Origin: a virus
IMG/VR virus record: IMGVR_UViG_3300032770_000015
Location: 1-64,000 of that record
Strand: one strand, 5' to 3'
Length of the DNA stretch: 64,000 bases
Positions 1 to 64,000 of the stretch are shown in pieces. The position numbers were made by a program, and so were the translations under genes. Every line of letters begins with the position of its first letter. Positions within the stretch are counted from its first letter, which is position 1. The notes below the pieces were generated by a model. It was given only the letters and a program-made list of their open reading frames with translations, did no database searches and was not told the DNA's origin.

Positions 1-18
1 CGCCCGGCTCAGGAATGG

Positions 19-210
19 TCATAGCCGCACCTCGTAGTTGGCCGGTACAAGTAGCTTGAACTCAGTCCACAATTCTCCCGATAGGCCAGCCAGTTCCAGC
101 AGTTCGGCGCGCTCCCGCGAGGCCAGCCACCACGACAGAAGTGAGCCAACTGCGGGCCAGACGAACAGTGCCTTGCTATTTCTCTCGCCCGCGCCCGGCG
201 CGCCGCTCAC
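19..210 (-). CDS. small hypothetical protein
   Basis: ORF coupled to the upstream gene; N-terminus MSGAPGAGE is encoded by a 28-bp segment repeated at 1606-1633. Confidence 0.5.
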   Translation of the reverse strand: MSGAPGAGERNSKALFVWPAVGSLLSWWLASRERAELLELAGLSGELWTEFKLLVPANYEVRL

Positions 211-479
211 CGGGACACCTCGGGCCCGAAGGTTTCGATGAGGTCGCTAAGGTGCTGCTCGGCGAGGTCGGCACGCGCCTTGACGGCACGGCGATTAGCG
301 GTCATGTCGAGCGCACGTTCGTAGGCGAGCCGCACGCACCGCTCCATCGTGCGCCACCAGAACTTGTGAAAGTAGAGGCCGCCGCCGTAGTGCCCCTGAC
401 AGACGGGCCAGAGGCAGACGTGGACCCAGTTGCCGCCCACGCTGATGTAGTAGTCGCCGACGCGCTTGCCCTCTCTCAT
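207..479 (-). CDS. hypothetical protein
   Basis: 90-aa ORF with 4-bp start/stop overlaps on both sides. Confidence 0.6.
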   Translation of the reverse strand: MREGKRVGDYYISVGGNWVHVCLWPVCQGHYGGGLYFHKFWWRTMERCVRLAYERALDMTANRRAVKARADLAEQHLSDLIETFGPEVSR

Positions 480-889
480 CCGTCCCTCCCCGGCGGGCTC
501 GCGCCCCCTGTTGGTCCGTCCTCCCCGGCGCGCCCCGACGCCAGCACGGCCAGCACTGCATCAGCGTCCAGTTCACATTGCTGGATTGTCGGCGTGAACC
601 CGCGACGGTGCGCCACCTCGTACAGCGCGTGCGCCAGTTGTTCGCGCGGGGGCGCCGCCCGCCGATTCCACGCCGCGACGGCGAGGCGTTCGCCTTCTGG
701 CCCCGCGCGGCCTTTGCAATCCCACGGCGCGTACACTTCTGGCGACAGGTCGCAGTCAGGGTTGCGGCAACTCACGACCATTGCCCAGCCGGAGCGGTTA
801 TCGGGTGTGTCGTCCAATCGCACGCCCGCCTCGCCGCCGCAGAAGGGGCAAGGGAGCAGTCTCGGCCCTGGGGCCGCCGGGCCGCTCAC
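476..889 (-). CDS. Lar-family (restriction alleviation-like) zinc-finger protein
   Basis: LLPCPFCGGEA ... CRNPDC ... AVAAWNRR signature. Confidence 0.7.
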   Translation of the reverse strand: MSGPAAPGPRLLPCPFCGGEAGVRLDDTPDNRSGWAMVVSCRNPDCDLSPEVYAPWDCKGRAGPEGERLAVAAWNRRAAPPREQLAHALYEVAHRRGFTPTIQQCELDADAVLAVLASGRAGEDGPTGGASPPGRDG

Positions 890-1101
890 CGCGCCACCAG
901 CAGGTCGAGCTGCTTGAGCGCGATGCGGGCAGCGCGTTCAGTGCGGAAGTACGCGAGCAGTTCCAACACGCTCCCGCGCAGCGAGTAGAGCGCGACGCGC
1001 TTGAGACCAGGCAGGTGCCCGATGCCAAGGTGCGCGAATGTCTCCGGCTCCATCCCGTTCGCCTGCCGCTGTGCCGTCCAGGCGTGACCATTGAACTTCA
1101 T
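886..1101 (-). CDS. hypothetical protein
   Basis: Start revised to MKFNGHAW (ATG at 1101), overlapping the upstream stop. Confidence 0.5.
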   Translation of the reverse strand: MKFNGHAWTAQRQANGMEPETFAHLGIGHLPGLKRVALYSLRGSVLELLAYFRTERAARIALKQLDLLVAR

Positions 1102-1718
1102 CGTCCGTCCTCCCCGGCGCGCCCCGACGCCAGCAAGATCACGTCCGCGATTGTCTCGGCGGCGTCTTGGATGTATGCCTTGCGATGCGCTGGCGTGCCG
1201 CGACTGTCGAATCCGTCGAGTTGTTCGACCAACACGCGCACCAGCGTCTCGCGGTCGCTCGCGGGGGCCGCCGCCAGCCGCCGCAGCGCAGCTTCGATGG
1301 CGCGTGCCACCTTCTGCTCCGCGATTGTCAAACCGCCGCAGCACGCCCCGTCCCAATCCTCGTCCTTCGGGCGCAGCGCCACGACGAGCGCCATGATCTC
1401 GTTCACGGCCCGCGCTTGGTCGCCCGCGCCCGGCTGCCGACGGTTGCAGGCCGCCACGGCTTCCTCGCGCGTGTCGTACAACCGCCCACTCGACACGCCG
1501 CACCGTCCCTGCCCACGCTCGTTCGTGCAGGCCCACATAAACGCGCCCGGCGACGGTTCGAGAATCCCCACCGGGCCGCCGCAGTACGCGCAGGGCAACA
1601 GCGTTTCGCCCGCGCCCGGCGCGCCGCTCACCGCCTCCTTAGCGAACATCGCTTCCAGTTCGGCTTTCTTGGCTGCGTATTCTGGGCTCATTGGCTCATG
1701 CCTTCCACCATTGCTCAT
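1098..1718 (-). CDS. Lar-like zinc-finger protein
   Basis: LLPCAYCGG ... EAVAACNRR motif. Confidence 0.6.
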   Translation of the reverse strand: MSNGGRHEPMSPEYAAKKAELEAMFAKEAVSGAPGAGETLLPCAYCGGPVGILEPSPGAFMWACTNERGQGRCGVSSGRLYDTREEAVAACNRRQPGAGDQARAVNEIMALVVALRPKDEDWDGACCGGLTIAEQKVARAIEAALRRLAAAPASDRETLVRVLVEQLDGFDSRGTPAHRKAYIQDAAETIADVILLASGRAGEDGR

Positions 1719-2073
1719 CCGTCCCTCCCCGGCGGGCTCGCGCCCACCCGCTCAACGATTTCGTGCCGCGTGCTGCGCCCGCACGTCGGGCACCAGTAGT
1801 CGCAATGCGTGACCCACGGGGCGAGGCCGTAAAGCAGCGCGCCGCAGTCCACGCAGCGGTGCGCGTGCATCACGCCTCCGGCGCCACGGCCGCCAAGGCC
1901 GCAGCAACGTGCTCGGCCCACTTGGAGCGCGGCATAAGGTTGTGCGGGCTGCATAGGCAGTGGCCGTTGTTGTACTCACCGCCCGCTTCGCATCTTCGAG
2001 TATGCGGGCAGCGGTAGGTACGGCTTCTGGTCTATGGCCCAGGTTGTGGTCATTTGTGGAAATGCAATCGGCT

Positions 2074-2811
2074 TCATCGGGACACCTCGCGCAGGGCGCG
2101 CACGATCCCCGGCCACTCGGCCGTCCACCAGGCGCGCAGGTCGTCGGGCTGGTAGGGGAGGAACTTCGCCACGTGCAGCGCGCAGCACCAGCACGCCTGG
2201 CGCCATTCATCGTCGTCGCGCGCGGCGTCGCGGACCACGGCGAAGATCGGCTGGTCGAGCGCCCACCGCGACCGGTAGCCGCGCCGGATCGCCTCATAAC
2301 CGAGCCCGGACTGCAGGATCTTCCCGTAGTCGAGCGCCCGGATCGCGGGCACCTTCCCGTCGAGGACGATGTCCGGCACCGGGTCAATCATGACGGTCTG
2401 CGGCCCGCGCTGCATCATGTTCTCGAGCGTCGGATCGCCGTGCGTCCCGCAGTAGTGGTGCGGGGCGACGGTCAGCTCGGCCCACCACGGGGTCAGCTCG
2501 GGCGGCAGGTGGTCGAGCCGCGGCACCCAGGGGCCGGGACGCAGCGGGGGTTCGGCCCAGACGGGGGCCAGGGCGTCCACGACGCGCTGGGCGGCGTCGC
2601 GCGGGAACGCCCCGATGACGAGCCCGGGCTCGAGCAGCTCCATCATGTACCCGGCGCGGCCGTCGTGGCGGTCGCGCCAGACGCCGACGCGGACCAGGGA
2701 CGGGTAGTCGCGGTCCTTGAGCCAGTGGTACTGCGCGTGGAGCCGCCGGACCACACGCGGGTCGTCGCTCCACTTCAGGATTTCGAACCGCGCCCCGGAC
2801 GCCCCGGTCAC
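2074..2811 (-). CDS. aminoglycoside-phosphotransferase/choline-kinase-like kinase
   Basis: HGDPTLENMM catalytic loop followed by MIDP. Confidence 0.7.
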   Translation of the reverse strand: MTGASGARFEILKWSDDPRVVRRLHAQYHWLKDRDYPSLVRVGVWRDRHDGRAGYMMELLEPGLVIGAFPRDAAQRVVDALAPVWAEPPLRPGPWVPRLDHLPPELTPWWAELTVAPHHYCGTHGDPTLENMMQRGPQTVMIDPVPDIVLDGKVPAIRALDYGKILQSGLGYEAIRRGYRSRWALDQPIFAVVRDAARDDDEWRQACWCCALHVAKFLPYQPDDLRAWWTAEWPGIVRALREVSR

Positions 2812-3509
2812 AGGACGTACCCGGCGGCCCGGGCGTCGCGGGCGAACATCCGCACGGTCTCGAGCGAGAACTCGGTTAGGTTCTTTCCGGTCAGGCCGGT
2901 CTTCGCGAGCAGCTCGGGCGCGACCGTAATGATGTGGACGCCGACCGCCGCCGCCTGCTGGACGTTCAGCAGCTCGCGGGACGAGGCCCAGAGAATCTCG
3001 GTCTGCGGCTGCTCGGCGAACAGTTCGAGCGCCCGGGCGAGGATCGGCGTCGGGTCGCGGCCCGTGTCGGCGATCCGCCCGGCGAAGATCGACACGATGG
3101 CCGGGGTGTTACACGTCGCCAGGGCGCGGCGCACGTCGGCCGCCTGCGACGACGTGAAGACCGCCGTCACGTTGACCCTGATGCCCTCGAACGCGAGCGC
3201 CCGGACGACGCCGAACGTCGAGACCCCGTAGGTGTCGGTGACCGGGATCTTCACGTACACGTTCGGCCCGAACCGAGCGAGCAGGCGAGCCTGGCGCAGC
3301 ATCTCGGCCGGGTCGTCGGCGATCACCTCGAACGAGATGGGGCGCCCGTCGGCGACGGCCACCGCGTCTTCCACAAAGCTGAGGTAGTCAACGACCCCGG
3401 CCGCGCGCATCAGGGTCGGGTTCGTCGTGAATCCCGCGATGGTGCCGCCCGCAGGCCATACCCGCATGATGGGCAGCTGGGCGGTGTCGAGAAAGATCTT
3501 CGTGTTCAC
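2808..3509 (-). CDS. tal: transaldolase (short TalC/FSA-fold family)
   Basis: IFLDTA, GFTTNPTLM, SFEV, VYVKIP (Schiff-base Lys), NVT, SIFAGR, LWAS motifs. Confidence 0.9.
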   Translation of the reverse strand: MNTKIFLDTAQLPIMRVWPAGGTIAGFTTNPTLMRAAGVVDYLSFVEDAVAVADGRPISFEVIADDPAEMLRQARLLARFGPNVYVKIPVTDTYGVSTFGVVRALAFEGIRVNVTAVFTSSQAADVRRALATCNTPAIVSIFAGRIADTGRDPTPILARALELFAEQPQTEILWASSRELLNVQQAAAVGVHIITVAPELLAKTGLTGKNLTEFSLETVRMFARDARAAGYVL

Positions 3510-4030
3510 ATCAACCTCCCACGGATGGCGTCCACGGCCAGGAGCAGGTCCATGCTGTCGTTCGTGCGCACCTTATACCGGTACGGAATCCCCGCGCGCT
3601 CGGCGGCCTCGGCGTCGGTCGGCCGGTCACCGATCAGGACGGATCGCGACAGGTCGTAGTCGCCGACCCAGGCCGCGGCGCTGATCAGACCGGGCCGGGG
3701 CTTCCGGCAGCCGCACCCGGCGTCGGGGTGGTGGTAGCAGGTGAAGTAGGCCGCGGCCCCGACGAACCGCGCGATGCGCCGCGAGACCTCGTCGGCAAAG
3801 TCCCGCGTCACGATCCCGCGCGGCACGTCGGGCTGATTCGACACGATCACGATGTCGAATCCCGCGGCGCGCAGCCGGTCGCACGCGATCCCGGCCCCGG
3901 GAAGGAGCTCGACCTCCTCGAAGTTGCGCGGCGGCCGGGTCGTCGGCTGGCCATCTTTTCCCTCGATGGCGTAGCAGCGGTTGAGCACGCCGTCCCGGTC
4001 AAGGAACGCGGCCTTCTGCAGCGATGTCAT
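3506..4030 (-). CDS. gmhB: GmhB-like HAD phosphatase (D,D-heptose 1,7-bisphosphate phosphatase family)
   Basis: AFLDRDGVLN, VSNQ, CYH..CGCRKPRPG, IGDRPTD; start revised to ATG at 4030. Confidence 0.85.
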   Translation of the reverse strand: MTSLQKAAFLDRDGVLNRCYAIEGKDGQPTTRPPRNFEEVELLPGAGIACDRLRAAGFDIVIVSNQPDVPRGIVTRDFADEVSRRIARFVGAAAYFTCYHHPDAGCGCRKPRPGLISAAAWVGDYDLSRSVLIGDRPTDAEAAERAGIPYRYKVRTNDSMDLLLAVDAIRGRLM

Positions 4031-4533
4031 CGGAACATTTCTCCTCGTGGTAGTGGTACCTGGACCGCGTAGTCCGGTCCCGGTTCGTTCGGCAGGCGGA
4101 GCGGGGCGGCGGCCACGCCGTCCAGCAGGAGGCGGGCGATCTTCACGAACCAGGCCTGCCACTCGGCCGGGTCGTCCGCGCGCACGGGCCAATCCGACCG
4201 CAGGCTGACGGGGGCGCGACCCGGTATGATGATCCGGAACAGGATGTCGTCGCTGACCACACTGTTCCAGACCGACACGACCGTTTCCTCGGGCAGCCCG
4301 GCCCGGCGAAATGTCGCGCGCAGGGTTTCGCTTAGCACGTCGGGCTGGCGGATGCGCATCGTGAAGAGCGGCGGCGCGACCGGCGCCACGGCGGCCCGCT
4401 CGTCGGCGAGATAGATGCCCGCCGCGTGAAAATCATCGAGCAGGGCGTCGGTATCAGCCGCCGGTTCCGGGGGCGGTGGGCACATGTTCCCGGCGCTGAG
4501 CACGCTGGCGCCGCCCCGGTCGAAGAGGTTCAT
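4027..4533 (-). CDS. hypothetical protein
   Basis: Coupled ORF within the operon. Confidence 0.55.
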   Translation of the reverse strand: MNLFDRGGASVLSAGNMCPPPPEPAADTDALLDDFHAAGIYLADERAAVAPVAPPLFTMRIRQPDVLSETLRATFRRAGLPEETVVSVWNSVVSDDILFRIIIPGRAPVSLRSDWPVRADDPAEWQAWFVKIARLLLDGVAAAPLRLPNEPGPDYAVQVPLPRGEMFR

Positions 4534-5996
4534 GCGGCCCCGGTGATCTTCGCCCGGAGGCGCTTCAGGTCGTGCGACGTGAACTTTAAGGGGTGCGCGG
4601 ACCCCGGCCCAAACTGGGCGTGCGTTGCCGCCATGATGCTGGCGTCATCGGCCCCAAGGGCGATCATCGCCCGGGCCAGGGCGGTCGGCCCGGCGACCGG
4701 GGCTGCCGGTGCCTGGGTCACTTCAGAAGGCCGAACGGCCGGAGGCGCCGCGTCGTTCCCGTCGGCCAACGATACGAGCTGCCGATCAACCGCCGCGGCG
4801 ACGGCGGCAACCTCGACGGCAGCACCGGCCAACGAGGCGGGGGCACCGATCCCGGCCGCCTCGCCCGGGTCGTCGTTCTCGACCTCGGACGCCGGGAACG
4901 GCGGCGGCGAGACGACGGTCGCCGTCCAGCGTTCGAGGTCTACGATCTGCGCCACGTTCGGGTCGGCCGGGACGTTGGCCGCGAGCCCGGCCAGGACGTT
5001 CCGGGCCAGCCACGCGCCGACCGGGGGCATCACGGCCTGCGCCGTCTGCGCGTACCGGTTCCCGAGGTTCGGCCCGATGAACTGGTAGTCGGGTGGATAC
5101 CCGCAGAGGAGCTGCTGCTCAAGCAGGGTGATGTACCGCATCTCGGTCGGGTGGAACTTCGTCGCGCCGCCGGTCAGGGTTGGCGACGGCTTGTCGAAGT
5201 CGAGCCTGACGTCCAAGAATCTTGGCCGTCCCTTCACGTGGCCGTGGGCGTTCAGGGTCCACGTGGCGGGCGGATGCGCCGTTTCCCACGCGCGGCGGAG
5301 CGACCCGCCGGGCGGCGTCGAGGCGAGGAGCGCGAGGTGCTCGGGATCGCTCGTCGGCAGGGGTGGCGGGGGCGACGGGTCAACGACCTGGCCGGTCAGG
5401 ATCGGCGCCCAGGCGTCGCGCACCGTTCGTTCGGGACGGTTCCCCGGTTCCGGGTAGTCCCAGGGGATGTCGATCTTGTGGAAGACGCAGAAGAACCGTC
5501 GCCGGATCTGCGGCACGCCGAGGTGCGCGGCGTTCAGGAGTACGTACGACGCCGCGTACCCGTATCCGCGGGCGACGGCGGTCAGCTCGTCCACGAGCTC
5601 CCGGCCGCGCTTGAACGCGAGCTGGACCGATTCCCAGGCCCAGACCTTCGGCTGGACGACCTCGAGGACGCCGAACGCTTGGTGGATGCAGTTGACCCGG
5701 GGATCTTGCCGCCACCAGTCGGCCATGATCCCCTTCTTCTGCGTCGAGATGCCCGCGCCCGAGAACGGCGCGCAGGGCGGGTTGCCGTACACGAAGTCCA
5801 CCCGTCCGGCATACTCGCGCGATGGCCAGGTGGCCGCGTCCGTTTCGACGCGGAGGCCGGGGTGGTTCGCTCGGGTCGAGGCGACGCCGTACTGCGAGCT
5901 CTCAAACTGCGCGAGCACGTCGAACCCGGCGCGCCGGACCCCGAGGGTGAACCCCCCGGCGAAGATGTGGACGCCCAGGGCGGTCGGGCGCGTCAC
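4530..5996 (-). CDS. DNA (cytosine-5) methyltransferase
   Basis: Motif I variant IFAGGF, catalytic GNPPC, WESV (ENV variant), QIRRRFF; start revised to GTG at 5996. Confidence 0.85.
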   Translation of the reverse strand: MTRPTALGVHIFAGGFTLGVRRAGFDVLAQFESSQYGVASTRANHPGLRVETDAATWPSREYAGRVDFVYGNPPCAPFSGAGISTQKKGIMADWWRQDPRVNCIHQAFGVLEVVQPKVWAWESVQLAFKRGRELVDELTAVARGYGYAASYVLLNAAHLGVPQIRRRFFCVFHKIDIPWDYPEPGNRPERTVRDAWAPILTGQVVDPSPPPPLPTSDPEHLALLASTPPGGSLRRAWETAHPPATWTLNAHGHVKGRPRFLDVRLDFDKPSPTLTGGATKFHPTEMRYITLLEQQLLCGYPPDYQFIGPNLGNRYAQTAQAVMPPVGAWLARNVLAGLAANVPADPNVAQIVDLERWTATVVSPPPFPASEVENDDPGEAAGIGAPASLAGAAVEVAAVAAAVDRQLVSLADGNDAAPPAVRPSEVTQAPAAPVAGPTALARAMIALGADDASIMAATHAQFGPGSAHPLKFTSHDLKRLRAKITGAA

Positions 5997-6100
5997 GGCG
6001 ACATCCGCCACCAGCCGTGGAGCCGCCAGTGCAGCCACCGGAACGGGTGGCGCCAGGGGCTCGGCCGGTTGTAGCTGAGCCGCGTGAAGACGGCGGTCAT
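5993..6100 (-). CDS. 35-aa Trp/Arg-rich small protein (not in ORF track)
   Basis: MTAVFTRLSYNRPSPWRHPFRWLHWRLHGWWRMSP; fills the gap with start/stop overlaps on both sides. Confidence 0.5.
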   Translation of the reverse strand: MTAVFTRLSYNRPSPWRHPFRWLHWRLHGWWRMSP

Positions 6101-6699
6101 CAGACCACCCCCGGCAGGCCGCTCGTCGTGGTCGCCGCGTCGGGCACGGTCGCGGCATCGGCGGCCAGCGCCGAGAGCTGCGCCGGGTCGGTCGAGTCGG
6201 GCACCGGCGGCTCGGGGGCCGGGACGGGCGCGTGGTTCTTGACGACGGTCACCTTCGGGTGCGCCCGGTAATACCGGACCGTGCCGAGGCGGAGCGTCGG
6301 GAACCGGGGCTGCAGCTCGGCGAAGATCTGCGCGTCGTCGAGCCCGCGGCCCACGCCGTCGCGGATCGCGGCGGCGACGCCCCGGTTTGCGGCCGCGAGC
6401 GGGGCCGCCGTGCGCTTTGCCGCGGGGGCCGCCGCGGGCGGGGTCTTCTTCTTGACTGCCACTGGAAGCTCCTTCCCCTGTTCGGTGTACCAGGCCGCCT
6501 CGAGCGCGTCGCCGACGACCGCATACGGGTCGTCGTTCGCGTCGGGCGCCGTGTTTCGGTTTGCAATGACCCGCCAGGCGCTGGCCACGTCGTTATACGG
6601 GCGCGCGGCCAGCGCGGCGAGGGTATCCGCCACGGTATCGTGGAGAACGAACGCGACCGTGCCGAAGAGCGCCGTTCCGACGACCGTGGGTGTGTTCAC
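6100..6699 (-). CDS. hypothetical protein
   Basis: 199-aa coupled ORF. Confidence 0.6.
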   Translation of the reverse strand: MNTPTVVGTALFGTVAFVLHDTVADTLAALAARPYNDVASAWRVIANRNTAPDANDDPYAVVGDALEAAWYTEQGKELPVAVKKKTPPAAAPAAKRTAAPLAAANRGVAAAIRDGVGRGLDDAQIFAELQPRFPTLRLGTVRYYRAHPKVTVVKNHAPVPAPEPPVPDSTDPAQLSALAADAATVPDAATTTSGLPGVV

Positions 6700-6771
6700 C
6701 AGACTTCCTCGACGGTGAACGTCTTCTCGACCGCCTCGCCCGTCGGGATGGTCTTCCAGCTCTTCACCATG

Positions 6772-7119
6772 CTAGTGCCTCCGTAAGTTGTTGCGGTTCT
6801 CGCGTTCGGGCTGCCAGTCGCTATGCGCCGGGTTGATGCAGGCCCGGCAGTAACACTCGTGGTGCGCGTCGAACCCCGGTGGTCCCATCGGCCCGGTCAG
6901 CGGAAACCGGTCGGCGATGGCCTTCAACCACCGGTGAACCCGGACCACGCGGGACCGACCGCCCCACGTGGTCCAGAGCTGCGCGTACCCCTTCGAATCG
7001 GTCGCGCCCCGCCAGACCCAGCACGGGGTCGGGAGCGGTCCCGCCACCACGTCGTAGCAGGTCCACCAGCCGTCGCGCGCCGGTCGGACGCGCAGCCGAC
7101 CGCTAGAACGTCGCGCCAC
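6772..7119 (-). CDS. HNH-type / His-Me finger endonuclease-like protein
   Basis: CWVWRGA..KGY ... VHR ... HHECYCRACINPAH. Confidence 0.75.
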   Translation of the reverse strand: MARRSSGRLRVRPARDGWWTCYDVVAGPLPTPCWVWRGATDSKGYAQLWTTWGGRSRVVRVHRWLKAIADRFPLTGPMGPPGFDAHHECYCRACINPAHSDWQPERENRNNLRRH

Positions 7120-8131
7120 CCGGGGTCTCCGGGGCCGCGGCTTCCGCCGCGCCGTCGGGCACGTCGTCGGCCTTCGAATAGTCGGTCTTCACCTCACCGG
7201 CGAGGAGCGACGCCCGGAAGCCCTTGGCCATCTCGTACAGCGGCTTCATGACGAAGCCCGGGATCTCGGCGATGGCGAAGTTGTAGAACGTCCCCTTATC
7301 GTTCTTCTGCACCACGGTCGTCAGCTGGTACGCCTTCGCGTACGACGCCGGGGTGATCTGCGTGCCGGGGATCTTCACCATCTGCATCCGCGTGTTCCAC
7401 TGCCGCGAGACCTTGAGCTTCGTCGAGGTCATCGAGATCAGCGCGGGCGACCACGTGCCGTCGAGCGATTCGACGAGGACGTAGTGTTCCGCCGTGTCGA
7501 TGATCTCGTTCCCCTCGGGGGTGATCCACTTCCCGGTCGCCTTGTCCAGCGTGGCGCCCGTCTCCTCCCGCGTCTGGTGCGACCCGCGGAACCCGCCGCC
7601 CTCCTTACGCGGCACCCACTCGAGGTAGAGCTTGCGGAACATGACCGGGATGACCTTCACCCCGGCGGCCTTCTTGAACAGCTCCCGCGTGACCGTGTTG
7701 TAGATGTCGCCCTCCTCGGCCCCGGCGATGTACGCCGGATCACCGGCCTGGCGGACGGGCGACAGCGACTGGACGACCCCGATGAACGGGATCGCCAGGT
7801 CTTCCCGACCAACCTGGTCCCGATCCCCGGCGTCGGCCAGCAGGTCGTCGGCCGACGGGGCGGCCTCGAGGTCCATGGGCGCCGGGGGCGGGATCACGGC
7901 CGGAAGACCCGCTGCCGTGCTTACCGGTGGCGGGGTCGCCGCCCCCGTGGTCTGGGCCGCCGGAAGCGGCGGCGGGGGCGGCGCGGCCGTCCCGGTGGTC
8001 GCCGGAGCGGCGAGCGGTGGGATCGCGGGCGGGGCCGCCGCGGGGGCGGCGGCCGGGACGCGGCCCGTCGCGGTCCCGACGGGGGCGACGGGCGGCTTGG
8101 TGGGTTGCGTTGCACCTGGGAATCGTGCCAT
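7103..8131 (-). CDS. putative ssDNA-binding/recombination protein with Pro/Ala-rich N-terminus and acidic tail
   Basis: Position in the replication module, beta-rich core, acidic C-terminus ending in F; start revised to ATG at 8131. Confidence 0.5.
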   Translation of the reverse strand: MARFPGATQPTKPPVAPVGTATGRVPAAAPAAAPPAIPPLAAPATTGTAAPPPPPLPAAQTTGAATPPPVSTAAGLPAVIPPPAPMDLEAAPSADDLLADAGDRDQVGREDLAIPFIGVVQSLSPVRQAGDPAYIAGAEEGDIYNTVTRELFKKAAGVKVIPVMFRKLYLEWVPRKEGGGFRGSHQTREETGATLDKATGKWITPEGNEIIDTAEHYVLVESLDGTWSPALISMTSTKLKVSRQWNTRMQMVKIPGTQITPASYAKAYQLTTVVQKNDKGTFYNFAIAEIPGFVMKPLYEMAKGFRASLLAGEVKTDYSKADDVPDGAAEAAAPETPGGATF

Positions 8132-8133
8132 GG

Positions 8134-8661
8134 CTACTCTTGCGCTCCTTTCGCGCGGTTGGTGATGACTGCGGTGGTCTCCAGGTGAGCCGCGACCATC
8201 GGCGGCAGCGGCTGGCCTTCCTCGAGGCGATCCTTCGCCCACTTCTTGATCGTCTGCGCCGGGACGGTCTCCTTGATCAGGCCGCCCTCGTTATTCGCCC
8301 GCAGCCAGGCGAAGAACGCCTGCTCGGACGCCTTCGCCACGGCGGCGTGAACCTCGGCCCGGAGGTGGATCTTGGCCCCCGACGCATGGCTGAACGACCC
8401 CTTCCCGTCCGGCCCGACGAGCCCGGCGGCGGCCATCGCCTCAGGGAGGAGCCGCTTTCGAATGTCGTCGTACCGCTGGTTCAGCTGCCGCTTGTCCTCC
8501 TCGACCGTCTCGAGCATGTCCTTCAGGTGCAGGAGCTCATCCACGAGCGGCAGGAGCGTGGCGGCCGTGACCGCCGGGTCAGCCGCCGGGGGCGACGCGG
8601 CCACGTCGGCGGCCAGCTCCTCGAGGTAGCCCTCGTCCGGGGCCGGGGCGGTGTCAACCAC
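8134..8661 (-). CDS. coiled-coil phage replication-module protein
   Basis: Helical LKDMLETVEEDKRQLNQRY segment; probable start GTG at 8661. Confidence 0.55.
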   Translation of the reverse strand: MVDTAPAPDEGYLEELAADVAASPPAADPAVTAATLLPLVDELLHLKDMLETVEEDKRQLNQRYDDIRKRLLPEAMAAAGLVGPDGKGSFSHASGAKIHLRAEVHAAVAKASEQAFFAWLRANNEGGLIKETVPAQTIKKWAKDRLEEGQPLPPMVAAHLETTAVITNRAKGAQE

Positions 8662-9064
8662 GGGGCGCACCGTCGAGCCGCTGGTACTGGGCGTCGGTGA
8701 AGACCCGGTGCGACAGCACGTCCTTCTCCTCGACCGGCTGCTCCTGGAGCTCGAACCGGCGGCCCGGGACGAGGAGGAGGTGCGGGTGCCCCGTGCGGCG
8801 GACGACGCGCTCGGCCTCGCGGCGCGCCTCGTCAATATCGGTGAATGGCACGCCCGCGACGAGCGACTCCGACAGGAGCGATTCCTCGACGAGGAACGCG
8901 GCGATCTTGTTTCGGTCCACGCGATTCTCCTCGCTATAGGTGAGCTGCTTGCCACAGACCCGGCAGTTAACCTCGATGCGCGGCCCCCACCAGATCGCGT
9001 CGAACGACGCGCCGCACAGACAGTAGAAGCGGCGTTGGTGGCGTTCCCCGATCTCGTGGATCAT
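8654..9064 (-). CDS. hypothetical zinc-finger protein
   Basis: CLCG and CRVCG; ATG at 9064 overlaps the upstream stop. Confidence 0.55.
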   Translation of the reverse strand: MIHEIGERHQRRFYCLCGASFDAIWWGPRIEVNCRVCGKQLTYSEENRVDRNKIAAFLVEESLLSESLVAGVPFTDIDEARREAERVVRRTGHPHLLLVPGRRFELQEQPVEEKDVLSHRVFTDAQYQRLDGAPRG

Positions 9065-9408
9065 ACGGTCCGGGTGTCCACGGGCACCGGATAGTAGACG
9101 TGCTCCATGCGGTCCCACTTGAGGACCGTGAACCGCCCGCCGTTGGCGTCGGCCGCGACGGCGCAGGCGATGCCGATGGCTACCGGGTCGCCGATGGCGA
9201 GGATATAGTCCGCGTCGCCGTAATCGCGGAGCGCGGCCCGGAGCCGCCGAACGGTCGGGGCGGCGTCCAGGACCACCTGGGCGTCGGGCTCGAGGAGCGG
9301 GATTAGGCTGCCGTACTGGAGCGCCGGGAGCAGGTTCTTCGACGGCGATTCCTGGACGACGAAGACCCGCGCGGCGCGGTCCGTTCCGGCCGGGATGCGC
9401 GGCGTCAT
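9061..9408 (-). CDS. hypothetical phage protein
   Basis: Coupled ORF starting MTPRIPAG. Confidence 0.6.
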   Translation of the reverse strand: MTPRIPAGTDRAARVFVVQESPSKNLLPALQYGSLIPLLEPDAQVVLDAAPTVRRLRAALRDYGDADYILAIGDPVAIGIACAVAADANGGRFTVLKWDRMEHVYYPVPVDTRTV

Positions 9409-9599
9409 CGGTTCATCGCCTTCTTGACCGCCTCGAGAAGCACATCGCCCTCGACGGTCAGGGACGCCGAACCGATCTGCACAACGACCATTGCGCCCCG
9501 GTTCCAATGCGACTGCAGCTTCAGGGTCTGACCGCGGCAGGCGTCCTCGCTGCCGTTGACCTCGTACGCCGTCACCTCGACGGTGACCTTGGGCTTCAT
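9405..9599 (-). CDS. hypothetical protein
   Basis: MKPKVTVEV start with ATGA overlaps. Confidence 0.55.
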   Translation of the reverse strand: MKPKVTVEVTAYEVNGSEDACRGQTLKLQSHWNRGAMVVVQIGSASLTVEGDVLLEAVKKAMNR

Positions 9600-9768
9600 G
9601 CGTCTCCCCTCTCGCGCGAACACGTCGGCTCGCACGTCGTCCGGCGGGCCGTATCGGTGCCCCGCCGCAGGTGATAGATCGGGGCGCGGCAATCGGGACA
9701 GCGCCCGATCTCGCGCCACTCGTGGTCGCCGCCCGGAACCGGGGCCGCCGAGGCGACGGGCCGGGAAC

Positions 9769-11772
9769 CTAGAGCCAGGCCTTCCATGCGTCTCCCGTCA
9801 CGCTCGCCGCCAGCTGCTGCTTCCGCCGCAGCACGTCGAGCAGCTTAAGGTCCACCGTCTCGTTCATCACGATGTCCACGTAGGTCACCGTACCCGTCTG
9901 CCCGATCCGGTGCGCCCGGTCCTCGGACTGGGCGCGCGACTCGAGGCTGAACGAGTTCGAATAGTAGATGACCGTCTTCGCCTGGGTCAGCGTCAGGCCG
10001 AGGCCACCGGTCTCGGTCTGCCCGACAAAGAACCGCACGGCCGACCCCGGGTCTTGGAACGCGGTCCGCGCCGTGATCCGGCCCTCCTCGTCCACGCCGC
10101 CGTGGAACTCGACCACGGTATCGGGGCCGCACGCCGTGCGCAGGGCCGTGGCGATCAGGTCCAGCTCGGCGCGGAACCGCGCCCAGATGATGACCTTTCC
10201 CGGCAGGTCGCCGACGAAGTCCGTCAGCGCCTCGAGCTTCGGGTTCGGCCCCGGGATCGGCTGCACCCCGGCCGGGTACTTGACCGGGATGCCGTTCTCG
10301 CCGACCAGGACGCGCTCGAGCGGGACGAAGCCGCCGACGATCTGCTGCAGCCGGAGGAGCTGCGTCAGGACCATCGTGACCGTAATCCGGGGCTGCCCGG
10401 CCAGCTCGGCCATCATCTCGTCGCGCATCTGCCGGTAGATCCTGCCCTGCTCGGGCGCCGCGTCCACGGTCAGCTTCTGATAGATCTTCGGCGGCAGGTC
10501 GAGGCAGTCCTCGCGCAGAACGCGGAACGAGTACGGCTCGACGAGGCGTTGCAGCTCGTCGAGGTGGGCGTACCCCAGGATCTCGTGGTTGCTGAACCCG
10601 CCCATGATCGCGTAGTGGTTCCGGTAGGCGTAGAACGATCCGAACCCGAGGATGTTGGGGTCCAGGAACTTAAACTGCGTGTAGTAGTCGAGCGGCCCCT
10701 GCGTGATCGGCATCCCGCTGCAGATGCGGCGGTAGGGCGCCAGACGCCCGAGCTTCACGATGTTCCGGGTCCGCGTCGCGCCGGGCGACTTGATCCGCGA
10801 CGACTCGTCCACGGTCAGCAGCGTGGGGCCGGTCTTCAGGAACCGGGCGGCGGCCTCGAAGCCGCGGGTCGTCGAGAGGGCCTCGACGTTCATCACCAGC
10901 CAGCGCAGGCGTGTGTCGTCCGGCGCCGGGTCGAACACCTCGGCCAGGGCGCGGGCGTGATCGCCTGTGGCGCCGGGCCGCCAGTAGACGGCCTTATAGC
11001 GCACGTAGTCGGGCGTGTGGAGCGGCAGCTCGTCGGTGACCCAGTTGGTCTTGACACTGTTCGGCGCGATCACCAGCGCCTGGGTGATCTTCCCCCGGCT
11101 GTGGAGCCAGCACGCGGTGTCGATGACGACCTTCGTCTTCCCCGTGCCCTGCTCCATCAGGATCGCGAAGGCCGGTACGTCGCGCGACAGGAGGAAGCAG
11201 CGCCGCTGGTGGTCCATCGGCGGCGGCCCGCCGAACTTGTAGTCGGTAACGGGCGCCGGATCGCCGATGATCGCCGCCTTGGCGTCGTGCATCCGGGCGT
11301 GCTCGGCCGCGGCCTCGACCACGTACGTCTGGTAGGCGGCCTCGGCGGCCGGGTTCCAGACGGCGGCGGGAAACACCTTCCGCAGATAGGCCAGGTTGCG
11401 CCGGGTCGGCTTCGCGGCCCAGGTCTTCGTCTGCCCGTGCCACATGTGGTGGTCGGGAATCCGACGGCAGAGCTCGGCGTTCGCCGTCGAGTACGGCACA
11501 GCCAGGCGCAGGAGGCCGTCGCGCAGGTCCACCGTGTAGCCCGAGCGCGTCGGGTACGGAATCCCCGGGAGTCCGATCCCGAGGACGGCGAGCGCCTGCC
11601 AGTTTTCCACCGTGTGGGGCACGTACCAGGCGCCCGCCGTCCCGTCAAAACGCCGGGCCGGAAGCGAGCGGATCTTCCCCAGCGTCTCCGCGTCGGGGGC
11701 AAACCGGAGCTCGACCTCCTCGCCGACGAGCCGGGCCGCGATCCTAACCACGGGCGCTCCGCAGGTCGTCAC
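9769..11772 (-). CDS. SNF2-family helicase with N-terminal HARP-like domains
   Basis: MEQGTGKT (Walker A), VDESS, SGMPI, GLGLTL, QSEDRAHRIGQ. Confidence 0.9.
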   Translation of the reverse strand: MTTCGAPVVRIAARLVGEEVELRFAPDAETLGKIRSLPARRFDGTAGAWYVPHTVENWQALAVLGIGLPGIPYPTRSGYTVDLRDGLLRLAVPYSTANAELCRRIPDHHMWHGQTKTWAAKPTRRNLAYLRKVFPAAVWNPAAEAAYQTYVVEAAAEHARMHDAKAAIIGDPAPVTDYKFGGPPPMDHQRRCFLLSRDVPAFAILMEQGTGKTKVVIDTACWLHSRGKITQALVIAPNSVKTNWVTDELPLHTPDYVRYKAVYWRPGATGDHARALAEVFDPAPDDTRLRWLVMNVEALSTTRGFEAAARFLKTGPTLLTVDESSRIKSPGATRTRNIVKLGRLAPYRRICSGMPITQGPLDYYTQFKFLDPNILGFGSFYAYRNHYAIMGGFSNHEILGYAHLDELQRLVEPYSFRVLREDCLDLPPKIYQKLTVDAAPEQGRIYRQMRDEMMAELAGQPRITVTMVLTQLLRLQQIVGGFVPLERVLVGENGIPVKYPAGVQPIPGPNPKLEALTDFVGDLPGKVIIWARFRAELDLIATALRTACGPDTVVEFHGGVDEEGRITARTAFQDPGSAVRFFVGQTETGGLGLTLTQAKTVIYYSNSFSLESRAQSEDRAHRIGQTGTVTYVDIVMNETVDLKLLDVLRRKQQLAASVTGDAWKAWL

Positions 11773-11946
11773 GGCGCATCAGCGCGGCCAGCCGGTCCAC
11801 CACGAGGTCTTCCTCGTTGACGCGCGGGTGATCGTAGGTGATGTCCACGAGGAACCCGGCCACGCGCCGGCTCGTGGCGCTGAGCGAACGTCGCCAGGCC
11901 TCGAGCAGGAGCTCTCGCGGAGCCGGATTGCCGCCCACGGTGATCA

Positions 11947-12690
11947 TCAGAACGCGAACGACAGGCCGAGGCCGGTCAGGGCGCCGATGGCGATCCCGGC
12001 CAGGGCGTTCTTCGACGCCAAGAAGGCGACGACCAGCCCGGCAGCGCCGCCGACGGCGACGGGCTCGAGACGCGCCCGCACGAAGCTAATCGGGGTCGGG
12101 ACCGGGTTGCAGAGCGTCGGGTCAACGCGGACGGCCCCGACGCGCAGGTGCGCCCAGGTCGGCCCCGAGAGCCCGACCTCGGCGGCCTTCACGCTCCCGG
12201 TACCGGTCCGGCAACCGATGTCAGCGAGGATCGGCACCGTGTCGAGCCGCCACGTCAGGTCGAACGAGCCCGGCCGCGTCGCGGGCGGCGGCAGGACGAC
12301 GTGCGCCGTCGCGTGCAGCGGCACGCTGTCGACGCTGAACGTCGCCTGGCGGTCCGTCGTATCGGCCGCGACGACGGTCACGGCCGCGTGCGCCGTATCG
12401 TGCCCGGCCAGCGCCAGCGCGCCGTTGAGCTGCGCCACCTCGCGCTTCCAGCCGAGCTCGCGGGCCTCAAAGTCCGTGATCAGCTTCCCCTGGACGGCGA
12501 GCCGCGCGGCGAGCGAGTCGTTGATCGCGCGCGACGTGTCGAGCGCCGCCGCCGCGTTCGTCGCCTTCAGGGCGTACCGGTCGCGCTCGGCCTGCAGCTC
12601 CTTGATCATCGTGTGCGCCCAGCCAGCGCCAGCGCCGAACAGGGCGATGGCGATGACGACGGTCCACTCCTTCAGCTTCGCGGTCATCAC
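11947..12690 (-). CDS. membrane-anchored coiled-coil protein (possible spanin/lysis accessory)
   Basis: N-terminal TM, coiled coil, two hydrophobic C-terminal segments. Confidence 0.45.
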   Translation of the reverse strand: MMTAKLKEWTVVIAIALFGAGAGWAHTMIKELQAERDRYALKATNAAAALDTSRAINDSLAARLAVQGKLITDFEARELGWKREVAQLNGALALAGHDTAHAAVTVVAADTTDRQATFSVDSVPLHATAHVVLPPPATRPGSFDLTWRLDTVPILADIGCRTGTGSVKAAEVGLSGPTWAHLRVGAVRVDPTLCNPVPTPISFVRARLEPVAVGGAAGLVVAFLASKNALAGIAIGALTGLGLSFAF

Positions 12691-12700
12691 GTGCCTCCTT

Positions 12701-13051
12701 TCAGTCTACGGCGCGGGTCGAGATGCCGACGCGCCGCGCCATCCGGCGGAACGATGGCCCGTGATTTACGGGCTCGCCCCGCACGGCCTGCCAGACGTGG
12801 ATCATCTCGTGGAGTAGGGTCTCGCGGATCGCCGCCCACGGGTTCGTCATCTTCGTCGCGTACCGGTCGTCCACGATGATCCCGCGCGGGTGACCGTTCG
12901 GATCGGTCCAGCACAGCATCAGGTCGTGCTCGGCCGGAATGCGCCGCACGATGATGTGAACGGGTGGCAGCAGCGCGGCGAAGTGCCGGTCGTTCAGCGT
13001 GTGGTACTCGGCGTAGAGACGCCCCATCACGTCGGAGATACGCCGCGCCAC
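12701..13051 (-). CDS. SprT-like zinc metalloprotease
   Basis: TLLHEMIH ... HGPSF. Confidence 0.8.
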   Translation of the reverse strand: MARRISDVMGRLYAEYHTLNDRHFAALLPPVHIIVRRIPAEHDLMLCWTDPNGHPRGIIVDDRYATKMTNPWAAIRETLLHEMIHVWQAVRGEPVNHGPSFRRMARRVGISTRAVD

Positions 13052-13052
13052 G

Positions 13053-13880
13053 CTAGGCCTTCTTCCGTTCGGCGAGCCGCTGGTGGATCAGGGCGCCGGT
13101 GTCGGCGTACCCGACGATGTCGGCGCGGTTCTCGTGCGTCGGCACGTTGTGCTCGCGCGACAGCTTCACGCAGACCATCGCCTGCCACACGTCGGTGACG
13201 CGAACGTGCCAGCCGAACAGGGCGTGCCACATCCCCGCGATCCGGGCATCGTTCTCGGCGGGGTGCCCGTACGTCGCGGCGCGCGGACCACGGACGAGGT
13301 GATGCCCGGTGACCGACGGCGCCTCGTTCACCCGCTCGAGGATCGCCGGGACGGCCCCGGCCCAGTCGTACCGGGGGCGGGCGTTGACGCTGTTCCACGG
13401 GGCGGCGAACAGCAGGCCATCGCGGTCCCAGCCATCGAGGTTCGCCGGGTAATCGTCGAGCAGGATGCCGCCGCCGAGCAATCGCTTGTCGGCGATGAAC
13501 ACCAGGTCGCGCTGCGGCGCCCGCGACCCGCCGGTCTTCGGTGCCAGGAACCCGTGCCGCTCGAGCCAGGAGCGTTTCGCGTCGGCCATTCCGCCGCCGG
13601 TCGCCGTGGCGAATACGACGCGCAGCCCGGCGTCGCGCAGGGCCGTGACCCCGGCTAGGGCGTCGGGGATCGGCTGGACGCCGAGGTAGAGGCGCGGCGT
13701 CAGCAGGTCGAAGATCTTCCGGCCGCACGCGGGCTTCGTGAACTCGTCAATCTCCCAGCGCGTGATCTGCTCGATGGTCAGCGTGTCCTGGTACACCTCG
13801 TTGTACGCGCGGAGCCAGGCTGACACGAGGTCGGCGACGACCCCATCCATGTCGACGTAGACGACCGGCCGCGCGTTCAC
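13053..13880 (-). CDS. 5'(3')-deoxyribonucleotidase (HAD) fused to a DUF6378-like domain
   Basis: VDMDGVVAD, LLDDYPAN, APWN; C-terminal RAATYGHP...DIVGYA; start revised to GTG at 13880. Confidence 0.8.
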   Translation of the reverse strand: MNARPVVYVDMDGVVADLVSAWLRAYNEVYQDTLTIEQITRWEIDEFTKPACGRKIFDLLTPRLYLGVQPIPDALAGVTALRDAGLRVVFATATGGGMADAKRSWLERHGFLAPKTGGSRAPQRDLVFIADKRLLGGGILLDDYPANLDGWDRDGLLFAAPWNSVNARPRYDWAGAVPAILERVNEAPSVTGHHLVRGPRAATYGHPAENDARIAGMWHALFGWHVRVTDVWQAMVCVKLSREHNVPTHENRADIVGYADTGALIHQRLAERKKA

Positions 13881-14413
13881 GCGACCGCCGCGACCGGCGC
13901 CGCCGTGGCCTCGAGCCGTGCCCGTTCGAGCTGGCGCGCGGTCGGCATCATCGCCGCGAGCTGCGCCTGCTCGAGCGCCCGGGCCTTCGCCCGCGCGTTC
14001 AGCTGCTTCGACCGTGCCTCGAACCGCGCCATCAGCTCGCGCAGGGCCTTCTGGTAGTTCCCCTCGGCCCGCGTCCGACGCGACGCCGAGCGGTCGAGGG
14101 CGATCAGGTAGAGGCCCTGGACGGCCTCGAGCTCCATGGACGGGACGCCCAGCTGCTCGGACGCCAGCAGGGTGATCCCCACCTCGTCCACGAGCGACTT
14201 CAGGGTGCGGAACTTCGCGGGCTGCTGCTTCAGCAGGCCCATTCGATCCACGTGGTTCATCAGCATCGCCAGCTGGCCAACCGCCTGCGTCAGCGCCACG
14301 GTCGAGACCACCGTCCCGTCGAGCGGCTTCACGAGCCGGGTCGCCACCCACAGCTGGACGCGCAGCAGGCGGAACCGGGCGTGCTGCCACAGCGACTGCA
14401 GGCGCTTCATCAC
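13877..14413 (-). CDS. hypothetical helical protein
   Basis: Coupled ORF. Confidence 0.55.
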   Translation of the reverse strand: MMKRLQSLWQHARFRLLRVQLWVATRLVKPLDGTVVSTVALTQAVGQLAMLMNHVDRMGLLKQQPAKFRTLKSLVDEVGITLLASEQLGVPSMELEAVQGLYLIALDRSASRRTRAEGNYQKALRELMARFEARSKQLNARAKARALEQAQLAAMMPTARQLERARLEATAAPVAAVA

Positions 14414-14619
14414 GAGACCTTGCCTCCTGTCTTAGGTGGAACGGGTACCTCGGCGTTCACTTTCTCCAGGGCTTCGGGGCGCAGCCACCGCAGGGGCGAA
14501 CCCGGCGCGCGCTGCGCCACGAAGATGTCGCGCGCCCCCGTCGGATCGTCGGCGTACTCGACGAGAAAACAGCGCTCGACCAGCTCGGTCGAACCGTCAG
14601 GATAGACGAGCTCGACCAC
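14410..14619 (-). CDS. hypothetical protein
   Basis: Coupled ORF. Confidence 0.5.
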   Translation of the reverse strand: MVELVYPDGSTELVERCFLVEYADDPTGARDIFVAQRAPGSPLRWLRPEALEKVNAEVPVPPKTGGKVS

Positions 14620-14799
14620 CTACTTCCCGAGCTTGCTCGCGTCGGCGGCGACCGTCGTGCCCGCCTTGGCCACGTCCTGCGCGATCTTCTGCGCCACGTC
14701 GCCCACCTCGCCGAACAGCTTGCCGAACTTGGTCTTGCGGACCAGGAGCCCGGTCAGGACGAACACCACCACCGCCGTGATCACGATTGCCCAGAACAT
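14620..14799 (-). CDS. small membrane protein
   Basis: MFWAIVITAVVVFVLTGLLV TM; GGAGGG RBS upstream. Confidence 0.6.
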   Translation of the reverse strand: MFWAIVITAVVVFVLTGLLVRKTKFGKLFGEVGDVAQKIAQDVAKAGTTVAADASKLGK

Positions 14800-14828
14800 C
14801 TGCCCCTCCCTTCGGGTGAGTACTGCAG

Positions 14829-15249
14829 TGGACCAGCGGGGAATCGAACCCCGGTCCAACCAGCGCAGCCCTTCAGCAGTTACGAGCGTGCCCATTCACG
14901 GCGGGCGCCGAGGGACGACGGTTAGCGGGCTCTCGCGAGTCGCGCCGGGATGACCGTGTCCTCCACCAGCCGGGTTTCCGCTTACCAGCGCCGCGGCGCC
15001 CAGGCTCCGCCATCGGCGTTTCGTCCGATGCTGGCGACGGTGCCCCGAGTATCGGAGTCATCGGACCGTCGTCACCTGCCGCTGCTTAGGCGGCGCGGGC
15101 CAGTGCCCGAGCCGGACGGCGCTCGAGCTGGCTGACCACGGTGAACTTCGAGGACGCAGGCTTCGCGTTCCGTAGGTGCCCCTGTCACGGCGCGGGACGC
15201 TCCGGCTCGCCACTTCCGTTCGCACCAGCTGTCGAATCCTGTCTGGCCC
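14829..15249 (-). ncRNA. ssrA: tmRNA (transfer-messenger RNA), 421 nt
   Basis: 5' GGGCCAG..GGATTCGAC; 3' T-arm CGGGG-TTCGATT-CCCCG then CTGGTCC-A; acceptor stem with G3.U70 Ala determinant; internal tag ORF 15166-15086 ending ALARAA-stop. Confidence 0.92.
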
Positions 15250-15256
15250 AGGTCCA

Positions 15257-16069
15257 TCAGCCCTCCGCCTTCGGTACGACCCCGGCGCTGATGGCCGCCG
15301 GGCTGGCGGTATGGCTAAAGAGCGGCCGGAGGCGGTCGAGAATCCGCCGCTTCACGTCCACGTCGGTAATCTCCTCCACGATGGTCGCCAGAATGGCGCC
15401 GAAGAACGCCGTGCCCTGGCGCGCCGTCACGATGGTTTGCAGCGCCTCCTCGCGGCGGCGTTCCGTATCGTTCAGGCGGCGCAACTGCTCCTGCGCCTCG
15501 AAGAGCTCGCGCCAGATCCCGCGCTCGGCGTCGGCGAGGTCCACGGCGCCGCGCAGCTCCGTGTCGATGCTCTGCAGCTCGTTCAGCAGGGCGGCGTACG
15601 GCTTCGGCTCGTCGGGATCGTCGAGGAGCTGGTCGGGGTCGAGTGGCTTCGCCTGCGCCGCCCCGGCCTCGAGCGCGGCCACGACCTTCGGGATCGCCTG
15701 GTTCAGCCGCAGCTCGAGGCCACCGACGACGGCCCAGGCTTCGGCGGACTCCTTCGTCGGGAACCGGCCGACCAGCTCGGCCAGGCGGGCCGAGACCAGC
15801 CCGATGTCCTGCGACAGCGACATGAGCTGCGGGTCGTCCATCGCGGCGAGGAACCGCTCGGCTAGCTGCGCCGGGAGGTCGGCGCCGCGATACTTCGACA
15901 GGCTGGCACCGCGCAGCACGTCGAGCCCGCGCAGGCTCTTCCCACCGTGAAGGCGGCACCGCTCGCGCCCGGCGACCGGGTACTTCATGCAGTACCGCGG
16001 CGGCTGCGTGCCGCGTAGGTGCGCGTTGCAGCGCCCCGGTACGGTCTCGAGCGCGCCGTTCCCGTCCAT
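15257..16069 (-). CDS. HGGxSTG-domain protein, probable terminase small subunit
   Basis: RCNA...C...RCRLHGGKS followed by a helical domain. Confidence 0.65.
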   Translation of the reverse strand: MDGNGALETVPGRCNAHLRGTQPPRYCMKYPVAGRERCRLHGGKSLRGLDVLRGASLSKYRGADLPAQLAERFLAAMDDPQLMSLSQDIGLVSARLAELVGRFPTKESAEAWAVVGGLELRLNQAIPKVVAALEAGAAQAKPLDPDQLLDDPDEPKPYAALLNELQSIDTELRGAVDLADAERGIWRELFEAQEQLRRLNDTERRREEALQTIVTARQGTAFFGAILATIVEEITDVDVKRRILDRLRPLFSHTASPAAISAGVVPKAEG

Positions 16070-16311
16070 CAGCCCTCCGCGATCCGCAGGGCCATCGCCG
16101 CGAGCTGCACGGCCTCAGCCCGAATGCGCGTCGCCGGTTCCCCGTCAAGCTCGGCCTTGGCGACCTCGCCCAGCTCCTCGGTCGCGGCGAGGATCAGATC
16201 GGCCTGCGACTGGACGCCGAACCGCGCGCGGGCGGCCGTGACCTCCATGGCCACGTCGGCGAGAAACTGCCCGTCGCGGGGCAGGACGGTTCCCTCAGCT
16301 GCGACGGTCAC
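16069..16311 (-). CDS. MazG-like nucleotide pyrophosphatase domain protein
   Basis: EELGEVAKA ... EAVQLAAMALR. Confidence 0.65.
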   Translation of the reverse strand: MTVAAEGTVLPRDGQFLADVAMEVTAARARFGVQSQADLILAATEELGEVAKAELDGEPATRIRAEAVQLAAMALRIAEG

Positions 16312-16799
16312 CGATTTACCTCCCAGAGGACGCGGTGCTGCACGACGGCCAGCACGCGATCTGCGTAGGCCCGCGCCGCGCCGCCGCGTCCGTTATAACG
16401 CTCGATGGCGCAGCGCCAGTCGCGGCACCGCAGGTAGTTCTCGCGCATGATCCGAAAGAAGCACGCCAGGTTGCCCTGGTACGTCGCCACGTCGTGGTTC
16501 GGGCAGCGCCGGGCGGCCGTGTTCGGCAGGATCTGAAATCGGCCCCATTCGCCCGCCCGGCCCCGGAGCGCGGGCCGTAGGTCGTGCCCTGACTCGACGT
16601 AGGCAACCGCCTCGGTCAACACGGCCGGAACGCCGGTCACCTCCGACCAGAGCTGTAGCGTCGGCGCATCCGCCCCGAGGATCGGATCGGACGCGACGAG
16701 CGAGGCGTGGTCGGGCTCGGCGCCGGGCGCGAAGGCGGGGGCCGCGACGGCAGCCACCAGCGTGAAGGCGAGCGTAAAGGCGAAGCGCGTCAGTTTCAT
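16308..16799 (-). CDS. secreted lytic transglycosylase (SLT domain)
   Basis: Signal peptide, AVAYVES, GRFQI, RYNG; start revised to ATG at 16799. Confidence 0.75.
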   Translation of the reverse strand: MKLTRFAFTLAFTLVAAVAAPAFAPGAEPDHASLVASDPILGADAPTLQLWSEVTGVPAVLTEAVAYVESGHDLRPALRGRAGEWGRFQILPNTAARRCPNHDVATYQGNLACFFRIMRENYLRCRDWRCAIERYNGRGGAARAYADRVLAVVQHRVLWEVNR

Positions 16800-17246
16800 G
16801 GCATCACCGCCCTTTCGTATCCGCAGCCGATACAGTCGTGCCACCATGGCCAGTCAGCGTCCTTCCGCTCGACCTCGCGGGCCAGCCGGTCCTCGCACTT
16901 CAGGCAGAAGAACAGGACCAGGGGTTCCGCAGGCTCGAGTGCTAGAGGCTGGGGCTGCACCACGGGTGACCGGCCCGACACGGTCGCGGTGGGCGCCGGG
17001 ACGACGCCCAAGGTCGCGCAGGCACCGCCGTCGGCCGGACCGGTCACGCGGCATCTCGCAGTGCGGCCCGGATCGCGCGCACGATCCCGGCCGGAACCGG
17101 GCCACCGTGCAGGGCGCGCTTGAATATCGGCCACGCCATGCCGTTCAGGCGCGGCCGCAGAGCGTCATAGGCCCGGTTGATCGTCTCGAACCGGAACCGG
17201 CACACCTGCACCTCGGCGGCGCTGAGCCGTTCGACGCGGGCGGCCA

Positions 17247-17486
17247 TCAGATCCGGTGCACGCGCACGGGGATGGCGTCCTGCTCAGCGATGGCCGCGTC
17301 GGCGGCAGCGTCCACCAGGTCGAGGAGCTCGGCGGCCCGGGCGATGCCGGTCTTCAGCGCGGCGGTCACATCCTTCGGCCGCTTCGACCCGGCGTCCACG
17401 ATGGCGACGGGCGTCAGCCAAGCGGCCAGGGTCGCAAAGCGCAGTCGTTGGTCATCGTCAGCAAGCAGGGCTAAACGTCGGCTCAT
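17247..17486 (-). CDS. hypothetical protein
   Basis: GAGG RBS upstream, coupled to the downstream ORF. Confidence 0.5.
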   Translation of the reverse strand: MSRRLALLADDDQRLRFATLAAWLTPVAIVDAGSKRPKDVTAALKTGIARAAELLDLVDAAADAAIAEQDAIPVRVHRI

Positions 17487-17747
17487 CCATTCCTCGCTTT
17501 CGTGGGGCCTACGGTAATACGCCGACCGCCCGCAGCGCCAGGGTCAAGATCCACCCGGCAACGCCGATGCCTACGAGCAGAACGAGCCACGCTGTATAGA
17601 ATAGGCCCGGACCGAAGAAGGTGCGCAGCATCTGATAGAGGATGCGCGCCCGCTCGGGCCGCGATTCGGCAATATAACCGTAGATATGCCCCCGGGATTC
17701 GATGCTCAGGGCGTACCGGCCGTCGCGTATTTCGTAGAGGTGGATCT

Positions 17748-18266
17748 TCACCGGGGCCGCCAGCGCGTATCGTTTCCGGCCTCGGCCCAACGGGTCATGA
17801 CATACGACCGCAGGTCGGTCCGTAGGCCGCCGGTCGCCAGGGCGTTGCACCACGGGCACCGGGTCTCGAAGAACGTCAGTTTATCGCAGGACGCGCACCA
17901 GCTCGCGGTCGCCGGGCGCCACCGCTGCGCCGCGGGATCGCGCATCTGGCCGATGACCGCATCCGTCAGGTGCGCGACCTCGCCCCACGGGACCAGGGCG
18001 CCGACGAGGAGGACGGACCCGGCCCAACCACTGCGGGCGATCCGCGCCCGGTGCTCCTGGAACCCGGCCCACTCAACGACCGGCTTCACCTCGACGAGGA
18101 GCGGCGGCGTCGGCCCCGGGATCATGAAGTCCGGTATCCAGCCCGCGAGGTCGAGCGGTTCGTACTGCCAGGGCCAGCGCAGGCGGTCGAACATCGCCGC
18201 CCAGCGGGCCTCGAGCCGGGACCGGAACTCGTGGCCCGCATAGCGTGTCCGAATGGCCGCGATCAC
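17748..18266 (-). CDS. PD-(D/E)XK nuclease-like protein
   Basis: FRSRLEARWA ... YEP ... PDF ... VEVK. Confidence 0.7.
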   Translation of the reverse strand: MIAAIRTRYAGHEFRSRLEARWAAMFDRLRWPWQYEPLDLAGWIPDFMIPGPTPPLLVEVKPVVEWAGFQEHRARIARSGWAGSVLLVGALVPWGEVAHLTDAVIGQMRDPAAQRWRPATASWCASCDKLTFFETRCPWCNALATGGLRTDLRSYVMTRWAEAGNDTRWRPR

Positions 18267-19342
18267 CAGCCCTCGGCCTTACGGTCCTGCACGAACACCG
18301 GCATGCTGTTGATGATCCCGCGTTCGGGCGTCGTCAGCCAGAGCGCGCACTGCGCCGGTTCCGGTTCGTAATTGGCGATGTACGCCAGCTCGTCGTACCC
18401 CTTGACGCAGCCCGAGACGATCAGGCCCTTCGACGGGAACCAGAGCGACTGGTGGAAGTGCCCCATGACCAGCTGGTCGTACGGCCGCCCCGCCGACGCC
18501 GCGCGCCGGGTCTTCCGGTGCGTGCCGAGCAGCAGGGGCGCAAGCACCCCGCTGATCCCCGACCCGCCGTGAAACTGGTCACCGTGCGTCAGCAGGTAGC
18601 GCGTCCCGTACACCTGCACCGGCAGGTCGGCGCCGTCGGCGACCGCGACAGTCACCTTCGCGTCGCCCTTATAGTCGCGCTGCAGAAGCCGGTAGATCAA
18701 CGTGTCGAAGTTGTCGCGCGCCCGGTTCTTATACACCGGCTTCTTCGTCCCACGCGGGTGATTCCCCGGCACCCCGGCCACGTGGACGCGGCCAAACTCG
18801 CGGGCGAGCAGGTTGATCCCGGCCTCGAGCGGCTCGAGGATGCCGACGACCATCTCGGCGACGGTCAGCTCGTTCGTCTCGCGCAGCTCCTCGTGGATGT
18901 CCCCGCTGATCAGGTCGCCCGGGAGCATGAGGTTCGCGCCGTCGTAGGCGACCCCCTTCATGTAGTCGCGGCACAGCATCACCGCACCGGTGAACGCCCG
19001 CTTCAGGCGCTGGAACGCGATGGCGACGTTGTAGGCGTTCAGCCCCTCGATCTGCCCGGGGTCCACGACCTCACCGTAGTGGGCATCGCAGACTACCAGG
19101 GTCGGGATCGCCCGGTGCCCGGCCCGCGGCGTCGTCGGGGTCAGCCAGGACGGGACCACGGGTGCCATGCCCTTCAGGGCGCGGTATAGCCCGAGCTCCT
19201 TTTCCAGGCGTTCGGCGGCGGCCTTCTGGTCGCGGGCCTCGGCCCGGGCGGCACGGGCCTCGCGTGCGAGCTCCTGGTTCTCCGCGAACCGGGCGTGCGC
19301 CTTCTCGTCGGCGAAGCCCTCGAGCGTGGTCTTCTTAGGCAT
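18263..19342 (-). CDS. calcineurin-like metallophosphoesterase
   Basis: DAH, GDLISG, GNH, HGD, GHFH motifs. Confidence 0.85.
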   Translation of the reverse strand: MPKKTTLEGFADEKAHARFAENQELAREARAARAEARDQKAAAERLEKELGLYRALKGMAPVVPSWLTPTTPRAGHRAIPTLVVCDAHYGEVVDPGQIEGLNAYNVAIAFQRLKRAFTGAVMLCRDYMKGVAYDGANLMLPGDLISGDIHEELRETNELTVAEMVVGILEPLEAGINLLAREFGRVHVAGVPGNHPRGTKKPVYKNRARDNFDTLIYRLLQRDYKGDAKVTVAVADGADLPVQVYGTRYLLTHGDQFHGGSGISGVLAPLLLGTHRKTRRAASAGRPYDQLVMGHFHQSLWFPSKGLIVSGCVKGYDELAYIANYEPEPAQCALWLTTPERGIINSMPVFVQDRKAEGW

Positions 19343-19562
19343 TGTGTCTCCCGCCGTAGTGAACGGCCAGGTGTTCGTCGGTGATCTTCACCCCGTGGAC
19401 CTCGTGCAGCCAGGCCAGCTGCGTGGCCCGCGTGATCTTCTTTTCCTGCGCCGTCCGCAGCTGCTCCAGCACGTCGGCCGGGAGCTGGCAGACCGGACAG
19501 CTGGCGCGCTTCTTGTCCTTGACGAACTCGATGAGCGTGCGCTTCTTACTTACTTGGCCCAC
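19335..19562 (-). CDS. small zinc-binding protein
   Basis: CPVC ... H; precedes the phosphoesterase. Confidence 0.55.
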   Translation of the reverse strand: MGQVSKKRTLIEFVKDKKRASCPVCQLPADVLEQLRTAQEKKITRATQLAWLHEVHGVKITDEHLAVHYGGRHNA

Positions 19563-19574
19563 GGTGCCTCCGGT

Positions 19575-20072
19575 TTATGTGGTCGCGCTCTCGTGCCGCA
19601 CGAGCAGGCAACGACTGACCCACCCGTAGAACTTCGCGTATTCGGCCGCCTTGTCCGCCTCGATCTGCCCGGCCGTCCGCCCGGCGATCTTCACCTTGCG
19701 GATGTTCGCCGCCGTGATCGCCTGGTAGCGGGCGATCCGCGCCCAGAGGAAGTCCTCGGCGGCCCGGGGTAGGATGATGCCCGGTACCCCTAGAAGCACC
19801 TTCGCCCCCGGAACCCCGAGGTTCACGGCGGCGTCGAAGACGTTTAGCGCTAGGGGCTCTGGCAGCGCCTGGCAGCCCGCGGGCGTCCAGTACCGGGCGT
19901 CGTAGGCGGTGGCGGCCTGGGCTTCGGTCAAATGGCCGATGTCGAGGTCGGGATTGGCCCGCTTCGATAGCCCATACTGGGTCAGCCCGCCCGGGTCGTG
20001 CGGGTAGTCAGTCGTCTTCGCCCCGCCCTCGTGGGCGAAGATCAGCGGGATGTCCCGCTGGAAGTCACCCAT
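19575..20072 (-). CDS. endolysin, glycoside hydrolase family 108
   Basis: HEGG ... DPGGLTQYG ... FDAAVNLG. Confidence 0.85.
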   Translation of the reverse strand: MGDFQRDIPLIFAHEGGAKTTDYPHDPGGLTQYGLSKRANPDLDIGHLTEAQAATAYDARYWTPAGCQALPEPLALNVFDAAVNLGVPGAKVLLGVPGIILPRAAEDFLWARIARYQAITAANIRKVKIAGRTAGQIEADKAAEYAKFYGWVSRCLLVRHESATT

Positions 20073-20532
20073 CGGTCGTCGCCTTCCCGGGGTTCGCCGC
20101 CACGTCGTCCACGGACGACCCGGCCGCGAGCTTTACCCCGGCGAGCGCGATCTTCGAGTTGAAGAACCCCATCAGCACCCGCTCGCCGAACGCGGCGGCC
20201 AGGGCGCCGAGCGTCAGGGTCAAGATCGCCCCGATCAGGACCTTCAGCATCGCGATCCACGCCGTGACGAGCGCCGGGTCCTTCACGTAGCGCATCAGCC
20301 CCCGGACCTGCCAGAGCAGGGCGACCAGGACGCTGTCGATGACGATCACGGTCGCGTAGAAGCAGAACCCGCGGACCTTCGAATAATCCGCGCGCCCCTT
20401 ATCGTCCCAGAGGTCGAACCGGTCAAAGACCTCGTTCAGCACGAGGTCTACGCCGGTCAGCACCTGGTCAAGCACCCAGCGGACCGGGGCGACTGAGACA
20501 CGCTGGACCGCTGCCTGAACGTCTGACCTCAT
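20065..20532 (-). CDS. putative holin
   Basis: Two TM segments, adjacent to the endolysin. Confidence 0.55.
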   Translation of the reverse strand: MRSDVQAAVQRVSVAPVRWVLDQVLTGVDLVLNEVFDRFDLWDDKGRADYSKVRGFCFYATVIVIDSVLVALLWQVRGLMRYVKDPALVTAWIAMLKVLIGAILTLTLGALAAAFGERVLMGFFNSKIALAGVKLAAGSSVDDVAANPGKATTDG

Positions 20533-20939
20533 GGCTGCTCCGCCTGCGCCTGCGCAAGGGTTTCCGCCGTGTAGGTTCGCATCCGGCCGAGGAGGGCGTT
20601 CACGGCCTGGACCTCTTCGACCGCGGCGGGCGGCAAAATCCGGCGCCGCGCCGCCCAGTGTTCTAGCAGGAGCGCGTGCTGTGCGTCCTCGAGCACGAAC
20701 CAGGCGCCCGCGTTTTCACCGCCCGAGGCCGGAAGCAGGAGGACGCGCGGCTCGATGCCCGGCTGGCTGAGCCGGTTCAGCGCCCGCAGGACGCCGAGCG
20801 CCGCGTCGAGGCGCGCCACATCGTCGCCGAGCTGCACGACCGCCTGGCCGGTTCGCCCGTCTATGGTCGGAACGAGAAACGCCCCGCACAGCACAGGCCA
20901 GGCCACCCCGTCCGCCGCCGTCAACCGCGTTGCCTTCAC
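20529..20939 (-). CDS. hypothetical protein
   Basis: Follows an AT-rich intergenic region. Confidence 0.5.
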   Translation of the reverse strand: MKATRLTAADGVAWPVLCGAFLVPTIDGRTGQAVVQLGDDVARLDAALGVLRALNRLSQPGIEPRVLLLPASGGENAGAWFVLEDAQHALLLEHWAARRRILPPAAVEEVQAVNALLGRMRTYTAETLAQAQAEQP

Positions 20940-20949
20940 CCCGGGCTCC

Positions 20950-20986
20950 CGTCTAAATGGTATACTAATATATATCAGTCCCGATC
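20950..20986 (-). promoter_or_regulatory. putative promoter for the lysis block
   Basis: AT-rich island containing TATATT on the minus strand; TATATT also occurs at about 38272-38277 upstream of the scaffold gene. Confidence 0.35.
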
Positions 20987-22840
20987 TTACAGCATCTGCC
21001 AGCGCTGGGTCGTGCCATTGTACATCAGCAGTACGGCTGGGCGCGACGCGCTCAGGGTCAGGTTCGCCCCACCGGTCAGCTGCAGGCGATTCGCCGCCAC
21101 CGACCCCGTGTTCTCGTGCGCCAGCGTACAGCTATACGCGCCCTGCGCCCCGGAGATGATCAGCAGCTGCCCGTCGGTCCCGGCGACGAACCCCGTGTAG
21201 GTGACGTTCGACCCGCCACCCCACTTATACTGCGTGTAAAGACCACTCAAGGCCTTATCATTCACCGTCCCGGTATCCAATAGGTTCCCGCTCGTCGCCG
21301 CAATGATCGGTCCCGTCAGCGTGATCGTCCCAGTCACGGCCATCCCGCTCGCTGAGATGGTCAGGCCGCCACTACACGTGATCGCTGCGAGCGCAGACGT
21401 GCCCGTGACCGACATCCCACCGGCCTGGATCGTCAGCGCCTGGCCAAGCGTGAGCGCCCCATTGGCAAAGAGCGTGAACATCGGGTTCCCGCCATTGCCC
21501 ACGGTGAAGGCAACCTCGCCCGCGGCGAGCGCCTGCACGTTCGTCCCGTTCTTTTTCCAGACGTTGATGCCGGCGACGCCCCAGGCGCCGACAACCGTCC
21601 CGGGCGTCGTCGCCATCCCCACGAGCATGACCGCCGGGTCAGCCGATCCCGAGACTAGGCCGAAGAGCGCGACGCCGCCCTGCGTGCCCTGCGACGTGGT
21701 CAAGAACCCCGCGGCGTCGGTCGGCGCGATGTCCGTCATGCCGTGCGCGAGCAAGGTCTTGTGCATCATCATGAACGCCGAATACCCGGTGCTGATCGAG
21801 TACAGGTAGTACGTATTGATCCCACCCGCGAAAATCGCCGTCCCATCGGCGTTGAGGCTCAGGCCCGCGTGGTAGAGAATCGGGTTCGCGCCCGTCGCGG
21901 TCAGGTTCAGGTACGTCGTCCAGCCACCGGGGAGCGCGTAACCCGTCGAGAGGAGGATGCCCGCCGTCCCGCCCGCATTCGCCATGATCCCCGCGGTGAT
22001 CGAGCCCAGGTCAGCGCTGATCGCCGAGAGCTTCTGGACGGCGAGCTGCGATGCCAGGACCGTCCCGAACGCAGCGATCTCGGCCCGGGCGCCCGGGGTC
22101 AGGGCCGACGTGGCCGGGCTATATGCCGTGTCCGACGAACCACGGATCTTGTACTTGTAGGCGTAGGTGTTCGCCGTGTTCAGGTTAGTGTGAAGAACGA
22201 CCGCGCTGGTCGAGAGGATCGCCCCGCTGGTGTACGCCCCGCCGTTCGTCGAGTAATCGAGCACGTACAAGCAGCCCGCGGGCAGGGTCGTGCCGGACAT
22301 GTCCACGGCCACGGCCTGGTACATCAGCGTGGCGGCGGGCGCCGCCGCCGGGGCCGACCCCGCCGAGCCCGACGGCGTGGGCACCGTGTTCACGAGCACG
22401 GCGGCCGTCCCGTCGGCGAGTTGCTGGTTATTCGGCGTCCCGGTGATCGTGACCGGGGCGACGCGCAGCGTCGGATCGGTCGGCGTCGCCACGCCGGTCG
22501 CGGCGAGCTTCGAATACACCATGCCGCCCGTGTACAGCTCGACGGCGGCGGTCGTCACCGGGGTCGTGTATGGCCCCGGGTTGTAGCTGGTGCTGACGAA
22601 GCGCGCGCGATACCAGTAGGCGATGTTCGTCTTAGGCAGGATGTCCACATACTGCGCCGTGCCCGGCGGCTGCTGCGTGATCACGGCCCAGGTACCGGGG
22701 CTCGTCGCAACGCCCGGGCTGCCAGAGGCATCCATCGCGCGCTCGAGCGAGATCGCGAAGCGCGGGTCGCCGTAGAACTTGATGATGACGCCCGTGCCGC
22801 TCTGCTTATTCGGGAGGAGAAGTTCCGGGGTGCCGAGCAT
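20987..22840 (-). CDS. tail fiber / receptor-binding protein
   Basis: FN3-like segments, LSAISADLGSITAG, Gly/Thr-rich beta repeats; start revised to ATG at 22840. Confidence 0.7.
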   Translation of the reverse strand: MLGTPELLLPNKQSGTGVIIKFYGDPRFAISLERAMDASGSPGVATSPGTWAVITQQPPGTAQYVDILPKTNIAYWYRARFVSTSYNPGPYTTPVTTAAVELYTGGMVYSKLAATGVATPTDPTLRVAPVTITGTPNNQQLADGTAAVLVNTVPTPSGSAGSAPAAAPAATLMYQAVAVDMSGTTLPAGCLYVLDYSTNGGAYTSGAILSTSAVVLHTNLNTANTYAYKYKIRGSSDTAYSPATSALTPGARAEIAAFGTVLASQLAVQKLSAISADLGSITAGIMANAGGTAGILLSTGYALPGGWTTYLNLTATGANPILYHAGLSLNADGTAIFAGGINTYYLYSISTGYSAFMMMHKTLLAHGMTDIAPTDAAGFLTTSQGTQGGVALFGLVSGSADPAVMLVGMATTPGTVVGAWGVAGINVWKKNGTNVQALAAGEVAFTVGNGGNPMFTLFANGALTLGQALTIQAGGMSVTGTSALAAITCSGGLTISASGMAVTGTITLTGPIIAATSGNLLDTGTVNDKALSGLYTQYKWGGGSNVTYTGFVAGTDGQLLIISGAQGAYSCTLAHENTGSVAANRLQLTGGANLTLSASRPAVLLMYNGTTQRWQML

Positions 22841-25377
22841 CAGGCATACCCTCCGCCAGGTGTGTTCCCAACGAGCACGGCGATGCCGGTCATCGCCGGG
22901 CACGTCGGCATGACGCCGACGGCCAGGGTCGTGAAGGCCTGGCTTACGACGCTGCTGACCCCGCCCTGCAGGTCGGTCGTCCGTAGATACACCGTGTACC
23001 CCGTGCTCGCCGTCAGTCCAGGCAGGCTCACCGTCGTCGTACCCGGCGACGCCAGGGCCAGGCGCGTCGCGAAGTTATCCAGCGAGATCTCGGTGTAGTA
23101 GGCCGTGTTCCCCGGCGTCCAGGTCACGACGGCATACTGCGAGCTCGGCGTCACCGACAGGCCCGACGGCGCGGCGAGTGCTGCCAGGTCCACGTAACCC
23201 GTACCCGACGGGAACGCCCAGGCCGACGGGAGTTTAATCGCCGCGTTCACCGGGCTCGACCGCGCCCGGACCCAGATGCGCTTCCCGGCGGCGCCCGGCA
23301 CAACGGCCGTGCCCGACGCCGTGTAGGTCCGGTAAAAGACCCAATTCGGATCGTTCGCCGCCGGGATGGTCCCGACAGACGAGAGCGTGACGTTGAACCA
23401 CAGGTCCACGGGGTCGCTCGCCGCGTTCAGCGTGACGGCCACGTCGGCGAGGTGCGACGTGTCGGTGGCGTCCTGCGTCGGCGTCCCGATGGTCGGCACC
23501 GTCGCCACGACGTTCATCCCCAGGTCGAGGAACGACGCCTGCAGCGATCCGTCGGCGTTCGGCGACAGTGTGGTCACCCGCATCAAGCGCGTCCCGGCCC
23601 GCACCAGCAGGTTCGGGTCGGGCAGCGGGTTCACGGTCATCAGGACCAGGGCGCCCTCGGTCAGGGCCGTAACGGTTGCCGTCCGGCGCAACGATCCAGC
23701 GAGCTCCATCGAGCCGCAGCCGAACGGCCGCGCGTACCCGCTCACGAGGTTATTGATGTATCCCTGCAGCCAGACCGACCGAAGGACGTTCCCCACGGTG
23801 TCGTTGTCATACGGCGCGTAATGGAGCCCCTGCGCGTCGAGCGTGTACGACTTCTGCCCCATGTCGAGGCGGCCGAAGTAGGGGAACACGTAGGAGATCG
23901 GCGACTCAACGATCAGGGTCGGCTCGATGTCCTGGACGCCGCCAACCGTGCTGACCCCCTGCCCCGCCTTATGGATCAGGTCCGCGGTATCGAGGTACGC
24001 CGTCACCGTGAACTGCGTGATCGCCGTCGTCCGCCCGTGCTGCCACGACAGGCTATCGGCCGCGTAGTCGCCCGTGCTCGTGGCGAGCGTCGGCAGCCCG
24101 GCCAGGCTCGTCGGCGTTCGCGCATCGTACAGCACGAACGCCCCGGTGCCGTCCTCGTAGTACCCGAGGCCGGAGACCGGAAGGATCTGCTGCTCGATGA
24201 AGTCCTTCGCGTCCCAGGTCTGTGTGATCAGGAACCGCAGGGTCGGGAACGACGTGTCCGCGATCAGGTTGTTGATCGCCGTCGCATTGTATGCGTATGT
24301 CTGCGGGGGCGCCCCCGCGACGGTCTGATAGCCGAAGTACCCGTTGAGAATGTCCTTGATCAGCTGCGCCGGGTGGACGTTCGTGATCATCAGCGGTGCC
24401 TTAGCGGTCGGCGGCCCGCTATGAAGCACATAGCACTGGCACACGGCCCCTGCCGCCGGGAGCGCCCCGTAGTTCGGATCGGTCGCGGGCAGGGGCTGCA
24501 GGGTCAGCGTCGTCAGCCCGAGCGACGGCCCGGGCGTGACCCCGGCGAGCTGGTAGTGATACGTATTCCCGTTCAACGCCCCAGCGCCCGAGACCCAGGT
24601 CGCAACCACCCGCGCATTGGGCAACGCGCCCGGCATGGCCGCGTTGGCCGCATCATCCACGAGCGCCTGCGTGACGATGTCCCAGCTCGCGTAGTTAAGC
24701 CGCTGGGGTTGCGTGTAAAAGTACAGCTGCATCGTCAGCTGCACCGCCGTGGCGGTCTGCACGATAAACGGCAGGCTGTATGGCGCCCCCGAGCTCGAGA
24801 ACGGCCCCCACGCATTCTGCCAGTTACCCACCGGGTAGATGATCGTCGGTGAGCTCGACGAGTTCGACGGGTTCGGCCGCCCGACGAAAATGTCGAAGTG
24901 CAGATCGTCCATCATCTCACGGATCGTGAACTTCCACCAGAGCGCCTGCGAGTCGTCGCTCGCCACGTACTGGATGCGCCCCGTCGAGTGCGCCACCCAG
25001 CCGTTGCCATCGCCCCAGTCTACCTCGGCGATCCACTTCAGCCCGAGGAGCTGCGCCCGGCCGGTCGCGTCGCCGAAAAAGGCCGTCAACCAGCGGTTCA
25101 GGTTCGAGCCGCCCACGGTCGTCCGCTTATCCATCAGGCGCCAGACCCAGCTCCCGATGGACCGCTTACAGCTGAGGAAGTCCGTGTACCCGCGCTGGCC
25201 GGTCGGCGGCGTCAGGTACGCCATGTACGTCCCATTGCCGTCGCTCACGCCCTCGGCCGTGGCGACCAGGAACTTGTTACTGTTCACCGCGGTCAGGACC
25301 GTGGACTCAGTCGAGCTCACGGATCGCGGCGACATGACCCGCGCGCGAAACCGCGGCGTCAGGGAAATGTTCGTCAT
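22840..25377 (-). CDS. tail tip/hub protein with C-terminal FN3 domain
   Basis: 845 aa; position after Dit-like genes; LPGLTASTGYTVYLR FN3 motif. Confidence 0.65.
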   Translation of the reverse strand: MTNISLTPRFRARVMSPRSVSSTESTVLTAVNSNKFLVATAEGVSDGNGTYMAYLTPPTGQRGYTDFLSCKRSIGSWVWRLMDKRTTVGGSNLNRWLTAFFGDATGRAQLLGLKWIAEVDWGDGNGWVAHSTGRIQYVASDDSQALWWKFTIREMMDDLHFDIFVGRPNPSNSSSSPTIIYPVGNWQNAWGPFSSSGAPYSLPFIVQTATAVQLTMQLYFYTQPQRLNYASWDIVTQALVDDAANAAMPGALPNARVVATWVSGAGALNGNTYHYQLAGVTPGPSLGLTTLTLQPLPATDPNYGALPAAGAVCQCYVLHSGPPTAKAPLMITNVHPAQLIKDILNGYFGYQTVAGAPPQTYAYNATAINNLIADTSFPTLRFLITQTWDAKDFIEQQILPVSGLGYYEDGTGAFVLYDARTPTSLAGLPTLATSTGDYAADSLSWQHGRTTAITQFTVTAYLDTADLIHKAGQGVSTVGGVQDIEPTLIVESPISYVFPYFGRLDMGQKSYTLDAQGLHYAPYDNDTVGNVLRSVWLQGYINNLVSGYARPFGCGSMELAGSLRRTATVTALTEGALVLMTVNPLPDPNLLVRAGTRLMRVTTLSPNADGSLQASFLDLGMNVVATVPTIGTPTQDATDTSHLADVAVTLNAASDPVDLWFNVTLSSVGTIPAANDPNWVFYRTYTASGTAVVPGAAGKRIWVRARSSPVNAAIKLPSAWAFPSGTGYVDLAALAAPSGLSVTPSSQYAVVTWTPGNTAYYTEISLDNFATRLALASPGTTTVSLPGLTASTGYTVYLRTTDLQGGVSSVVSQAFTTLAVGVMPTCPAMTGIAVLVGNTPGGGYA

Positions 25378-26360
25378 GCGTACCCCACGAAGGGCGAGTC
25401 ATCGGTCGAACGGATCGTCACCGGTAGCTGCCACGTGCCGTCGGGTTCCATCGCTAGGTTCTGCAGGTCGCTGAGCACCGCAGGAATCTCGAGCACGCAT
25501 GGCTGGTAGAGCGTTGTCGTCCCGGGATAGAGCGGCGGCCGCACCTGGCCGTCGTTCCACACCTGGATCGCGCCCACGTACATCTGCCCCGTCTCCGCCA
25601 CGCCGTTCGCCGCTGGATATGCATACACGCGGTAGGTATGCCCTGCGGTCAACGTACCTGTTTGCATGACGATCTGCCACGCGGTTCCGAACGGCGTCAA
25701 CGATATGAGCGTACCCTGGCTCGCACTGAACGTGACATTGGGCGTCGCATTCGTGAAGTCGATCTTCGAAAACAGCACGTACGCCCCAGCGGTCACGTCC
25801 CACAAGCTTACGTCACAATAGTTTGTCGCCGTGCTCTGCTGCACGATGCAGGACATCGTGATCGGCCCCGGCGCAGCGGTCACCGGTACCGCAATGTAGA
25901 AGCCCTCATACACCGTAGCGCTGCTATCGCCCACGAGATCGAGCGGCACACCGTTAACGTAGATTGCTGCGGCCGTGCGCGTCGCGCTATTAAGGTTCGA
26001 CCACGCCACATCGCCAACGGTCTGCGACACGAACACGCAGTCGCCGTCGGGGTACCAACGGAACGTGTTCTTCTGCCAGGCCCACTGCAGAAACGCATTC
26101 CAGCCCGTCGGGTCGTCCCACCCCGTCAGGGCATACGGCAGCGTTGCGAGGGGCGTCCAGTGCGGCAGCCAGCGGACGATCATCGACAGGTACTGGCTAA
26201 CCCCCGTGACAAAGCTGTCTTCCTCCCCGGCGGTCGTCTCGCCAAACTGCGAGCCGCCCCGCGGGACCGGGAACGACAGGTAACTGTCGGCCAAGAGCCG
26301 GATCTGGTTAGTAAACCCGGCCCCCCAGGCGATCATCGGAATGCGCGGTGCCAGGGCCAT
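25374..26360 (-). CDS. distal-tail-like protein, paralog 2
   Basis: Shares P.IAWG, GWN.FL.WAWQKN.F.WY.D and PF.GY motifs with 26364-27338. Confidence 0.6.
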   Translation of the reverse strand: MALAPRIPMIAWGAGFTNQIRLLADSYLSFPVPRGGSQFGETTAGEEDSFVTGVSQYLSMIVRWLPHWTPLATLPYALTGWDDPTGWNAFLQWAWQKNTFRWYPDGDCVFVSQTVGDVAWSNLNSATRTAAAIYVNGVPLDLVGDSSATVYEGFYIAVPVTAAPGPITMSCIVQQSTATNYCDVSLWDVTAGAYVLFSKIDFTNATPNVTFSASQGTLISLTPFGTAWQIVMQTGTLTAGHTYRVYAYPAANGVAETGQMYVGAIQVWNDGQVRPPLYPGTTTLYQPCVLEIPAVLSDLQNLAMEPDGTWQLPVTIRSTDDSPFVGYA

Positions 26361-26363
26361 CGG

Positions 26364-27338
26364 TTAGTACCCCCGGAACGGCGTGTCGTCCGCCGCGCGG
26401 ATGATGAACGGCAGGGCGAACGACCCGTCATCCTCGACGGTCATATTCTGCATGTCGCTCAGAGTCGTCGGCGTATCGAGGAAACACGACTGCGCGACGG
26501 GCATCCCGGCCGGGTTCAGCGGCCGCACGATCCCATCATCCCAGGCCTGTACGTACCCGACGTAGACATTGCCCATGTCCGCCGTGTTCGACGCCGGAAG
26601 GATCTGGAAGTAGTGCGCGTTCGCCGCGATGACCCCGGTCGCCGCGCACGTGAACTGGTACACGCCGCCACCCACGGCGACCATGCTCAACAGCGTGCCG
26701 TTGAGCACCGACGGGACCGGTACCCCGCTCGACCAGGTGATCACGAGCTGTAGGCGCGCCGCGCCCGCCGTGCTGTCCTGGAGCTGAACACGCCAGCCCC
26801 CGGCGGCCTGCGCGGTCCCGACGGCGCACCACCAGGTGAAGATCTTCGTCGAGGTCGCCGCCGAGAACGTGGGGAACGGCGTGTAGCGATAGAATTGCTG
26901 CGCGCCCGTGCTGGTGTCGATGATCAGGTCGAGCGGCACCCCGTTCTGCGTGAGCGCGCCCTGCGTCCGCGTCGCACCGCCCACGTTTGTCCAGGCGGCG
27001 TCACCAACCGTCAACGAGCTGAAGAGCAGCGCCCGGTCCGCGTACCAGCTGAACGGATTCTTCTGCCAGGCCCACCGCAGAAAGCTATTCCATCCGTAGG
27101 CGCCGTCCCACCCGCTCAGGGCCACGGGCGCCGTCACGTCGGCCGACCCGATCCAGCGCGCGACGGCCGAGAGATACTGGTCCGTCCCGTACGTGATCCC
27201 GTCTTCCGACCCATCTTCCCCGGCGAGCCAGGCCGACCCGGCACGCGGCGCCGGATAGGCCAGCGGCGTGTCGATCATCAGGTTCAGCGTGTTCACCAGG
27301 CCCGTGCCCCACGCGATCTTCGGTAGGCGGTCAATCAC
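26364..27338 (-). CDS. distal-tail-like protein, paralog 1
   Basis: Immediately downstream of the tape measure gene; paralog of the next gene. Confidence 0.6.
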   Translation of the reverse strand: MIDRLPKIAWGTGLVNTLNLMIDTPLAYPAPRAGSAWLAGEDGSEDGITYGTDQYLSAVARWIGSADVTAPVALSGWDGAYGWNSFLRWAWQKNPFSWYADRALLFSSLTVGDAAWTNVGGATRTQGALTQNGVPLDLIIDTSTGAQQFYRYTPFPTFSAATSTKIFTWWCAVGTAQAAGGWRVQLQDSTAGAARLQLVITWSSGVPVPSVLNGTLLSMVAVGGGVYQFTCAATGVIAANAHYFQILPASNTADMGNVYVGYVQAWDDGIVRPLNPAGMPVAQSCFLDTPTTLSDMQNMTVEDDGSFALPFIIRAADDTPFRGY

Positions 27339-27341
27339 GGC

Positions 27342-30056
27342 TCACGCCCCCTGGAAGGTGACCACGGCGTCACGGCCCGCGATCTGCTGCAGCGCCTTGA
27401 TGAAGGCCGCGTACTGCGCCGGGTCGTCCATGTTCAGGAACGAACCGCCCTGGATCACGACCTGCAGCGAGCCCGCGTTCCCCGAGGCCGCCGTCGTGCT
27501 CGTCACGGCCGACGAGGCCGACGACGAACTACTGCCGCCCCCGCCACCCCCGGCGTTCGTCGCGGCGCCGGACAGAACGCCGCCGAGCGCGAAGAACGCG
27601 GCCGCAGCGGCGAACTCCTCGGCCGCGGCGCCCCACTTCGAGGCGTCGCCGCCGATGGCCATGCCCGTGTCACCGATGGCCTTAGCGAGGAAGAACTTCC
27701 CGAGGCCTTCGGCGATGGCCGCGATGGCCTTCAGCATCGTCTCCTTGAACGCCGCCGCCGCCGACTTCGACCCGTCCACCATCGCTGCGAAGGCGTTCTC
27801 GATGGCCGGGCCGAGCGCGTCAATCGTTGAGATCAGGCCGTCGGCGAGCACCTGGTTCAGGCTCGTCGCCGAGTTCTCCGCCGCCGTCGCCGCATCTGTG
27901 AACGCCTGCTTGAACGTCCGCGACTCAACGCCCATCACGCCGAGCGTCAGGCCGAACTTCTTCAGCGTATCCTCGAGCCGCTGCAGCTCGCGGTCCATCG
28001 CCTCGGCCTCGGGACCGTGCATCGTCGCCCGGGCCAGGAGCATCGCCGGGCCGATGGTGTTGATCGCCGTCCGAAACTGCGTGATGCTGATGTCGTTGTG
28101 GGACAGCTGGGTCGTGAGGTCCTGCGATTCCTGGATCAGGACCTTGAGCGCCGCGTTCCGCACCGCGTCGTCGAGGGTGCGGATCGCCGTCGTCAACGTC
28201 TGCTGCTCGTGCGCCGTGATCCCGGTCGTGGCTGATAGCGTCGTCAGCTGCGTTGTCAGGTCAGCGGCCCGCGCGCGATATTCGGCGAGCGAGATGTCCC
28301 CGTGCGTGAACTCCTGGTCGAGCCCGCGGACCTGCGCCACGGCGCCCTCCACGGCCGTCTGCAACGCGGTCGTGTTATACCGGCGGAGCGTGTCATCAAT
28401 CGCTTGCAGCGACCGGTTCAGCGTCTCGAGCTCGGGGCCGTGCAGCGAGGCCCGCATCGCGTACATCTGCGGGGTGATCTTCCCGATCCCGGCCTGGAAC
28501 GCGGCGAGCGTAATGTCACCGTGCTGCAGCTTGCTGTCCAGGTCGGTGGCCTGGTTCGTCAGGTCCTTGACCGTCGCGTTCCTGATCGCGTCGTCCAGGT
28601 TCGTGACAGCGTCGCGCAGCGTCTGCTGCTGCTTCGCGGTCGTTCCGGCGGCCCCGGCCAGGGCATTCAGCTGCACGACGAGCGCCGCGCCCCGCTGCCG
28701 GTACTCGTCGAGCGTGATGTCCCCGTGCGCGTACTGCTCCTCGAGCTCGCGGACCGCGGCCGTTAGGGTCTGGATCGCCGTCGTCTGGTTCGACGTATCG
28801 CCCTGCTGCCCGGCGAGGTTCGGCCCGGCCCCCGCCCGGTGGATGTCCGGCGCCGGGAGCGGGTTCGCCGTCGCGTCGTGGTATAGCTTCAGCCAGTCGT
28901 CGCGGACCGTCAGCAGGGCCAGGTCTACGCCGGTCATCGCCTGGTTGAACGTCTGCACGCTCTCCGCCACCTGGCGCCGCCACGGGCCGTCGTCAATCGG
29001 CGGCAGGATGGTCGGCTTCAGGTCGGGGATCGCCGCCATGATCGTGCCCAGCTGGGTCGGAAGCAGCGCGATCATGTGCTTGATGGCGTTGACCTTATCC
29101 ACCGCCCACTCTTCGACCCGGTTCAGCAGCGGCGTGACCTCGTTGATGATGTCGATCCAGCCCGCGATGGCCCCGTAGATCACCGCCTGGATCGCGCCGC
29201 TGATCGCCTTCCCGATGTCGAACGCGATCTTGAACGTCCCAACGACCGAGTCCACGACGATCCGCACCACGTCGGTGATGACGCTCCCCCACTTCACCCA
29301 CGTGGCCATATTGTCCTGGATGCTCTTCGTCTCCTGCTGCATCCAGCCGCTCAGATTCCGGCTCGCGTCGCCACCGGAGATGGACCCCGCGATTACCTCG
29401 CCCATCGCGGTCTTCAGGTCGGTCCAAGACGACTTCAAGATGTCGATCTGCCCGGCTAGCGACTTCCCGCGCTCCTCGGCGATGGTGAACATCGGCAACG
29501 TCGCCGTCATCAGCGCGTTGTACCGTTCCTGCTCGGTCCCGAGCCCGTTCAGGTTGATCCCGTACCGCTGGAGACCGTTTCCGGCGCCCTCGAGCGCCTT
29601 CGCGATCAGCGTGCCCGCGCGCTCGGTCGAGATGCCGAACGTCTCCGACAGGCCCACGGCCGCCTTCATCACCCCGGCGATCTGATCCCCGGTGAGCGTG
29701 TGCACCATCGTCGTGACGATCTGCGCGACCCCGAGCGTCGCGTTCTCGGTCACGCCGGTTAGCTTCATGATGTTCAGCGCCATCGCCTGCACGGCGTCCG
29801 ACGCATCATCCGAATACCGGCCCGTGACCCGCAGGGCGGCGTTGAACGACGTGATGGCGCCCTCGCGGTCGGCAAACGCCTCGATGAGCCCGGCACCGAA
29901 CCGCACGAGCTCGTCGGCGATGAAGCCCGAGACGAGTCCCTTCAGCGATGCGACCTGATCCCACAGGTTCTGGACGTTCGCAATGGCCGACGTGAACGCC
30001 GCGCCGGTCGCGTCGTACGCATCTATGATCAGCTCAACGATTGTGCGGTTTGCCAT
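27342..30056 (-). CDS. tape measure protein
   Basis: 904-aa Ala-rich helical protein after the tail assembly chaperones. Confidence 0.85.
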   Translation of the reverse strand: MANRTIVELIIDAYDATGAAFTSAIANVQNLWDQVASLKGLVSGFIADELVRFGAGLIEAFADREGAITSFNAALRVTGRYSDDASDAVQAMALNIMKLTGVTENATLGVAQIVTTMVHTLTGDQIAGVMKAAVGLSETFGISTERAGTLIAKALEGAGNGLQRYGINLNGLGTEQERYNALMTATLPMFTIAEERGKSLAGQIDILKSSWTDLKTAMGEVIAGSISGGDASRNLSGWMQQETKSIQDNMATWVKWGSVITDVVRIVVDSVVGTFKIAFDIGKAISGAIQAVIYGAIAGWIDIINEVTPLLNRVEEWAVDKVNAIKHMIALLPTQLGTIMAAIPDLKPTILPPIDDGPWRRQVAESVQTFNQAMTGVDLALLTVRDDWLKLYHDATANPLPAPDIHRAGAGPNLAGQQGDTSNQTTAIQTLTAAVRELEEQYAHGDITLDEYRQRGAALVVQLNALAGAAGTTAKQQQTLRDAVTNLDDAIRNATVKDLTNQATDLDSKLQHGDITLAAFQAGIGKITPQMYAMRASLHGPELETLNRSLQAIDDTLRRYNTTALQTAVEGAVAQVRGLDQEFTHGDISLAEYRARAADLTTQLTTLSATTGITAHEQQTLTTAIRTLDDAVRNAALKVLIQESQDLTTQLSHNDISITQFRTAINTIGPAMLLARATMHGPEAEAMDRELQRLEDTLKKFGLTLGVMGVESRTFKQAFTDAATAAENSATSLNQVLADGLISTIDALGPAIENAFAAMVDGSKSAAAAFKETMLKAIAAIAEGLGKFFLAKAIGDTGMAIGGDASKWGAAAEEFAAAAAFFALGGVLSGAATNAGGGGGGSSSSSASSAVTSTTAASGNAGSLQVVIQGGSFLNMDDPAQYAAFIKALQQIAGRDAVVTFQGA

Positions 30057-30070
30057 GGGAGGGGCCTTGC

Positions 30071-30400
30071 TTAGGGCGACGGCAGCGGCTCGGAGATCTC
30101 GGGGTACGCCCGGCGCGCGAGGTCGCGGATCTCGTGCTTCACGGCCGAGTTCTTATCGCCCTGCCACATGAGGGTCGCCCCGAGGGCGACGGCCCGCGTC
30201 AGCTGTAGCTCGCGGAACGCTTCGAGCGCGGGCAGCTCACGGGACAACAGGGCGAATAGCTTGAACGGAATGACCCCATCGCTGGTCGGCCACCCCGGGC
30301 GATAGAACAGCCCGGGGTAGGCAGCGTGGAATCGCGCGATCAGGTGCCCGTCGGGGAGACGGAAGCGTCGCTGAGCAGTTCTTGCACCCCAGGGGGAGGC
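30071..30400 (-). CDS. tail assembly chaperone, -1 frame extension (gpGT-like); upstream boundary approximate
   Basis: ORF overlapping the chaperone 3' end in the -1 frame, no good start of its own. Confidence 0.5.
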   Translation of the reverse strand, partial: ASPWGARTAQRRFRLPDGHLIARFHAAYPGLFYRPGWPTSDGVIPFKLFALLSRELPALEAFRELQLTRAVALGATLMWQGDKNSAVKHEIRDLARRAYPEISEPLPSP

Positions 30401-30723
30401 GTGATCGGCGTCCCCATCGCCTTCCCCTGGGATTCCGTAAAAGACCAGATAGCTTTCAGCTGCCCGCGCGGCGGCAGTCGCAAGATCCAGTACGCGGCCG
30501 AATGCCCGGGCTTCCACCACGGGTGCGGGAAGAACGCCATGACCAGGCGCCGGACCATGTGCCGGGTCGCCAGCGGGGCCTTATCCGCCTTCGCCGACCG
30601 CATGGACGCCGCGAGCGGCAGCCACTGGTCAACGGAGAGGATACGGCCCCGGTAGATCGTGCCGTCCTGCGCCTTGAAGGTGGGAACCTCCAGGGCAGCG
30701 ACGTATTCCTGGGCGTCGAACAA
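30340..30723 (-). CDS. tail assembly chaperone (gpG-like)
   Basis: Lies between tail tube and tape measure genes; GGAGG RBS. Confidence 0.65.
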   Translation of the reverse strand: MFDAQEYVAALEVPTFKAQDGTIYRGRILSVDQWLPLAASMRSAKADKAPLATRHMVRRLVMAFFPHPWWKPGHSAAYWILRLPPRGQLKAIWSFTESQGKAMGTPITPPPGVQELLSDASVSPTGT

Positions 30724-30742
30724 AAGATGTCCTCCGGTGACG

Positions 30743-31105
30743 TTAGCTCGCCGAACCTGCGGCGAGGTGCCCCGTGACGGTGCAGGTACCGGTCGTCTGC
30801 CCGCTGATCCGGCAGCGAAAGGCGAGTAGGCCGCTCGTCACGAACCGGTAGCAGGCGGGCATCGCCGCCGCCGCGACCGTCGTGCCCTGCGTCGCTGCCG
30901 CGGCGAGCGACGCGCCCTGCACGGCAAAGTAGTTCGTGCCGTCAATCGTGCCCTCGAAGTTCACCGTCCCGTCGAACCCGGACGCCTTCGTCATGGCGAC
31001 GATGACCGCGCTCGCCTGATACGGGTTGATCTGCATCTCCTGCCCGTTCCCGTTCCCCGCCGCAGCGTTCTGGAACAGGAAGGGTGTCGCTTCGCCGATG
31101 CTCAT
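30743..31105 (-). CDS. putative virion protein
   Basis: Small beta-rich protein in the tail module. Confidence 0.55.
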   Translation of the reverse strand: MSIGEATPFLFQNAAAGNGNGQEMQINPYQASAVIVAMTKASGFDGTVNFEGTIDGTNYFAVQGASLAAAATQGTTVAAAAMPACYRFVTSGLLAFRCRISGQTTGTCTVTGHLAAGSAS

Positions 31106-31117
31106 TGCCCGGTCCCC

Positions 31118-32167
31118 TTAGTCAAACTGGATCGTGCACAGGTCCGTGAGCGCGTACGTCGAGGGCTTGAACTCGAACGTCAGCTTCCACTGCCCGATGG
31201 GGCCTTCCGCCGTCTCCGCGACCGCCACGAGCTGCGCCTGCGCCGAGCTGCCGTAGGTCGAACCCGAGAAGATCTTGAACCGGTTGTACTGCGTCGTGCC
31301 GACGTTCAGCTGGAAGTAGACCAGCGTCTCCGTGTTTCGCAGCTGGTACGGGTTCATCGTCGCCGCGTCGGTCCACGGGCTCGCCGTCTTCAGCGCGCCC
31401 TTCTCGACCGTCAGCTCGATGGTCGGGGTCGGGGGCATCGGCGCGAAGCCGTAGTGAACGCCCGCCGCGGTCAGGTTGACCCGCTTCGAGTCGACCTTGC
31501 GGTTCAGCTTGAAGGTGAAGTCCTTCACGATGGGCGCCGTGAACGACCCGAACGTGACCGCCGCGTTGGCCACCTCGGGCGCGACGAGCGAGTAGGTCGG
31601 GTACGACGTGATGGACGGGATCGCCACGTCGGTCGGCTCGTCGCCGGTCCCGGTCGTCACGAACGTCCAGAGCGGGATCTGGGGGCCCTTCGCCTCGATG
31701 GTCAGGTCACTGAACCCGCCGTAGAGCTTGTACATCTGGCCCTCGACGTAGTTCTGCATCGTGACGCTGACGAGCGCCGACGGCCCGACCATCGGCGCGT
31801 AGTACCACTTCTCCGAGCCGCCCACGAACGAACCGGTCGCCACGAGCCCGGCCGACTGCAGCAGGCTGTGGAACGCCAGCGTGTCCGGGTACACCGAGGC
31901 GCTGTACGCCGCGCCCGCGCCCATGGGTTCGACCGTCACCGTGTGCTTCGCCTCGAGCCCGAGGCGCACGGCGCGGTTCAGCGGGACGCCCGCCGGGGTC
32001 ATGCCCCGGTGGCCGTCGTACAGGTACGTGCCGTGGTCGCAAGCCGGGGGCGCCGCCAGGAGCAGTCCATCGGACGCCGCCGCAAGCGAGGGGTCGGTCA
32101 GATACGTGGTCTCCGCCTTCGCCATGGAGCCCCACGCAATCCGTGTCTTTGCAGCAGACTGTGCCAT
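31118..32167 (-). CDS. major tail tube protein, paralog 2
   Basis: Near-duplicate of 32180-33217; synteny. Confidence 0.7.
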   Translation of the reverse strand: MAQSAAKTRIAWGSMAKAETTYLTDPSLAAASDGLLLAAPPACDHGTYLYDGHRGMTPAGVPLNRAVRLGLEAKHTVTVEPMGAGAAYSASVYPDTLAFHSLLQSAGLVATGSFVGGSEKWYYAPMVGPSALVSVTMQNYVEGQMYKLYGGFSDLTIEAKGPQIPLWTFVTTGTGDEPTDVAIPSITSYPTYSLVAPEVANAAVTFGSFTAPIVKDFTFKLNRKVDSKRVNLTAAGVHYGFAPMPPTPTIELTVEKGALKTASPWTDAATMNPYQLRNTETLVYFQLNVGTTQYNRFKIFSGSTYGSSAQAQLVAVAETAEGPIGQWKLTFEFKPSTYALTDLCTIQFD

Positions 32168-32179
32168 TGGATCTCCTGA

Positions 32180-33217
32180 TCAGTCGAAGACGATGGAGAC
32201 GTGATCGGTCGCTCCATACGTCGAAGGCTTGTACTCGAACACCAGCTTCCACTGGCCAATCGGCCCCTCCGCGGTCTCCGTTACCGTCACGAGCTGCGCC
32301 TGCGCCGACGCGGCCGTTGCCCCGGCCCAGATCTTGTACTCGTTGGTCGCCGTCGTCCCGACCTGCAGGGCGAGCGGGATCAGCACCTCGTTATCGCGCA
32401 GCTGGTACGGGTTGATGTTCGAGGCGTCGTTCCACGGGGTCGCCGTCTTCAACGCCTGCTTCTCGATGGTCAGCTCGAGCGTCGGATACGGCGGCAGGGG
32501 CGAGAACCCCGCGTGCACGTTCCCCGCCGTGTTCAGGTTCACCCGCTTCGAGTCGACCTTCCGGTTCAGCTTGAAGGTGAAGTCCTTCACGATGGCCGAC
32601 GCATACGCCCCGATGGTGATCTGAGCGTTGGCGACCTCGGGCGGGATCGTCGCGTAGGTCGGGTACGACGAGATGGCCGGGATCGCCACGTCGGTCGGTT
32701 CGTCGCCTGAGCCGACGAAGACGAACGTCCAGAGCGGGATCTGCGGCCCCTTGGCCTCGATGGTCAGGTCGCCGTAACCCCCATACAGCTTGTAGAGCTG
32801 GCCCTCGACGTAGTTCGAGATGGTCACGCTGTCGAGACCCGCCGGGCCGACCTCGGGCACGTATGTCCACTTCGACGAGGCGAACGTACCCTGCAGCCCG
32901 CACGAGACGAGCAGCGCGTGGAACGCCACGTTCATCGGGTATACCGAACCGCTGTACGCCGTGTTGGCGCCCGCGGCCTCGACCGTCATCGTGTGCTTCG
33001 CCTCGAGCCCGAGCCGGGCCGCCCGGTTCAGCGGCACACCGGCCGGGGTCATCCCGCGGTGCCCGTCGTACAGGTACGTGCCGTGATCGCAGACCGGCGG
33101 CGCCGCCAGCAGCAGGCCATCGGTGCCGACCACCGCCACGGGATCGGTCTGGTAGGTGGCCTCGACCTTCGCCATCGCCCCCCAGGCAATCCGTGTCTTT
33201 ACGGCAGACTGTGCCAT
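32180..33217 (-). CDS. major tail tube protein, paralog 1
   Basis: Synteny; highly similar to the next gene. Confidence 0.7.
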   Translation of the reverse strand: MAQSAVKTRIAWGAMAKVEATYQTDPVAVVGTDGLLLAAPPVCDHGTYLYDGHRGMTPAGVPLNRAARLGLEAKHTMTVEAAGANTAYSGSVYPMNVAFHALLVSCGLQGTFASSKWTYVPEVGPAGLDSVTISNYVEGQLYKLYGGYGDLTIEAKGPQIPLWTFVFVGSGDEPTDVAIPAISSYPTYATIPPEVANAQITIGAYASAIVKDFTFKLNRKVDSKRVNLNTAGNVHAGFSPLPPYPTLELTIEKQALKTATPWNDASNINPYQLRDNEVLIPLALQVGTTATNEYKIWAGATAASAQAQLVTVTETAEGPIGQWKLVFEYKPSTYGATDHVSIVFD

Positions 33218-33220
33218 CGG

Positions 33221-33496
33221 TTAGCCCTCCGCCGCGACGGGCGCGGCCGGGGTCGGCGCCGGGGTCGCCGGGATCGGCGAGAGACCGAGCGCGTCGGCCT
33301 CGCACTGCGCCTGGAAGGCGTCGAGCGCGGCCTTTCCGCCGTCTACGACCGACTGCGGAACCTCGGTCTGGATGAACATCACGTTGGCGAAGAAGTCATT
33401 GATCGCCTTATACTTCGCGTCCGCCTGCTCAGGGGTCGTCGTCGGCATCGCGGCGATCTCGGGCGGGCAGGGCCGGGTCGGTACCTTAATGAACAT
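33221..33496 (-). CDS. hypothetical protein
   Basis: GGAG RBS; within the structural operon. Confidence 0.55.
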   Translation of the reverse strand: MFIKVPTRPCPPEIAAMPTTTPEQADAKYKAINDFFANVMFIQTEVPQSVVDGGKAALDAFQAQCEADALGLSPIPATPAPTPAAPVAAEG

Positions 33497-33508
33497 GTCG
33501 GGACTCCG

Positions 33509-33967
33509 TTAGGTGGACTCGAGGTAATCCGCGACGAGCGATCCCCAGGTGTCCACGTACTCTTGCGGCACCGTGTCAGGAACGATCTCACGCCGCGGCA
33601 TCCGCTCGGTGCCGAGCTGGTGCCAGATCCCGTAGACGACGCTCGACCCGACGATCAGCTCGGCGTCGGTCGCCAGCGTGTAACCGTTTTCGTCGTCCGC
33701 GACGACGAGCGACTTCCAGAGCGTGTCGGTCCGCCGAAGGATCGTCTTTCCCTCCGGCTTCGCCTCGCGGGTACTCGCCGCGAGCGGTGCCCACGCGGAC
33801 CCGCCCGCCGCGCCCTCGCTAGCGAACACGTCGCCGAAGAACTCGTGCACGGCCTCGGCGACCGGCCCGGCCAGCGCCGGTTGCAGGTGCAGGACCGCCC
33901 AGTGACCGCGCTGCAGCGCGTCGAGGACCTCGGCGCTGTTCAGCAGCGTGACGTTCGGCGCGGCCAC
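33509..33967 (-). CDS. phage virion morphogenesis (neck/tail completion) protein
   Basis: WAPLAAST ... IL..T..L..S ... YG..HQ.GT..MP.R motifs. Confidence 0.75.
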   Translation of the reverse strand: MAAPNVTLLNSAEVLDALQRGHWAVLHLQPALAGPVAEAVHEFFGDVFASEGAAGGSAWAPLAASTREAKPEGKTILRRTDTLWKSLVVADDENGYTLATDAELIVGSSVVYGIWHQLGTERMPRREIVPDTVPQEYVDTWGSLVADYLEST

Positions 33968-33984
33968 CGGTCAGTCCGTCGGCG

Positions 33985-34542
33985 TCAGCGGATCAGGTAC
34001 GCCGCGACGCTGTACGTGGTCGAGTTCGCCGAGCCCGGCGTTACCGTGACGCGCCAGGTCTGCGGCAGCACGCCATCCGTGCACGTGTCGATCCCGGCCA
34101 GGGTCGTGCCCACGAGCGGGTCGAAGATCGCCACGAGCGAGCCCACGGCGGTCAGGGCATTGCACGTCATGATCGTCGTGTACGTGCCGTCGGGGTTCTT
34201 CCGCTCCAGGGTCATGACCGGCGCGGCCGACGTGCCATACACGGTGATGTTCAGGGCGAGGACGACGCCGCGCGCGTCCACGTTCGTCTGATCCGCGCTG
34301 TGCTGCGTCGCCGTCTGCGCGGCCGACGCGATCACCTGCACGAGATTCGCCTTCGCGGGCGGGTTCGCCATCACCTTTAGGATGGCTCCCTCTTCGATGA
34401 CCGCACGCGCCTGGTTCTGCGCCGACTCGAAGTCGCGCGTGTCGGCCGTCTCGCCGTACGTCTTCGTCAGGGACTGGATGACCATCCCGAGACCGGTGCG
34501 AATGCGCGCCTGCAGCCCGGTGGCCTGCAAAGAGAACGCCAT
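33985..34542 (-). CDS. putative virion protein
   Basis: Structural module, RBS present. Confidence 0.55.
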   Translation of the reverse strand: MAFSLQATGLQARIRTGLGMVIQSLTKTYGETADTRDFESAQNQARAVIEEGAILKVMANPPAKANLVQVIASAAQTATQHSADQTNVDARGVVLALNITVYGTSAAPVMTLERKNPDGTYTTIMTCNALTAVGSLVAIFDPLVGTTLAGIDTCTDGVLPQTWRVTVTPGSANSTTYSVAAYLIR

Positions 34543-34569
34543 GGTACCTGCTCCTTACGTGTTGGGGTA

Positions 34570-35109
34570 TCAGCCACCCGTGAACGGTGCGGTGTCGCGC
34601 ACCCGGTTGAACTCGATGACCAGCGCCCCGGCGACGGTCGCGTCACCGACGGATTCGCGCGCGGGGATGTAGCTCATGCTCGTCAGGGTCAGGATCGCGA
34701 TGCTGTTGCGCACCGGGGTCTTCTGCCCGCCAGCGTAGAACATCGCCGCGATGGCCCGCACAGCGGCGCGCATCGTGTAGTCGGCGTCGGCCGCGCCGCG
34801 CACGTGGTCCTGGTTACTGACGATGTAGCGCAGCGTCACGAAGACCGACCGCGTGGTCTCGCGGTACGTCCCGGCGAGGTACTGCCCCGTGGTCGTGATC
34901 GTGCCGTCCAGCATCACGTAGATCGCCGGTAGCTTCGGGGGCGGCAGCCGCTCAATCACGAAGTCGTCGTTCGTCTCGTCGTAGATGTTCACGTTCGGCG
35001 GCATCGCATCGTCGGCGTCGCGCGGCACGCCGGGGAGCTGCGCGTTCACCCCGGTCGTCGGATCGTTCAGGGCATCGGTTACGAGCCGCACGACCTCGAG
35101 CCGCATCAT
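34570..35109 (-). CDS. putative tail terminator
   Basis: Size and synteny. Confidence 0.55.
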   Translation of the reverse strand: MMRLEVVRLVTDALNDPTTGVNAQLPGVPRDADDAMPPNVNIYDETNDDFVIERLPPPKLPAIYVMLDGTITTTGQYLAGTYRETTRSVFVTLRYIVSNQDHVRGAADADYTMRAAVRAIAAMFYAGGQKTPVRNSIAILTLTSMSYIPARESVGDATVAGALVIEFNRVRDTAPFTGG

Positions 35110-35567
35110 TACCAGATCTCCCGCGTGTTGAACGACGCCAGCCAGCGATCCCAGTTGAGCGGGAACGGGTCATTGGCGTCGGGCCGATACGTCGTTGTCG
35201 CGGCCTGCTGCCCGGCCGCCGTCTGCACCAGGGGGTCCTTATGCTGCTGCGCGAGGCGCCACTCGATCACGGTCGCGATGGTGCGCTTCATCGCCAGCTT
35301 CAGCGCCGGGTCGCAGGTCGGATCGGCCGCGTCGAGCGTATACCCGCGCAGGAAGACCCAGCGATTGCTACCCGTTTCGATCTGCGTTGCCGCCCGGTAC
35401 GGCGAGGCATACCAGCCGCGCAGCAGCGGGTCCACGGCGGTCGTGTAGTACTCGATGACGTCGGCCTCGACCTGCGGCGCCAGCGTCTCCAGGTCCTCGC
35501 TCTCGCGGGACTTCTTACGCAGCAGCGCCAGATCGTTGTCGTCCGTCCAGTCAAAGTACGGAGCCAC
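35109..35567 (-). CDS. putative head-tail adaptor
   Basis: Synteny downstream of the capsid gene. Confidence 0.55.
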   Translation of the reverse strand: MAPYFDWTDDNDLALLRKKSRESEDLETLAPQVEADVIEYYTTAVDPLLRGWYASPYRAATQIETGSNRWVFLRGYTLDAADPTCDPALKLAMKRTIATVIEWRLAQQHKDPLVQTAAGQQAATTTYRPDANDPFPLNWDRWLASFNTREIW

Positions 35568-35653
35568 CGCGCCTCCCTATGTTCAAACGGCCCGGCCAAG
35601 GTGGAGTCACCCAGCCGGGCCGTCGAATCGTACGTGCTTCGGGGAGCACCCCG

Positions 35654-35869
35654 TTACTCGTGTGTCTCTGCCTCGTCCGTCGCCGCTTCCGCCGCGGCAG
35701 GAGCCGCGTCCAGCGCCTCGTGCAGCGCGGGATTGAACGTCCGGTCGTCCACGACGACCGGCTTTCCAGTCGCCTTGTCCCGCACGGTGTACGTTGGGAT
35801 GTCGGCGCCGACCATCGCGACGGCGTTCGTGAACTCTGCCAGCTCCATGTTGATCGCCACGGCGTGCAT
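35654..35869 (-). CDS. small hypothetical head-associated protein
   Basis: GAGGAG RBS; follows the capsid gene. Confidence 0.5.
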   Translation of the reverse strand: MHAVAINMELAEFTNAVAMVGADIPTYTVRDKATGKPVVVDDRTFNPALHEALDAAPAAAEAATDEAETHE

Positions 35870-35941
35870 TCTCCTCTGGCTACGGTGACGACCCCGCCGC
35901 GGCGGGCGCCCACAGGCTACGGGGCGCCCGCCACGCTAGGA

Positions 35942-37093
35942 TCAGATCTGGATGCGGACCGCGAGGTTCGGGTCCTTGGTCTTCACGCCCCAGAGGCCGT
36001 CCACCGTCCAGAAGGTGGCGCCGCTGCCGCCCGAACCCCAGATGCGGGCGCGGAGCGTCAGGCCGGTGATCTCGTCGCGCACGGTGGCCGACAGGATGCC
36101 CGGGCCGGGGTCTTCCAGCGGCTGCATGACCAGCGCGAAGGCGTCGCGGTGGAACGCGAGGCCCATGCTGGTGCAGGTCGTCTGGTTGAAGCTGAGGGAC
36201 GTGCCGTCCGCCGTGGTCTTCGCCACGTTCGGCGAAACCGGGACGGTGCAGCCGGTCGAGCCCATCGCCGTGGTCGTGGTGACCGCGTACAGCTGGGAGT
36301 CGCCCGTGATCGTGATGACGGTGCCGCGGTTCAGGTTGCCCGACCCGCCGGACCCACTGATGATGATCTGCGACGCCCCGGCGACCGCGCCCGCCGTGCC
36401 CGTGACCGGCGAGGTCAGGGCGGCGGAACCGGACGTGAACGTGGTGGCGTTCTGGTTCGCGAAGATCGCGAAGCCGAACTTGTTGCCCAGCACGCCGTCG
36501 CGCTGGAAGCGAGCATCGTCACCGGCCGTGTTGGCCATGATAAACGTCTGCTGCTTCTCGTACCGGTTCGCCAGCACGCCGTCCACCATGTAGGCGTAGT
36601 CGGCCGAGTTGACGATGGGCGCCTTCGAGTTGAAGAGCGTCTGCCGGATGTTCGCGAAGTCGTTGATCGGCGTCGAAGCGTCGGCCGACACGATCCACGG
36701 GATCTCCAGCGACAGCGCGGCGATGGACTGGTCCACCGCGTCCGCGATGCTGATGGCGACCGGCGTGATGTGCTCGGTGATGAACCGCTCCGGCGACAGG
36801 GTGCGCTCCTTGTCCGTCAGCCGGAAGCCCTGCCCCTGCCACTGGTTGATCACCAGGTTGGAGTAGGTCGGGCTCACGTCGGCGATGGACGCCTCCGCGA
36901 TGGGCATGCTCGTCGCCGAGAACGTCTGCGGCCGACGGAGCTGGATGGTACTGCCCTTGGTCGAGGCCTTGTCCTGCTCGAGGCTCCGATCCACGAAGAA
37001 CGCGAGGCCGAGGCGCTTGTACAGAATGCGCAGGGCCGCGTTCGCGTAGAAGTACGGGTCATAGGCCAGACCCGCGGTCAACAGGTTCGACAC
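35942..37093 (-). CDS. major capsid protein (P22 coat-like, HK97 fold)
   Basis: KGSTIQLRRP, LAFHRDAFALV, DGLWGVKT..P.LAVRI motifs. Confidence 0.88.
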   Translation of the reverse strand: MSNLLTAGLAYDPYFYANAALRILYKRLGLAFFVDRSLEQDKASTKGSTIQLRRPQTFSATSMPIAEASIADVSPTYSNLVINQWQGQGFRLTDKERTLSPERFITEHITPVAISIADAVDQSIAALSLEIPWIVSADASTPINDFANIRQTLFNSKAPIVNSADYAYMVDGVLANRYEKQQTFIMANTAGDDARFQRDGVLGNKFGFAIFANQNATTFTSGSAALTSPVTGTAGAVAGASQIIISGSGGSGNLNRGTVITITGDSQLYAVTTTTAMGSTGCTVPVSPNVAKTTADGTSLSFNQTTCTSMGLAFHRDAFALVMQPLEDPGPGILSATVRDEITGLTLRARIWGSGGSGATFWTVDGLWGVKTKDPNLAVRIQI

Positions 37094-37184
37094 GGTGGCG
37101 CTCCTTCGAGAGTGGTATGCGGCGACGCTACCGGATACGTGGGGTCATCGAGCAGCGCCGCCGCGCTATCGCTCGGTGTCCCGA

Positions 37185-38102
37185 TCAGTACGGCTGTTCG
37201 GCCCGCTTGGTCTTGACAACGCCGCCCTGCTTCGCGGCCTGCGCCGCCGCGGCCTCGTACGTCGCGTGGTCGGCAGCTTCCTCGGGTGTCAGCCAGATGT
37301 CCTTGCCCGACCCGACCCCGACCGGCTGCTGACCGCCCAGGCCCGGACCCGCCTGCCCCTGCGGGTCAATGAAGTCGCTGTTGCCCTTGTCCGACGCCCA
37401 GAGCCGCACGAACTCGTCCACGTTCATGTGGAGCCGGTCCGCCGTCGGCGTCGGGGCCATCTTGAAGCCGTTCCCCTCGCGGACGAACCACGATTCCTTC
37501 TCGTCATCGTAGCCGAACGCGGGCTCGAGCATCGACACGATGGGCGCCGGGGTATCGCTGTTCAGCGCCCCGAGCAGGGGCTTCTTCACCCCGGCCGACG
37601 CCGCCGCCGATAGGATCTGCGACCGCAGCATCCCACGGGTCAGGACGGTGATGCGCGCCGACGCCTTCGCCAGCTTCTTGTCGCGCGGCTCGATCTCGGC
37701 GGCCTTCACCTCGCCGAGCACCTGCGCGCGAATCCGCTGTGCCTCCGCTGCGACCTGTTCCGGGGTCGGGGCGCCCGCGCCGGGCTTCACGCCCAAGCGG
37801 TCGAGCACCCGGGCCTTCGCCTCGGGGTTCGCCGTCAGCGTCTGGAGGTGCACCACGTCGGGGTCCACCGCGGCCAGACGTTCGACGTACTTGGCCCGGG
37901 CCTCGGGAGGTGCCTTTTCCAGATCCTCCGGCTTGTACGATCCCTCGGTGATCGACTTGACACGCCGATCCAGCTCTGCGTTGAACGCGGTCTTCGGCAT
38001 GAACAGCTCGTTCACCTGCGATTCCAGCATCACGCCCGGAACTTCGACCTCGCGCTCTCCGATTCCCTCGCCGAGGTTCAGCTTCATCTTCACAGCAGGC
38101 AT
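37185..38102 (-). CDS. capsid scaffolding protein
   Basis: Charged helical protein between portal and capsid genes. Confidence 0.65.
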   Translation of the reverse strand: MPAVKMKLNLGEGIGEREVEVPGVMLESQVNELFMPKTAFNAELDRRVKSITEGSYKPEDLEKAPPEARAKYVERLAAVDPDVVHLQTLTANPEAKARVLDRLGVKPGAGAPTPEQVAAEAQRIRAQVLGEVKAAEIEPRDKKLAKASARITVLTRGMLRSQILSAAASAGVKKPLLGALNSDTPAPIVSMLEPAFGYDDEKESWFVREGNGFKMAPTPTADRLHMNVDEFVRLWASDKGNSDFIDPQGQAGPGLGGQQPVGVGSGKDIWLTPEEAADHATYEAAAAQAAKQGGVVKTKRAEQPY

Positions 38103-38303
38103 CAGCAGCTCCCGTGTTTGTAACGCGGCGGGGTCACCGCGTTAGCCTCACCCGAATGGCGCGTGAACAAGCCGATAGGCCCGGGTGGAGGGGGTCCATC
38201 GCGCCAGCAGCACTCGTCGGAACTGAAGGGGAAACCTGCCCCGGCGGGACGGACCGCGGGGTGGCTGCTACAATATACGGCCTATCGCATTGTGCGGCAG
38301 ATC

Positions 38304-40118
38304 TTACTGCCGCGGCTGGCCGAGCCCCGCGGGCATGTCCGGGGGCGGATTTACCGGGGGTGGACCGGCCGGAAGCTTCGTCGGTGACCCGAACGTGGTA
38401 GCGCCCGCCCCGCCGCCGGGCGCGGGGGCCGCCTTCGGGGTCGGGGGCGGCATCTTCTTGGCGATCTCGAGCGCCGCGGCGCGCAGCTTCGCGATCAGCG
38501 GCGTATCCTCCGCAACCGTATCGGGTTCCGTGTCATCCTTATCGTCCGGGTCCACATACCCCGACGCGATCATGTACCGCACGGCGGCGTCGGCCCGGGC
38601 CTCAGGCGGGATCGGCAGCCCCTCGGTCAGCTGCAGGCTCGCGGTCAGCTGCTGCACGTCTACGGCCGCCTCCAGCTCATCCTCGTCTACGGGAAGTCCG
38701 TCCCAGACGGCGATCTGCCGGGCCGCCTCGAGTAGAGCCGAACGCCCGGCCGGAACCGGCGTGGCGTTGCCGAAGTAGCGCTGCTTCAGGCGCTCGATGG
38801 TCCAGTTGATGTCGAACGGGATGAAGTCGTCGGACCGCTCGACCTTGGCCTCGAACCACTTGGCCGTATCGTTCGGGAACAGCGTCTGCTCGAGCCGCCA
38901 GAGCGCCTGGTTCTCCGCGTCGTCCACGGCGGCCTTCAGCATCGTCAGGAACGCGCCGACGCCCCCGGCCACGTCCTGGCGGACCTCTTCAGCGGTCTTC
39001 CGCGACGCGGCCTCGCCATATTCGCGGAACCCGGCGCGCCAGAAGTTGGTGACCTTCTCCTTCAGCACATCGGTCAGGATCGTCGCGGGCGCGGCCGACG
39101 GTGCGATGAAGTGGTGCGCCTGCGTCGAGCCCGCCTGGTTCGGCAGGGCGCGGGCACCGACCTTCAGCATATCGGTCACCTTCTTGAACGTCGCGTCGTT
39201 GCCGATCACGTTCAGGAGCGCGAACGACGCCGCCCGCAGCCCGGCGTCGCGCGTGGACTCCATGTTGAAGATCGCGTTCGCCTTCCGCGCCAGGATGTAG
39301 CCCACGGGGCGCGGGAGCGCCAGCGAAATCGGGAACAGCGGCAGCGTCGGGTTGCCGTTGTGATCCTTGTACCGATACGTCCCGACGGCGCCGGGACCGG
39401 TCAGCGGAACCACCTTGGCATCGGTCTGCCCCTGCTGCGCCTTCTCCTGCCGGTAACGCTGCCACCCGGCCGTCGTGAACCGAATGAACTGCGGCTCCGG
39501 GTCGCCACCGTCCTCGATGGAGGCGCGCACGTCCACGTCCTCCATCACCAGGGCCTCGACCAGCACGCCGTTCACGTACCGCCAGTTGGTCACGGCCTCG
39601 GCCGGAATGACCCGGATGCGCGGCGATCCGGGCACGTTGCCGTCCACGATGACCCAGGCCTTGTGGATCGCCGTCAAATCAATCGCCAGGCGGCGCCACA
39701 GCGTCTCGTACCCGTGGCCGAGCCCGTCGGCGTCGAGGCCCAGCTTCCCGATGGGTGTGTTCCGGTCCTCGGGATCGCCGAGCGCGCCCCAGCGCTTCGT
39801 CGCGTCGGCCTCGCCCTGGAACAGCATCCCGACGAGCGAGTCCACGACGGTCGAAAAGTGCGGCGTGTAGTCCGCCAGCGTCATCCGCTCGATGAACGCC
39901 TCGGGCGTCTCGCCCAGGTACTTCTGGACGAGGTAGTGCGCGATCTTATACGGGAGCAGGACCTCGCCCGTGTAGTGATCGCGCGCGTACACCCACATGT
40001 CGTGGTTGACGCGATACTCGGCGTGCTTGTATTCGAGCCACGTCGTCGGCTTGTAGAGGCCCGGCAGGGCCTCGGTCATCGCCGCGACGGCAGCGCTTAG
40101 CGGATACGGGTACAGCAT
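38304..40118 (-). CDS. portal protein
   Basis: 604 aa, synteny, Pro-rich C-terminal tail. Confidence 0.8.
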   Translation of the reverse strand: MLYPYPLSAAVAAMTEALPGLYKPTTWLEYKHAEYRVNHDMWVYARDHYTGEVLLPYKIAHYLVQKYLGETPEAFIERMTLADYTPHFSTVVDSLVGMLFQGEADATKRWGALGDPEDRNTPIGKLGLDADGLGHGYETLWRRLAIDLTAIHKAWVIVDGNVPGSPRIRVIPAEAVTNWRYVNGVLVEALVMEDVDVRASIEDGGDPEPQFIRFTTAGWQRYRQEKAQQGQTDAKVVPLTGPGAVGTYRYKDHNGNPTLPLFPISLALPRPVGYILARKANAIFNMESTRDAGLRAASFALLNVIGNDATFKKVTDMLKVGARALPNQAGSTQAHHFIAPSAAPATILTDVLKEKVTNFWRAGFREYGEAASRKTAEEVRQDVAGGVGAFLTMLKAAVDDAENQALWRLEQTLFPNDTAKWFEAKVERSDDFIPFDINWTIERLKQRYFGNATPVPAGRSALLEAARQIAVWDGLPVDEDELEAAVDVQQLTASLQLTEGLPIPPEARADAAVRYMIASGYVDPDDKDDTEPDTVAEDTPLIAKLRAAALEIAKKMPPPTPKAAPAPGGGAGATTFGSPTKLPAGPPPVNPPPDMPAGLGQPRQ

Positions 40119-40128
40119 ACGGCCTCCG

Positions 40129-40464
40129 TTATGCGATCTGGATCAGCACGGTGTCTTCGTTCGGGAACGTCTGCACCTGACCGTTGAAGTACGTCACCGT
40201 GTACTCCAGCTTGTAGATCCCGGGCGTGTCTGTCTCGCCTGCCGCCCAGACGTGCCGGACGACCCCGGCGGTCGCGGGCGCGTCAACCGTGCACGCTAGG
40301 GTCACGGTCTTCTTCACCGACGCACTGAGCGCCGACTGCTGCACCAGCGTCATCGTCGCCGTCACCGACGCATTGGTCAGGTTCTGCGCCCCCGCGGCAT
40401 TCATCAGGGTCGCAACGAGGTCGGGCGACGTGTCCCCGACGCGAATGCTGATCTGCGTAGCCAT
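40129..40464 (-). CDS. BppU N-terminal-like Ig domain protein
   Basis: I..GDT.P.L...L ... G.V...W...TD.PG.Y..E..VT...G...TFP. Confidence 0.7.
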   Translation of the reverse strand: MATQISIRVGDTSPDLVATLMNAAGAQNLTNASVTATMTLVQQSALSASVKKTVTLACTVDAPATAGVVRHVWAAGETDTPGIYKLEYTVTYFNGQVQTFPNEDTVLIQIA

Positions 40465-40479
40465 CCGACACCCCTTCGG

Positions 40480-43269
40480 TCAATCGGCAAGATCCACGGT
40501 CGCCACCACCGCGGTCAACGCGGCACGGGCCACGGGTACGGTCAACCCGACCTTTGCAACGGGCGGGGTCAATGCGACGCGCGCGGCGGGCGGGGTCAGC
40601 GCGACCTCGGCGACGGGCGCCGTCAGCGCGGTGCGCGTCGCCAACCCGGTCGGAATCGCGCCCCAGATGAGCGTCGCGGTGCCGGTCACGGTCACGACGG
40701 CCCCCGGCGCAGGCCACACGACCAACGGTACAACATACGCGAACTCAGCGTCGTTGACCCCACTTACGCTGACAGTCGCCCCGGTCGCGGGCAGGCGCCG
40801 CTTCACGATCAGGGCGGCCGATCCGCCCGTGACGGTGATCGCCGCCCCGGTGGTCCCGACCACAACGACGGCGCCCGCATCGCTCGCGGTCGCCACGCTG
40901 ACGGTGGCCCCGGTCGCGGCGAGGCGGCGGCTGAAGTGGAAGATCGCCGACCCGCCCGTAACCCCGACCGCGGCCCCGGTCGTACCGGCCAGCACCACGG
41001 TGCCAGTCGCGGGCGCCGCGACAGCTACCGCGGCGCCAGTCGCGGGCAGGCGCCGCGCAGCGACGAGCGCCGCCGACCCGCCCGTGATCCCGACCGCGGC
41101 GCCGGTGAACGCCCAGATGTGCAGGTGCCAGAAGCTGGCGTCGTTCGCCGCCGTGATCGTGACGGTCGCGCCGGTCGCCGCGAGGTGCCGCACCGGGACG
41201 ACGAGCGCGGCGTCGTTCGTGACCGCGACGGTGACCGTCGCGCCGGTCGCGGCGAGGCGGTGGCTGATGATGAAGGTGGCCGATCCGCCGGTCACGGCGA
41301 CCGCGGCGCCCGTGCTCGCCCGGAAGTACTGGTGCGCGAGATAGGCGTCGTTCGTCGTCGTAACCGCGACGGTCGCCCCCGCGGCCCCGACAAGCGTGAT
41401 GACCCCGGCCCCGCCAGACGTAACCGCGACGGTCGCCCCCGCGGCCCCGACGAGCGCGACGACCCCGGCCCCGCCGGGCGTAACGGCGACGACCCCGCCG
41501 GTCGCGGCGAGGCGATGCGCGATGATGAACGCGGCCGACCCGCCCGTGACGGCGACGGTCGCGCCGGTCGCGGCGATCCCGACTACGGTCCCGGCCCCGC
41601 CGGGCGTGACAGCAACGGTCGCGCCGGTCGCGGGCAGGCGCCGGGCGGCGACGAGCGCCGCGTCCGACGCGGTAGTGACCGCTACCGTGGCGGTTTCGGC
41701 ATCCCAGTAGACCGTCCCGCCACCGCCGCCGGTCACGTACGTCATCACGGCGTCGTTCGTCGTCGTGACCGCGACGGTCGCGCCGGTCGCAGCGAGGCAG
41801 TGCGCGATGATGAACGCGGCCGACCCACCCGTGACGGCGACGGTCGCACCGGTCGCGGGCAAGCGCCGGGCGGCGACGAGCGCCGCATCAGCTGCGGTGG
41901 TAACGGTGACGGTCGCGCCGGTCGCGGCGAGCACGTACGGGCTGGCATTCGTGTTGAACCCGTCCACGTACGCGACGGAGTTGACACCCGTGCCCGTATC
42001 ATCGTCCTCGAACCAGGCCTTGACCGCCGTCGCCGGAACGTTCGGTTCGGCTGAGCGCAGGATCGTCGCGCGGTTCGTCCACGTGCCGGGCACGTTACCC
42101 GTCGCGTTCGGCGCCGTGTCGAAGTACCACGTCGTCGCGTCGCACCGCACGCGCAGCCACGCGTGCTGGGACGCGCTATACGCCGCGCTCCAAATGTTAC
42201 CGGACGCTGAGCCCCACACCTGCAACGTGCTGGCACCTGCCGGGATCGTGAACCCGACGTAGTATGTCAACGTCGTGTCTTCGATCAAAAAGTCAAATTC
42301 GCCGATCCCCGGCCAACACTTCGCATATGCGGACGACCCCGTTATGTCCCACGTGGCCGACGTGCCGATCCCGCCGTGGTACCCCGAGCTCGTACCGCTC
42401 TGCAGGATCAGGCGGTTGCTCAAGATGCCGCTCGACCCGCCGCCGGTCGAGCTATCAACCCACCCGGTCGGGAGCGTCGAGCCATCGGCCAGGTCGAACG
42501 AGGTCTGCAGCGAGGACATCTTCTGCAGGTACGTCAGCACGGCGTCGTTCGTCGTCGTCACGGCCACCGTGGCGCCCGTGCAGCCCGGGGCGTACACGGC
42601 GTAGTACGTCAGGATAACCTGACCGATTGCCCCCGCGCCGCCGCGGCGGCTCGTATTGCTACCCGATCCCGCACCGGCGCCGCCGCCACCCGGCTGCACA
42701 CCTGCGTTGCCGCTTCCGTTCGCAACGCTGTTACCGCCCGACCCGCCGCCCGCCTGCCCGACGCCGCCGCTATTCCCCGACGCCGAGTTCCCCGTCGCGT
42801 TGTTCGAGCCACCGGCGCCGCCGCCGCCCGCGACGTTCGCGTTCGTCCCGCTCGCGCCCGCGCCACCAGCGTAGTAGACGGCGTTCGCGTTGTTCGTCCC
42901 GGCCGTCCCGCCCGCGCCGCCCGAGTTGTTGCCGAGCTTACCGGCGTTAACCGTGTACCCGGCCTGGTTGTTATTCCAGCCCGAGTTCGTGCCGTTCGCG
43001 CCGTTCGCGTTCGCGTTCGCGCCCGCCGCGCCCCCGGCGCCGACCCAGAGGTTGTAGGTCGTCCCGGCCGTGATCGCGAGGTTTGCCCACTTCGCGTATG
43101 CGCCGCCGCCACCGCCCGACCCGCCGAGCGACGTGTTGTTGTTGCGGCTCGACCCGGACGCGCCTCCGGCCCGGGCCTCGACGGTGATGGTGTTGTTGTT
43201 CTGCGTTCCACCCGAGGGGGCCGTCCAGCTCTGATTGCCGGAGCTATTGAAATAGACGACCGACGGCAT
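40480..43269 (-). CDS. glycine-rich fiber/decoration protein with ATGATVAVT repeats
   Basis: N-terminal Gly/Asn-rich domain, globular middle domain, many tandem Thr/Ala/Val repeats. Confidence 0.7.
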   Translation of the reverse strand: MPSVVYFNSSGNQSWTAPSGGTQNNNTITVEARAGGASGSSRNNNTSLGGSGGGGGAYAKWANLAITAGTTYNLWVGAGGAAGANANANGANGTNSGWNNNQAGYTVNAGKLGNNSGGAGGTAGTNNANAVYYAGGAGASGTNANVAGGGGAGGSNNATGNSASGNSGGVGQAGGGSGGNSVANGSGNAGVQPGGGGAGAGSGSNTSRRGGAGAIGQVILTYYAVYAPGCTGATVAVTTTNDAVLTYLQKMSSLQTSFDLADGSTLPTGWVDSSTGGGSSGILSNRLILQSGTSSGYHGGIGTSATWDITGSSAYAKCWPGIGEFDFLIEDTTLTYYVGFTIPAGASTLQVWGSASGNIWSAAYSASQHAWLRVRCDATTWYFDTAPNATGNVPGTWTNRATILRSAEPNVPATAVKAWFEDDDTGTGVNSVAYVDGFNTNASPYVLAATGATVTVTTAADAALVAARRLPATGATVAVTGGSAAFIIAHCLAATGATVAVTTTNDAVMTYVTGGGGGTVYWDAETATVAVTTASDAALVAARRLPATGATVAVTPGGAGTVVGIAATGATVAVTGGSAAFIIAHRLAATGGVVAVTPGGAGVVALVGAAGATVAVTSGGAGVITLVGAAGATVAVTTTNDAYLAHQYFRASTGAAVAVTGGSATFIISHRLAATGATVTVAVTNDAALVVPVRHLAATGATVTITAANDASFWHLHIWAFTGAAVGITGGSAALVAARRLPATGAAVAVAAPATGTVVLAGTTGAAVGVTGGSAIFHFSRRLAATGATVSVATASDAGAVVVVGTTGAAITVTGGSAALIVKRRLPATGATVSVSGVNDAEFAYVVPLVVWPAPGAVVTVTGTATLIWGAIPTGLATRTALTAPVAEVALTPPAARVALTPPVAKVGLTVPVARAALTAVVATVDLAD

Positions 43270-43272
43270 ACG

Positions 43273-44019
43273 TTAGACCGCGTACTTCTCCAGCCGCCAC
43301 TGCTTCAGCATCTTCCGCAGCGCCGCGAGCTTGTCGGCGAGTGGCAGCGTGTACACGTGGAAGAAGAAACCCGAGTTCTCGAGGCCGAGCTTCTTCTGCA
43401 GCTCGAAGAGCGTTGTGAACTTCAACCCGAACCGCGCGATGTTCCGCGACAGCAGATAGTCGGTGATCAGGTGCTGCGCCGTGATCACGGGCGGCCAGAA
43501 ACCGTTTTCCTTCCCGTCGTCCGTGTACTTGATGTCCCCGGCGATCTCGCGCACGGTCGGCGTGATGCGGCTCACGATCTCGGCCTGCGTCAGCTCGGGC
43601 TCGGGCGGCGTCCAGAGGTCGCGGCACCAGCGCGAAGCGAGCGCCAGCCAGTTGCACGAGCCGATGTTCCGCCCGTCGCGCAGAAAGTACTCATCGTACC
43701 GCCACCGGATCGGCGCGAAGTCCGACCCGTTGTGCGCCACGGTGTCCATCGGCAGGAACGATGTGAAGTCCAACGTCTCGGGATGGATCAGCGCGTCCGA
43801 GTCGATGTACATGGCCCAGTCGTCGTCGTGCGCCTGCGCCAGGTTATAGATCTGCAGCTTCTCGAGCTCCACGTCCCACTTCGGGTACCGGCGCGTGTCG
43901 ATGATCCGAAACGTCGCGCCCATCTTCCGCGCGTACAGGCGCATGAACGGGTACGTAATCGCCGTGATCTCCGGCGCATAGTTGCCAATGTTCAGCGTGT
44001 ACAGGGACTTCCGCGTCAT
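43273..44019 (-). CDS. putative glycosyltransferase (GT-A fold)
   Basis: YARKMGA.F ... EKLQI ... WAMYIDSDALI (DxD motif). Confidence 0.7.
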   Translation of the reverse strand: MTRKSLYTLNIGNYAPEITAITYPFMRLYARKMGATFRIIDTRRYPKWDVELEKLQIYNLAQAHDDDWAMYIDSDALIHPETLDFTSFLPMDTVAHNGSDFAPIRWRYDEYFLRDGRNIGSCNWLALASRWCRDLWTPPEPELTQAEIVSRITPTVREIAGDIKYTDDGKENGFWPPVITAQHLITDYLLSRNIARFGLKFTTLFELQKKLGLENSGFFFHVYTLPLADKLAALRKMLKQWRLEKYAV

Positions 44020-44236
44020 TTCTCCCCCGCAGGACGAGTCACATCAGCGTCGAACCGATACACCCCATCGCCCTCGTGCACGTACCGGAGCCAGCGGTCA
44101 CCCACGCAAAACACACCGGCCACCGGCCAGAGTGTACGAACGTACTGGCCGGTGGCCGCATTGACAACGTGGTGCGCAGGCACCGGTACCTGCAGGCCGT
44201 CACCCGGCCCGCCGGTCAACCGCGCCGCATCGCTCA

Positions 44237-44725
44237 TCAGCTGACCGACATGATCGGCGTCGTCGAGTCCCAGTTGTTCCCGCCCGTGTCCTTCCCGATC
44301 TTCAGCGCCTCGCCGTCGTTCAGCGTGATCGCTGAACCGTAATCCCACCAGCCGATCACGGGGCGCGTCGAGGTCGAGCCGGTCGTCGTGTTGTACAGGA
44401 CGGCGTACCGGAACGGCCCGATGGTTCCGCCCGACGCGGTGAATGTCACGGCGTTGCCGGTCAGCTTCCCGGTGCCCGACGTCTGCGAGTAGGCGTTCGA
44501 CCCGACCGCGGCGCCGCCCTTCGTGTAGCCGTTCCCGGCCGCGATCTCGGCCGCGTTCGATGTGGACTTCACGGTGCAGGTGCCCGTGGTCGTGTCCACG
44601 ACGGTGTCGGCCAGGTTCGGCGCCGTGTTCGTCAGCAGGATGTACAGGGCGTTCGAGTTCAGGTTGTGGTTCGCCTGCCCGAGGTCCTGGACAAACTGGT
44701 AGAACTTCGTGAGCGAGACAGCCAT
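44237..44725 (-). CDS. putative virion structural protein
   Basis: GNGYTKGG, FTASGGTIGPFRYAVLYN motifs typical of small structural proteins. Confidence 0.65.
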   Translation of the reverse strand: MAVSLTKFYQFVQDLGQANHNLNSNALYILLTNTAPNLADTVVDTTTGTCTVKSTSNAAEIAAGNGYTKGGAAVGSNAYSQTSGTGKLTGNAVTFTASGGTIGPFRYAVLYNTTTGSTSTRPVIGWWDYGSAITLNDGEALKIGKDTGGNNWDSTTPIMSVS

Positions 44726-44737
44726 CGGTCTCTCCGG

Positions 44738-46378
44738 TTAAAAGCTTACGTTGCCTGCGTCGTTCGCCATCGTATACGTCTGCCGGACCTGGCGCACCCA
44801 ATTCCAGTAGACCGCCGCGTCGCCCTTGTTCGGCGACCGCTTCCCGGGCAGGCGCTTGCGGAGCGCCTCCTTGGCCTCGACCTGAATCTTCTTGTCCGAC
44901 GCAGGCCGCCACGTCGGGGTCGTCAGGTCGAGGATCAGCTCCTCGTCGTCGTCAATGATCAGGCGACCGTACTGCGCGTCGAGCCGGAAGAGCCAGTGCA
45001 TCTGGGCGCGCAGGTTAAGAAACTGCTCGTCCTCGTTCTCCAGCACGCCGGGCTCGGCCAGCGCGCCGCCGATCAGCTTCTGCACGTCATACCCAAGCCG
45101 CACGAGCTCGTTCGCGCACCCGACGCCGACCCCGACGTAGTCGACCCCGACGTAGTCGGCGTCAATCCCGCGCGGGGCGATGTCCGTGATCGCCAGGGTC
45201 GCCCCGAGCACGTTGGCGTCCGGGCACCGGTCGGCCGGGACCTCGCAGAGGATCGCGCCGCGCCCGCGCGCGACCGCGGCGAGATCGCCGTTTTCCGAGT
45301 TCGCCACGTCCACGCCGAGCGCCAGCGCGCCGTCGAACGCATCGAATGGCGGCGGCAGCTTCAGGTCCGGGCGCACCAGCAGCTCCGCGAGCGACCGGAT
45401 ACCGAGCGCCCGGCAGAGCTCGCGCCCGCGATCCACGGCGGCGTCGAGCCAGGTCCGGTGGATCAGCGCGTCGGACGCCTGCGCCGGGCTGACGCCCCGG
45501 ATGCGCGAGAGGTACATCGGCGACCCTTCGCCGTACTTCTCGGTGCGCTGCCGGATGGACGGCAGCGACACGGCGCCGGGGATCAGCATCGGGTCGTCGC
45601 AGACCACGTTCGGGTGGTCCAGCGCGCTGATCCGCACGTGCGTGATCCCGGGTGACACACAGAACCGGTGGAGCGAGTCCTCGCGATGGTCCGGGTTCCC
45701 GAACGCCAGCCGCAGGTTGTGCGGCGCCACCGATGTCTGCTCGAAGGCGGCCATCACCGCGCCCTTGATCCCGGGCGTCTCCTCGGTGATGATCAGCATG
45801 TCCTTCTCGTGGAAGCCCGCGGCCTTCGTCGCCACGACCTCCTCGGCGACGACCCCGACCGGAAACCCCAGGGCCTTCCACTTCTCGCCGGGTGGCGCCA
45901 TCTTCAGCGACAGGCTCGTCAGCTCGGCGGCCGGGCGGCGGCGCCGGAACCGGGGGAACATCGCGCCGAGCTCCTTCCAGATGTGGAGCTTCAGCTGATC
46001 TTCCTTCGGGGCCGCGGTCACGACGACCGAGTTGCGCCAGCAGTCGGTGAACCACAGGACCAGGGCGGCGCCGAGGAACGTCTTCCCCGTCCCGGTCGCC
46101 GACTCAACGCCGACGGACTTCCCCTCGGCGAGGGCGCGGCAGATCGCGGCTAGGGGATCGGGCGTCCCGTCCCACTTGTGCGTGGCGTAGGCGCCACCGA
46201 ACTCGGACCACACGATGGTCCGGCGCGGGATGCCCAGCACGTCGGTCATCCACAGGATCGGGTCGGCCCGCCACGCACGCAGCTGGGGGTCGTCGTCCTG
46301 CATGATGTCGCGTTCGAGCCCGGTCAAGAACTCGGCCGTCAACCGGGCGAACAGCGTGGGGCCGAGCGCGTCGGTCAT
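44738..46378 (-). CDS. terL: terminase large subunit
   Basis: SATGTGKT Walker A, ITEE Walker B, FGNP, LGVDVA nuclease, GDA. Confidence 0.9.
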   Translation of the reverse strand: MTDALGPTLFARLTAEFLTGLERDIMQDDDPQLRAWRADPILWMTDVLGIPRRTIVWSEFGGAYATHKWDGTPDPLAAICRALAEGKSVGVESATGTGKTFLGAALVLWFTDCWRNSVVVTAAPKEDQLKLHIWKELGAMFPRFRRRRPAAELTSLSLKMAPPGEKWKALGFPVGVVAEEVVATKAAGFHEKDMLIITEETPGIKGAVMAAFEQTSVAPHNLRLAFGNPDHREDSLHRFCVSPGITHVRISALDHPNVVCDDPMLIPGAVSLPSIRQRTEKYGEGSPMYLSRIRGVSPAQASDALIHRTWLDAAVDRGRELCRALGIRSLAELLVRPDLKLPPPFDAFDGALALGVDVANSENGDLAAVARGRGAILCEVPADRCPDANVLGATLAITDIAPRGIDADYVGVDYVGVGVGCANELVRLGYDVQKLIGGALAEPGVLENEDEQFLNLRAQMHWLFRLDAQYGRLIIDDDEELILDLTTPTWRPASDKKIQVEAKEALRKRLPGKRSPNKGDAAVYWNWVRQVRQTYTMANDAGNVSF

Positions 46379-46382
46379 CGCC

Positions 46383-46538
46383 CTACTTCATGTGCTTGAA
46401 GATCTCGATCTCGCGCACCCGCTTCGCGGCCTCGGCCTTCGACTCCGGCTTCGACAGCCGCTTCCCGGTGATGTGCGACACGACGACGAACTTCCCGCCG
46501 CCCGCCTTCTGCACGTACTTCGGGGTCTTTCCGGCCAC
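46383..46538 (-). CDS. small basic protein, paralog A (51 aa, not in ORF track)
   Basis: MAGKTPKYVQKAGGGKFVVVSHITGKRLSKPESKAEAAKRVREIEIFKHMK; GGAGG RBS. Confidence 0.7.
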   Translation of the reverse strand: MAGKTPKYVQKAGGGKFVVVSHITGKRLSKPESKAEAAKRVREIEIFKHMK

Positions 46539-46539
46539 G

Positions 46540-46686
46540 CTACCTCCCGCGCGACTTCAGATGCTTGAACAGCTCGATCTGGTTCAGGCGCGCCTGCGCC
46601 TTCTCCCGGGACAGCGGCTTCGACAGCCGCCGCCCGGTCTTCTCCGATACGACGACGAACTTCGACTTCCCGACGGGACGCAGCAT
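46540..46686 (-). CDS. small basic protein, paralog B (48 aa, not in ORF track)
   Basis: MLRPVGKSKFVVVSEKTGRRLSKPLSREKAQARLNQIELFKHLKSRGR; GAGG RBS. Confidence 0.7.
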   Translation of the reverse strand: MLRPVGKSKFVVVSEKTGRRLSKPLSREKAQARLNQIELFKHLKSRGR

Positions 46687-47054
46687 CAGGACCTCACGGG
46701 GTACGATGCCCAGACCAGAGTCAGGCGCGCGGCGACGGCCCGGAGAAATGCGATCATCTGCGCCGCGGTGACCCCGGGCGCCAAGTTCGCGTCGAGCCAG
46801 GTCTTCCAGGACGTGACAAACGTCCGCTCATCCACGGTCGGCGGGCCAGGCCACGCCGCCGGATCGTAGGTGATCGGCGGCACGGGCACAGCATATAGCT
46901 GGCGCAGCTTGTGCAGCACGTCGGACGCCTGCGCCAGCGTCAGGCGCATCGGGCCGATGTACCCCGACACGAACAAATACGCCACGACCCACTGGACGTA
47001 CAGCGGGTCGGGATCAGTGATCCAGTGGCGTGCCCAGGCCGGGAGACCGGCCAC
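46686..47054 (-). CDS. hypothetical protein
   Basis: Coupled ORF. Confidence 0.55.
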   Translation of the reverse strand: MAGLPAWARHWITDPDPLYVQWVVAYLFVSGYIGPMRLTLAQASDVLHKLRQLYAVPVPPITYDPAAWPGPPTVDERTFVTSWKTWLDANLAPGVTAAQMIAFLRAVAARLTLVWASYPVRS

Positions 47055-48274
47055 CTTACGCCGTGGCCCCGGCCGGGAACCGAACGGCGAGCCGGGCGGC
47101 GACGGCGGTCAGCAGCTTTCCGATGTGCGGGCCGTCCACCGTCACCTTGTTCGCGGTCAGCTCAGCAGCGAGAAGCCCCTGCGTCGCCTCGGTCAGATCC
47201 TGGTCGTCCTGCCCCGAGTACGTCGGCGCGGTCCCGCCCTCGAGCGCGGCGAGCTTCGCCAGCGTCCCGTACTGCGTGATGACCGGCACGGCCTTTGCGA
47301 TCAGCGGCGCGCCGATAGCGAGGTTCAGCGCAGCGACCAGGCCCTTGGCCAGGTCCGCAACGTCCAGGTCAACGAGCCCTTCAACGAATGTCGCCACGAT
47401 CCACCTCACGGGGGGCAGGGTCCAGAGTAGTCGCGCCACCAGGCGCAGAACGGATAGGCAGTTTGTTCTTGAGATGACGAAACCACAACCCGGCCGCGAC
47501 CGCCAGCGCGGCAAACCCGATCCCGACGAGCCAGGGGGTTGACATCAGCGGCCCCCGACGGCCTGCACGTCGCGCAGCAGATCGGCGCACGGGAGCTGCG
47601 CGATGAGCTCGTCGGCCGGGGTCATCTTCGAGCAGCTGAGGCGCGCCATCCCGCGGATCAGCGGGACGACGGCCTCGACGGCGGTGACGCGCAGCTCGAG
47701 CGCCTGGTGCATCTTGATCGTCAGCGTGTCCGTCTTCTGCATCTCTGACAGCGTGGTCGCGGTCGCCGCCGTCGTGCCGGAATAGAACCGGCCGAACGCG
47801 AAGCCCGTACCCAGCGTGCCGAGGACGAACGCCGCGGCGACCATGAGCCAGCGCGGGATCGACACTGCTTCCCAGACCCGACCGGGGACAGCCATCGAAA
47901 GCCTCTGCGTCGGCGCAAACGGATCAGCGCCAGGTTGAAAGTTCACACGTGCGCGAGCACCCGACCAACGATGATGAGCCCGACCCCGGCGGCGATCCCG
48001 CAGGCCGCCTGGCCCACGTCGCGCCAGGACCAACCGTTGGGGTCCACGTACCGCTCGTAGAGCACCCGCAGCGTGGCGGCGACCACGGCGACCACGGCGA
48101 GCCAGGTCCGGAACCCGACGAACCTAAGGCAGCGCGCGGCGACGAGCGGAACCGTGACGACGACGACCGCCACGAGCAGCGTGGCGAATCCCGACAGGAT
48201 CTCGACCAGCCACGGGTTCCACCCGTAGTAGAACGTGACCCGCCGCCAGGCGGCGCGCACGGCGTCGAGGAGGC

Positions 48275-48532
48275 TCACGTGGCGCCCGGCGCGCCGGGGC
48301 GCGCGGCGAACGGGTCGTGAGTCACGTCGGCCAGGTCGGGCACGACGGAATAGCCCTTCGTGTACGCCGCCGCGGTCCCGGGCTCGCCGAGCGGGAACGC
48401 GGGCGTCCCGTAGGCCGTCGTGAGCCCGTGGTCGCCGTCCGGCCGGGCGTGCGCCGCGAGCGGCGCCTGGCGGTTGTGCGCCGTCCCGGCCGCGTCGTGG
48501 GCCTCGGGGTCGGGGTGGTTGCCGAACGCCAT
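48275..48532 (-). CDS. MAFxNHPDP-leader small protein 1
   Basis: MAFGNHPDPEAHDAAGTAHNRQ; start revised to ATG at 48532. Confidence 0.7.
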   Translation of the reverse strand: MAFGNHPDPEAHDAAGTAHNRQAPLAAHARPDGDHGLTTAYGTPAFPLGEPGTAAAYTKGYSVVPDLADVTHDPFAARPGAPGAT

Positions 48533-48792
48533 CAGACGTTCCTCCACGACCCACGCTCGAGGTAGCCGTGGACGCTCTCGTAGTTGTGGCCGCCGAGCAG
48601 GATCGAGGGCGCCACCGTGATCGTACCGTCCTCGTGCTCCGTGACCGTGTGCAGCGACAAGATACCCGCCCCCGCACCGGGGAAGTAGATGAACCAGCCC
48701 TCGGGCGCCTTCCAATAGCAGACGCGCGCGTCGTCCACGCCGCTGAAGTTTGCGACGCGGAGCGCCGGGCCTGCCGGGGCGAGGAGCGCCAC
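48532..48792 (-). CDS. DUF6527-like small protein
   Basis: TITVAPSIL ... HGYLERGSW. Confidence 0.55.
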   Translation of the reverse strand: MALLAPAGPALRVANFSGVDDARVCYWKAPEGWFIYFPGAGAGILSLHTVTEHEDGTITVAPSILLGGHNYESVHGYLERGSWRNV

Positions 48793-48794
48793 GG

Positions 48795-49064
48795 TCAGCT
48801 CGCCGCGATCCGCGGGCCGCCGGGCACGGCGGCGTCGGGATCGAACTCCCCGGCGACGACGTTCCGGTTCGCGGCCGGGGCCGACGGCCCGGGGCCGAGC
48901 GCGACGGGCGATACGACCGGCGCGATGTGCTGCGACGGGTCGTTACCGGCCCCGGGCACCTGGTACTCGGTCGCCGCGGGGCGCCCCGGGACGAGCCCCT
49001 GCGTCCGGTGCGCGATCCCGGCGGCCGTGTGCGCCGCCGGGTCCGGGTGGTTGCCGAAGGCCAC
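48795..49064 (-). CDS. MAFxNHPDP-leader small protein 2
   Basis: (M)AFGNHPDPAAHTAAGIAHRTQ. Confidence 0.7.
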   Translation of the reverse strand: MAFGNHPDPAAHTAAGIAHRTQGLVPGRPAATEYQVPGAGNDPSQHIAPVVSPVALGPGPSAPAANRNVVAGEFDPDAAVPGGPRIAAS

Positions 49065-49066
49065 GG

Positions 49067-49309
49067 TCAAAAGCCCTTCTTCTTCCCGGCCGTCGCCGCG
49101 TCGTGCTTCGCGGCCAGCATCGCGTTCATCGCGTGCCCGGCGACGTGCGGGCCGTGCGCGACGTGCGCGGCGCCGACGTTCTTCACCTGGTCGGGGGTCA
49201 GCCCGGCCCCGGCGGCGGCGGCCTCGACGGTCTTCCGGGGGGTCGCGGGGTGGAACGCCTGCACCTTCGCGGCGGCGGGGTGCGGGATACCGATGGGGCG
49301 GTGTGCCAT
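49067..49309 (-). CDS. small His/Ala-rich protein
   Basis: GAGG RBS; lies within the paralog cluster. Confidence 0.6.
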   Translation of the reverse strand: MAHRPIGIPHPAAAKVQAFHPATPRKTVEAAAAGAGLTPDQVKNVGAAHVAHGPHVAGHAMNAMLAAKHDAATAGKKKGF

Positions 49310-49339
49310 GGCTACGGTCCTCGGTGCGTGGGTGACGGG

Positions 49340-49636
49340 TCAGTTGTTCTTGTATCCGGGGAAGTCGGGCGTCGGCCGCGGCCCCTGGCCCGGCTTCAGC
49401 TTCGGGTCCGGGGGCGGGTTCATCAGCGCGGCGTCGGATTCGCGCGCCCCGGCGACGGCCAGGGCCTCGGACCCGGCGGTGGCGCCCGGCACCTTCACGT
49501 CGCGGACGGCGTGCGCGCCCGGGACGAGGCTGTGCGCCTCGGGCGACGTGTCGCTGTCGGGGGCGAGCCGCTGCAGGTTGTGCGCGAGCCCCGCGGCGTC
49601 GTGCGCCGCCGGGTCGGGATGGTTGGCGAAGGCCAT
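49340..49636 (-). CDS. MAFxNHPDP-leader small protein 3
   Basis: MAFANHPDPAAHDAAGLAHNLQ. Confidence 0.7.
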   Translation of the reverse strand: MAFANHPDPAAHDAAGLAHNLQRLAPDSDTSPEAHSLVPGAHAVRDVKVPGATAGSEALAVAGARESDAALMNPPPDPKLKPGQGPRPTPDFPGYKNN

Positions 49637-49654
49637 GGGCTCAGGGTCCTCGGG

Positions 49655-49855
49655 TCAGACGGTGATCTGCCGCTTGCCGGTGCCGCCGTGCACGTCCACG
49701 GTGCCGATCTTTCCGGCCAGGGCCGACGTGACGGCCGCGGGCGAGGCGAACACCTGCGCGTCCTTGACGTTCTCGCAGTAGTCGAGCGATCCGTCCGCCC
49801 GGATCGCCCGAACGTACGAGATGGTCCCGGTGTGGGCAAACGCTACGTTGGCCAC
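49655..49855 (-). CDS. small hypothetical protein
   Basis: GGAGG RBS. Confidence 0.6.
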   Translation of the reverse strand: MANVAFAHTGTISYVRAIRADGSLDYCENVKDAQVFASPAAVTSALAGKIGTVDVHGGTGKRQITV

Positions 49856-49870
49856 GGTCGTGCCTCCGCG

Positions 49871-50110
49871 TTACTCGGCGTCGCCGCCGGTCGTCGGGGT
49901 GCCCCCGAGGTAATCGCCGCAGGGGTCGTTCGTGTTCGGGTCCGACGCGTGCGACGTGCCCTGCGCCAGCGTCAGGTGCTTCGCCGCCGAGGCGAACGCC
50001 GCGCCCGGAACGCCGTGCTTCTTCGGGTCGGTCGCGTCGCCCCGCGGGCGGGGCTGCAGGCGGTGCGCTACGCCCGCGTCGGCCGCCGGGGTCCGGTTGC
50101 CAAACGCCAT
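49871..50110 (-). CDS. MAFxN-leader small protein 4 (divergent)
   Basis: MAFGNRTPAADAGVAHRLQ; first gene of the leftward arm. Confidence 0.65.
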   Translation of the reverse strand: MAFGNRTPAADAGVAHRLQPRPRGDATDPKKHGVPGAAFASAAKHLTLAQGTSHASDPNTNDPCGDYLGGTPTTGGDAE

Positions 50111-50586
50111 GGGGATACGCCTCAGATCGTTGCAGTAGGATTTTGCTACCGGGTTCAATCTACGCTGGCCGCGCGGCCGCAGCGGTCTTCCGGGCCGGGT
50201 CGGACGCCCCAGCGCCGCAGGCGCCCACTTCGGTATCACGATACCGGGTCGGGGAACGGCGGGGGCGGGACCAGGGACCACGGGTCTACATGGTGTCGGC
50301 AAACCGGATTCCCGACCGGGGCGGTACCCTACGGGGTACCCCCGGCGGAAACGGTTGCCGCGGGATGCGTCTACGCGTGGAATCGAGACGTTTTCGTCAC
50401 GTTAAGCACGTCTACCTGCATGGAGTTCTTGCCGTAGCCGCCGCCGGGCCGGAGCCGCCGGGGGGCGACGGCGTGCGGTCACTACGACGTGCGTAGACGC
50501 GCGGGGGCCACGCCTGGCGGCCGATCCGGGGCGCGGGCAGGCCGGGGCGTAGGTCCGTGGTCGTTCGCCCCGCGTACGTGAACCTC

Positions 50587-53236
50587 GTAACCCGTTCGGG
50601 CGCCGAGCGTTACATCGACTTAACGGTTCGGGAACCGTTCGGTCCGGGCGCCGGATGATTCCCGGTCGCACCTGATACCGGGTTGACGTAACGCGCGAAC
50701 GTACGCCCGTAAAGCGTTACGGCGTAACGGGTTACAGAAACGACTGCATATAATATACGTTACGTTAAGTAAGCCCGAATAGGCCGCAAGTGGCGTCGCG
50801 GCGCGGGTTTACGGCGTCGGCGCCCGGTCGCGGCGTGTTACGGGTTCGGCGCCCGATGACCTAGGACCACGCGGCGGCGCCGAAACCGGCCGACCCCGGC
50901 GCGGCGCGGTTCGCGCGCGGATCGTGACCAGGCGGCCTAGCGGCGGCGTCGTACCGTGACGCGTGCGACGTTCACGCAGACGACCCGATCCGGCGCTCTT
51001 CCGGGCGACCGGGCGGGCGCGCGGCGTCTCACACGTCTACGGGGGCGTCGTGTTTCAAGACGCAAGGCTGGGCAGAGTGGGCCAAAGCATCTTCCCGACC
51101 GCGAACCGGTCGAAGGGGCCTATAAGTGAAAGTCCTTCGTAGGGTCTTCGGCGTTATTGGGGCGATTCGCCCCACAACGTCGGCATTCCGCGGCACTGCG
51201 GCGATTCGCGACAGATGGCTATCGCATAATGCGTCACTGCGGCATTCTGCGACACGACTGTAAAGATTCACGACAGTGGGGCATTTCGCCCATGCAGCAA
51301 TCGCATTTTGCGGCACTGTCGCCATAGCGCTCCGCTGCCGATCCGGCCGACCCGACCCGGGGCGTCGCCGACCGGGCGGCGCGGCCGCAAGCCTCTCCCA
51401 TGTCCACGGGCGCGTCGAACCCGCCGGGCGGGGCGTACCCCGTAGGGGTACGACCCCTGGCCCGTACGGGTACGACCGACGCGCGCCCGAACCGTTAACC
51501 TATTCCCGATCCTATTCCCGTGGCGCGTCGCCGACCGCGTAACCCCGTGGTCCCTGGAGCTTTGCGCCGCGTCCCGCGTCCCGCCGCGACCGTCGCCGAT
51601 CCGGCGCGGCTGCAACCTATTCCCGGCGGTCGCGGGCGCCGTTAACGGTAGCGCGGCCGACGGCGCCCCGGCGCCGTTTCCGGGCAGGCGCAACCGTTCC
51701 GTGGCGCGGCGGCGCCGTTTCCGGCCGTCGTCGCCCCGGAACCCTCGGCGCCCGGCCGACTCCCGCGCTGCTCCGGCCTGCCGCCCGAACCCCGTCCCGT
51801 CGGCCCGCGTCGCGTGGCCCCGGAACTGGTCGCCGCCCCCGTCCGCGTAGACGTGCGGAGAAGCGTGATCCCGCCGCGCCCGGCCCGAACGTAAAGTGGT
51901 CCGTCGTCGTCGGTTACTCCGCCCCGGACCGGTCGCCCGACCGAACGCCCGGGCGTCGGGGTCGGCGCGCCGCTCGCGTGAACCTCGCACGTGACCCTGT
52001 CGTTACAGTATCGTTACACGTTCGTTACATCGGGTCGGCCGGTCGCGGCACGGTTTTCGCGCGCCGCCAGAAGTGTAATCGTTTTGTAACGGAGAAATTT
52101 CCGTGCCAGGCCCGGGATTCGCACGCCGCCGCGGAATGCGGCGATGTAACGATCCGATTACAAGGCGACGAACGGGCCGCCGTGGCACGGTTTTTTACGA
52201 CCCTTGCCGGTGACCCGGAGAAGCGTGCCCCGCGCGCTGCGTGAAACCGGCGGAAAGCCAGGCGCGGCGCGGGTTTCCGCGATTCACGCCGGGTCGGTCG
52301 GGCGGACGGCCGCGCGGTCTTCCGTTCGCACGTCTACGCGGAACGTCGCACGAACGCCCCCGGAAGTGGCGTCGCGGCGCCGTTTCCGGCACCCGGGCTC
52401 GTCGGTTTCGACCCCCGGCACGTCGCGGGGCCGGACCGGGCGTCGCGCCGGGGCGGAATGTAACGATCCGGTTACATTCGGCCGGTCGGCGCCGCGTTGG
52501 CACGATTTTTCAAACGTGCTACGATGACCCGTACGCCCCGACCCGTCGCGGAACCGGTTTGTCGGTAAACCCGCGCCGCGTAACGGGTTACGCTACGTCG
52601 CCGGGGCGCGGCCGTATCCCGATAACCCCCACCCCCCGGCAAACGGGTCGTAACCCCGTACGCCGTAACGGTTTACGACCGGTCGCGAAGACGGCCCCCG
52701 TTTCCACGTCTACGGTCATCCTCGCACGCCGCATTTCGCCGGGGATCGGACCCGTCGGGTATGGCCCGCCGCCCGATTCCCGACCTCGGCGCCCGGCGTT
52801 CGCCCGACCGGACCGGGCGCACGACCCCGGCCGACGCCCGCCCGGCGTCGCCGCCGCCCCGGGGCGGCCCGATCCGGCGGGGGCGCGGGTCCCGGGCAGC
52901 CCAGGTCGGAATTCGCGCGTTTATAGGAGAGGTCGTAACCGCGTACGCCGTAACGGTTTACGGGTGTGATCTCAAGGCCCCCGCCGCCGCGCCCCCGGGC
53001 GCCGAACGGCGCAAAACGGTCCCAAACGGCCGATCCGGAGGTGACACGTTTGCACGCGCGCGGAAGCGTCGTAACCCCGTGGGAATACGGAAGTTACGGC
53101 GTTTTCGTCGTGCGCCCATTTTTCCGGTCGCGCCGGACCGTCCAAAATGCCCCGGTTTCGGGACCGCCCCCGCCGACCCGGTAGAATCGCGCGTATACTA
53201 GCACGACCCGTAACCCGTTACGCCGTCGCGCTTTAC
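50587..53236. repeat. dispersed 27-bp GTAA-N19-TTAC motifs
   Basis: Copies at 50587, 50709, 52565, 52650, 52935, 53071 and 53210; variants at 50786 and 51539. Confidence 0.75.
50743..50770 (+). other. dif: dif-like XerC/XerD recombination site
   Basis: ACTGCATATAA-TATACG-TTACGTTAAGT, 11-6-11 layout; right arm matches E. coli XerD arm TTATGTTAAAT at 9 of 11 positions. Confidence 0.7.
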
Positions 53237-53257
53237 GGATGTAATCGGATCGTTACA
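52145..53257. promoter_or_regulatory. TGTAA-N8-TTACA operator-like palindromes
   Basis: 52145-52162, 52459-52476 and 53240-53257; the third is the exact reverse complement of the first. Confidence 0.65.
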
Positions 53258-53775
53258 CATCTACGGCGACGGCGGCCCGGGATTCGCTACGTTTTCGGGT
53301 CGCGGACCCCGGAACGCGGCGCGACGCCGTACCGACCGGGAAAACCGCCGGGGGAACCGCCGGGCCCAGCGCGCCGCGACGATACCGGGAAGGCGAAGCC
53401 GGAACCCCCGAACGAACGAACCCGCGCGACGGACGACGGCGCGGGTCGGGTGAACGAAGCACCGACGGGGATGGTCGGATTAACCGGAACCCCCGCCGCC
53501 GGACCCCCGACCCGTACTGGGGCGACACCGCCCCCATCGTCCGACTGGTCGTCGCGGGCCGCCCGCCCGGCGCGCCGGAACATCGGCCGCGAACCCGGGG
53601 CGAACGGGCGGGGGTTTTCCGCCGGGGGCCGTTCCCCGAACGCGGACGCGACCCGCCACCGTTCCAGCGCACGTCGTCCCGCCGGGGCGTCGAATCCCCG
53701 GCAGGACATTCGCAGAAACCCCGCCGACCGGTCCGGCCGCGCGGGGCGTATCCCCGAACCGAAAGGAACCGACCC

Positions 53776-53991
53776 GTGGTCCCGATCCGCCTCACGCTCG
53801 ACCCGCTGGGCGCCGGGTACGTCGAACTCGTCGCCGTCGTGCATGACGCGACGTACGACGCCGACGTGCGCCGGACGATCCGCGTCTCGCTCGAATCCTT
53901 CGGCCCGTCGGCGACCGTCGTTGCCCTGCGGGACGCGAAAGGGAACCTGGTCACGGCCGCCGACTGGGCGCTCTTCCCGTCGGTCGCATAA
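53776..53991 (+). CDS. early hypothetical protein
   Basis: GAAAGGA RBS. Confidence 0.65.
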   Translation: MVPIRLTLDPLGAGYVELVAVVHDATYDADVRRTIRVSLESFGPSATVVALRDAKGNLVTAADWALFPSVA

Positions 53992-54096
53992 CCCGTCGCC
54001 GCCCGGCGTCGAATCCGGGCGGCGTCATACGAACCGAACGCCCGCGCCGGACCGGCGCTGGGCGAGCCGAAACCCGAACCGAAAGGGACCGTCCGA

Positions 54097-54411
54097 ATGA
54101 AGCCCGTGAATCCCGCCTGCGCCGACGATACGTCGCTGGCCGGGTACGTCGACACGACGTACGCCGCGCTCGTCGCTGCCTTCGGTCCGCCGAACGGCCG
54201 GAGCGACGGATACAAGGTGGACGCCTGCTGGGTCCTGGCCGCCGGTGGGCGGATCGTAACCGTGTACAACTGGAAGGACGGCCCCGCGTACCGGGGCGCG
54301 GCCGGTACGCCGGTCGAGGCGATAACGACGTGGCACATCGGGGCGCACTTCGCCCCGGCGGCGCTCGCCGCGATGCGGCGCGCGTTCCCCGGCCGCGTTT
54401 CGGCCGCGTGA
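54097..54411 (+). CDS. early hypothetical protein
   Basis: GAAAGGGA RBS; TTYAALVAAFGPP...YNWK...WHIG. Confidence 0.7.
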   Translation: MKPVNPACADDTSLAGYVDTTYAALVAAFGPPNGRSDGYKVDACWVLAAGGRIVTVYNWKDGPAYRGAAGTPVEAITTWHIGAHFAPAALAAMRRAFPGRVSAA

Positions 54412-54674
54412 CGAACCCGACGGCCCCGGGCTTCGAAACTCGGGGCCGCCTTACGATCCGAACCGCCCGCGCCGGACCGGCGCCGGGCGGCGCTGCGTTG
54501 GGCACCGGGCCACCGGCCCGGCACGCGACCAGATGCCCCGGGGGTTGGATTCGCCCGGCGGTCGCCGCCCGCCCGACGCCCGGGGGCTTCGAAACCCCCG
54601 CGCGTCATCGCTGAACGTCGCCGGGCCGGACGGCCGGGCGACCCCGTACCCGCCGGACGAAAGGAACCGTACCC

Positions 54675-54833
54675 GTGGCCCCGCACGCGAACGAAGACCG
54701 GATCATCGCACAGCTCGACCGGGACGCCGTCTACCACGTCGCCGACCGCCTCGCGTTCCGCGTCGCCGACGACGCCGCGATGGCCCGCGCCCTGCGGCCG
54801 TACGTCGCCCGCTGCACCGCCGTTACGTTCTGA
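54675..54833 (+). CDS. early small protein (52 aa, not in ORF track)
   Basis: GAAAGGA RBS, GTG start, stop immediately before the next repeat element. Confidence 0.6.
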   Translation: MAPHANEDRIIAQLDRDAVYHVADRLAFRVADDAAMARALRPYVARCTAVTF

Positions 54834-55028
54834 ACCCGTCGCCGCCCGGCGTCGAACCCGGGCGGCGCCTTACGATCCGAACGCCCGCGCCGGACCGGCG
54901 CTGGGCGAATTCTTCCCCGATCCGAACCCGCACGACCAGAAAGGGACCGACCCGATGACCTCGACCCCGATGGACGAGCTGGCCGCCCTGCTCGTTCGCA
55001 TCCAGCGCCGTCGTCCGGCGCCCGCCCG

Positions 55029-55319
55029 ATGAACCCCGCCGTCGTCGCCATCGTCGTCGCGGCCGTCCAGGACGCGCCGACCCCGTACCGCCTGGCCGAC
55101 CGCATGGCCGCCCAGCGCGCCATCGTCGCCGCCGTCGCGCCGTACTTCGGCGGCGACCAGCTCGCCGCGTCGCTCGCGGTCGCCCCGGCGTACGCCGCCG
55201 CCGTCGAGCGCATTGCGGCGGTCCGGCGGAACCGGATCACCGGCCTGTCGTCGTCGCTCCCGGCCGGGGTCGTCATCGGCGACCGCGCCGTGCCGATCTC
55301 CGCCGTCGCGGGTGACTGA
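55029..55319 (+). CDS. early hypothetical protein
   Basis: Coupled to a 25-aa ORF at 54955-55032. Confidence 0.55.
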   Translation: MNPAVVAIVVAAVQDAPTPYRLADRMAAQRAIVAAVAPYFGGDQLAASLAVAPAYAAAVERIAAVRRNRITGLSSSLPAGVVIGDRAVPISAVAGD

Positions 55320-55445
55320 ACCTACCGACGAGGCGTGACCCGCCCCGCGTCGCCCGGGGGCTTCGAAACCCCCGGGCGTCGTTCGCTCCGAACGTCCGCG
55401 CCGGACCGGCGCTGGGCGAGTTCTTCCCCGAACCGAAAGGGACGT

Positions 55446-55823
55446 ATGGAACACGACGCGCGGCACCTCTTCGAAGACCGGTACGGCGACGGTCACCCCT
55501 CGACGCGCTACCACGCGCGGCTGATCATCGCCGGGGCCGAGAACGGCCTCGCCGGATACGGCGTCGTCGTCATCCCGGCCGGATCGTCGGCCCGGCAGGT
55601 CCAGGGCGGGCCGCTCGTCCCTGGCCCGTGGGCCGCGACCTTCGGGCTCTGCACCGTCATCGACAACGCGGGCGGAACCGGCGCCGAGGTCGCGCGCGAA
55701 ACCGCCCGGGGCGACGCCATCCGCGTCGCGGCGGGCGATACCGTCCGCCTGACCGACGCCGTGACGGTCCGCGTTACCATCGGGCGGCGCGAGTACCCGG
55801 ACCTGACCGTGGTGGACCGGTAG
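55446..55823 (+). CDS. early hypothetical protein
   Basis: Start revised to ATG at 55446 after GAAAGGGA RBS. Confidence 0.65.
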   Translation: MEHDARHLFEDRYGDGHPSTRYHARLIIAGAENGLAGYGVVVIPAGSSARQVQGGPLVPGPWAATFGLCTVIDNAGGTGAEVARETARGDAIRVAAGDTVRLTDAVTVRVTIGRREYPDLTVVDR

Positions 55824-55924
55824 GGCCGCCGGGCGGGGGCTTCGAAACCCCCGCCCGTCATCGCTGACCGACGGACGCCGGACCGGCGGGCCGTCCCTAT
55901 TCCCCGATCCGAAAGGACGAGCTG

Positions 55925-56596
55925 ATGAAGCGCTACCAGATCATCACGGCGAACCGCGCCACGAGGTCGCAGGCGGGGTACGCGCAGACGGAATCGTCAA
56001 CCCTGGAGCTGGGCGAGTCCCTGTTCGTCACCGCCGAGAAGGCCGTCCCGCGCGGCGCCGGGGTCGAGGTCGAGCTGTTCGACACGGTCAAGAACAAGGT
56101 CCTGCGGTCCCGGTACTTCCCGACGCTCGACGAGGCGCGGGCGTCCGTCGCCCGGCGGCTCGCGAAGCACGTCGAGAGCGAGGTCGAGGCGGCCGAGGCG
56201 TCGCTGGCGAAGTTCACCGCCGAGATCAACCGTAACGTGGCGTCGCTCCGCGCCTGGGCCGTGGCCCGTGCGAACGGCGCCGACCTGACCGACTGGCGGG
56301 GCGGGAACACCGACGTGGAGTCGCCGTTCCGCTGGGCCGACGACTCGGTGGCCGCCGCCGCCCGCCTGATGGTCGCCCGCGAGGTCGAGGAATATCTGGC
56401 GACCGACCGCGCGCCGTCGGCCATCGTCGCCGCGCTGCGGACCCAGGTGCTGCGGTCGGCCCGGAACGGGCTGTCGCGGTCCACGTCGTCGTCGGCGAAC
56501 CTGACCGAGGAGGCCCGCCTCGCCGCGCGGGCCGCGATGGTCGAGAAGCTCGAAACCATCGTCGCGTGGGCGACCGACATGGGCGTCGAGGTCTGA
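55925..56596 (+). CDS. early hypothetical protein
   Basis: GAAAGGA RBS, 223 aa. Confidence 0.7.
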   Translation: MKRYQIITANRATRSQAGYAQTESSTLELGESLFVTAEKAVPRGAGVEVELFDTVKNKVLRSRYFPTLDEARASVARRLAKHVESEVEAAEASLAKFTAEINRNVASLRAWAVARANGADLTDWRGGNTDVESPFRWADDSVAAAARLMVAREVEEYLATDRAPSAIVAALRTQVLRSARNGLSRSTSSSANLTEEARLAARAAMVEKLETIVAWATDMGVEV

Positions 56597-56599
56597 ACC

Positions 56600-56662
56600 G
56601 CCGAGGGGCGGGCGCCGACGAACCGGCGCCCGTTAAGGCACGGCCCGGTCCCAAGTCCGGGC
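56600..56662 (+). ncRNA. twister ribozyme (P5-type permutation) #1
   Basis: GCC-GAGGG-P1 hairpin-TAA-GGC-AC..CCGGTCCCAAGTCCGG; predicted cut 56634/56635. Confidence 0.88.
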
Positions 56663-56757
56663 GGAACGCAGGACGCCGCGCCAGGTATGGTGCCGGGTAA
56701 GCGTCCGTGCCGAACCCCATCACTTGAGGTGACATATGCGGTAGACCCCCGGGTAAC

Positions 56758-56835
56758 GCCGAGGGCGACGATCCGCCGGGCCGTACGCGCGCCCCGGGTC
56801 GTCGTAAGGCGCATGGCCGGTCCCAAGCCCGGCCG
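56758..56835 (+). ncRNA. twister ribozyme #2
   Basis: Same architecture with CCGGTCCCAAGCCCGG; predicted cut 56805/56806. Confidence 0.88.
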
Positions 56836-56859
56836 AACCCGAACGAAAGGAACGACCCG

Positions 56860-57234
56860 ATGTCGCTTCGCTGGCAGATGTCGAACGAGCAGAGCCCCGC
56901 GTGGGTGAACCTGTCGCCCGTGATGCGGGAGACCATGATCTTCGGCCTGGTCATCGCCGATATGGGCGAGATCAAGGACGAGGCCGCCGCCGAGAAGTTC
57001 TGGACCCGGCTCCGGATGGCCGAGCTGGCGCAGGGCGACTCGTTCGTCCACCAGACCCCGGCGGGCGACGGCCCGATGATCCAGCGTTGGATCACCCTGG
57101 CCGACTGCCGGGCGGCCATCGGGCTCGGCGCGAACGTGCGGACGACGACGGACGCGCAGTACAATCGGAAGGTCGCCGGTATCCTGCGCGACACGGCCGT
57201 CGCCGAGCTGCGGCGGGCGAAGGACGCAAAGTAG
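56860..57234 (+). CDS. early hypothetical protein
   Basis: GAAAGGA RBS; flanked by twisters. Confidence 0.7.
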   Translation: MSLRWQMSNEQSPAWVNLSPVMRETMIFGLVIADMGEIKDEAAAEKFWTRLRMAELAQGDSFVHQTPAGDGPMIQRWITLADCRAAIGLGANVRTTTDAQYNRKVAGILRDTAVAELRRAKDAK

Positions 57235-57298
57235 CCGAGGGGCGGGCGCCGATCCGTCGGCGCCCGTTAAGGCGCACGGCCGGTCCCAAGCCCGGCCG
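57234..57298 (+). ncRNA. twister ribozyme #3
   Basis: Same architecture; predicted cut 57268/57269. Confidence 0.9.
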
Positions 57299-57322
57299 AA
57301 CCCCAAATGGAAAGGATGCCGG

Positions 57323-57811
57323 ATGAACTACGCGAACGTGCTAGGCGAGGCGAAGGGCAAGTTTGGCGCGTGGACCGCCTGGTATGTGCTGGGCGAGGCC
57401 GCCACCGGGTACGCGGTCCGCGCGCAGTTGGCGCCCGACCTGACGGTGAACCCGTTCACGGACACGGACATCTACGGCGCGGTCAAGGAGATGAACAGCA
57501 CGCAGCGCCCGGCCGGGTTCGACGGCGCAGCGCGGAAGATCCACACGCCCCGGTCGGTGTACTGGTGGCAGCCGCCGTCGGATACGCGCGACGCGGCGGT
57601 CATCGCGTCCATCGCCGAGCGCGTGCGGCGGTTCCTGAACGACGACTGGTCGTATGTCGGCCTGCTCGTCGAGGTCCGGCACCCGCCCTGCACGCTGTGC
57701 GGCGAATCGCGGGTCACGTCGGCCGGGCTCTGGGGCATCGAGTCGGACAGCGACGACGGGTACGTGATCGAGACGCTAGGCGACCTCGTGAACGAGGCGA
57801 AGGACGAGTAA
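57323..57811 (+). CDS. early hypothetical protein
   Basis: GAAAGGA RBS; flanked by twisters. Confidence 0.7.
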   Translation: MNYANVLGEAKGKFGAWTAWYVLGEAATGYAVRAQLAPDLTVNPFTDTDIYGAVKEMNSTQRPAGFDGAARKIHTPRSVYWWQPPSDTRDAAVIASIAERVRRFLNDDWSYVGLLVEVRHPPCTLCGESRVTSAGLWGIESDSDDGYVIETLGDLVNEAKDE

Positions 57812-57812
57812 C

Positions 57813-57875
57813 GCCGAGGGCGACCGCCGCGCGGTTCCGGCGGTCGTAAGGCACGGCCCGGTCCCAAGTCCGGGC
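57813..57875 (+). ncRNA. twister ribozyme #4
   Basis: Same architecture; predicted cut 57847/57848. Confidence 0.88.
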
Positions 57876-57899
57876 GACCCCATCAACGAAAGGACGTGT

Positions 57900-58100
57900 A
57901 TGGCGCTCGTGATGCTGCCCCGTACCGACGACCTGCCGCCGGTGTACGTGAACCCGGCGCACGTCGTCGGCGTCGAACCGTCGGTGACCGACCCCGGCGC
58001 GCCGGTCTGCACCGTGTACGTGCTCCCCGGGAACCGGGGCCACTTCGTCGCCCTGTCGGCGCTCGAGGCCGCCCGCCGCCTGAACGGGGGTGCCGCGTGA
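57900..58100 (+). CDS. early small protein
   Basis: GAAAGGA RBS; VYVNPAHVVGVE. Confidence 0.65.
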   Translation: MALVMLPRTDDLPPVYVNPAHVVGVEPSVTDPGAPVCTVYVLPGNRGHFVALSALEAARRLNGGAA

Positions 58101-58477
58101 GGACGAAGCTGAACGCCCTGTTCAAGGCGCTGCGCCAGGCGGGCGTCGCGGCGCACCAGAACTACGAGTGCTGCCAGGGGTGCGGCTGCGCCCGCGTCGC
58201 GTCCGAGATCGGCGTCGTCGGCGCGTACGTCTTCTATCACCACCAGGACGCCGAAGACCTCGAGCCCCCGCGCCATCACCGTGCGGGCGACGGCTGGCGG
58301 CCCGGCGTCTACCTGGCGTACGGGATCGTGTCGGCCGTGGAGCTGCCGGACGCGGTGGAAGAGGCCCTGCGGCTGAAGGTGGGCGAGCTGATCCGGAGGC
58401 TCGCCACCGTGGTCGGGCTCGCCGTCGAGTGGGACGGGACGACCGCGCAGCGCATCTGGGTCACGGAGGCCGCGTGA
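58097..58477 (+). CDS. DUF6891-like protein
   Basis: LNALFKALRQAGVAA.QNY.CCQGCG ... VFYH.QD ... VEWDG; start revised to GTG at 58097. Confidence 0.6.
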   Translation: MRTKLNALFKALRQAGVAAHQNYECCQGCGCARVASEIGVVGAYVFYHHQDAEDLEPPRHHRAGDGWRPGVYLAYGIVSAVELPDAVEEALRLKVGELIRRLATVVGLAVEWDGTTAQRIWVTEAA

Positions 58478-58800
58478 TCGACACCCTCGAGCCGTCGCCG
58501 CGCCGCGAGCCCACGCGGCAGATGTTCATCGTTCCGAACGACCCCGCCGGGCGGGCGGTCATCGCCACTCTGCGCGCATACCTGAACCGGGCGACCTACC
58601 GCCTGCGGGTCGTCGGCCGGGGCGTCCGCGCCGACCGCGCCCGCGAGTTCCGCCGCACGCACCGGGCCTGGGCGACCCGGCGCCCCGACTACGCCTGGAT
58701 TCCGCGCCGGTACGCGACCCGCCTGGCCGTGTACATCGAGCGCAAGGACGGGATCGGGATCAACTGGCAGCAGCTCCGCACGCTGTACCCCGTCCGTTAG
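58474..58800 (+). CDS. early hypothetical protein
   Basis: GTGA overlap, GGAGG RBS. Confidence 0.6.
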   Translation: MIDTLEPSPRREPTRQMFIVPNDPAGRAVIATLRAYLNRATYRLRVVGRGVRADRAREFRRTHRAWATRRPDYAWIPRRYATRLAVYIERKDGIGINWQQLRTLYPVR

Positions 58801-58864
58801 CCGAGGGGCGGGCGCCGATCCGTCGGCGCCCGTTAAGGCGCACCGCCGGTCCCAAGTCCGGCGG
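58800..58864 (+). ncRNA. twister ribozyme #5
   Basis: Same architecture; predicted cut 58834/58835. Confidence 0.88.
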
Positions 58865-58890
58865 AACCCACTGGAGAAAGGCTGGGCGAG

Positions 58891-59232
58891 ATGTCCGACG
58901 TGCAGATCACGAAGGTTCACGCCGTCGAGTGGCACCGCAACGGCGTCGGCGGGCTCGGGTTCCACGTCGTCCTGTTTGACGAGGCTACGGAGGGGCGGAT
59001 GATGGCCGTGGACTTCGGCCCCGAGGCCGACGCGGCGACGGATTCCTTCGGGGTCATCGCGGTCTTCCAGCTCGACAAGCTAGCGGCCGGTGACGTGGCC
59101 TTCGGGTCGAACTCGTGGCGCGGCGACCACTACACCGGGCCAGTCCGGGCGGTCATCACGGCGGCCGAGGCGCGGGGCGAGACCGGGAAGCTCGGGCCGT
59201 TCTCGCTGCCGCCGCAGCTTCGCCGGAAGTAG
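58891..59232 (+). CDS. early hypothetical protein
   Basis: WHRNGVGG.GF.V ... NSWRGD; flanked by twisters. Confidence 0.7.
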   Translation: MSDVQITKVHAVEWHRNGVGGLGFHVVLFDEATEGRMMAVDFGPEADAATDSFGVIAVFQLDKLAAGDVAFGSNSWRGDHYTGPVRAVITAAEARGETGKLGPFSLPPQLRRK

Positions 59233-59293
59233 CCGAGGGGCGGGCGCCGATGGATCGGCGCCCGTTAAGGCACGGCCCGGTCCCAAGTCCGGC
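59232..59293 (+). ncRNA. twister ribozyme #6
   Basis: Same architecture; predicted cut 59266/59267. Confidence 0.88.
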
Positions 59294-59319
59294 GACCCAT
59301 CTCAAAGGAGGCAGCCGGT

Positions 59320-59634
59320 ATGAGCGCACGCGTCTTCGTCTGGCCCGAGCGGACCTACGAGGAGCTGGGCGCCGAACGCTGGGCCGTGTCCTGGAAGACC
59401 GTGCGGCCCGGCGCCAACGTAAATGAGGAGATCGACTTCGACGTCGACCTCGTGGACCGCGCCGTCGCCTGCCGGACCCACGCGGCGGCGGTTGCCCGCG
59501 CGCGGCGCGCCGCCGCCGAGGACTACTTCGGCGGGGCGGTCGTTCAGCGCCAGGTCGTCGCGTGGGACGTCGAGGAGGACCGCATCGCCGAGTGGGCCCC
59601 CGCTGGTGAACCCGAATATGTGGAGGACCGATGA
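59320..59634 (+). CDS. early hypothetical protein
   Basis: AAAGGAGG RBS. Confidence 0.7.
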   Translation: MSARVFVWPERTYEELGAERWAVSWKTVRPGANVNEEIDFDVDLVDRAVACRTHAAAVARARRAAAEDYFGGAVVQRQVVAWDVEEDRIAEWAPAGEPEYVEDR

Positions 59635-59990
59635 GACCGCGCACGTCGATCATCGTCGCCCTTCGGCCCGGCCGAACCCAGGCCGCGGCCGACCGCCGCG
59701 AGCGGATGGAGACCATCATCCTGGCCGAGGCCCGCGCCCGGGGCGTCCGGTATGACGGGTCGGGGAACTACGTCACGGGGCCGCGGCGCGGGACGCGCGA
59801 GCTTTTCTTCGTGACGCGCCGGCGCGACCTGACCGTCGCCGCCGTCCGCGACCTGAAGGCCGACGTCCGCGAGGCGGAGCACTTCGCCTACCGGACGTAC
59901 TTCATCACCCGGGACTATGGGACCGGCGCCTGGCTCGTGAACCGCGGCGGCCGGACCGTCGCCGCCGCCGCCCGGGCGCTGGTCCGTTAG
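59631..59990 (+). CDS. early hypothetical protein
   Basis: ATGA overlap; C-terminal part resembles 62682-62957 (RDLK.D.R...HF.YR..). Confidence 0.65.
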   Translation: MRPRTSIIVALRPGRTQAAADRRERMETIILAEARARGVRYDGSGNYVTGPRRGTRELFFVTRRRDLTVAAVRDLKADVREAEHFAYRTYFITRDYGTGAWLVNRGGRTVAAAARALVR

Positions 59991-60113
59991 CCGAGGGGCG
60001 GGTGCCCGTCCGCGATGCGCCGCTGGGTCGAGCCGGGTTCCGACCGGCGCCAGCACGCGGTCTCGCACGACGTGGTACCCGTTAAGGCGCACCGCCGGTC
60101 CCAAGCCCGGCGG
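59990..60113 (+). ncRNA. twister ribozyme #7 with extended P1
   Basis: Same core with a long insertion in P1; predicted cut 60083/60084. Confidence 0.82.
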
Positions 60114-60140
60114 AACCCCACTAGAGAAAGGCTGGGCGAG

Positions 60141-60500
60141 ATGGATGAGCGGCAGGCATCGCGTGAGGCAGCCGAGGACGTGCGGTACGAGCGCTGGGAG
60201 GCGCTATTGTTCAAGCACGTGCCCGGCCTGACGCGCGGGAAGAATCCGGCGTGGCGGTCCGACTTGATGATGGAGGCCGATGGCGGCCCGATCTTCATGA
60301 AGTTCATGTCGGACGGTGGCGTGGATGACACGCCGAACGGTCTGGCGCTGCGGGCCTGGCTCCGGGCGCGGAAGATTCCGTTCCGGCAGTATGGGCTGAA
60401 GGAGGACCCCGGCCAGGTGCGGGTCTTCACGCTGTCGCGGCGGGCGTTCGCCCGGGTCGAGGCCATTCTGCGCGGGCTCGAGCGCCGCGCGGCGCGGTAA
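60141..60500 (+). CDS. early hypothetical protein
   Basis: Start revised to ATG at 60141; leader GAGAAAGGCTGGGCGAG identical to that before 58891. Confidence 0.65.
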   Translation: MDERQASREAAEDVRYERWEALLFKHVPGLTRGKNPAWRSDLMMEADGGPIFMKFMSDGGVDDTPNGLALRAWLRARKIPFRQYGLKEDPGQVRVFTLSRRAFARVEAILRGLERRAAR

Positions 60501-60532
60501 GCCGAGGGCTGCTGGTGCTAAAGGTCGCAAGG

Positions 60533-60597
60533 GCCGAGGGACGGGCGCCCCGATCCGGGCGCCCGTTAAGGCGCGCCGCCGGTCCCAAGTCCGGCGG
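60533..60597 (+). ncRNA. twister ribozyme #8
   Basis: Same architecture; predicted cut 60567/60568. Confidence 0.88.
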
Positions 60598-60618
60598 AAC
60601 CCCGAACGAAAGGACCGT

Positions 60619-60951
60619 ATGATCACGACGAAGCGGCTGATCTTCCACCTCGACGCGGCCATCGCGCGGCACGTCCGCGACTGGCAGCGCCTGACCGAGC
60701 ACGGCACGATTGCCGTCGACTCGGACGTGATAGCGCTGTACGCGCAGGACATGGCCGCGCTAATGCGGGCGCGGTCGGCGTTCTGCCACGCCAGGTTGGT
60801 CGAGGAGCACAGCACGTGGGACACGGCGACCGTCGCCCGGCTGCTGCGCCGGGGCGCGCGCATCTTGCGCGACCGCGACACGGCGGTCACCGACCACTTT
60901 CCCCGCCCGCTCGTCCTGGCGGTCGGGTCGCTGGTCGGCGACGGCGCGTGA
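60619..60951 (+). CDS. early hypothetical protein
   Basis: GAAAGGA RBS. Confidence 0.65.
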   Translation: MITTKRLIFHLDAAIARHVRDWQRLTEHGTIAVDSDVIALYAQDMAALMRARSAFCHARLVEEHSTWDTATVARLLRRGARILRDRDTAVTDHFPRPLVLAVGSLVGDGA

Positions 60952-61196
60952 TCAACACGCAGCGCGCCCGCGCCGCGCTTAACCGGCTCATCGCGGCGGC
61001 CGACGACACGGCCGTTGACCAGGCGTTCCTCGACCGCTTCCTGCGCCGTGCACCGACGTATGCGAATGCGTGCGAGGCCTGCGGGAAGCAGGTCGCCACC
61101 ACCACCATCCTGGGCCACGGGTACTGCGCCCACTGCGGGAACGTCGCGCTCGAGGTCATCGAGGCCCGGCGCGCCCGCCGAAAGGAGACCGCGTGA
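60948..61196 (+). CDS. small zinc-finger protein
   Basis: CEACG ... CAHCG; GTGA overlaps. Confidence 0.6.
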   Translation: MINTQRARAALNRLIAAADDTAVDQAFLDRFLRRAPTYANACEACGKQVATTTILGHGYCAHCGNVALEVIEARRARRKETA

Positions 61197-61618
61197 AGAA
61201 GGTCCGCCACCGGACGACCCGCGCCACGCTGCTGGTCGTTGACCGCCTGAACCTGACCGACCTGCCCGGAAAGGATCTCGCCGGGGCCGACCTCGCCGAG
61301 GAGGACCTGGGCGCGACGAACCTGCGCGCCGCCAGCCTGCGCGGCGCCGACCTCCACGGGGCGTGGCTGCGCCGGACGAACCTGAACGACGCCGACCTCC
61401 ACGCGGCCGACCTGCGCGGCGTGGACGCGCAGGGCGCGGACCTGCAGCGCGCGAACCTCTCGAACGCCGACCTCACCGGGGCTGACCTGCAGGGCGCCGA
61501 CCTGCGCGGGGCAAACTTCGCCGGGGCGTGCTTGACCGACGCCGACCTGCGCGGCGCGAACCTGCGCGGCGTCGCCGTGACGGTCGGCAACCGCACCATC
61601 CTGACGTCCAACGCCTAA
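61193..61618 (+). CDS. pentapeptide repeat protein
   Basis: Tandem A(D/N)LxG repeats; start revised to GTG at 61193 after AAAGGAG. Confidence 0.9.
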   Translation: MKKVRHRTTRATLLVVDRLNLTDLPGKDLAGADLAEEDLGATNLRAASLRGADLHGAWLRRTNLNDADLHAADLRGVDAQGADLQRANLSNADLTGADLQGADLRGANFAGACLTDADLRGANLRGVAVTVGNRTILTSNA

Positions 61619-61680
61619 CGCAGAGGAGGGCCGGGACCGATCCCCGGCCCTAATGCGGCGGCCCGGTTCCAAGCCCGGGC
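61619..61680 (+). ncRNA. twister ribozyme #9 (divergent, covarying)
   Basis: CGCA-GAGGA-P1-TAA-TGCG-GC..CCGGTTCCAAGCCCGG; predicted cut 61651/61652. Confidence 0.85.
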
Positions 61681-61710
61681 GACGTTCACCCCCGAAACGA
61701 GGGAGCGCTG

Positions 61711-62106
61711 ATGAAGCAGACCCACGTGATGAACCGCGCGACGGCGGCCGAGCTGGGCGATGCCCTGCTCGCGGCGGCGGGCGACATCGCGACCCGGTAC
61801 GGCCTCGAGGTCGAGGCGGCGGCCGGGTCGTTCAGCACGACGGAGTTCAAGGGCTCCGTCCGGTTCAAGCTGCCCGCGACGAACCCCCGCGTGGCCGAGA
61901 AGCTCGCGGCGGACTTCGCCGACCTGCACCTCAACCCGGCCATCGTCGGCTGCCAGATGACGGTGCGCCGCCACACGTACACCGTCACCGGCGTGAAGCC
62001 CTACGCCAAGTACTGCATCGTGACCCGCCGCGATGACGGGAAGACGTTCATGTTCCCGTACGCGACGGCCGAAAAGCACTTCCCGACGATGGTCACCCGG
62101 CCGTGA
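61711..62106 (+). CDS. early hypothetical protein
   Basis: GAGGGAG RBS. Confidence 0.7.
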   Translation: MKQTHVMNRATAAELGDALLAAAGDIATRYGLEVEAAAGSFSTTEFKGSVRFKLPATNPRVAEKLAADFADLHLNPAIVGCQMTVRRHTYTVTGVKPYAKYCIVTRRDDGKTFMFPYATAEKHFPTMVTRP

Positions 62107-62414
62107 CCGACCACACCGGGGAAGTCTACGGCCCGGCGGTCCTGCTCGGGACGCTGCCGGTCGGCGCGCGGTTCCGGTCGGTGATCGTGGACGTGCCGCC
62201 GCGCGGGTTCCGCCCGCTGCCCGACCGGATCAAGTACGGCACGCTCGAGGATCTGTCGTCCGCCTGCGCCACGGTCACCGTCGAACGGGTCGTGTCGCGG
62301 ACGTTCACGACCGAGGAAGGGAAGGACGTGACCCTGGCCACGGCGTCCGAGCGGACGACGTGGAGCCTCGGCACCGTGGTCGAACCCCTGCTCACGCCGG
62401 AGGTGCTCGTGTGA
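62103..62414 (+). CDS. early hypothetical protein
   Basis: GTGA overlap. Confidence 0.6.
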   Translation: MTDHTGEVYGPAVLLGTLPVGARFRSVIVDVPPRGFRPLPDRIKYGTLEDLSSACATVTVERVVSRTFTTEEGKDVTLATASERTTWSLGTVVEPLLTPEVLV

Positions 62415-62681
62415 AGACGCTCCTCGCCGTCCTGGCGGCGCTCGCCGCCCTGAAGTACCTGACCGACCCGTCGCGCGACCCGCTGGGCGAGCTGCGCCGC
62501 CGGGGCGCCCTGTGAACTACCGCGCGTACTTTCGCGGGCGGTCCGTCGTCGGGACCGCGCCGAACGTAGAGACCGCGCAGCGCGAGGCCGCCAAGCTGCT
62601 GGGCGCCCGGAAGTACTGGGAGGTCCAGATCGAGCAGGTGGCCGCCAACGTCAACCCGCCGGAACCGAAGGAACCTGCACC

Positions 62682-62957
62682 GTGACCCCGACCAGTCGCA
62701 TACGGAAGATGCGCCCCCTCGAGGGCGACCCCAGCCGGACGGACCGCGCCCGGCGCAACGACCTGACGCGCGCGGCGATCCGCGACCTGAAGGTGGACCT
62801 GCGGGTGCCGACGCACTTCTCGTACCGCGGATTCTACGTCACGCGGTCGTTCTCGACCGCGACCTGGTACATCAGCCGCGACGGGACGCCGATCACCACG
62901 GCGCCGTCGGCCGCCGAGGCGCGCCGGGTCATCGACACGCTGGCGCGGGAGGCCTGA
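62682..62957 (+). CDS. early hypothetical protein
   Basis: Coupled ORF; partial paralog of 59631-59990. Confidence 0.6.
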   Translation: MTPTSRIRKMRPLEGDPSRTDRARRNDLTRAAIRDLKVDLRVPTHFSYRGFYVTRSFSTATWYISRDGTPITTAPSAAEARRVIDTLAREA

Positions 62958-63190
62958 TGGCCTTCACCCGGCGCAGCTTCGAATCGGCCCGGGCGTCCGG
63001 GCTCGGAAAGGCGCAGACGCTCGCCCGCGCCGAGGCCGCGACCCGGACGGTCGCCGCCCTGGAGGGCTGGCCCGTCGCCCGGCTGGCGCTGAAGTTGGCC
63101 GCGTACCGGCAGATGGCAGACCTCGCCTGGGCCGACTGTCCCGTCTGCGGGCAGCCCTGGACCCAGGGTCACGATCCCGAAACCTGTTGA
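62957..63190 (+). CDS. early hypothetical protein
   Basis: TGATG overlap; CPVCG. Confidence 0.55.
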   Translation: MAFTRRSFESARASGLGKAQTLARAEAATRTVAALEGWPVARLALKLAAYRQMADLAWADCPVCGQPWTQGHDPETC

Positions 63191-63204
63191 AGAAAGGATG
63201 ACCT

Positions 63205-63582
63205 GTGAAGCGTTTCTTTGATGATCACCCTGTGGGCACGTTGCTGAACGCCGTCGAGGCCGAAGACGGTGAGCCGCAGGAATTCAGCCAGCCCGCGATC
63301 CTCAACCCGAACGGCGCCCCGGCGACGTTCGTGAACGTCTACCGCGTCGAGCGGTGCTATGGCGGCCCCGAGGAGGGCGGCTGGTGGTACGACACCGGGG
63401 AACCGGTCGGCTCGGTCGTCGTCCAGGGCAGCGTCGAGACGCACGTCGTCCGCACCCGGCTCGAGCGCGAGTATCCGTTCACCCGCGCCCGGTACTCCGT
63501 CCTGGGCGGCGAGGACTACAGCGTCCGGGTCGAGGATCACCCGGCCGTCGCGTGGCCCGCGCAGCGCCCCCACTACTGCTGA
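63205..63582 (+). CDS. early hypothetical protein
   Basis: VNVY...R.YGGPEEGGWWY motif; GAAAGGA RBS. Confidence 0.7.
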   Translation: MKRFFDDHPVGTLLNAVEAEDGEPQEFSQPAILNPNGAPATFVNVYRVERCYGGPEEGGWWYDTGEPVGSVVVQGSVETHVVRTRLEREYPFTRARYSVLGGEDYSVRVEDHPAVAWPAQRPHYC

Positions 63583-63591
63583 GGAGGCCGC

Positions 63592-63996
63592 GTGAAGCCG
63601 TCGCAGATCGAACAGCAGATGACCGGGCAGTGGGACACCTGGGTCACGACGACCATCGAGGTCTCGACCGCGACCCTGGAACGGTTCGCCGCCGCGATCC
63701 ACACGGTCATCGGCCGTAACGTGGACGTGCGGTACGCGCTTCGCAACGTGGACGCGATGCTAACCGCCGCCGCCGAGCTCGCCGTCGCCCGGTCGCTCGA
63801 GACCGACCGGCGGAACGGCCAGACGTACCGCGAGCTGCACGCGACCGCCCTGCGCCACGCGCTCCATGGGGCGGCGTTTCCCCGGCAGACGGGGCGGGCG
63901 GCCGACGCCATCAACGAGGGCGCCGAGACGGCCGCCTGGGCGCACGTCGAAGAGGTTCTCCGCAGCATCCTCGCCATCGAAAGGACCACACCGTGA
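63592..63996 (+). CDS. early hypothetical protein
   Basis: GAGGAGG RBS. Confidence 0.65.
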   Translation: MKPSQIEQQMTGQWDTWVTTTIEVSTATLERFAAAIHTVIGRNVDVRYALRNVDAMLTAAAELAVARSLETDRRNGQTYRELHATALRHALHGAAFPRQTGRAADAINEGAETAAWAHVEEVLRSILAIERTTP

Positions 63997-64000
63997 GGTA

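Follow-up and report, generated by a model that had tools for sequence, protein, structure and literature searches.

A two-hairpin unit in seven copies at the start of a phage operon that carries twister ribozymes between its later genes

The spacers between the first small genes of this phage operon are formed by seven copies of a two-hairpin unit, while the later genes of the operon are spaced by twister ribozymes. Comparison of the copies confirms a genuine, structured and strand-specific unit whose seven copies covary. The explanation favoured here, with a probability of roughly 40%, is that these units are intercistronic modules for mRNA processing and stability that would be cut in trans. 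We infer the action at the RNA level, the cleavage and the identity of the enzyme; self-cleavage of the units is the less likely reading.

Copies of the unit

The window, which is the whole 64,000 nt stretch of DNA that was analysed, belongs to a complete phage record of 88.6 kb (88,562 bp) with 69.5% GC. In this genome there are exactly seven copies of the two-hairpin unit, all on the + strand and all within 53676-55896, and each is 0-2 nt from where the first-pass annotation had placed it. For the loop motif CKTCGAAH, the window has 33 occurrences where 17.2 +/- 4.0 would be expected, and only seven of these sites, those in the seven units, are directly flanked by 6-10 uninterrupted pairs. 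No further copy was found in the 88,562 bp when the whole genome was scanned for any NNTCGANN loop on a stem of at least 5 pairs. With a covariance model (R1) made from the seven copies, their own scores are 61-90 bits, and the next + strand match has 18 bits.

The helix of hairpin 1 starts at the first position of each copy. Copy 1 (53676..53746, R1 71.3 bits) is in the leader of gene A (GTG at 53776), the first of the genes, and has no gene upstream. Its hairpin 1 (53676-53707) carries the loop CGTCGAAT at 53688-53695 and is followed by the linker (53708-53718) and by hairpin 2 (53719-53746), which has the tip CCGGTCCGG. Copy 2 (53995..54063, 89.6 bits) comes 3 nt after gene A ends (TAA), with gene B next (ATG at 54097); it has hairpin 1 at 53995-54026, the loop CGTCGAAT from 54007, the linker at 54027-54039, and hairpin 2 at 54040-54063.

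Copy 3 (54419..54488, 82.9 bits) is 7 nt past the TGA of gene B. Hairpin 1 (54419-54450) has one G-U pair and the loop CTTCGAAA from 54431, the linker is at 54451-54464, and hairpin 2 is at 54465-54488. This copy is followed by another predicted hairpin (about 54489-54540) and no gene, and copy 4 comes next. Copy 4 (54575..54642, 61.4 bits) is before gene C (GTG at 54675) and has a C-C mismatch at position 7 of hairpin 1 (54575-54606), the loop CTTCGAAA from 54587, the linker at 54607-54616, and the tip GGCC-GGAC-GGCC on hairpin 2 (54617-54642).

Copy 5 (54838..54906, 83.8 bits) lies between gene C, whose TGA is 4 nt upstream, and gene D (ATG at 54955); genes D and E overlap. Hairpin 1 (54838-54869) has the loop CGTCGAAC from 54850, with the linker at 54870-54882 and hairpin 2 at 54883-54906. 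Copy 6 (55349..55417, 89.8 bits) separates gene E, which ends (TGA) 29 nt earlier, from gene F (ATG at 55446); here hairpin 1 (55349-55380) has the loop CTTCGAAA from 55361, and the linker (55381-55393) leads to a hairpin 2 (55394-55417) with one U-G pair. Copy 7 (55828..55896, 64.0 bits) starts 4 nt past the end of gene F (TAG) and is followed by gene G (ATG at 55925), with hairpin 1 at 55828-55859, the loop CTTCGAAA from 55840, the linker at 55860-55872, and a 5-nt bulge on the 3' side of hairpin 2 (55873-55896).

Structure and covariation

The order within the unit is hairpin 1, a linker, a bulged hairpin 2, a C/A-rich leader, and an AAAGG ribosome site. Hairpin 1 has 12 helix positions in every copy, these being 11 pairs and one mismatch (at position 7, 8, or 11). 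It had been described as a stem of about 10 bp that varies in sequence yet stays paired, of which the pairing is upheld and the length is revised. At its base there is a C at -1 and a G-C closing pair in all seven copies, and the mismatch is at the second pair from the base in five of them. On the 3' side, position 13 is unpaired in six copies and position 14 is U in all seven. The linker, previously given as 11-14 nt, measures 10-14 nt from the end of the 12-position helix.

The loop is 8 nt in all cases and reads C-K-UCGAA-H with UCGAA invariant, just as the first-pass annotation had it. The variants are CGTCGAAT (two copies), CGTCGAAC (one) and CTTCGAAA (four); the loop pentamer is UUCGA in four copies and GUCGA in the three that have G at loop position 2. 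The tip of hairpin 2 is CCGGACCGG in five copies, which bears out the tip CCG-GAC-CGG as the usual one, the exceptions being copies 1 and 4.

Among the seven copies there are compensatory changes, with both sides altered, at 7 of the 11 hairpin-1 pairs and 2 of the 8 hairpin-2 pairs. Paired cells make up 93%; the figure is 76 +/- 2.6% for shuffles and 36-54% with the partners slid. Because no homologue was found in other genomes, this covariation is drawn solely from seven paralogous copies. The compensatory changes are all G-C to C-G swaps, which suit a hairpin in DNA as well as one in either RNA strand, and the strand signal is thin, with two G-U pairs versus one C-A mismatch on the + strand. 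Unpaired bases are the more conserved, 6 of 8 columns being invariant in the loop as against 7 of 24 in the helix, which suggests sequence-specific recognition.

The set is mosaic in make-up, which would suggest exchange between copies: copy 5 has its stem and hairpin 2 in common with copy 2 and its linker in common with copy 3, and the start of the linker is common to copies 4 and 7. The complementarity between loop and linker that had been proposed shows no covariation: copies 3 and 5 have the same linker and different loops, and CGAC, a linker variant expected to suit GUCG loops, is found beside a UUCG loop, while the reverse also occurs. There is no common closing stem among the MFE folds of the units.

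Position among the genes and the twisters

A stop codon is present 3-29 nt upstream of five copies, at 3-7 nt in four of these, and an AAAGG site and start codon are present downstream of all but copy 3. The location between a stop codon and a ribosome site, said to hold for most copies, is therefore seen on the upstream side in five and on the downstream side in six. Hairpin 2 ends 29-48 nt upstream of the start codon, and the span from helix to start codon is 97-117 nt per unit. The ribosome site is 13-25 nt past hairpin 2 and is sequestered in no consistent fold. The flanking genes A-G are mutually unrelated orphans, so that the units are kept independently of the genes beside them.

Eight Twister-P5 ribozymes (RF02684) score above the Rfam gathering threshold on the + strand, starting at 56600, 56758, 57234, 57813, 58800, 59232, 60533, and 61619 (56600..61678 in all), and there is a weak candidate for a ninth at 60039-60110 (+ strand, 27.4 bits). 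These lie in the intercistronic gaps further along the same + strand array of genes, so that the units do take the places between genes that twisters take downstream, as had been noticed from the sequence. The likeness extends to the layout, since a twister too has a GC hairpin, a short conserved linker (UUAAGGCAC in the twisters), a second hairpin, a C/A-rich leader, and AAAGG. The unit differs in having neither the twister core (GAGGG, UAA, CCCAAG) nor an Rfam match. Phage operons with many twisters are not unique to the present phage; a second, unrelated contig (L418) has 10 Twister-P5 in 5 kb. The purpose of such ribozymes is described in one account as a question that is still open (PMC6765202).

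Searches for known families and relatives

In the window, Rfam 15 at the gathering threshold gives only the eight Twister-P5, all outside the seven units. At E <= 10, the region 53100-56650 has five matches of 15.6-23.5 bits, all far below gathering and none to a ribozyme or tRNA family, in agreement with the earlier failure to match the unit to a known ribozyme. No relative of the unit was found in IMG/VR, metagenomes, GTDB species-representative genomes, or INPHARED. It is likewise absent from 80 other twister-bearing phage loci, and no RNA run was found to contain the locus. A 16-mer of hairpin 1, in one stem variant, is present in at least 120 stretches of the GTDB species-representative genomes. 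Among the matches listed, 80 stretches each have a single match and no array; a CRISPR-repeat mimic, which is a solitary repeat unit, would be expected to recur in regularly spaced arrays in a host genome.

ARAGORN finds no tRNA gene in the window or in the whole genome, and the Rfam tRNA model has no match. The units resemble intrinsic terminators in having a stable GC hairpin right after a stop codon, but differ in their conserved loop, in the lack of a gene upstream of copy 1, and in the lack of a U-tract, as the 8 nt past the helix contain 1-3 T. None is listed in a terminator scan, and the earlier judgement that these are not U-tract terminators is upheld. The integron attC motif RYYYAAC is in none of the seven, and GTTRRRY is found solely in the spacer of copy 3. 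A scan of 50400-62500 for σ70 promoters, using an E. coli-type consensus that may not be that of the host, finds none in the seven units; the two promoter-like sites in this region (52497 and 58976) are both outside them.

Processing in trans as the favoured explanation

On the favoured explanation, the units would act at the RNA level in an early operon of small orphan genes, the polycistronic transcript being cut in trans by a host endoribonuclease, either at the foot of hairpin 1 or within the linker, which is conserved and single-stranded. The 3' end of the upstream message would be left capped by the very stable 12-position GC helix, while the downstream message would start with or just before hairpin 2, followed by the C/A-rich leader and AAAGG. 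The products would have the same layout as those that a twister makes in cis, which is a hairpin, about 10 nt containing the cut, a hairpin, a leader, and a ribosome site. No RNase III, RNase Z-like enzyme, CCA-adding enzyme, or RtcB is recognisable among the phage-encoded proteins, and the nuclease must therefore be assumed to be host-derived. A phage RNA polymerase or sigma factor was also not found in this phage.

There are precedents for structured intercistronic sites at which cistrons are separated and protective hairpins are left at the ends. RNase III processing hairpins separate the early genes of phage T7, each being a single long irregular hairpin of about two helical turns, and engineered intergenic regions have two hairpins flanking an RNase E site. 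The unit differs from the T7 sites in consisting of two short separate hairpins with a conserved loop.

The minihelix-like features of hairpin 1 (12 positions, C at -1, G-C closing pair, an unpaired base then U, and UCGAA) make RNase P and RNase Z the most specific candidates for the enzyme, with putative cuts 5' of the helix by RNase P and after the unpaired base by RNase Z. RNase P is reported to cut model hairpins made up of acceptor stem, T stem, and T-loop (PMC11143913), and RNase Z to cut after the discriminator, with a C directly downstream suppressing the cut (PMC7479834). Both enzymes are described as reading the T-loop end of the stack, and long non-coding RNAs as mimicking tRNA to recruit RNase P (PMC4810234).

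The 12 helix positions equal the length of the stacked acceptor and T stems of a tRNA, and the G-C closing pair, the unpaired 'discriminator' followed by U rather than C, the UUCGA/UCGAA of the loop, and the intercistronic position resemble a tRNA in part. The differences are that the loop has 8 nt and a T-loop 7 nt, that D and anticodon arms are absent and tRNA ancestry is not detectable, and that the mismatch near the base of the helix is close to the putative RNase P site. A 3' CCA, which aids bacterial RNase P, is in none of the seven units. The first-pass suggestion of a tRNA-elbow mimic gains support from the helix length, the closing pair, the C at -1, the unpaired base and the U, and is weakened by the loop length; the resemblance to a T-loop that it drew on extends to UUCGA in four of the seven copies. 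The fixed length of 12 positions could be inherited from a common ancestor of the copies and not be due to selection. The mitochondrial tRNA punctuation model and tRNA-like processing signals are among the nearest known parallels. That the units are a 'tRNA punctuation' of the phage, with minihelix mimics recruiting host RNase P or RNase Z and being interchangeable with ribozymes, is a new proposal, less radical than a new ribozyme, that we consider unlikely.

Alternative explanations

The alternative that survives best, though it is somewhat unlikely, is a cassette comparable to the PeSLs of T4-type phages, in which hairpin 1 would attenuate or pause transcription from upstream, the remainder would be a non-canonical promoter or a 5' stabiliser, and the patches of homology of about 100 bp would allow the orphan genes to be shuffled. 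PeSLs are described as conserved sequences of about 100 bp with GGGG...CCCC stem-loops, which flank ORFans and recombine (PMC2839356). The units are similar in length (97-117 nt), in their G-run/C-run stems, in flanking unrelated orphan early genes of a plastic region, and in being mosaic, with copies 3 and 4 adjacent and without an intervening gene. TACGAT, which is the -10 hexamer of the predicted promoter at 52497, is also present in copies 3 and 5. However, they have no recognisable σ70 promoter and no AT-rich tract, four of the seven do not have TANNNT in the linker, and the helix is not followed by a U-tract. A row of seven efficient terminators would starve the twister-bearing genes further along, which need read-through transcripts to make sense. 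The second hairpin and the sharing of an operon with ribozymes also set the units apart, and the conserved loop and the fixed 12-position helix would be left unexplained.

It is rather improbable that the unit is an RNA site for a phage or host protein, such as a translational operator, an antitermination site like nut/boxB, or a chaperone site. The conservation of the loop and the base of the helix while the stem varies would fit this, as would the single orientation of the units and their adjoining a ribosome site in six of seven cases, but no candidate binding protein was identified and the ribosome site is not consistently sequestered. Normally a phage has only one or two nut-like sites, which counts against this reading. 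The repeated start-associated sequences (SAS) of Cluster K mycobacteriophages, with upstream inverted repeats (ESAS), offer a parallel, being described as one-directional motifs upstream of the starts of some non-structural genes with imperfect inverted repeats before them (PMC3203893); the ESAS conserves the sequence of its repeat, however, while the units vary their stems and conserve the loop. The SAS 13-mer, with up to 2 mismatches allowed, is absent from the + strand of the 88.6 kb and present once on the - strand, with none in the units.

A new class of small self-cleaving ribozyme, with an active site formed by loop 1, the linker and the bulge of hairpin 2, and with the same job as the twisters, is very improbable. 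It would account for the units holding the same positions as the 8-9 twisters of one operon, and for conserved unpaired nucleotides with covarying stems that match no known family. Motifs near twisters and hammerheads have previously yielded new ribozymes; of the RAGATH motifs, three are reported as ribozymes and 33 as of unknown function (PMC11061315). Against this, the unit is two independent hairpins on a flexible linker of variable length, with no supported pseudoknot, junction, or compact core; the loop-linker pairing does not covary and the folds have no common closing stem. Known classes are widespread, whereas this unit is absent from the other twister-bearing loci and from all collections searched.

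An element acting in DNA only, as a hairpin or cruciform site for recombination, replication, or a DNA-binding protein, is just as improbable: the swaps preserve a DNA hairpin equally well, the loop centre is palindromic (TCGA or TTCGAA) and the mosaic copies suggest mutual exchange, but the loop ends are asymmetric (C...A/T/C), there are no attC core sites, a protein reading the sequence of duplex DNA would not tolerate the variable stems, and the strict co-orientation with the genes and the fixed order of stop codon, helix, hairpin 2, and ribosome site argue that it is the transcript that is read.

Implications

A single gene array with two kinds of 'punctuation' is a natural experiment. Should the units prove to be promoter or attenuator cassettes, the principle of orphan-gene shuffling by PeSLs would be extended to a high-GC phage, and should they cleave themselves, they would be a new class of ribozyme. 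If they are cut by host tRNA-processing enzymes or by another RNase, then twisters and sites cleaved in trans would be shown to be interchangeable for the separation of cistrons, which would explain why phages carry ribozymes.

Copies and structure of the element

A two-hairpin unit is present seven times on the + strand between 53676 and 55896, with helices starting at 53676, 53995, 54419, 54575, 54838, 55349, and 55828 (copies 1 to 7). CKTCGAAH, the loop motif, is found at 33 sites in the window (17.2 ± 4.0 expected), and only seven of these, all on the + strand (53688–55847), are directly flanked by 6–10 uninterrupted pairs. No further copy was found on either strand of the whole 88,562 bp genome in a search for TCGA-centred 8 nt loops on stems of at least 5 pairs. 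R1, a covariance model of the seven copies, gives them 61–90 bits, with the next-best + strand site in 88.6 kb at 18 bits; on the reverse strand of the unit loci it reaches at most 35.5 bits, a strand asymmetry that is partly by construction, as the model was made from the + strand. The first-pass annotation had located and described the seven copies correctly. A scan for 11-mers that the units share with other parts of the genome returned GC-rich noise only.

In every copy, the helix of hairpin 1 is exactly 12 positions long, made up of 11 pairs and one mismatch which, read outward from the loop, is at position 8 in copy 1, at position 7 in copy 4, and at position 11 in the remaining five. 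A 5'G-C3' pair occupies position 12 in each case, with a C directly 5' of the helix. The base 3' of the helix (A, A, U, A, U, G, and A in copies 1 to 7) is unpaired in six of the seven, and the second base 3' is U throughout. The 8 nt loop has invariant C1, U3, C4, G5, A6, and A7. A linker of 10–14 nt, with the consensus W-U-(A)-C-G ... G-A-A-C, leads to hairpin 2 (24–28 nt), whose outer stem of 4–6 pairs is separated by a small bulge or internal loop from an inner stem with a GGAC(C) tip. On its 3' side there is a C/A-rich leader of 13–25 nt and then AAAGG, with the start codon 5–10 nt further on; helix start and start codon are 97–102 nt apart in five copies, and in copy 5 the distance is 117 nt.

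Changes on both sides of a pair are seen in 7 of the 11 pairs of hairpin 1 and 2 of the 8 pairs of hairpin 2 (RNAalifold and explicit pair counts), this covariation coming from seven paralogous copies in one genome. Paired cells make up 93.2% of the alignment's helix cells, against 75.9 ± 2.6% in 500 shuffles, none of which reached the observed value, and the figure falls to 36–54% when the partners are slid by 1–3 columns. MAFFT misaligns hairpin 2 of copies 1, 4, and 7, each of which forms its own bulged hairpin when read individually. Invariant columns account for 6 of 8 in the loop compared with 7 of 24 in the helix; the loop is thus more conserved than the stem, the opposite of neutral decay. 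Single-sequence z-scores of the units are weak in this GC-rich DNA (−0.7 to −1.9).

Two further interactions were considered. Pairing of the linker with the loop, as a pseudoknot or kissing contact, had been suggested at first pass and was rejected as unsupported, there being no covariation when the alignment was read by eye, where seven sequences give little power. Copies 3 and 5 share a linker yet their loops differ, the CGAC linker of copy 7 suits GUCG loops but its own loop is UUCG, and copies 2 and 5 have CGAA linkers, suited to UUCG, but GUCG loops. A closing stem between the flanks, which would make a three-way junction, is not shared by the MFE folds of the seven units.

Genomic context

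The source record is a complete virus genome (88,562 bp, 69.5% G+C) that has direct terminal repeats. By PHROG match it encodes a portal, a large terminase, tail proteins, a helicase, and a methyltransferase. The phage is a singleton, the closest TerL sharing 52% identity within IMG/VR and 56% in a set of 5.8 billion proteins. Late genes are on the − strand and extend to the terminase gene (44738–46378), while an array of small genes on the + strand begins at 53.7 kb. Between the late and early arms is a largely non-coding control region of approximately 3 kb, at about 50.5–53.7 kb (50500–53670), with one good σ70-like promoter, TTGGCA-17-TACGAT, at 52497–52525. Three GGCACG(N)TTTTT motifs (at about 52040, 52180, and 52500), repeated CACGTCTACG words, and GTAAC...GTTAC inverted repeats are also present here. 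All of these control-region motifs are absent from the seven units.

The genes behind the units, all on the + strand, are A (53776–53991), B (54097–54411), C (54675–54833), D (54955–55032), which overlaps E (55029–55319), F (55446–55823), and G (55925–56596). None of the seven has a Pfam family above threshold, no paralogy was found among them, and protein G has no relative in IMG/VR and matches only itself among 5.8 billion proteins. A stop codon precedes five of the units, by 3, 7, 4, 29, and 4 nt. Copy 1 is in the leader, without an upstream gene, and what separates copy 3 from copy 4 is an extra hairpin and no gene. This gene-free gap (54489–54574) is predicted to form a long hairpin (GCGCUGCGUUGGGCACCGGGCC...), which may be what is left of a lost cassette, or else a third structural element.

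Twister ribozymes in the same array

The gaps after gene G contain eight Twister-P5 ribozymes, scoring 47–57 bits against the Rfam gathering score of 37.6, and one weak candidate. This ninth, twister-like site (60039–60110), at 27.4 bits under the 37.6 bit threshold, may be a degenerate or variant copy. The layout is GCC-GAGGG-[8–12 bp GC hairpin]-UUAA-GGC-ACGGC-[CCGG-UCCCAAGY-CCGG], followed 3' by a C/A-rich leader of 10–20 nt and AAAGG. Twister ribozymes cleave at the U-A of UAA, which would mean that the upstream message ends in a GC hairpin and that the downstream message starts just before a hairpin, the leader, and the ribosome site. Set beside these twisters, the units appear to have the same order of parts, with the conserved linker in the position of the twister cleavage site. 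It is this parallel, inferred by analogy, that is the main reason for favouring a role in RNA processing.

Twisters are similarly placed in an unrelated phage contig of lower GC content (IMGVR_UViG_3300030329_004873), where 10 Twister-P5 are found within 5 kb (126–5083), one per intergenic gap, ahead of a C/A-rich leader and AAGGAG. The loop of their inner hairpin (GTTTAAAC, palindromic) is conserved and the stem covaries, so that conserved loop and variable stem are combined as in hairpin 1 of the units. That operon has a canonical U-tract terminator at its end, near 5930–5960. The twister motif CCGGTCCCAAGYCCGG is present in at least 114 viral stretches in IMG/VR, several with 2–6 copies, and twister-punctuated phage operons appear to be common. 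In another twister-bearing phage (L437, 7811–7841, with the same element in L410), a stop codon is followed by a hairpin of 12 positions with a 7 nt T-loop-like loop, TTCAACA, which lies just upstream of a GGAGG ribosome site and approximately 480 nt downstream of a twister; this is possibly a similar device to the units, as a single case found a posteriori.

Searches for relatives

No relative of the unit was found in any collection searched using exact IUPAC patterns followed by R1 on the retrieved stretches, an approach by which diverged relatives may be missed. In IMG/VR, one pattern matched at least 120 stretches (best R1 score 22.6 bits among the 80 matches listed) and a second matched 20, all of which were scanned (best 18.5 bits). 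A metagenome pattern matched 94 stretches, the best scoring 26.3 bits among the 80 matches listed; the second-best, which was the one inspected (L197, 25.2 bits), lies within long open reading frames. R1 reached 14 bits at most in 23 loci with TerL relatives (≤52% identity), and 20.6 bits among the 80 matches listed for the viral stretches, at least 114, with the twister motif. No relative was found in either set, and a crude script found no repeated family of T-loop-like hairpins in the same 80 twister loci. Searching INPHARED (50,697 phage records) with blastn gave one 58 bp chance match, in two accessions of one phage.

Among the matches listed in GTDB species-representative genomes, a 16-mer of hairpin 1 is present in many genomes, always singly and never in an array; most show no pairing past the query's own 4 pairs, and a few are real long hairpins, such as those of 12 pairs in two Agromyces genomes. 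In Agromyces humatus and A. cavernae, orthologous 12 bp GC hairpins with an identical loop, CTTCGAAA, are downstream of a gene end and look like terminator-type hairpins in Microbacteriaceae.

Literature searches, not aimed at the sequence of the element, found no published description of it. No RNA sequencing run containing the locus was listed among the runs searched, which is a blank only; one DNA run does contain it, from a wetland metagenome that may be the source of this DNA.

Function of the units

Neither a gathering scan nor a permissive scan (E ≤ 10) of the units gave a relevant Rfam match, in keeping with the first-pass annotation, which had matched them to none of the ribozyme classes it named. 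That they are not intrinsic terminators also holds, there being no U-tract behind the helix (1–3 T in the next 8 nt); mycobacterial RNA polymerase has been reported to need a U-tract at terminators. Canonical terminators are not enriched anywhere in the window, and the phage therefore provides no reference for the form of a host terminator.

On the favoured reading, to which a probability of roughly 0.4 is given, the units would be intercistronic processing and stability modules that are cut in trans. About half of this weight is placed on cutting by the tRNA-maturation enzymes RNase P and RNase Z. For the remaining half, RNase E/J or an unknown nuclease would make a generic cut in the linker, and the two hairpins would protect the ends. 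The proposal that the unit mimics a tRNA elbow stands in part. Like a tRNA acceptor/T-arm, it has 12 positions; it also has a closing G-C, a C at −1, an unpaired base followed by U rather than C, and UUCGA or UCGAA in the loop. It differs from the arm in its 8 nt loop, in the G at loop position 2 in three copies, in having no CCA, and in the mismatch near the helix base in five copies. PMC11143913 describes RNase P cleavage of model hairpins consisting of acceptor stem, T stem, and T-loop, and PMC4810234 describes the T-loop end of the 12 bp stack being read by both enzymes. RNase Z, according to PMC7479834, cuts 3' of the discriminator, and cytidines immediately following the discriminator suppress it. 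No RtcB, CCA-adding enzyme, RNase III domain, or RNase Z-like metallo-β-lactamase is recognisable in the phage. ARAGORN found no tRNA or tmRNA in the window or the whole genome, nor did the Rfam gathering scan of the window find a tmRNA. Processing or separation of messages is also known from T7 RNase III sites, engineered two-hairpin intergenic regions, and the mitochondrial tRNA punctuation model.

The strongest alternative, although unlikely, is a PeSL-like attenuator or promoter that is also a shuffling cassette. The layout, orphan-gene context, and mosaicism of the units fit well with T4-type cassettes as PMC2839356 describes them, but the promoter is missing: no unit has a σ70-like sequence. 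A private promoter class is made less likely by the failure to find either σ70 region 2 or 4 or a T7-type (single-subunit) RNA polymerase in the phage, the latter a weak blank, as the control gave no signal anywhere. It is less probable again that the units are protein-binding hairpins. Systems available for comparison include the lambda nut and HK022 put sites, phage N4 hairpin promoters, and RNA anti-CRISPR repeat mimics.

A new self-cleaving RNA is improbable, and less likely on this evidence than the first-pass annotation assumed; motifs near twisters give a prior of about 3 in 36 (PMC11061315), but the units have no sign of a compact core. An element acting only as DNA is equally improbable. 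Neither an attC core nor the Cluster K SAS motif was found in the units. On the + strand, copies 3 and 6 each have a G-U pair and copy 1 has a C-A mismatch. All compensatory changes are G-C to C-G swaps, so that the covariation would look the same in RNA or DNA and on either strand.

The element is a real, previously uncatalogued, phage-specific structured repeat, of interest and cheaply testable. It is best placed among the repeated intergenic cassettes of phage early regions, where its tRNA-arm-like geometry is unusual and its alternation with twisters is telling.

Follow-up and report, generated by a model that had tools for sequence, protein, structure and literature searches.

Nine type-P5 twister ribozymes in a phage operon probably divide a long transcript into short mRNAs with hairpin ends

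Nine elements lying between small genes of a phage operon are genuine type-P5 twister ribozymes, as computed from their family, structure, covariation, and gene position, and they probably cut one long phage message into short messages capped by hairpins. The host record is that of an uncultivated 88.5-kb tailed phage of 70% G+C, whose phage nature is shown by genes for a P22-like coat protein, for PolA, and for the tail, and the window analyzed here is a 64-kb stretch of it. The one sequencing run that contains this DNA is a DNA metagenome. We infer that the RNA is polycistronic, that it is cut in the cell, and that cutting affects stability or translation; the operon is taken to be early as judged by gene order.

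Results

Identification of the twister-P5 elements

The twister class was described by Roth et al. in 2014, as reported in the reviews PMC5408937 and PMC6765202. Scanning the whole 64-kb window with cmscan gave exactly eight matches above the gathering score of any Rfam family, all of them to the Twister-P5 model RF02684, with scores of 47.2–56.5 bits compared with a cut-off of 37.6 and E-values of 4.5e-9 to 1.1e-6. The matches start at 56600, 56758, 57234, 57813, 58800, 59232, 60533, and 61619; the ninth element, copy #7, scores below the cut-off. A Twister-P5 search of the full 88,562-bp record found these nine copies and no more, and the identical search gave matches in none of 14 control genomes. 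All nine elements are on the + strand, which is the gene strand, at the coordinates where a preliminary description of this DNA had placed nine type-P5 twisters.

In each copy the parts are arranged in the order P2-5', T1, P1 hairpin, UAA, P2-3', T2, P4, which is the circular permutation with its ends at the P5 position. Stems P1, P2, and P4 form in all nine copies (from the model alignments, and from fold and parse for copy #7), as do all three pairs of T1 and both pairs of T2, pseudoknots that the RF02684 model does not score. The copies thus resemble the RF02684 type in part order, in the three stems, in both pseudoknots, in the conserved L1 and L4 nucleotides, and in the U^A site. They differ from it in that the optional P5 stem does not form in eight of the nine, in that the P2 of the model, GCA/UGC, is replaced in eight copies by GCC/GGC, a compensated change, and in the 76-nt branch that copy #7 carries in P1.

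Copy #1 (56600–56663, 54.7 bits, predicted cut U56634^A56635) has T2 AC/GU and T1 GGG/CCC and is followed by a gene-less spacer, and copy #2 (56758–56835, 47.2 bits, cut predicted at U56805^A56806) has a longer P1 and T2 GC/GC. The TAG stop codon of the gene at 56860–57234 is overlapped by copy #3 (57234–57298, 55.3 bits, U57268^A57269). The P1 sequence differs in copy #4 (57813–57876, 53.6 bits, U57847^A57848) with its pairing kept, and T2 contains a GC/GU wobble in copy #5 (58800–58864, 54.9 bits, U58834^A58835). Copies #6 (59232–59294, 55.7 bits, U59266^A59267) and #8 (60533–60597, 51.6 bits, U60567^A60568) flank copy #7 (59990–60113, U60083^A60084). Divergent among them is copy #9 (61619–61681, 56.5 bits, U61651^A61652), in which P2 is CGCA/UGCG and T1 is GGA/UCC, both compensated; the other eight share P2 GCC/GGC and T1 GGG/CCC. 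Overall, T2 is GC/GC in copies #2, 3, 7, and 9, AC/GU in #1, 4, and 6, and GC/GU in #5 and 8. These T2 assignments, the joint change of P2 and T1 in copy #9, and the differing but paired P1 sequences agree with the preliminary description, and each position that it listed for a new RNA end is, by counting, the A of the predicted U^A step.

Copy #7 reaches only 27.4 bits, as a local match at 60039–60110, because a 76-nt branched insert replaces the P1 loop. In its minimum-free-energy fold P2 is GCC/GGC, P1 is long and branched, and the P4 hairpin forms; the 5' end of the copy is GCCGAGGG, as in the other copies. Every core part is present in copy #7 despite the score below the cut-off.

Conservation and covariation

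Seven of the nine copies show no differences at the 24 columns with 95% or higher conservation among 63 distinct twisters of other phages. The sole difference of copy #9 within these columns is the compensated pair G8-C132 to A-U, its T1 change being made on both sides, and the mismatches of copy #7 are an artefact of the local alignment, its core being intact on direct reading. Judged from the sequence, the catalytic core is kept in nine of nine copies. The A on the 3' side of the scissile bond and the strongly conserved L1 and L4 nucleotides are present in the copies, with conservation of the L4 loop being partly by construction since the covariation loci were fetched with a fixed P4-loop motif.

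The covariation check suggested by the preliminary description, run on the copies and their homologs with T1 and T2 included, supports the assignment. Over 72 distinct phage twister rows, 97.7% of cells are paired compared with 72.6% in shuffles, and 17 of 21 pairs show changes on both sides; none of 500 shuffles reaches any of these measures. The nested stems P1, P2, and P4, which were aligned to a model already containing them, are 96.6–100% paired in these rows, with compensatory changes. T1 and T2 lie outside that model. The T2 pairs in the 72 rows are AU in 36, GC in 29, GU in 6, and other in 1, and in a separate parse both T2 pairs are formed in 55 of 56 cases, which none of 10,000 shuffles equals. 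T2 also covaries among the copies inside this single phage.

Position relative to genes

Each of the nine copies begins at a stop codon or a few bases from one, and in eight cases a ribosome-binding site with its start codon lies 51–59 nt beyond the predicted cut, in line with the earlier statement that this is usual; copy #1 leads instead to a 97-nt spacer and then to copy #2. Of the 26 twisters that lie in long loci, 21 combine an ORF stop within -20 to +6 nt with an ORF that has a Shine-Dalgarno sequence and start at most 70 nt downstream, compared with only 28 of 1040 random positions. Counting every twister match, 55 of 74 have both.

The cargo of the array consists of 12 small genes (56860–61618, + strand; GC3-based gene map and translations), in blocks of 1, 1, 3, 1, 2, 1, and 3 between ribozymes. 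Most have no known family in Pfam or PHROGs, the exceptions being a DUF6891 protein (58097–58477), a pentapeptide-repeat protein (61193–61618), and a weak zinc-ribbon match (60948–61196). The spacer between copies #1 and #2 (56664–56757, + strand) has no real gene, only the two-codon ATG-CGG-TAG behind a GAGGTGA ribosome-binding site. It folds no better than shuffles (z -0.09), and its weak resemblance to a twister 3' half plus leader is non-significant (score 28, null maximum 29).

A scan of 49–64 kb found no terminator-like sites on the + strand between the array genes, and the sole sigma-70-like site of the array sits within a gene, although the sigma-70 scan does not cover the promoters of this phage of 70% G+C and internal promoters in the array may exist. 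Folding energies of the predicted 3' tails range from -19.4 to -27.4 kcal/mol, with -52.1 kcal/mol for that of copy #7.

A second RNA element upstream

The part of the operon upstream of the twisters (53673–55893, + strand) contains seven copies of a two-hairpin RNA element, at 53673–53749, 53992–54068, 54416–54493, 54572–54644, 54835–54911, 55346–55422, and 55825–55893. With our own covariance model, R1, whose training set did not include the copy at 53673, they score 48.8–94.8 bits, all on the + strand. The element occupies the slot between stop codon and ribosome-binding site, as the twisters do at the next nine gene junctions, and the stem of its hairpin A has 6 pairs changed on both sides. 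Comparison with 4227 Rfam covariance models gave no match at E<=1 and only noise at E<=10, the best being 23.5 bits against a cut-off of 50 and on the opposite strand. Twister-sister, pistol, and hatchet came to light next to known ribozymes by guilt-by-association logic. By the same logic the two-hairpin RNA could be an undescribed class of self-cleaving ribozyme, although this is improbable; if it were, two unrelated catalytic RNAs would cleave the operon at 16 junctions in a row.

Discussion

Proposed processing of the operon message

We consider it likely that the elements act as self-cleaving type-P5 twisters on one long + strand message and uncouple the stability and translation of its gene blocks. 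Each copy would fold and then cleave its own RNA between U and A. The two products would be joined only by P2 (3–4 bp) and T1 (3 bp) and, held by nothing else in the P5 permutation, could therefore part. The upstream product would end just past the stop codon in a stable P1 hairpin bearing a 2',3'-cyclic phosphate, and the downstream product would begin 5'-OH-AAGGC, followed by the P4 hairpin and a uniform 51–59-nt leader with the ribosome-binding site. Cutting at all sites would yield seven units of 1–3 genes and 432–1084 nt, each with hairpin-capped ends and the standard leader, and one gene-less piece of 171 nt (56635–56805), which consists of the spacer and the flanking ribozyme halves and would be released by copies #1 and #2. 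Every gene block would thereby become independent of its neighbors in stability and translation. A 5'-OH end can affect stability either way; in the case of the glmS ribozyme, RNase J1 breaks down the 5'-OH product. The earlier proposal of protein-free cutting into 1–3-gene mRNAs that carry a 3' hairpin and a 5'-OH fits the anatomy, as a proposed role.

The early polycistronic mRNA of phage T7 is cut between genes by host RNase III, which leaves 3' hairpins. The present operon is alike in having a probably early, polycistronic message that would be cut between genes to leave 3' hairpins. However, T7 needs the host protein, whereas self-cutting of the RNA, with 5'-OH and 2',3'-cyclic phosphate ends, is predicted for the phage studied here. 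Synthetic ribozyme insulators such as RiboJ place a self-cleaving ribozyme before the ribosome-binding site and so give every gene the same 5' leader. Insulators, like the twister-based Tornado system, are engineered, and in the present operon the same principle would be at work in nature.

Alternative explanations

The repeats could instead matter chiefly as DNA, as cassette boundaries for recombinational swap, duplication, or loss of small accessory genes, with ribozyme activity being secondary or independent, a selfish trait. The copies are indeed mosaics, in which a 5' half of type a (#1, 3, 5, 6, 7, 8) or b (#2, 4) mixes freely with 3' halves of type alpha (#1, 4, 6), beta (#2, 3), or gamma (#5, 7, 8). 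A truncated twister 5' end, GCCGAGGGC, persists at 60501–60509 (+ strand), abutting the stop of the gene at 60141–60500 and 24 nt before copy #8, and is likely a recombination scar. Copies #5 and #7 share their flanks, comprising the final 8 nt of the preceding gene together with the entire leader to the ATG (repeat families D13 and D2), the direct repeats are up to 89% identical over 87 nt (D2, #3 compared with #5) and as such are recombination substrates, and the cargo genes of the arrays in three phages are unrelated. However, the compensatory changes in P1, P2, P4, T1, and T2 across unrelated phages indicate selection at the RNA level, the orientation strictly follows the gene strand, and the core is intact throughout, so that we regard this explanation as unlikely; recombination at the repeats may be a mere by-product.

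It is still less probable that the copies have lost cleavage, or cleave too slowly for it to matter, and serve as plain intercistronic hairpins (mRNA stabilizers, or pause or host-RNase processing sites) like the upstream two-hairpin elements, even though that non-twister element fills the same slot seven times and a hairpin alone may suffice. The core nucleotides retained in all nine copies, where the single change, in copy #9, is compensated on both T1 sides, and the covariation of T2 between copies of this phage are not expected for plain hairpins and therefore count against a loss of cutting.

Finally, each excised piece would carry a twister 3' half at its 5'-OH end and, at its 2',3'-cyclic phosphate end, the 5' half of the twister that follows, halves that are interchangeable in eight of nine copies (P2 GCC/GGC, T1 GGG/CCC), and this is the end chemistry used by the synthetic Tornado circularization, in which twister ends are compatible with RtcB (PMC11263348, as far as that source describes it); yet re-association of neighboring halves and their sealing into circular or re-joined mRNAs, by host RtcB or by reversal of the cleavage, is most improbable, since only 6–7 bp would keep the ends together, the phage proteins scanned with Pfam (part of the ORFs) include no RNA ligase, RtcB, or end-healing enzyme, and Perreault et al., who raised spliced or circular products of hammerhead clusters, report in the sections concerned that such products were sought and not found (PMC3088659).

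Relation to known ribozyme arrays

The preferred reading, cutting of one message at the twisters, has precedents. According to the relevant parts of Perreault et al. 2011 (PMC3088659), prophages contain multiple hammerheads placed on either side of single genes or short blocks, the same processing of long phage RNAs into gene-length mRNAs was proposed, and ~2-kb constructs that contained three tandem hammerhead arrangements were shown to cleave. For twisters, too, this role has been put forward (PMC6765202), and reviews call the roles of bacterial and phage twisters and hammerheads "largely speculative" (PMC5408937, PMC6765202). The statement in the preliminary description that no phage operon with such a dense twister array had been described was therefore too strong, given these hammerhead clusters and a further array of 11 copies in 5.5 kb described below; the present array is a large and clean instance of a layout for which phages already provide examples.

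As far as the hammerhead clusters are described (PMC3088659), the likeness lies in several gene-strand ribozymes placed around single genes or short blocks with a cargo that is not constant; here the nine copies delimit blocks of 0, 1, 1, 3, 1, 2, 1, and 3 genes. The differences are the ribozyme class, the density of nine in 5.1 kb, the uniform leader, and the second element family alongside. New here are the upstream two-hairpin RNA copies, the mosaic twister half-types with the truncated copy, and the predicted gene-less 171-nt fragment. The operon is a compact natural test bed for the role of phage twisters: its nine intact twisters include natural variants (T2 with wobble or with Watson-Crick pairs, a T1 with a compensated change, and a giant insert in P1), and a comparison between the fates of twister-cut messages and of messages that the two-hairpin element delimits could separate the roles of cutting, end chemistry, and insulation.

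Two other IMG/VR phages carry arrays of the same kind, G001 with 11 Twister-P5 matches over the cut-off within 5.5 kb and G003 with 4–5 copies. The layout of stop codon, twister, short leader, Shine-Dalgarno sequence, and start codon is common to all three. These phages are unrelated to the present one (58% compared with 70% G+C), as is their cargo, and both P2, which is GAC/GUC there, and the leader sequences differ from those found here.

Identification of the twister copies

Nine elements, all on the plus strand, were located by reading the window sequence at the positions given in the preliminary description, starting at 56600, 56758, 57234, 57813, 58800, 59232, 59990, 60533 and 61619 (copies #1–#9). 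An Rfam scan returned eight matches over the gathering score (47.2–56.5 bits, cut-off 37.6) in the window, all of them to the Twister-P5 covariance model; over the whole genome the Rfam scan detected no further family, and a tRNA search no tRNA. A review (PMC5408937) characterizes the twister class by three stems (P1, P2 and P4), two pseudoknots (T1 and T2), approximately 10 nucleotides in L1 and L4 that are strongly conserved, and cleavage at a U-A step whose A is conserved. The window elements have all four features, supporting their identification as twisters, and each of the nine predicted cut positions, counted in the sequence, is the A of a U^A step. At the 24 columns conserved to at least 95% in 63 distinct twisters of other phages, seven window copies show zero differences; #9 departs only by a compensated T1 pair, and the mismatches of #7 are a product of its local alignment. 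The P5 stem does not form in eight of the nine copies, so that "type P5" here names only the location of the ends.

Copy #7 (59990–60113) is visible to the Twister-P5 model only as a local match of 27.4 bits because a 76-nt branched insert stands in for the P1 loop. The fold of 59985–60115 still shows P2 as GCC/GGC, P1 as a long stem and the hairpin of P4, and the base of P1 carries a compensated change from C-G to U-A relative to the closest paralogue, #5.

Covariation of the stems and pseudoknots

A covariance model built from six window copies gave 74 matches in 100 sources: the window itself, 96 of 124 pattern loci and three long loci from other phages (L107–L126 were omitted to keep to 100 sources, and nine more pattern loci because they lie within the long loci). 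The model-based alignment was used since MAFFT alignments misplaced the 5' parts, and T1 and T2 were added to it by hand. The compensatory changes initially noticed between copies are borne out in this alignment: with nested helices aligned to a model containing those helices, pattern loci retrieved by a motif that fixes the P4 loop, and non-independent paralogues within one genome, 97.7% of 1423 cells pair compared with 72.6% in shuffles. Changes on both sides occur in 17 of 21 pairs, none of 500 shuffles reached any of five measures, and sliding the partners by 1–3 columns lowers pairing to 28–48%. The pseudoknots are not in the model and are therefore the cleanest covariation test. Among 56 unique P5-type twisters parsed from the phage genome and IMG/VR loci, T2 forms both pairs in 55 (AC/GU 28, GC/GC 20, GC/GU 4, GG/CC 3, and AC/GC 1), and a Watson-Crick first T2 pair occurs in 51 of the 56 versus 28.1 expected by shuffling, with 0 of 10,000 shuffles as good.

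Position of the twisters and predicted products

The twister copies begin at a stop codon or a few bases 3' of it, with TAG overlapping the first G in four; the exceptions are #2, which lies after a gene-less spacer, and #8, which lies after a truncated copy. The initial observation that most elements precede a ribosome-binding site and a gene holds for eight of the nine; downstream of these lies a ribosome-binding site resembling GAAAGGA, then a start codon, with leaders of 51–59 nt between cut site and start codon in all eight. Of the 74 model matches, 55 combine an ORF stop upstream with a Shine-Dalgarno (SD) sequence plus start ORF downstream, and in the long loci the same holds for 21 of 26 twisters compared with 28 of 1040 random positions; the stop-to-start position is general for the twister family.

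Cutting in the P5 permutation would leave one product with the P1 hairpin and the other with that of P4, and judging from this layout the two products would be linked solely by P2 and T1, which fits an intercistronic role. For the 3' tails of the upstream products, folding energies are −19.4 to −27.4 kcal/mol (−52.1 for #7). The predicted pieces comprise one of 171 nt without a gene, followed by pieces of 463, 579, 987, 432, 817, 484, and 1084 nt carrying 1, 1, 3, 1, 2, 1, and 3 genes, respectively. One sigma-70-like site, inside a gene, was detected in the array by a scan that does not reach unusual promoters, and no plus-strand terminator-like sites were found between the array genes. The processing model, in which the message would be cut at the twisters, is a well-founded prediction.

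Most of the 12 small cargo genes between the twister copies have no match in Pfam or PHROGs, and those with matches encode a DUF6891 protein, a protein with a weak zinc-ribbon match and a pentapeptide-repeat protein (61193–61618, plus strand; Pfam/PHROGs), the last gene before #9. The DNA of the pentapeptide gene is 67–72% identical over ~300 nt to those of Ralstonia, Caulobacter, Salmonella, and other phages, and pentapeptide-repeat genes were the only matches in a blastn comparison of the region with cultured phages. Two paralogous pairs lie inside the small-gene operon, 59631–59990 with 62682–62957 (46% identity over 54 amino acids, E 7e-16) and 55925–56596 with 63592–63996 (30% over 135 amino acids, E 2e-5).

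Comparison with other ribozyme arrays

The earlier claim that no such dense array is described was overstated. Perreault et al. (PMC3088659), in the part cited here, showed cleavage for ~2-kb constructs of clustered prophage hammerheads, and a review (PMC6765202) states that the same processing role has been suggested for twisters and that twisters and hammerheads near phage genes have gene neighborhoods in common. A further array is present in the IMG/VR phage record G001 (38.8 kb, rated complete, 58% G+C), with 11 Twister-P5 matches over the cut-off within 24118–29574 (5118–10578 of locus L130), each followed by a CACTCAC-rich, CACTCACTCAC-type leader, the SD sequence AAGGAG and ATG. The P1 loops of the G001 twisters have GTTTAAAC or GTGTAAAC in common. 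Record G003 holds four matches over the cut-off and one weak match, record G002 holds two, and at least 12 contigs among the 124 IMG/VR stretches listed contain two or more exact core motifs. The cargo of the G001 and G003 arrays consists of unrelated small genes, as was likewise noted for hammerhead clusters in the cited part of Perreault et al. A literature search whose coverage lay outside the primary twister papers turned up no description of a phage operon with nine arrayed twisters. In light of the precedents in the cited parts of PMC3088659 and PMC6765202 and of the G001 and G003 arrays, the window array is a new, large and very regular case of an already known arrangement.

Probable rearrangement among the copies

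The twister copies are mosaic, combining two types of 5' half with three types of 3' half in five different ways. At 60501–60509 lies a truncated twister 5' end, GCCGAGGGC, which comes directly after a stop codon and precedes the complete #8 by 24 nt, and #5 and #7 have flanks in common. The mosaics, the truncated copy and the common flanks point to recombination between copies together with gain and loss of cassettes. The gene-less spacer between #1 and #2 (56664–56757) contains a leader-like segment, a GAGGTGA ribosome-binding site and a two-codon ORF (ATG-CGG-TAG), and may be the remnant of a lost cassette. Its reading as a decayed tenth twister was rejected, as its resemblance to the 3' half of a twister is not significant (alignment score 28; null maximum 29).

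A second RNA element in the same operon

Upstream of the twisters in the same operon, a two-hairpin RNA occurs in seven plus-strand copies at every gene junction within 53673–55893, between the stop codon and ribosome-binding site of the operon's first genes. Hairpin A has 10–11 bp with six pairs changed on both sides of the stem, and a conserved C-(G/U)-UCGAA-N loop; it is followed 3' by a linker, a GC-rich hairpin B and the same GAACCGAAAGG leader as that of the twisters. The element has no Rfam match. R1, the covariance model built for it, scored 48.8–94.8 bits on the plus strand, much better than the minus strand with its maximum of 37.6, and an R1 search did not find it in the other phages examined, including the G001–G003 loci. 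The loop 14-mer gave at least 119 single matches, by our estimate no more than chance for a collection of this size, and the two-part pattern gave 21 loci, one of them weak with R1 (26.8 bits). The element may be a host-nuclease site, a stabilizer or an unknown ribozyme. Only at 53992 does the minimum-free-energy structure correspond to a "bistable" alternative long hairpin. A loop-linker pseudoknot was discarded because sequence inspection shows no covariation for it, and a tRNA-like T-loop was dismissed, the loop having 8 rather than 7 nt and ARAGORN finding no tRNA.

The phage genome and its relatives

The IMG/VR virus record, of which the window covers bases 1–64,000, is 88,562 bp long with direct terminal repeats, is rated complete and has a G+C content of 65–74%. 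A gene map from third-position G+C places structural and other genes on the minus strand (0.2–49.9 kb) and small genes on the plus strand from 53.8 kb to ~78 kb, with no coding signal over the ~3.8 kb between these divergent modules (window 49856–53672), possibly an origin or regulatory region. Short repeat families crowd this interval, namely GTAACGG..TTACG palindromes (five copies), ATGTAACGATCCGrTTACA and GGCGCCGTTTCCGG; AT-richer patches near 50740 and 51100–51300 and one sigma-70-like site at 52497–52525 are also present. Pfam matches to a P22-type coat protein, tail tube, GH108 lysin, family-A DNA polymerase, primase-helicase, SNF2 helicase, C5 methylase, transaldolase, peptide deformylase and thymidylate synthase identify a tailed phage.

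The closest cultured capsids, those of Dinoroseobacter phages R5C and R26L and Pseudanabaena phage Pan1, are 32–33% identical. A capsid protein search of IMG/VR for close relatives returned two short contigs, and the cargo protein encoded at 57323–57811 had no relative found in IMG/VR. The capsid search of genomes gave three Chlorobiaceae MAG contigs at 34–36% identity, of no use for naming a host. Twister-subtype patterns in metagenomes gave 0 matches in a first search and four singletons in a second, and an insensitive search of cultured phages with a 67-nt twister query gave nothing meaningful. A search of sequencing runs for the phage DNA listed one wetland DNA metagenome, possibly the source of the record, and no RNA run. 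Transaldolase, peptide deformylase and Pam3 gp33/gp34-like proteins, auxiliary functions characteristic of cyanophages and marine phages, are encoded by this 70% G+C phage, and likewise thymidylate synthase and a radical-SAM/SPASM protein; by Pfam, these genes lie at window positions 2811–3509 and 7106–8955 (both minus strand), at 14907–15365 of locus L001 (plus strand) and at 1340–2245 and 4739–5737 of locus L002 (both minus strand).
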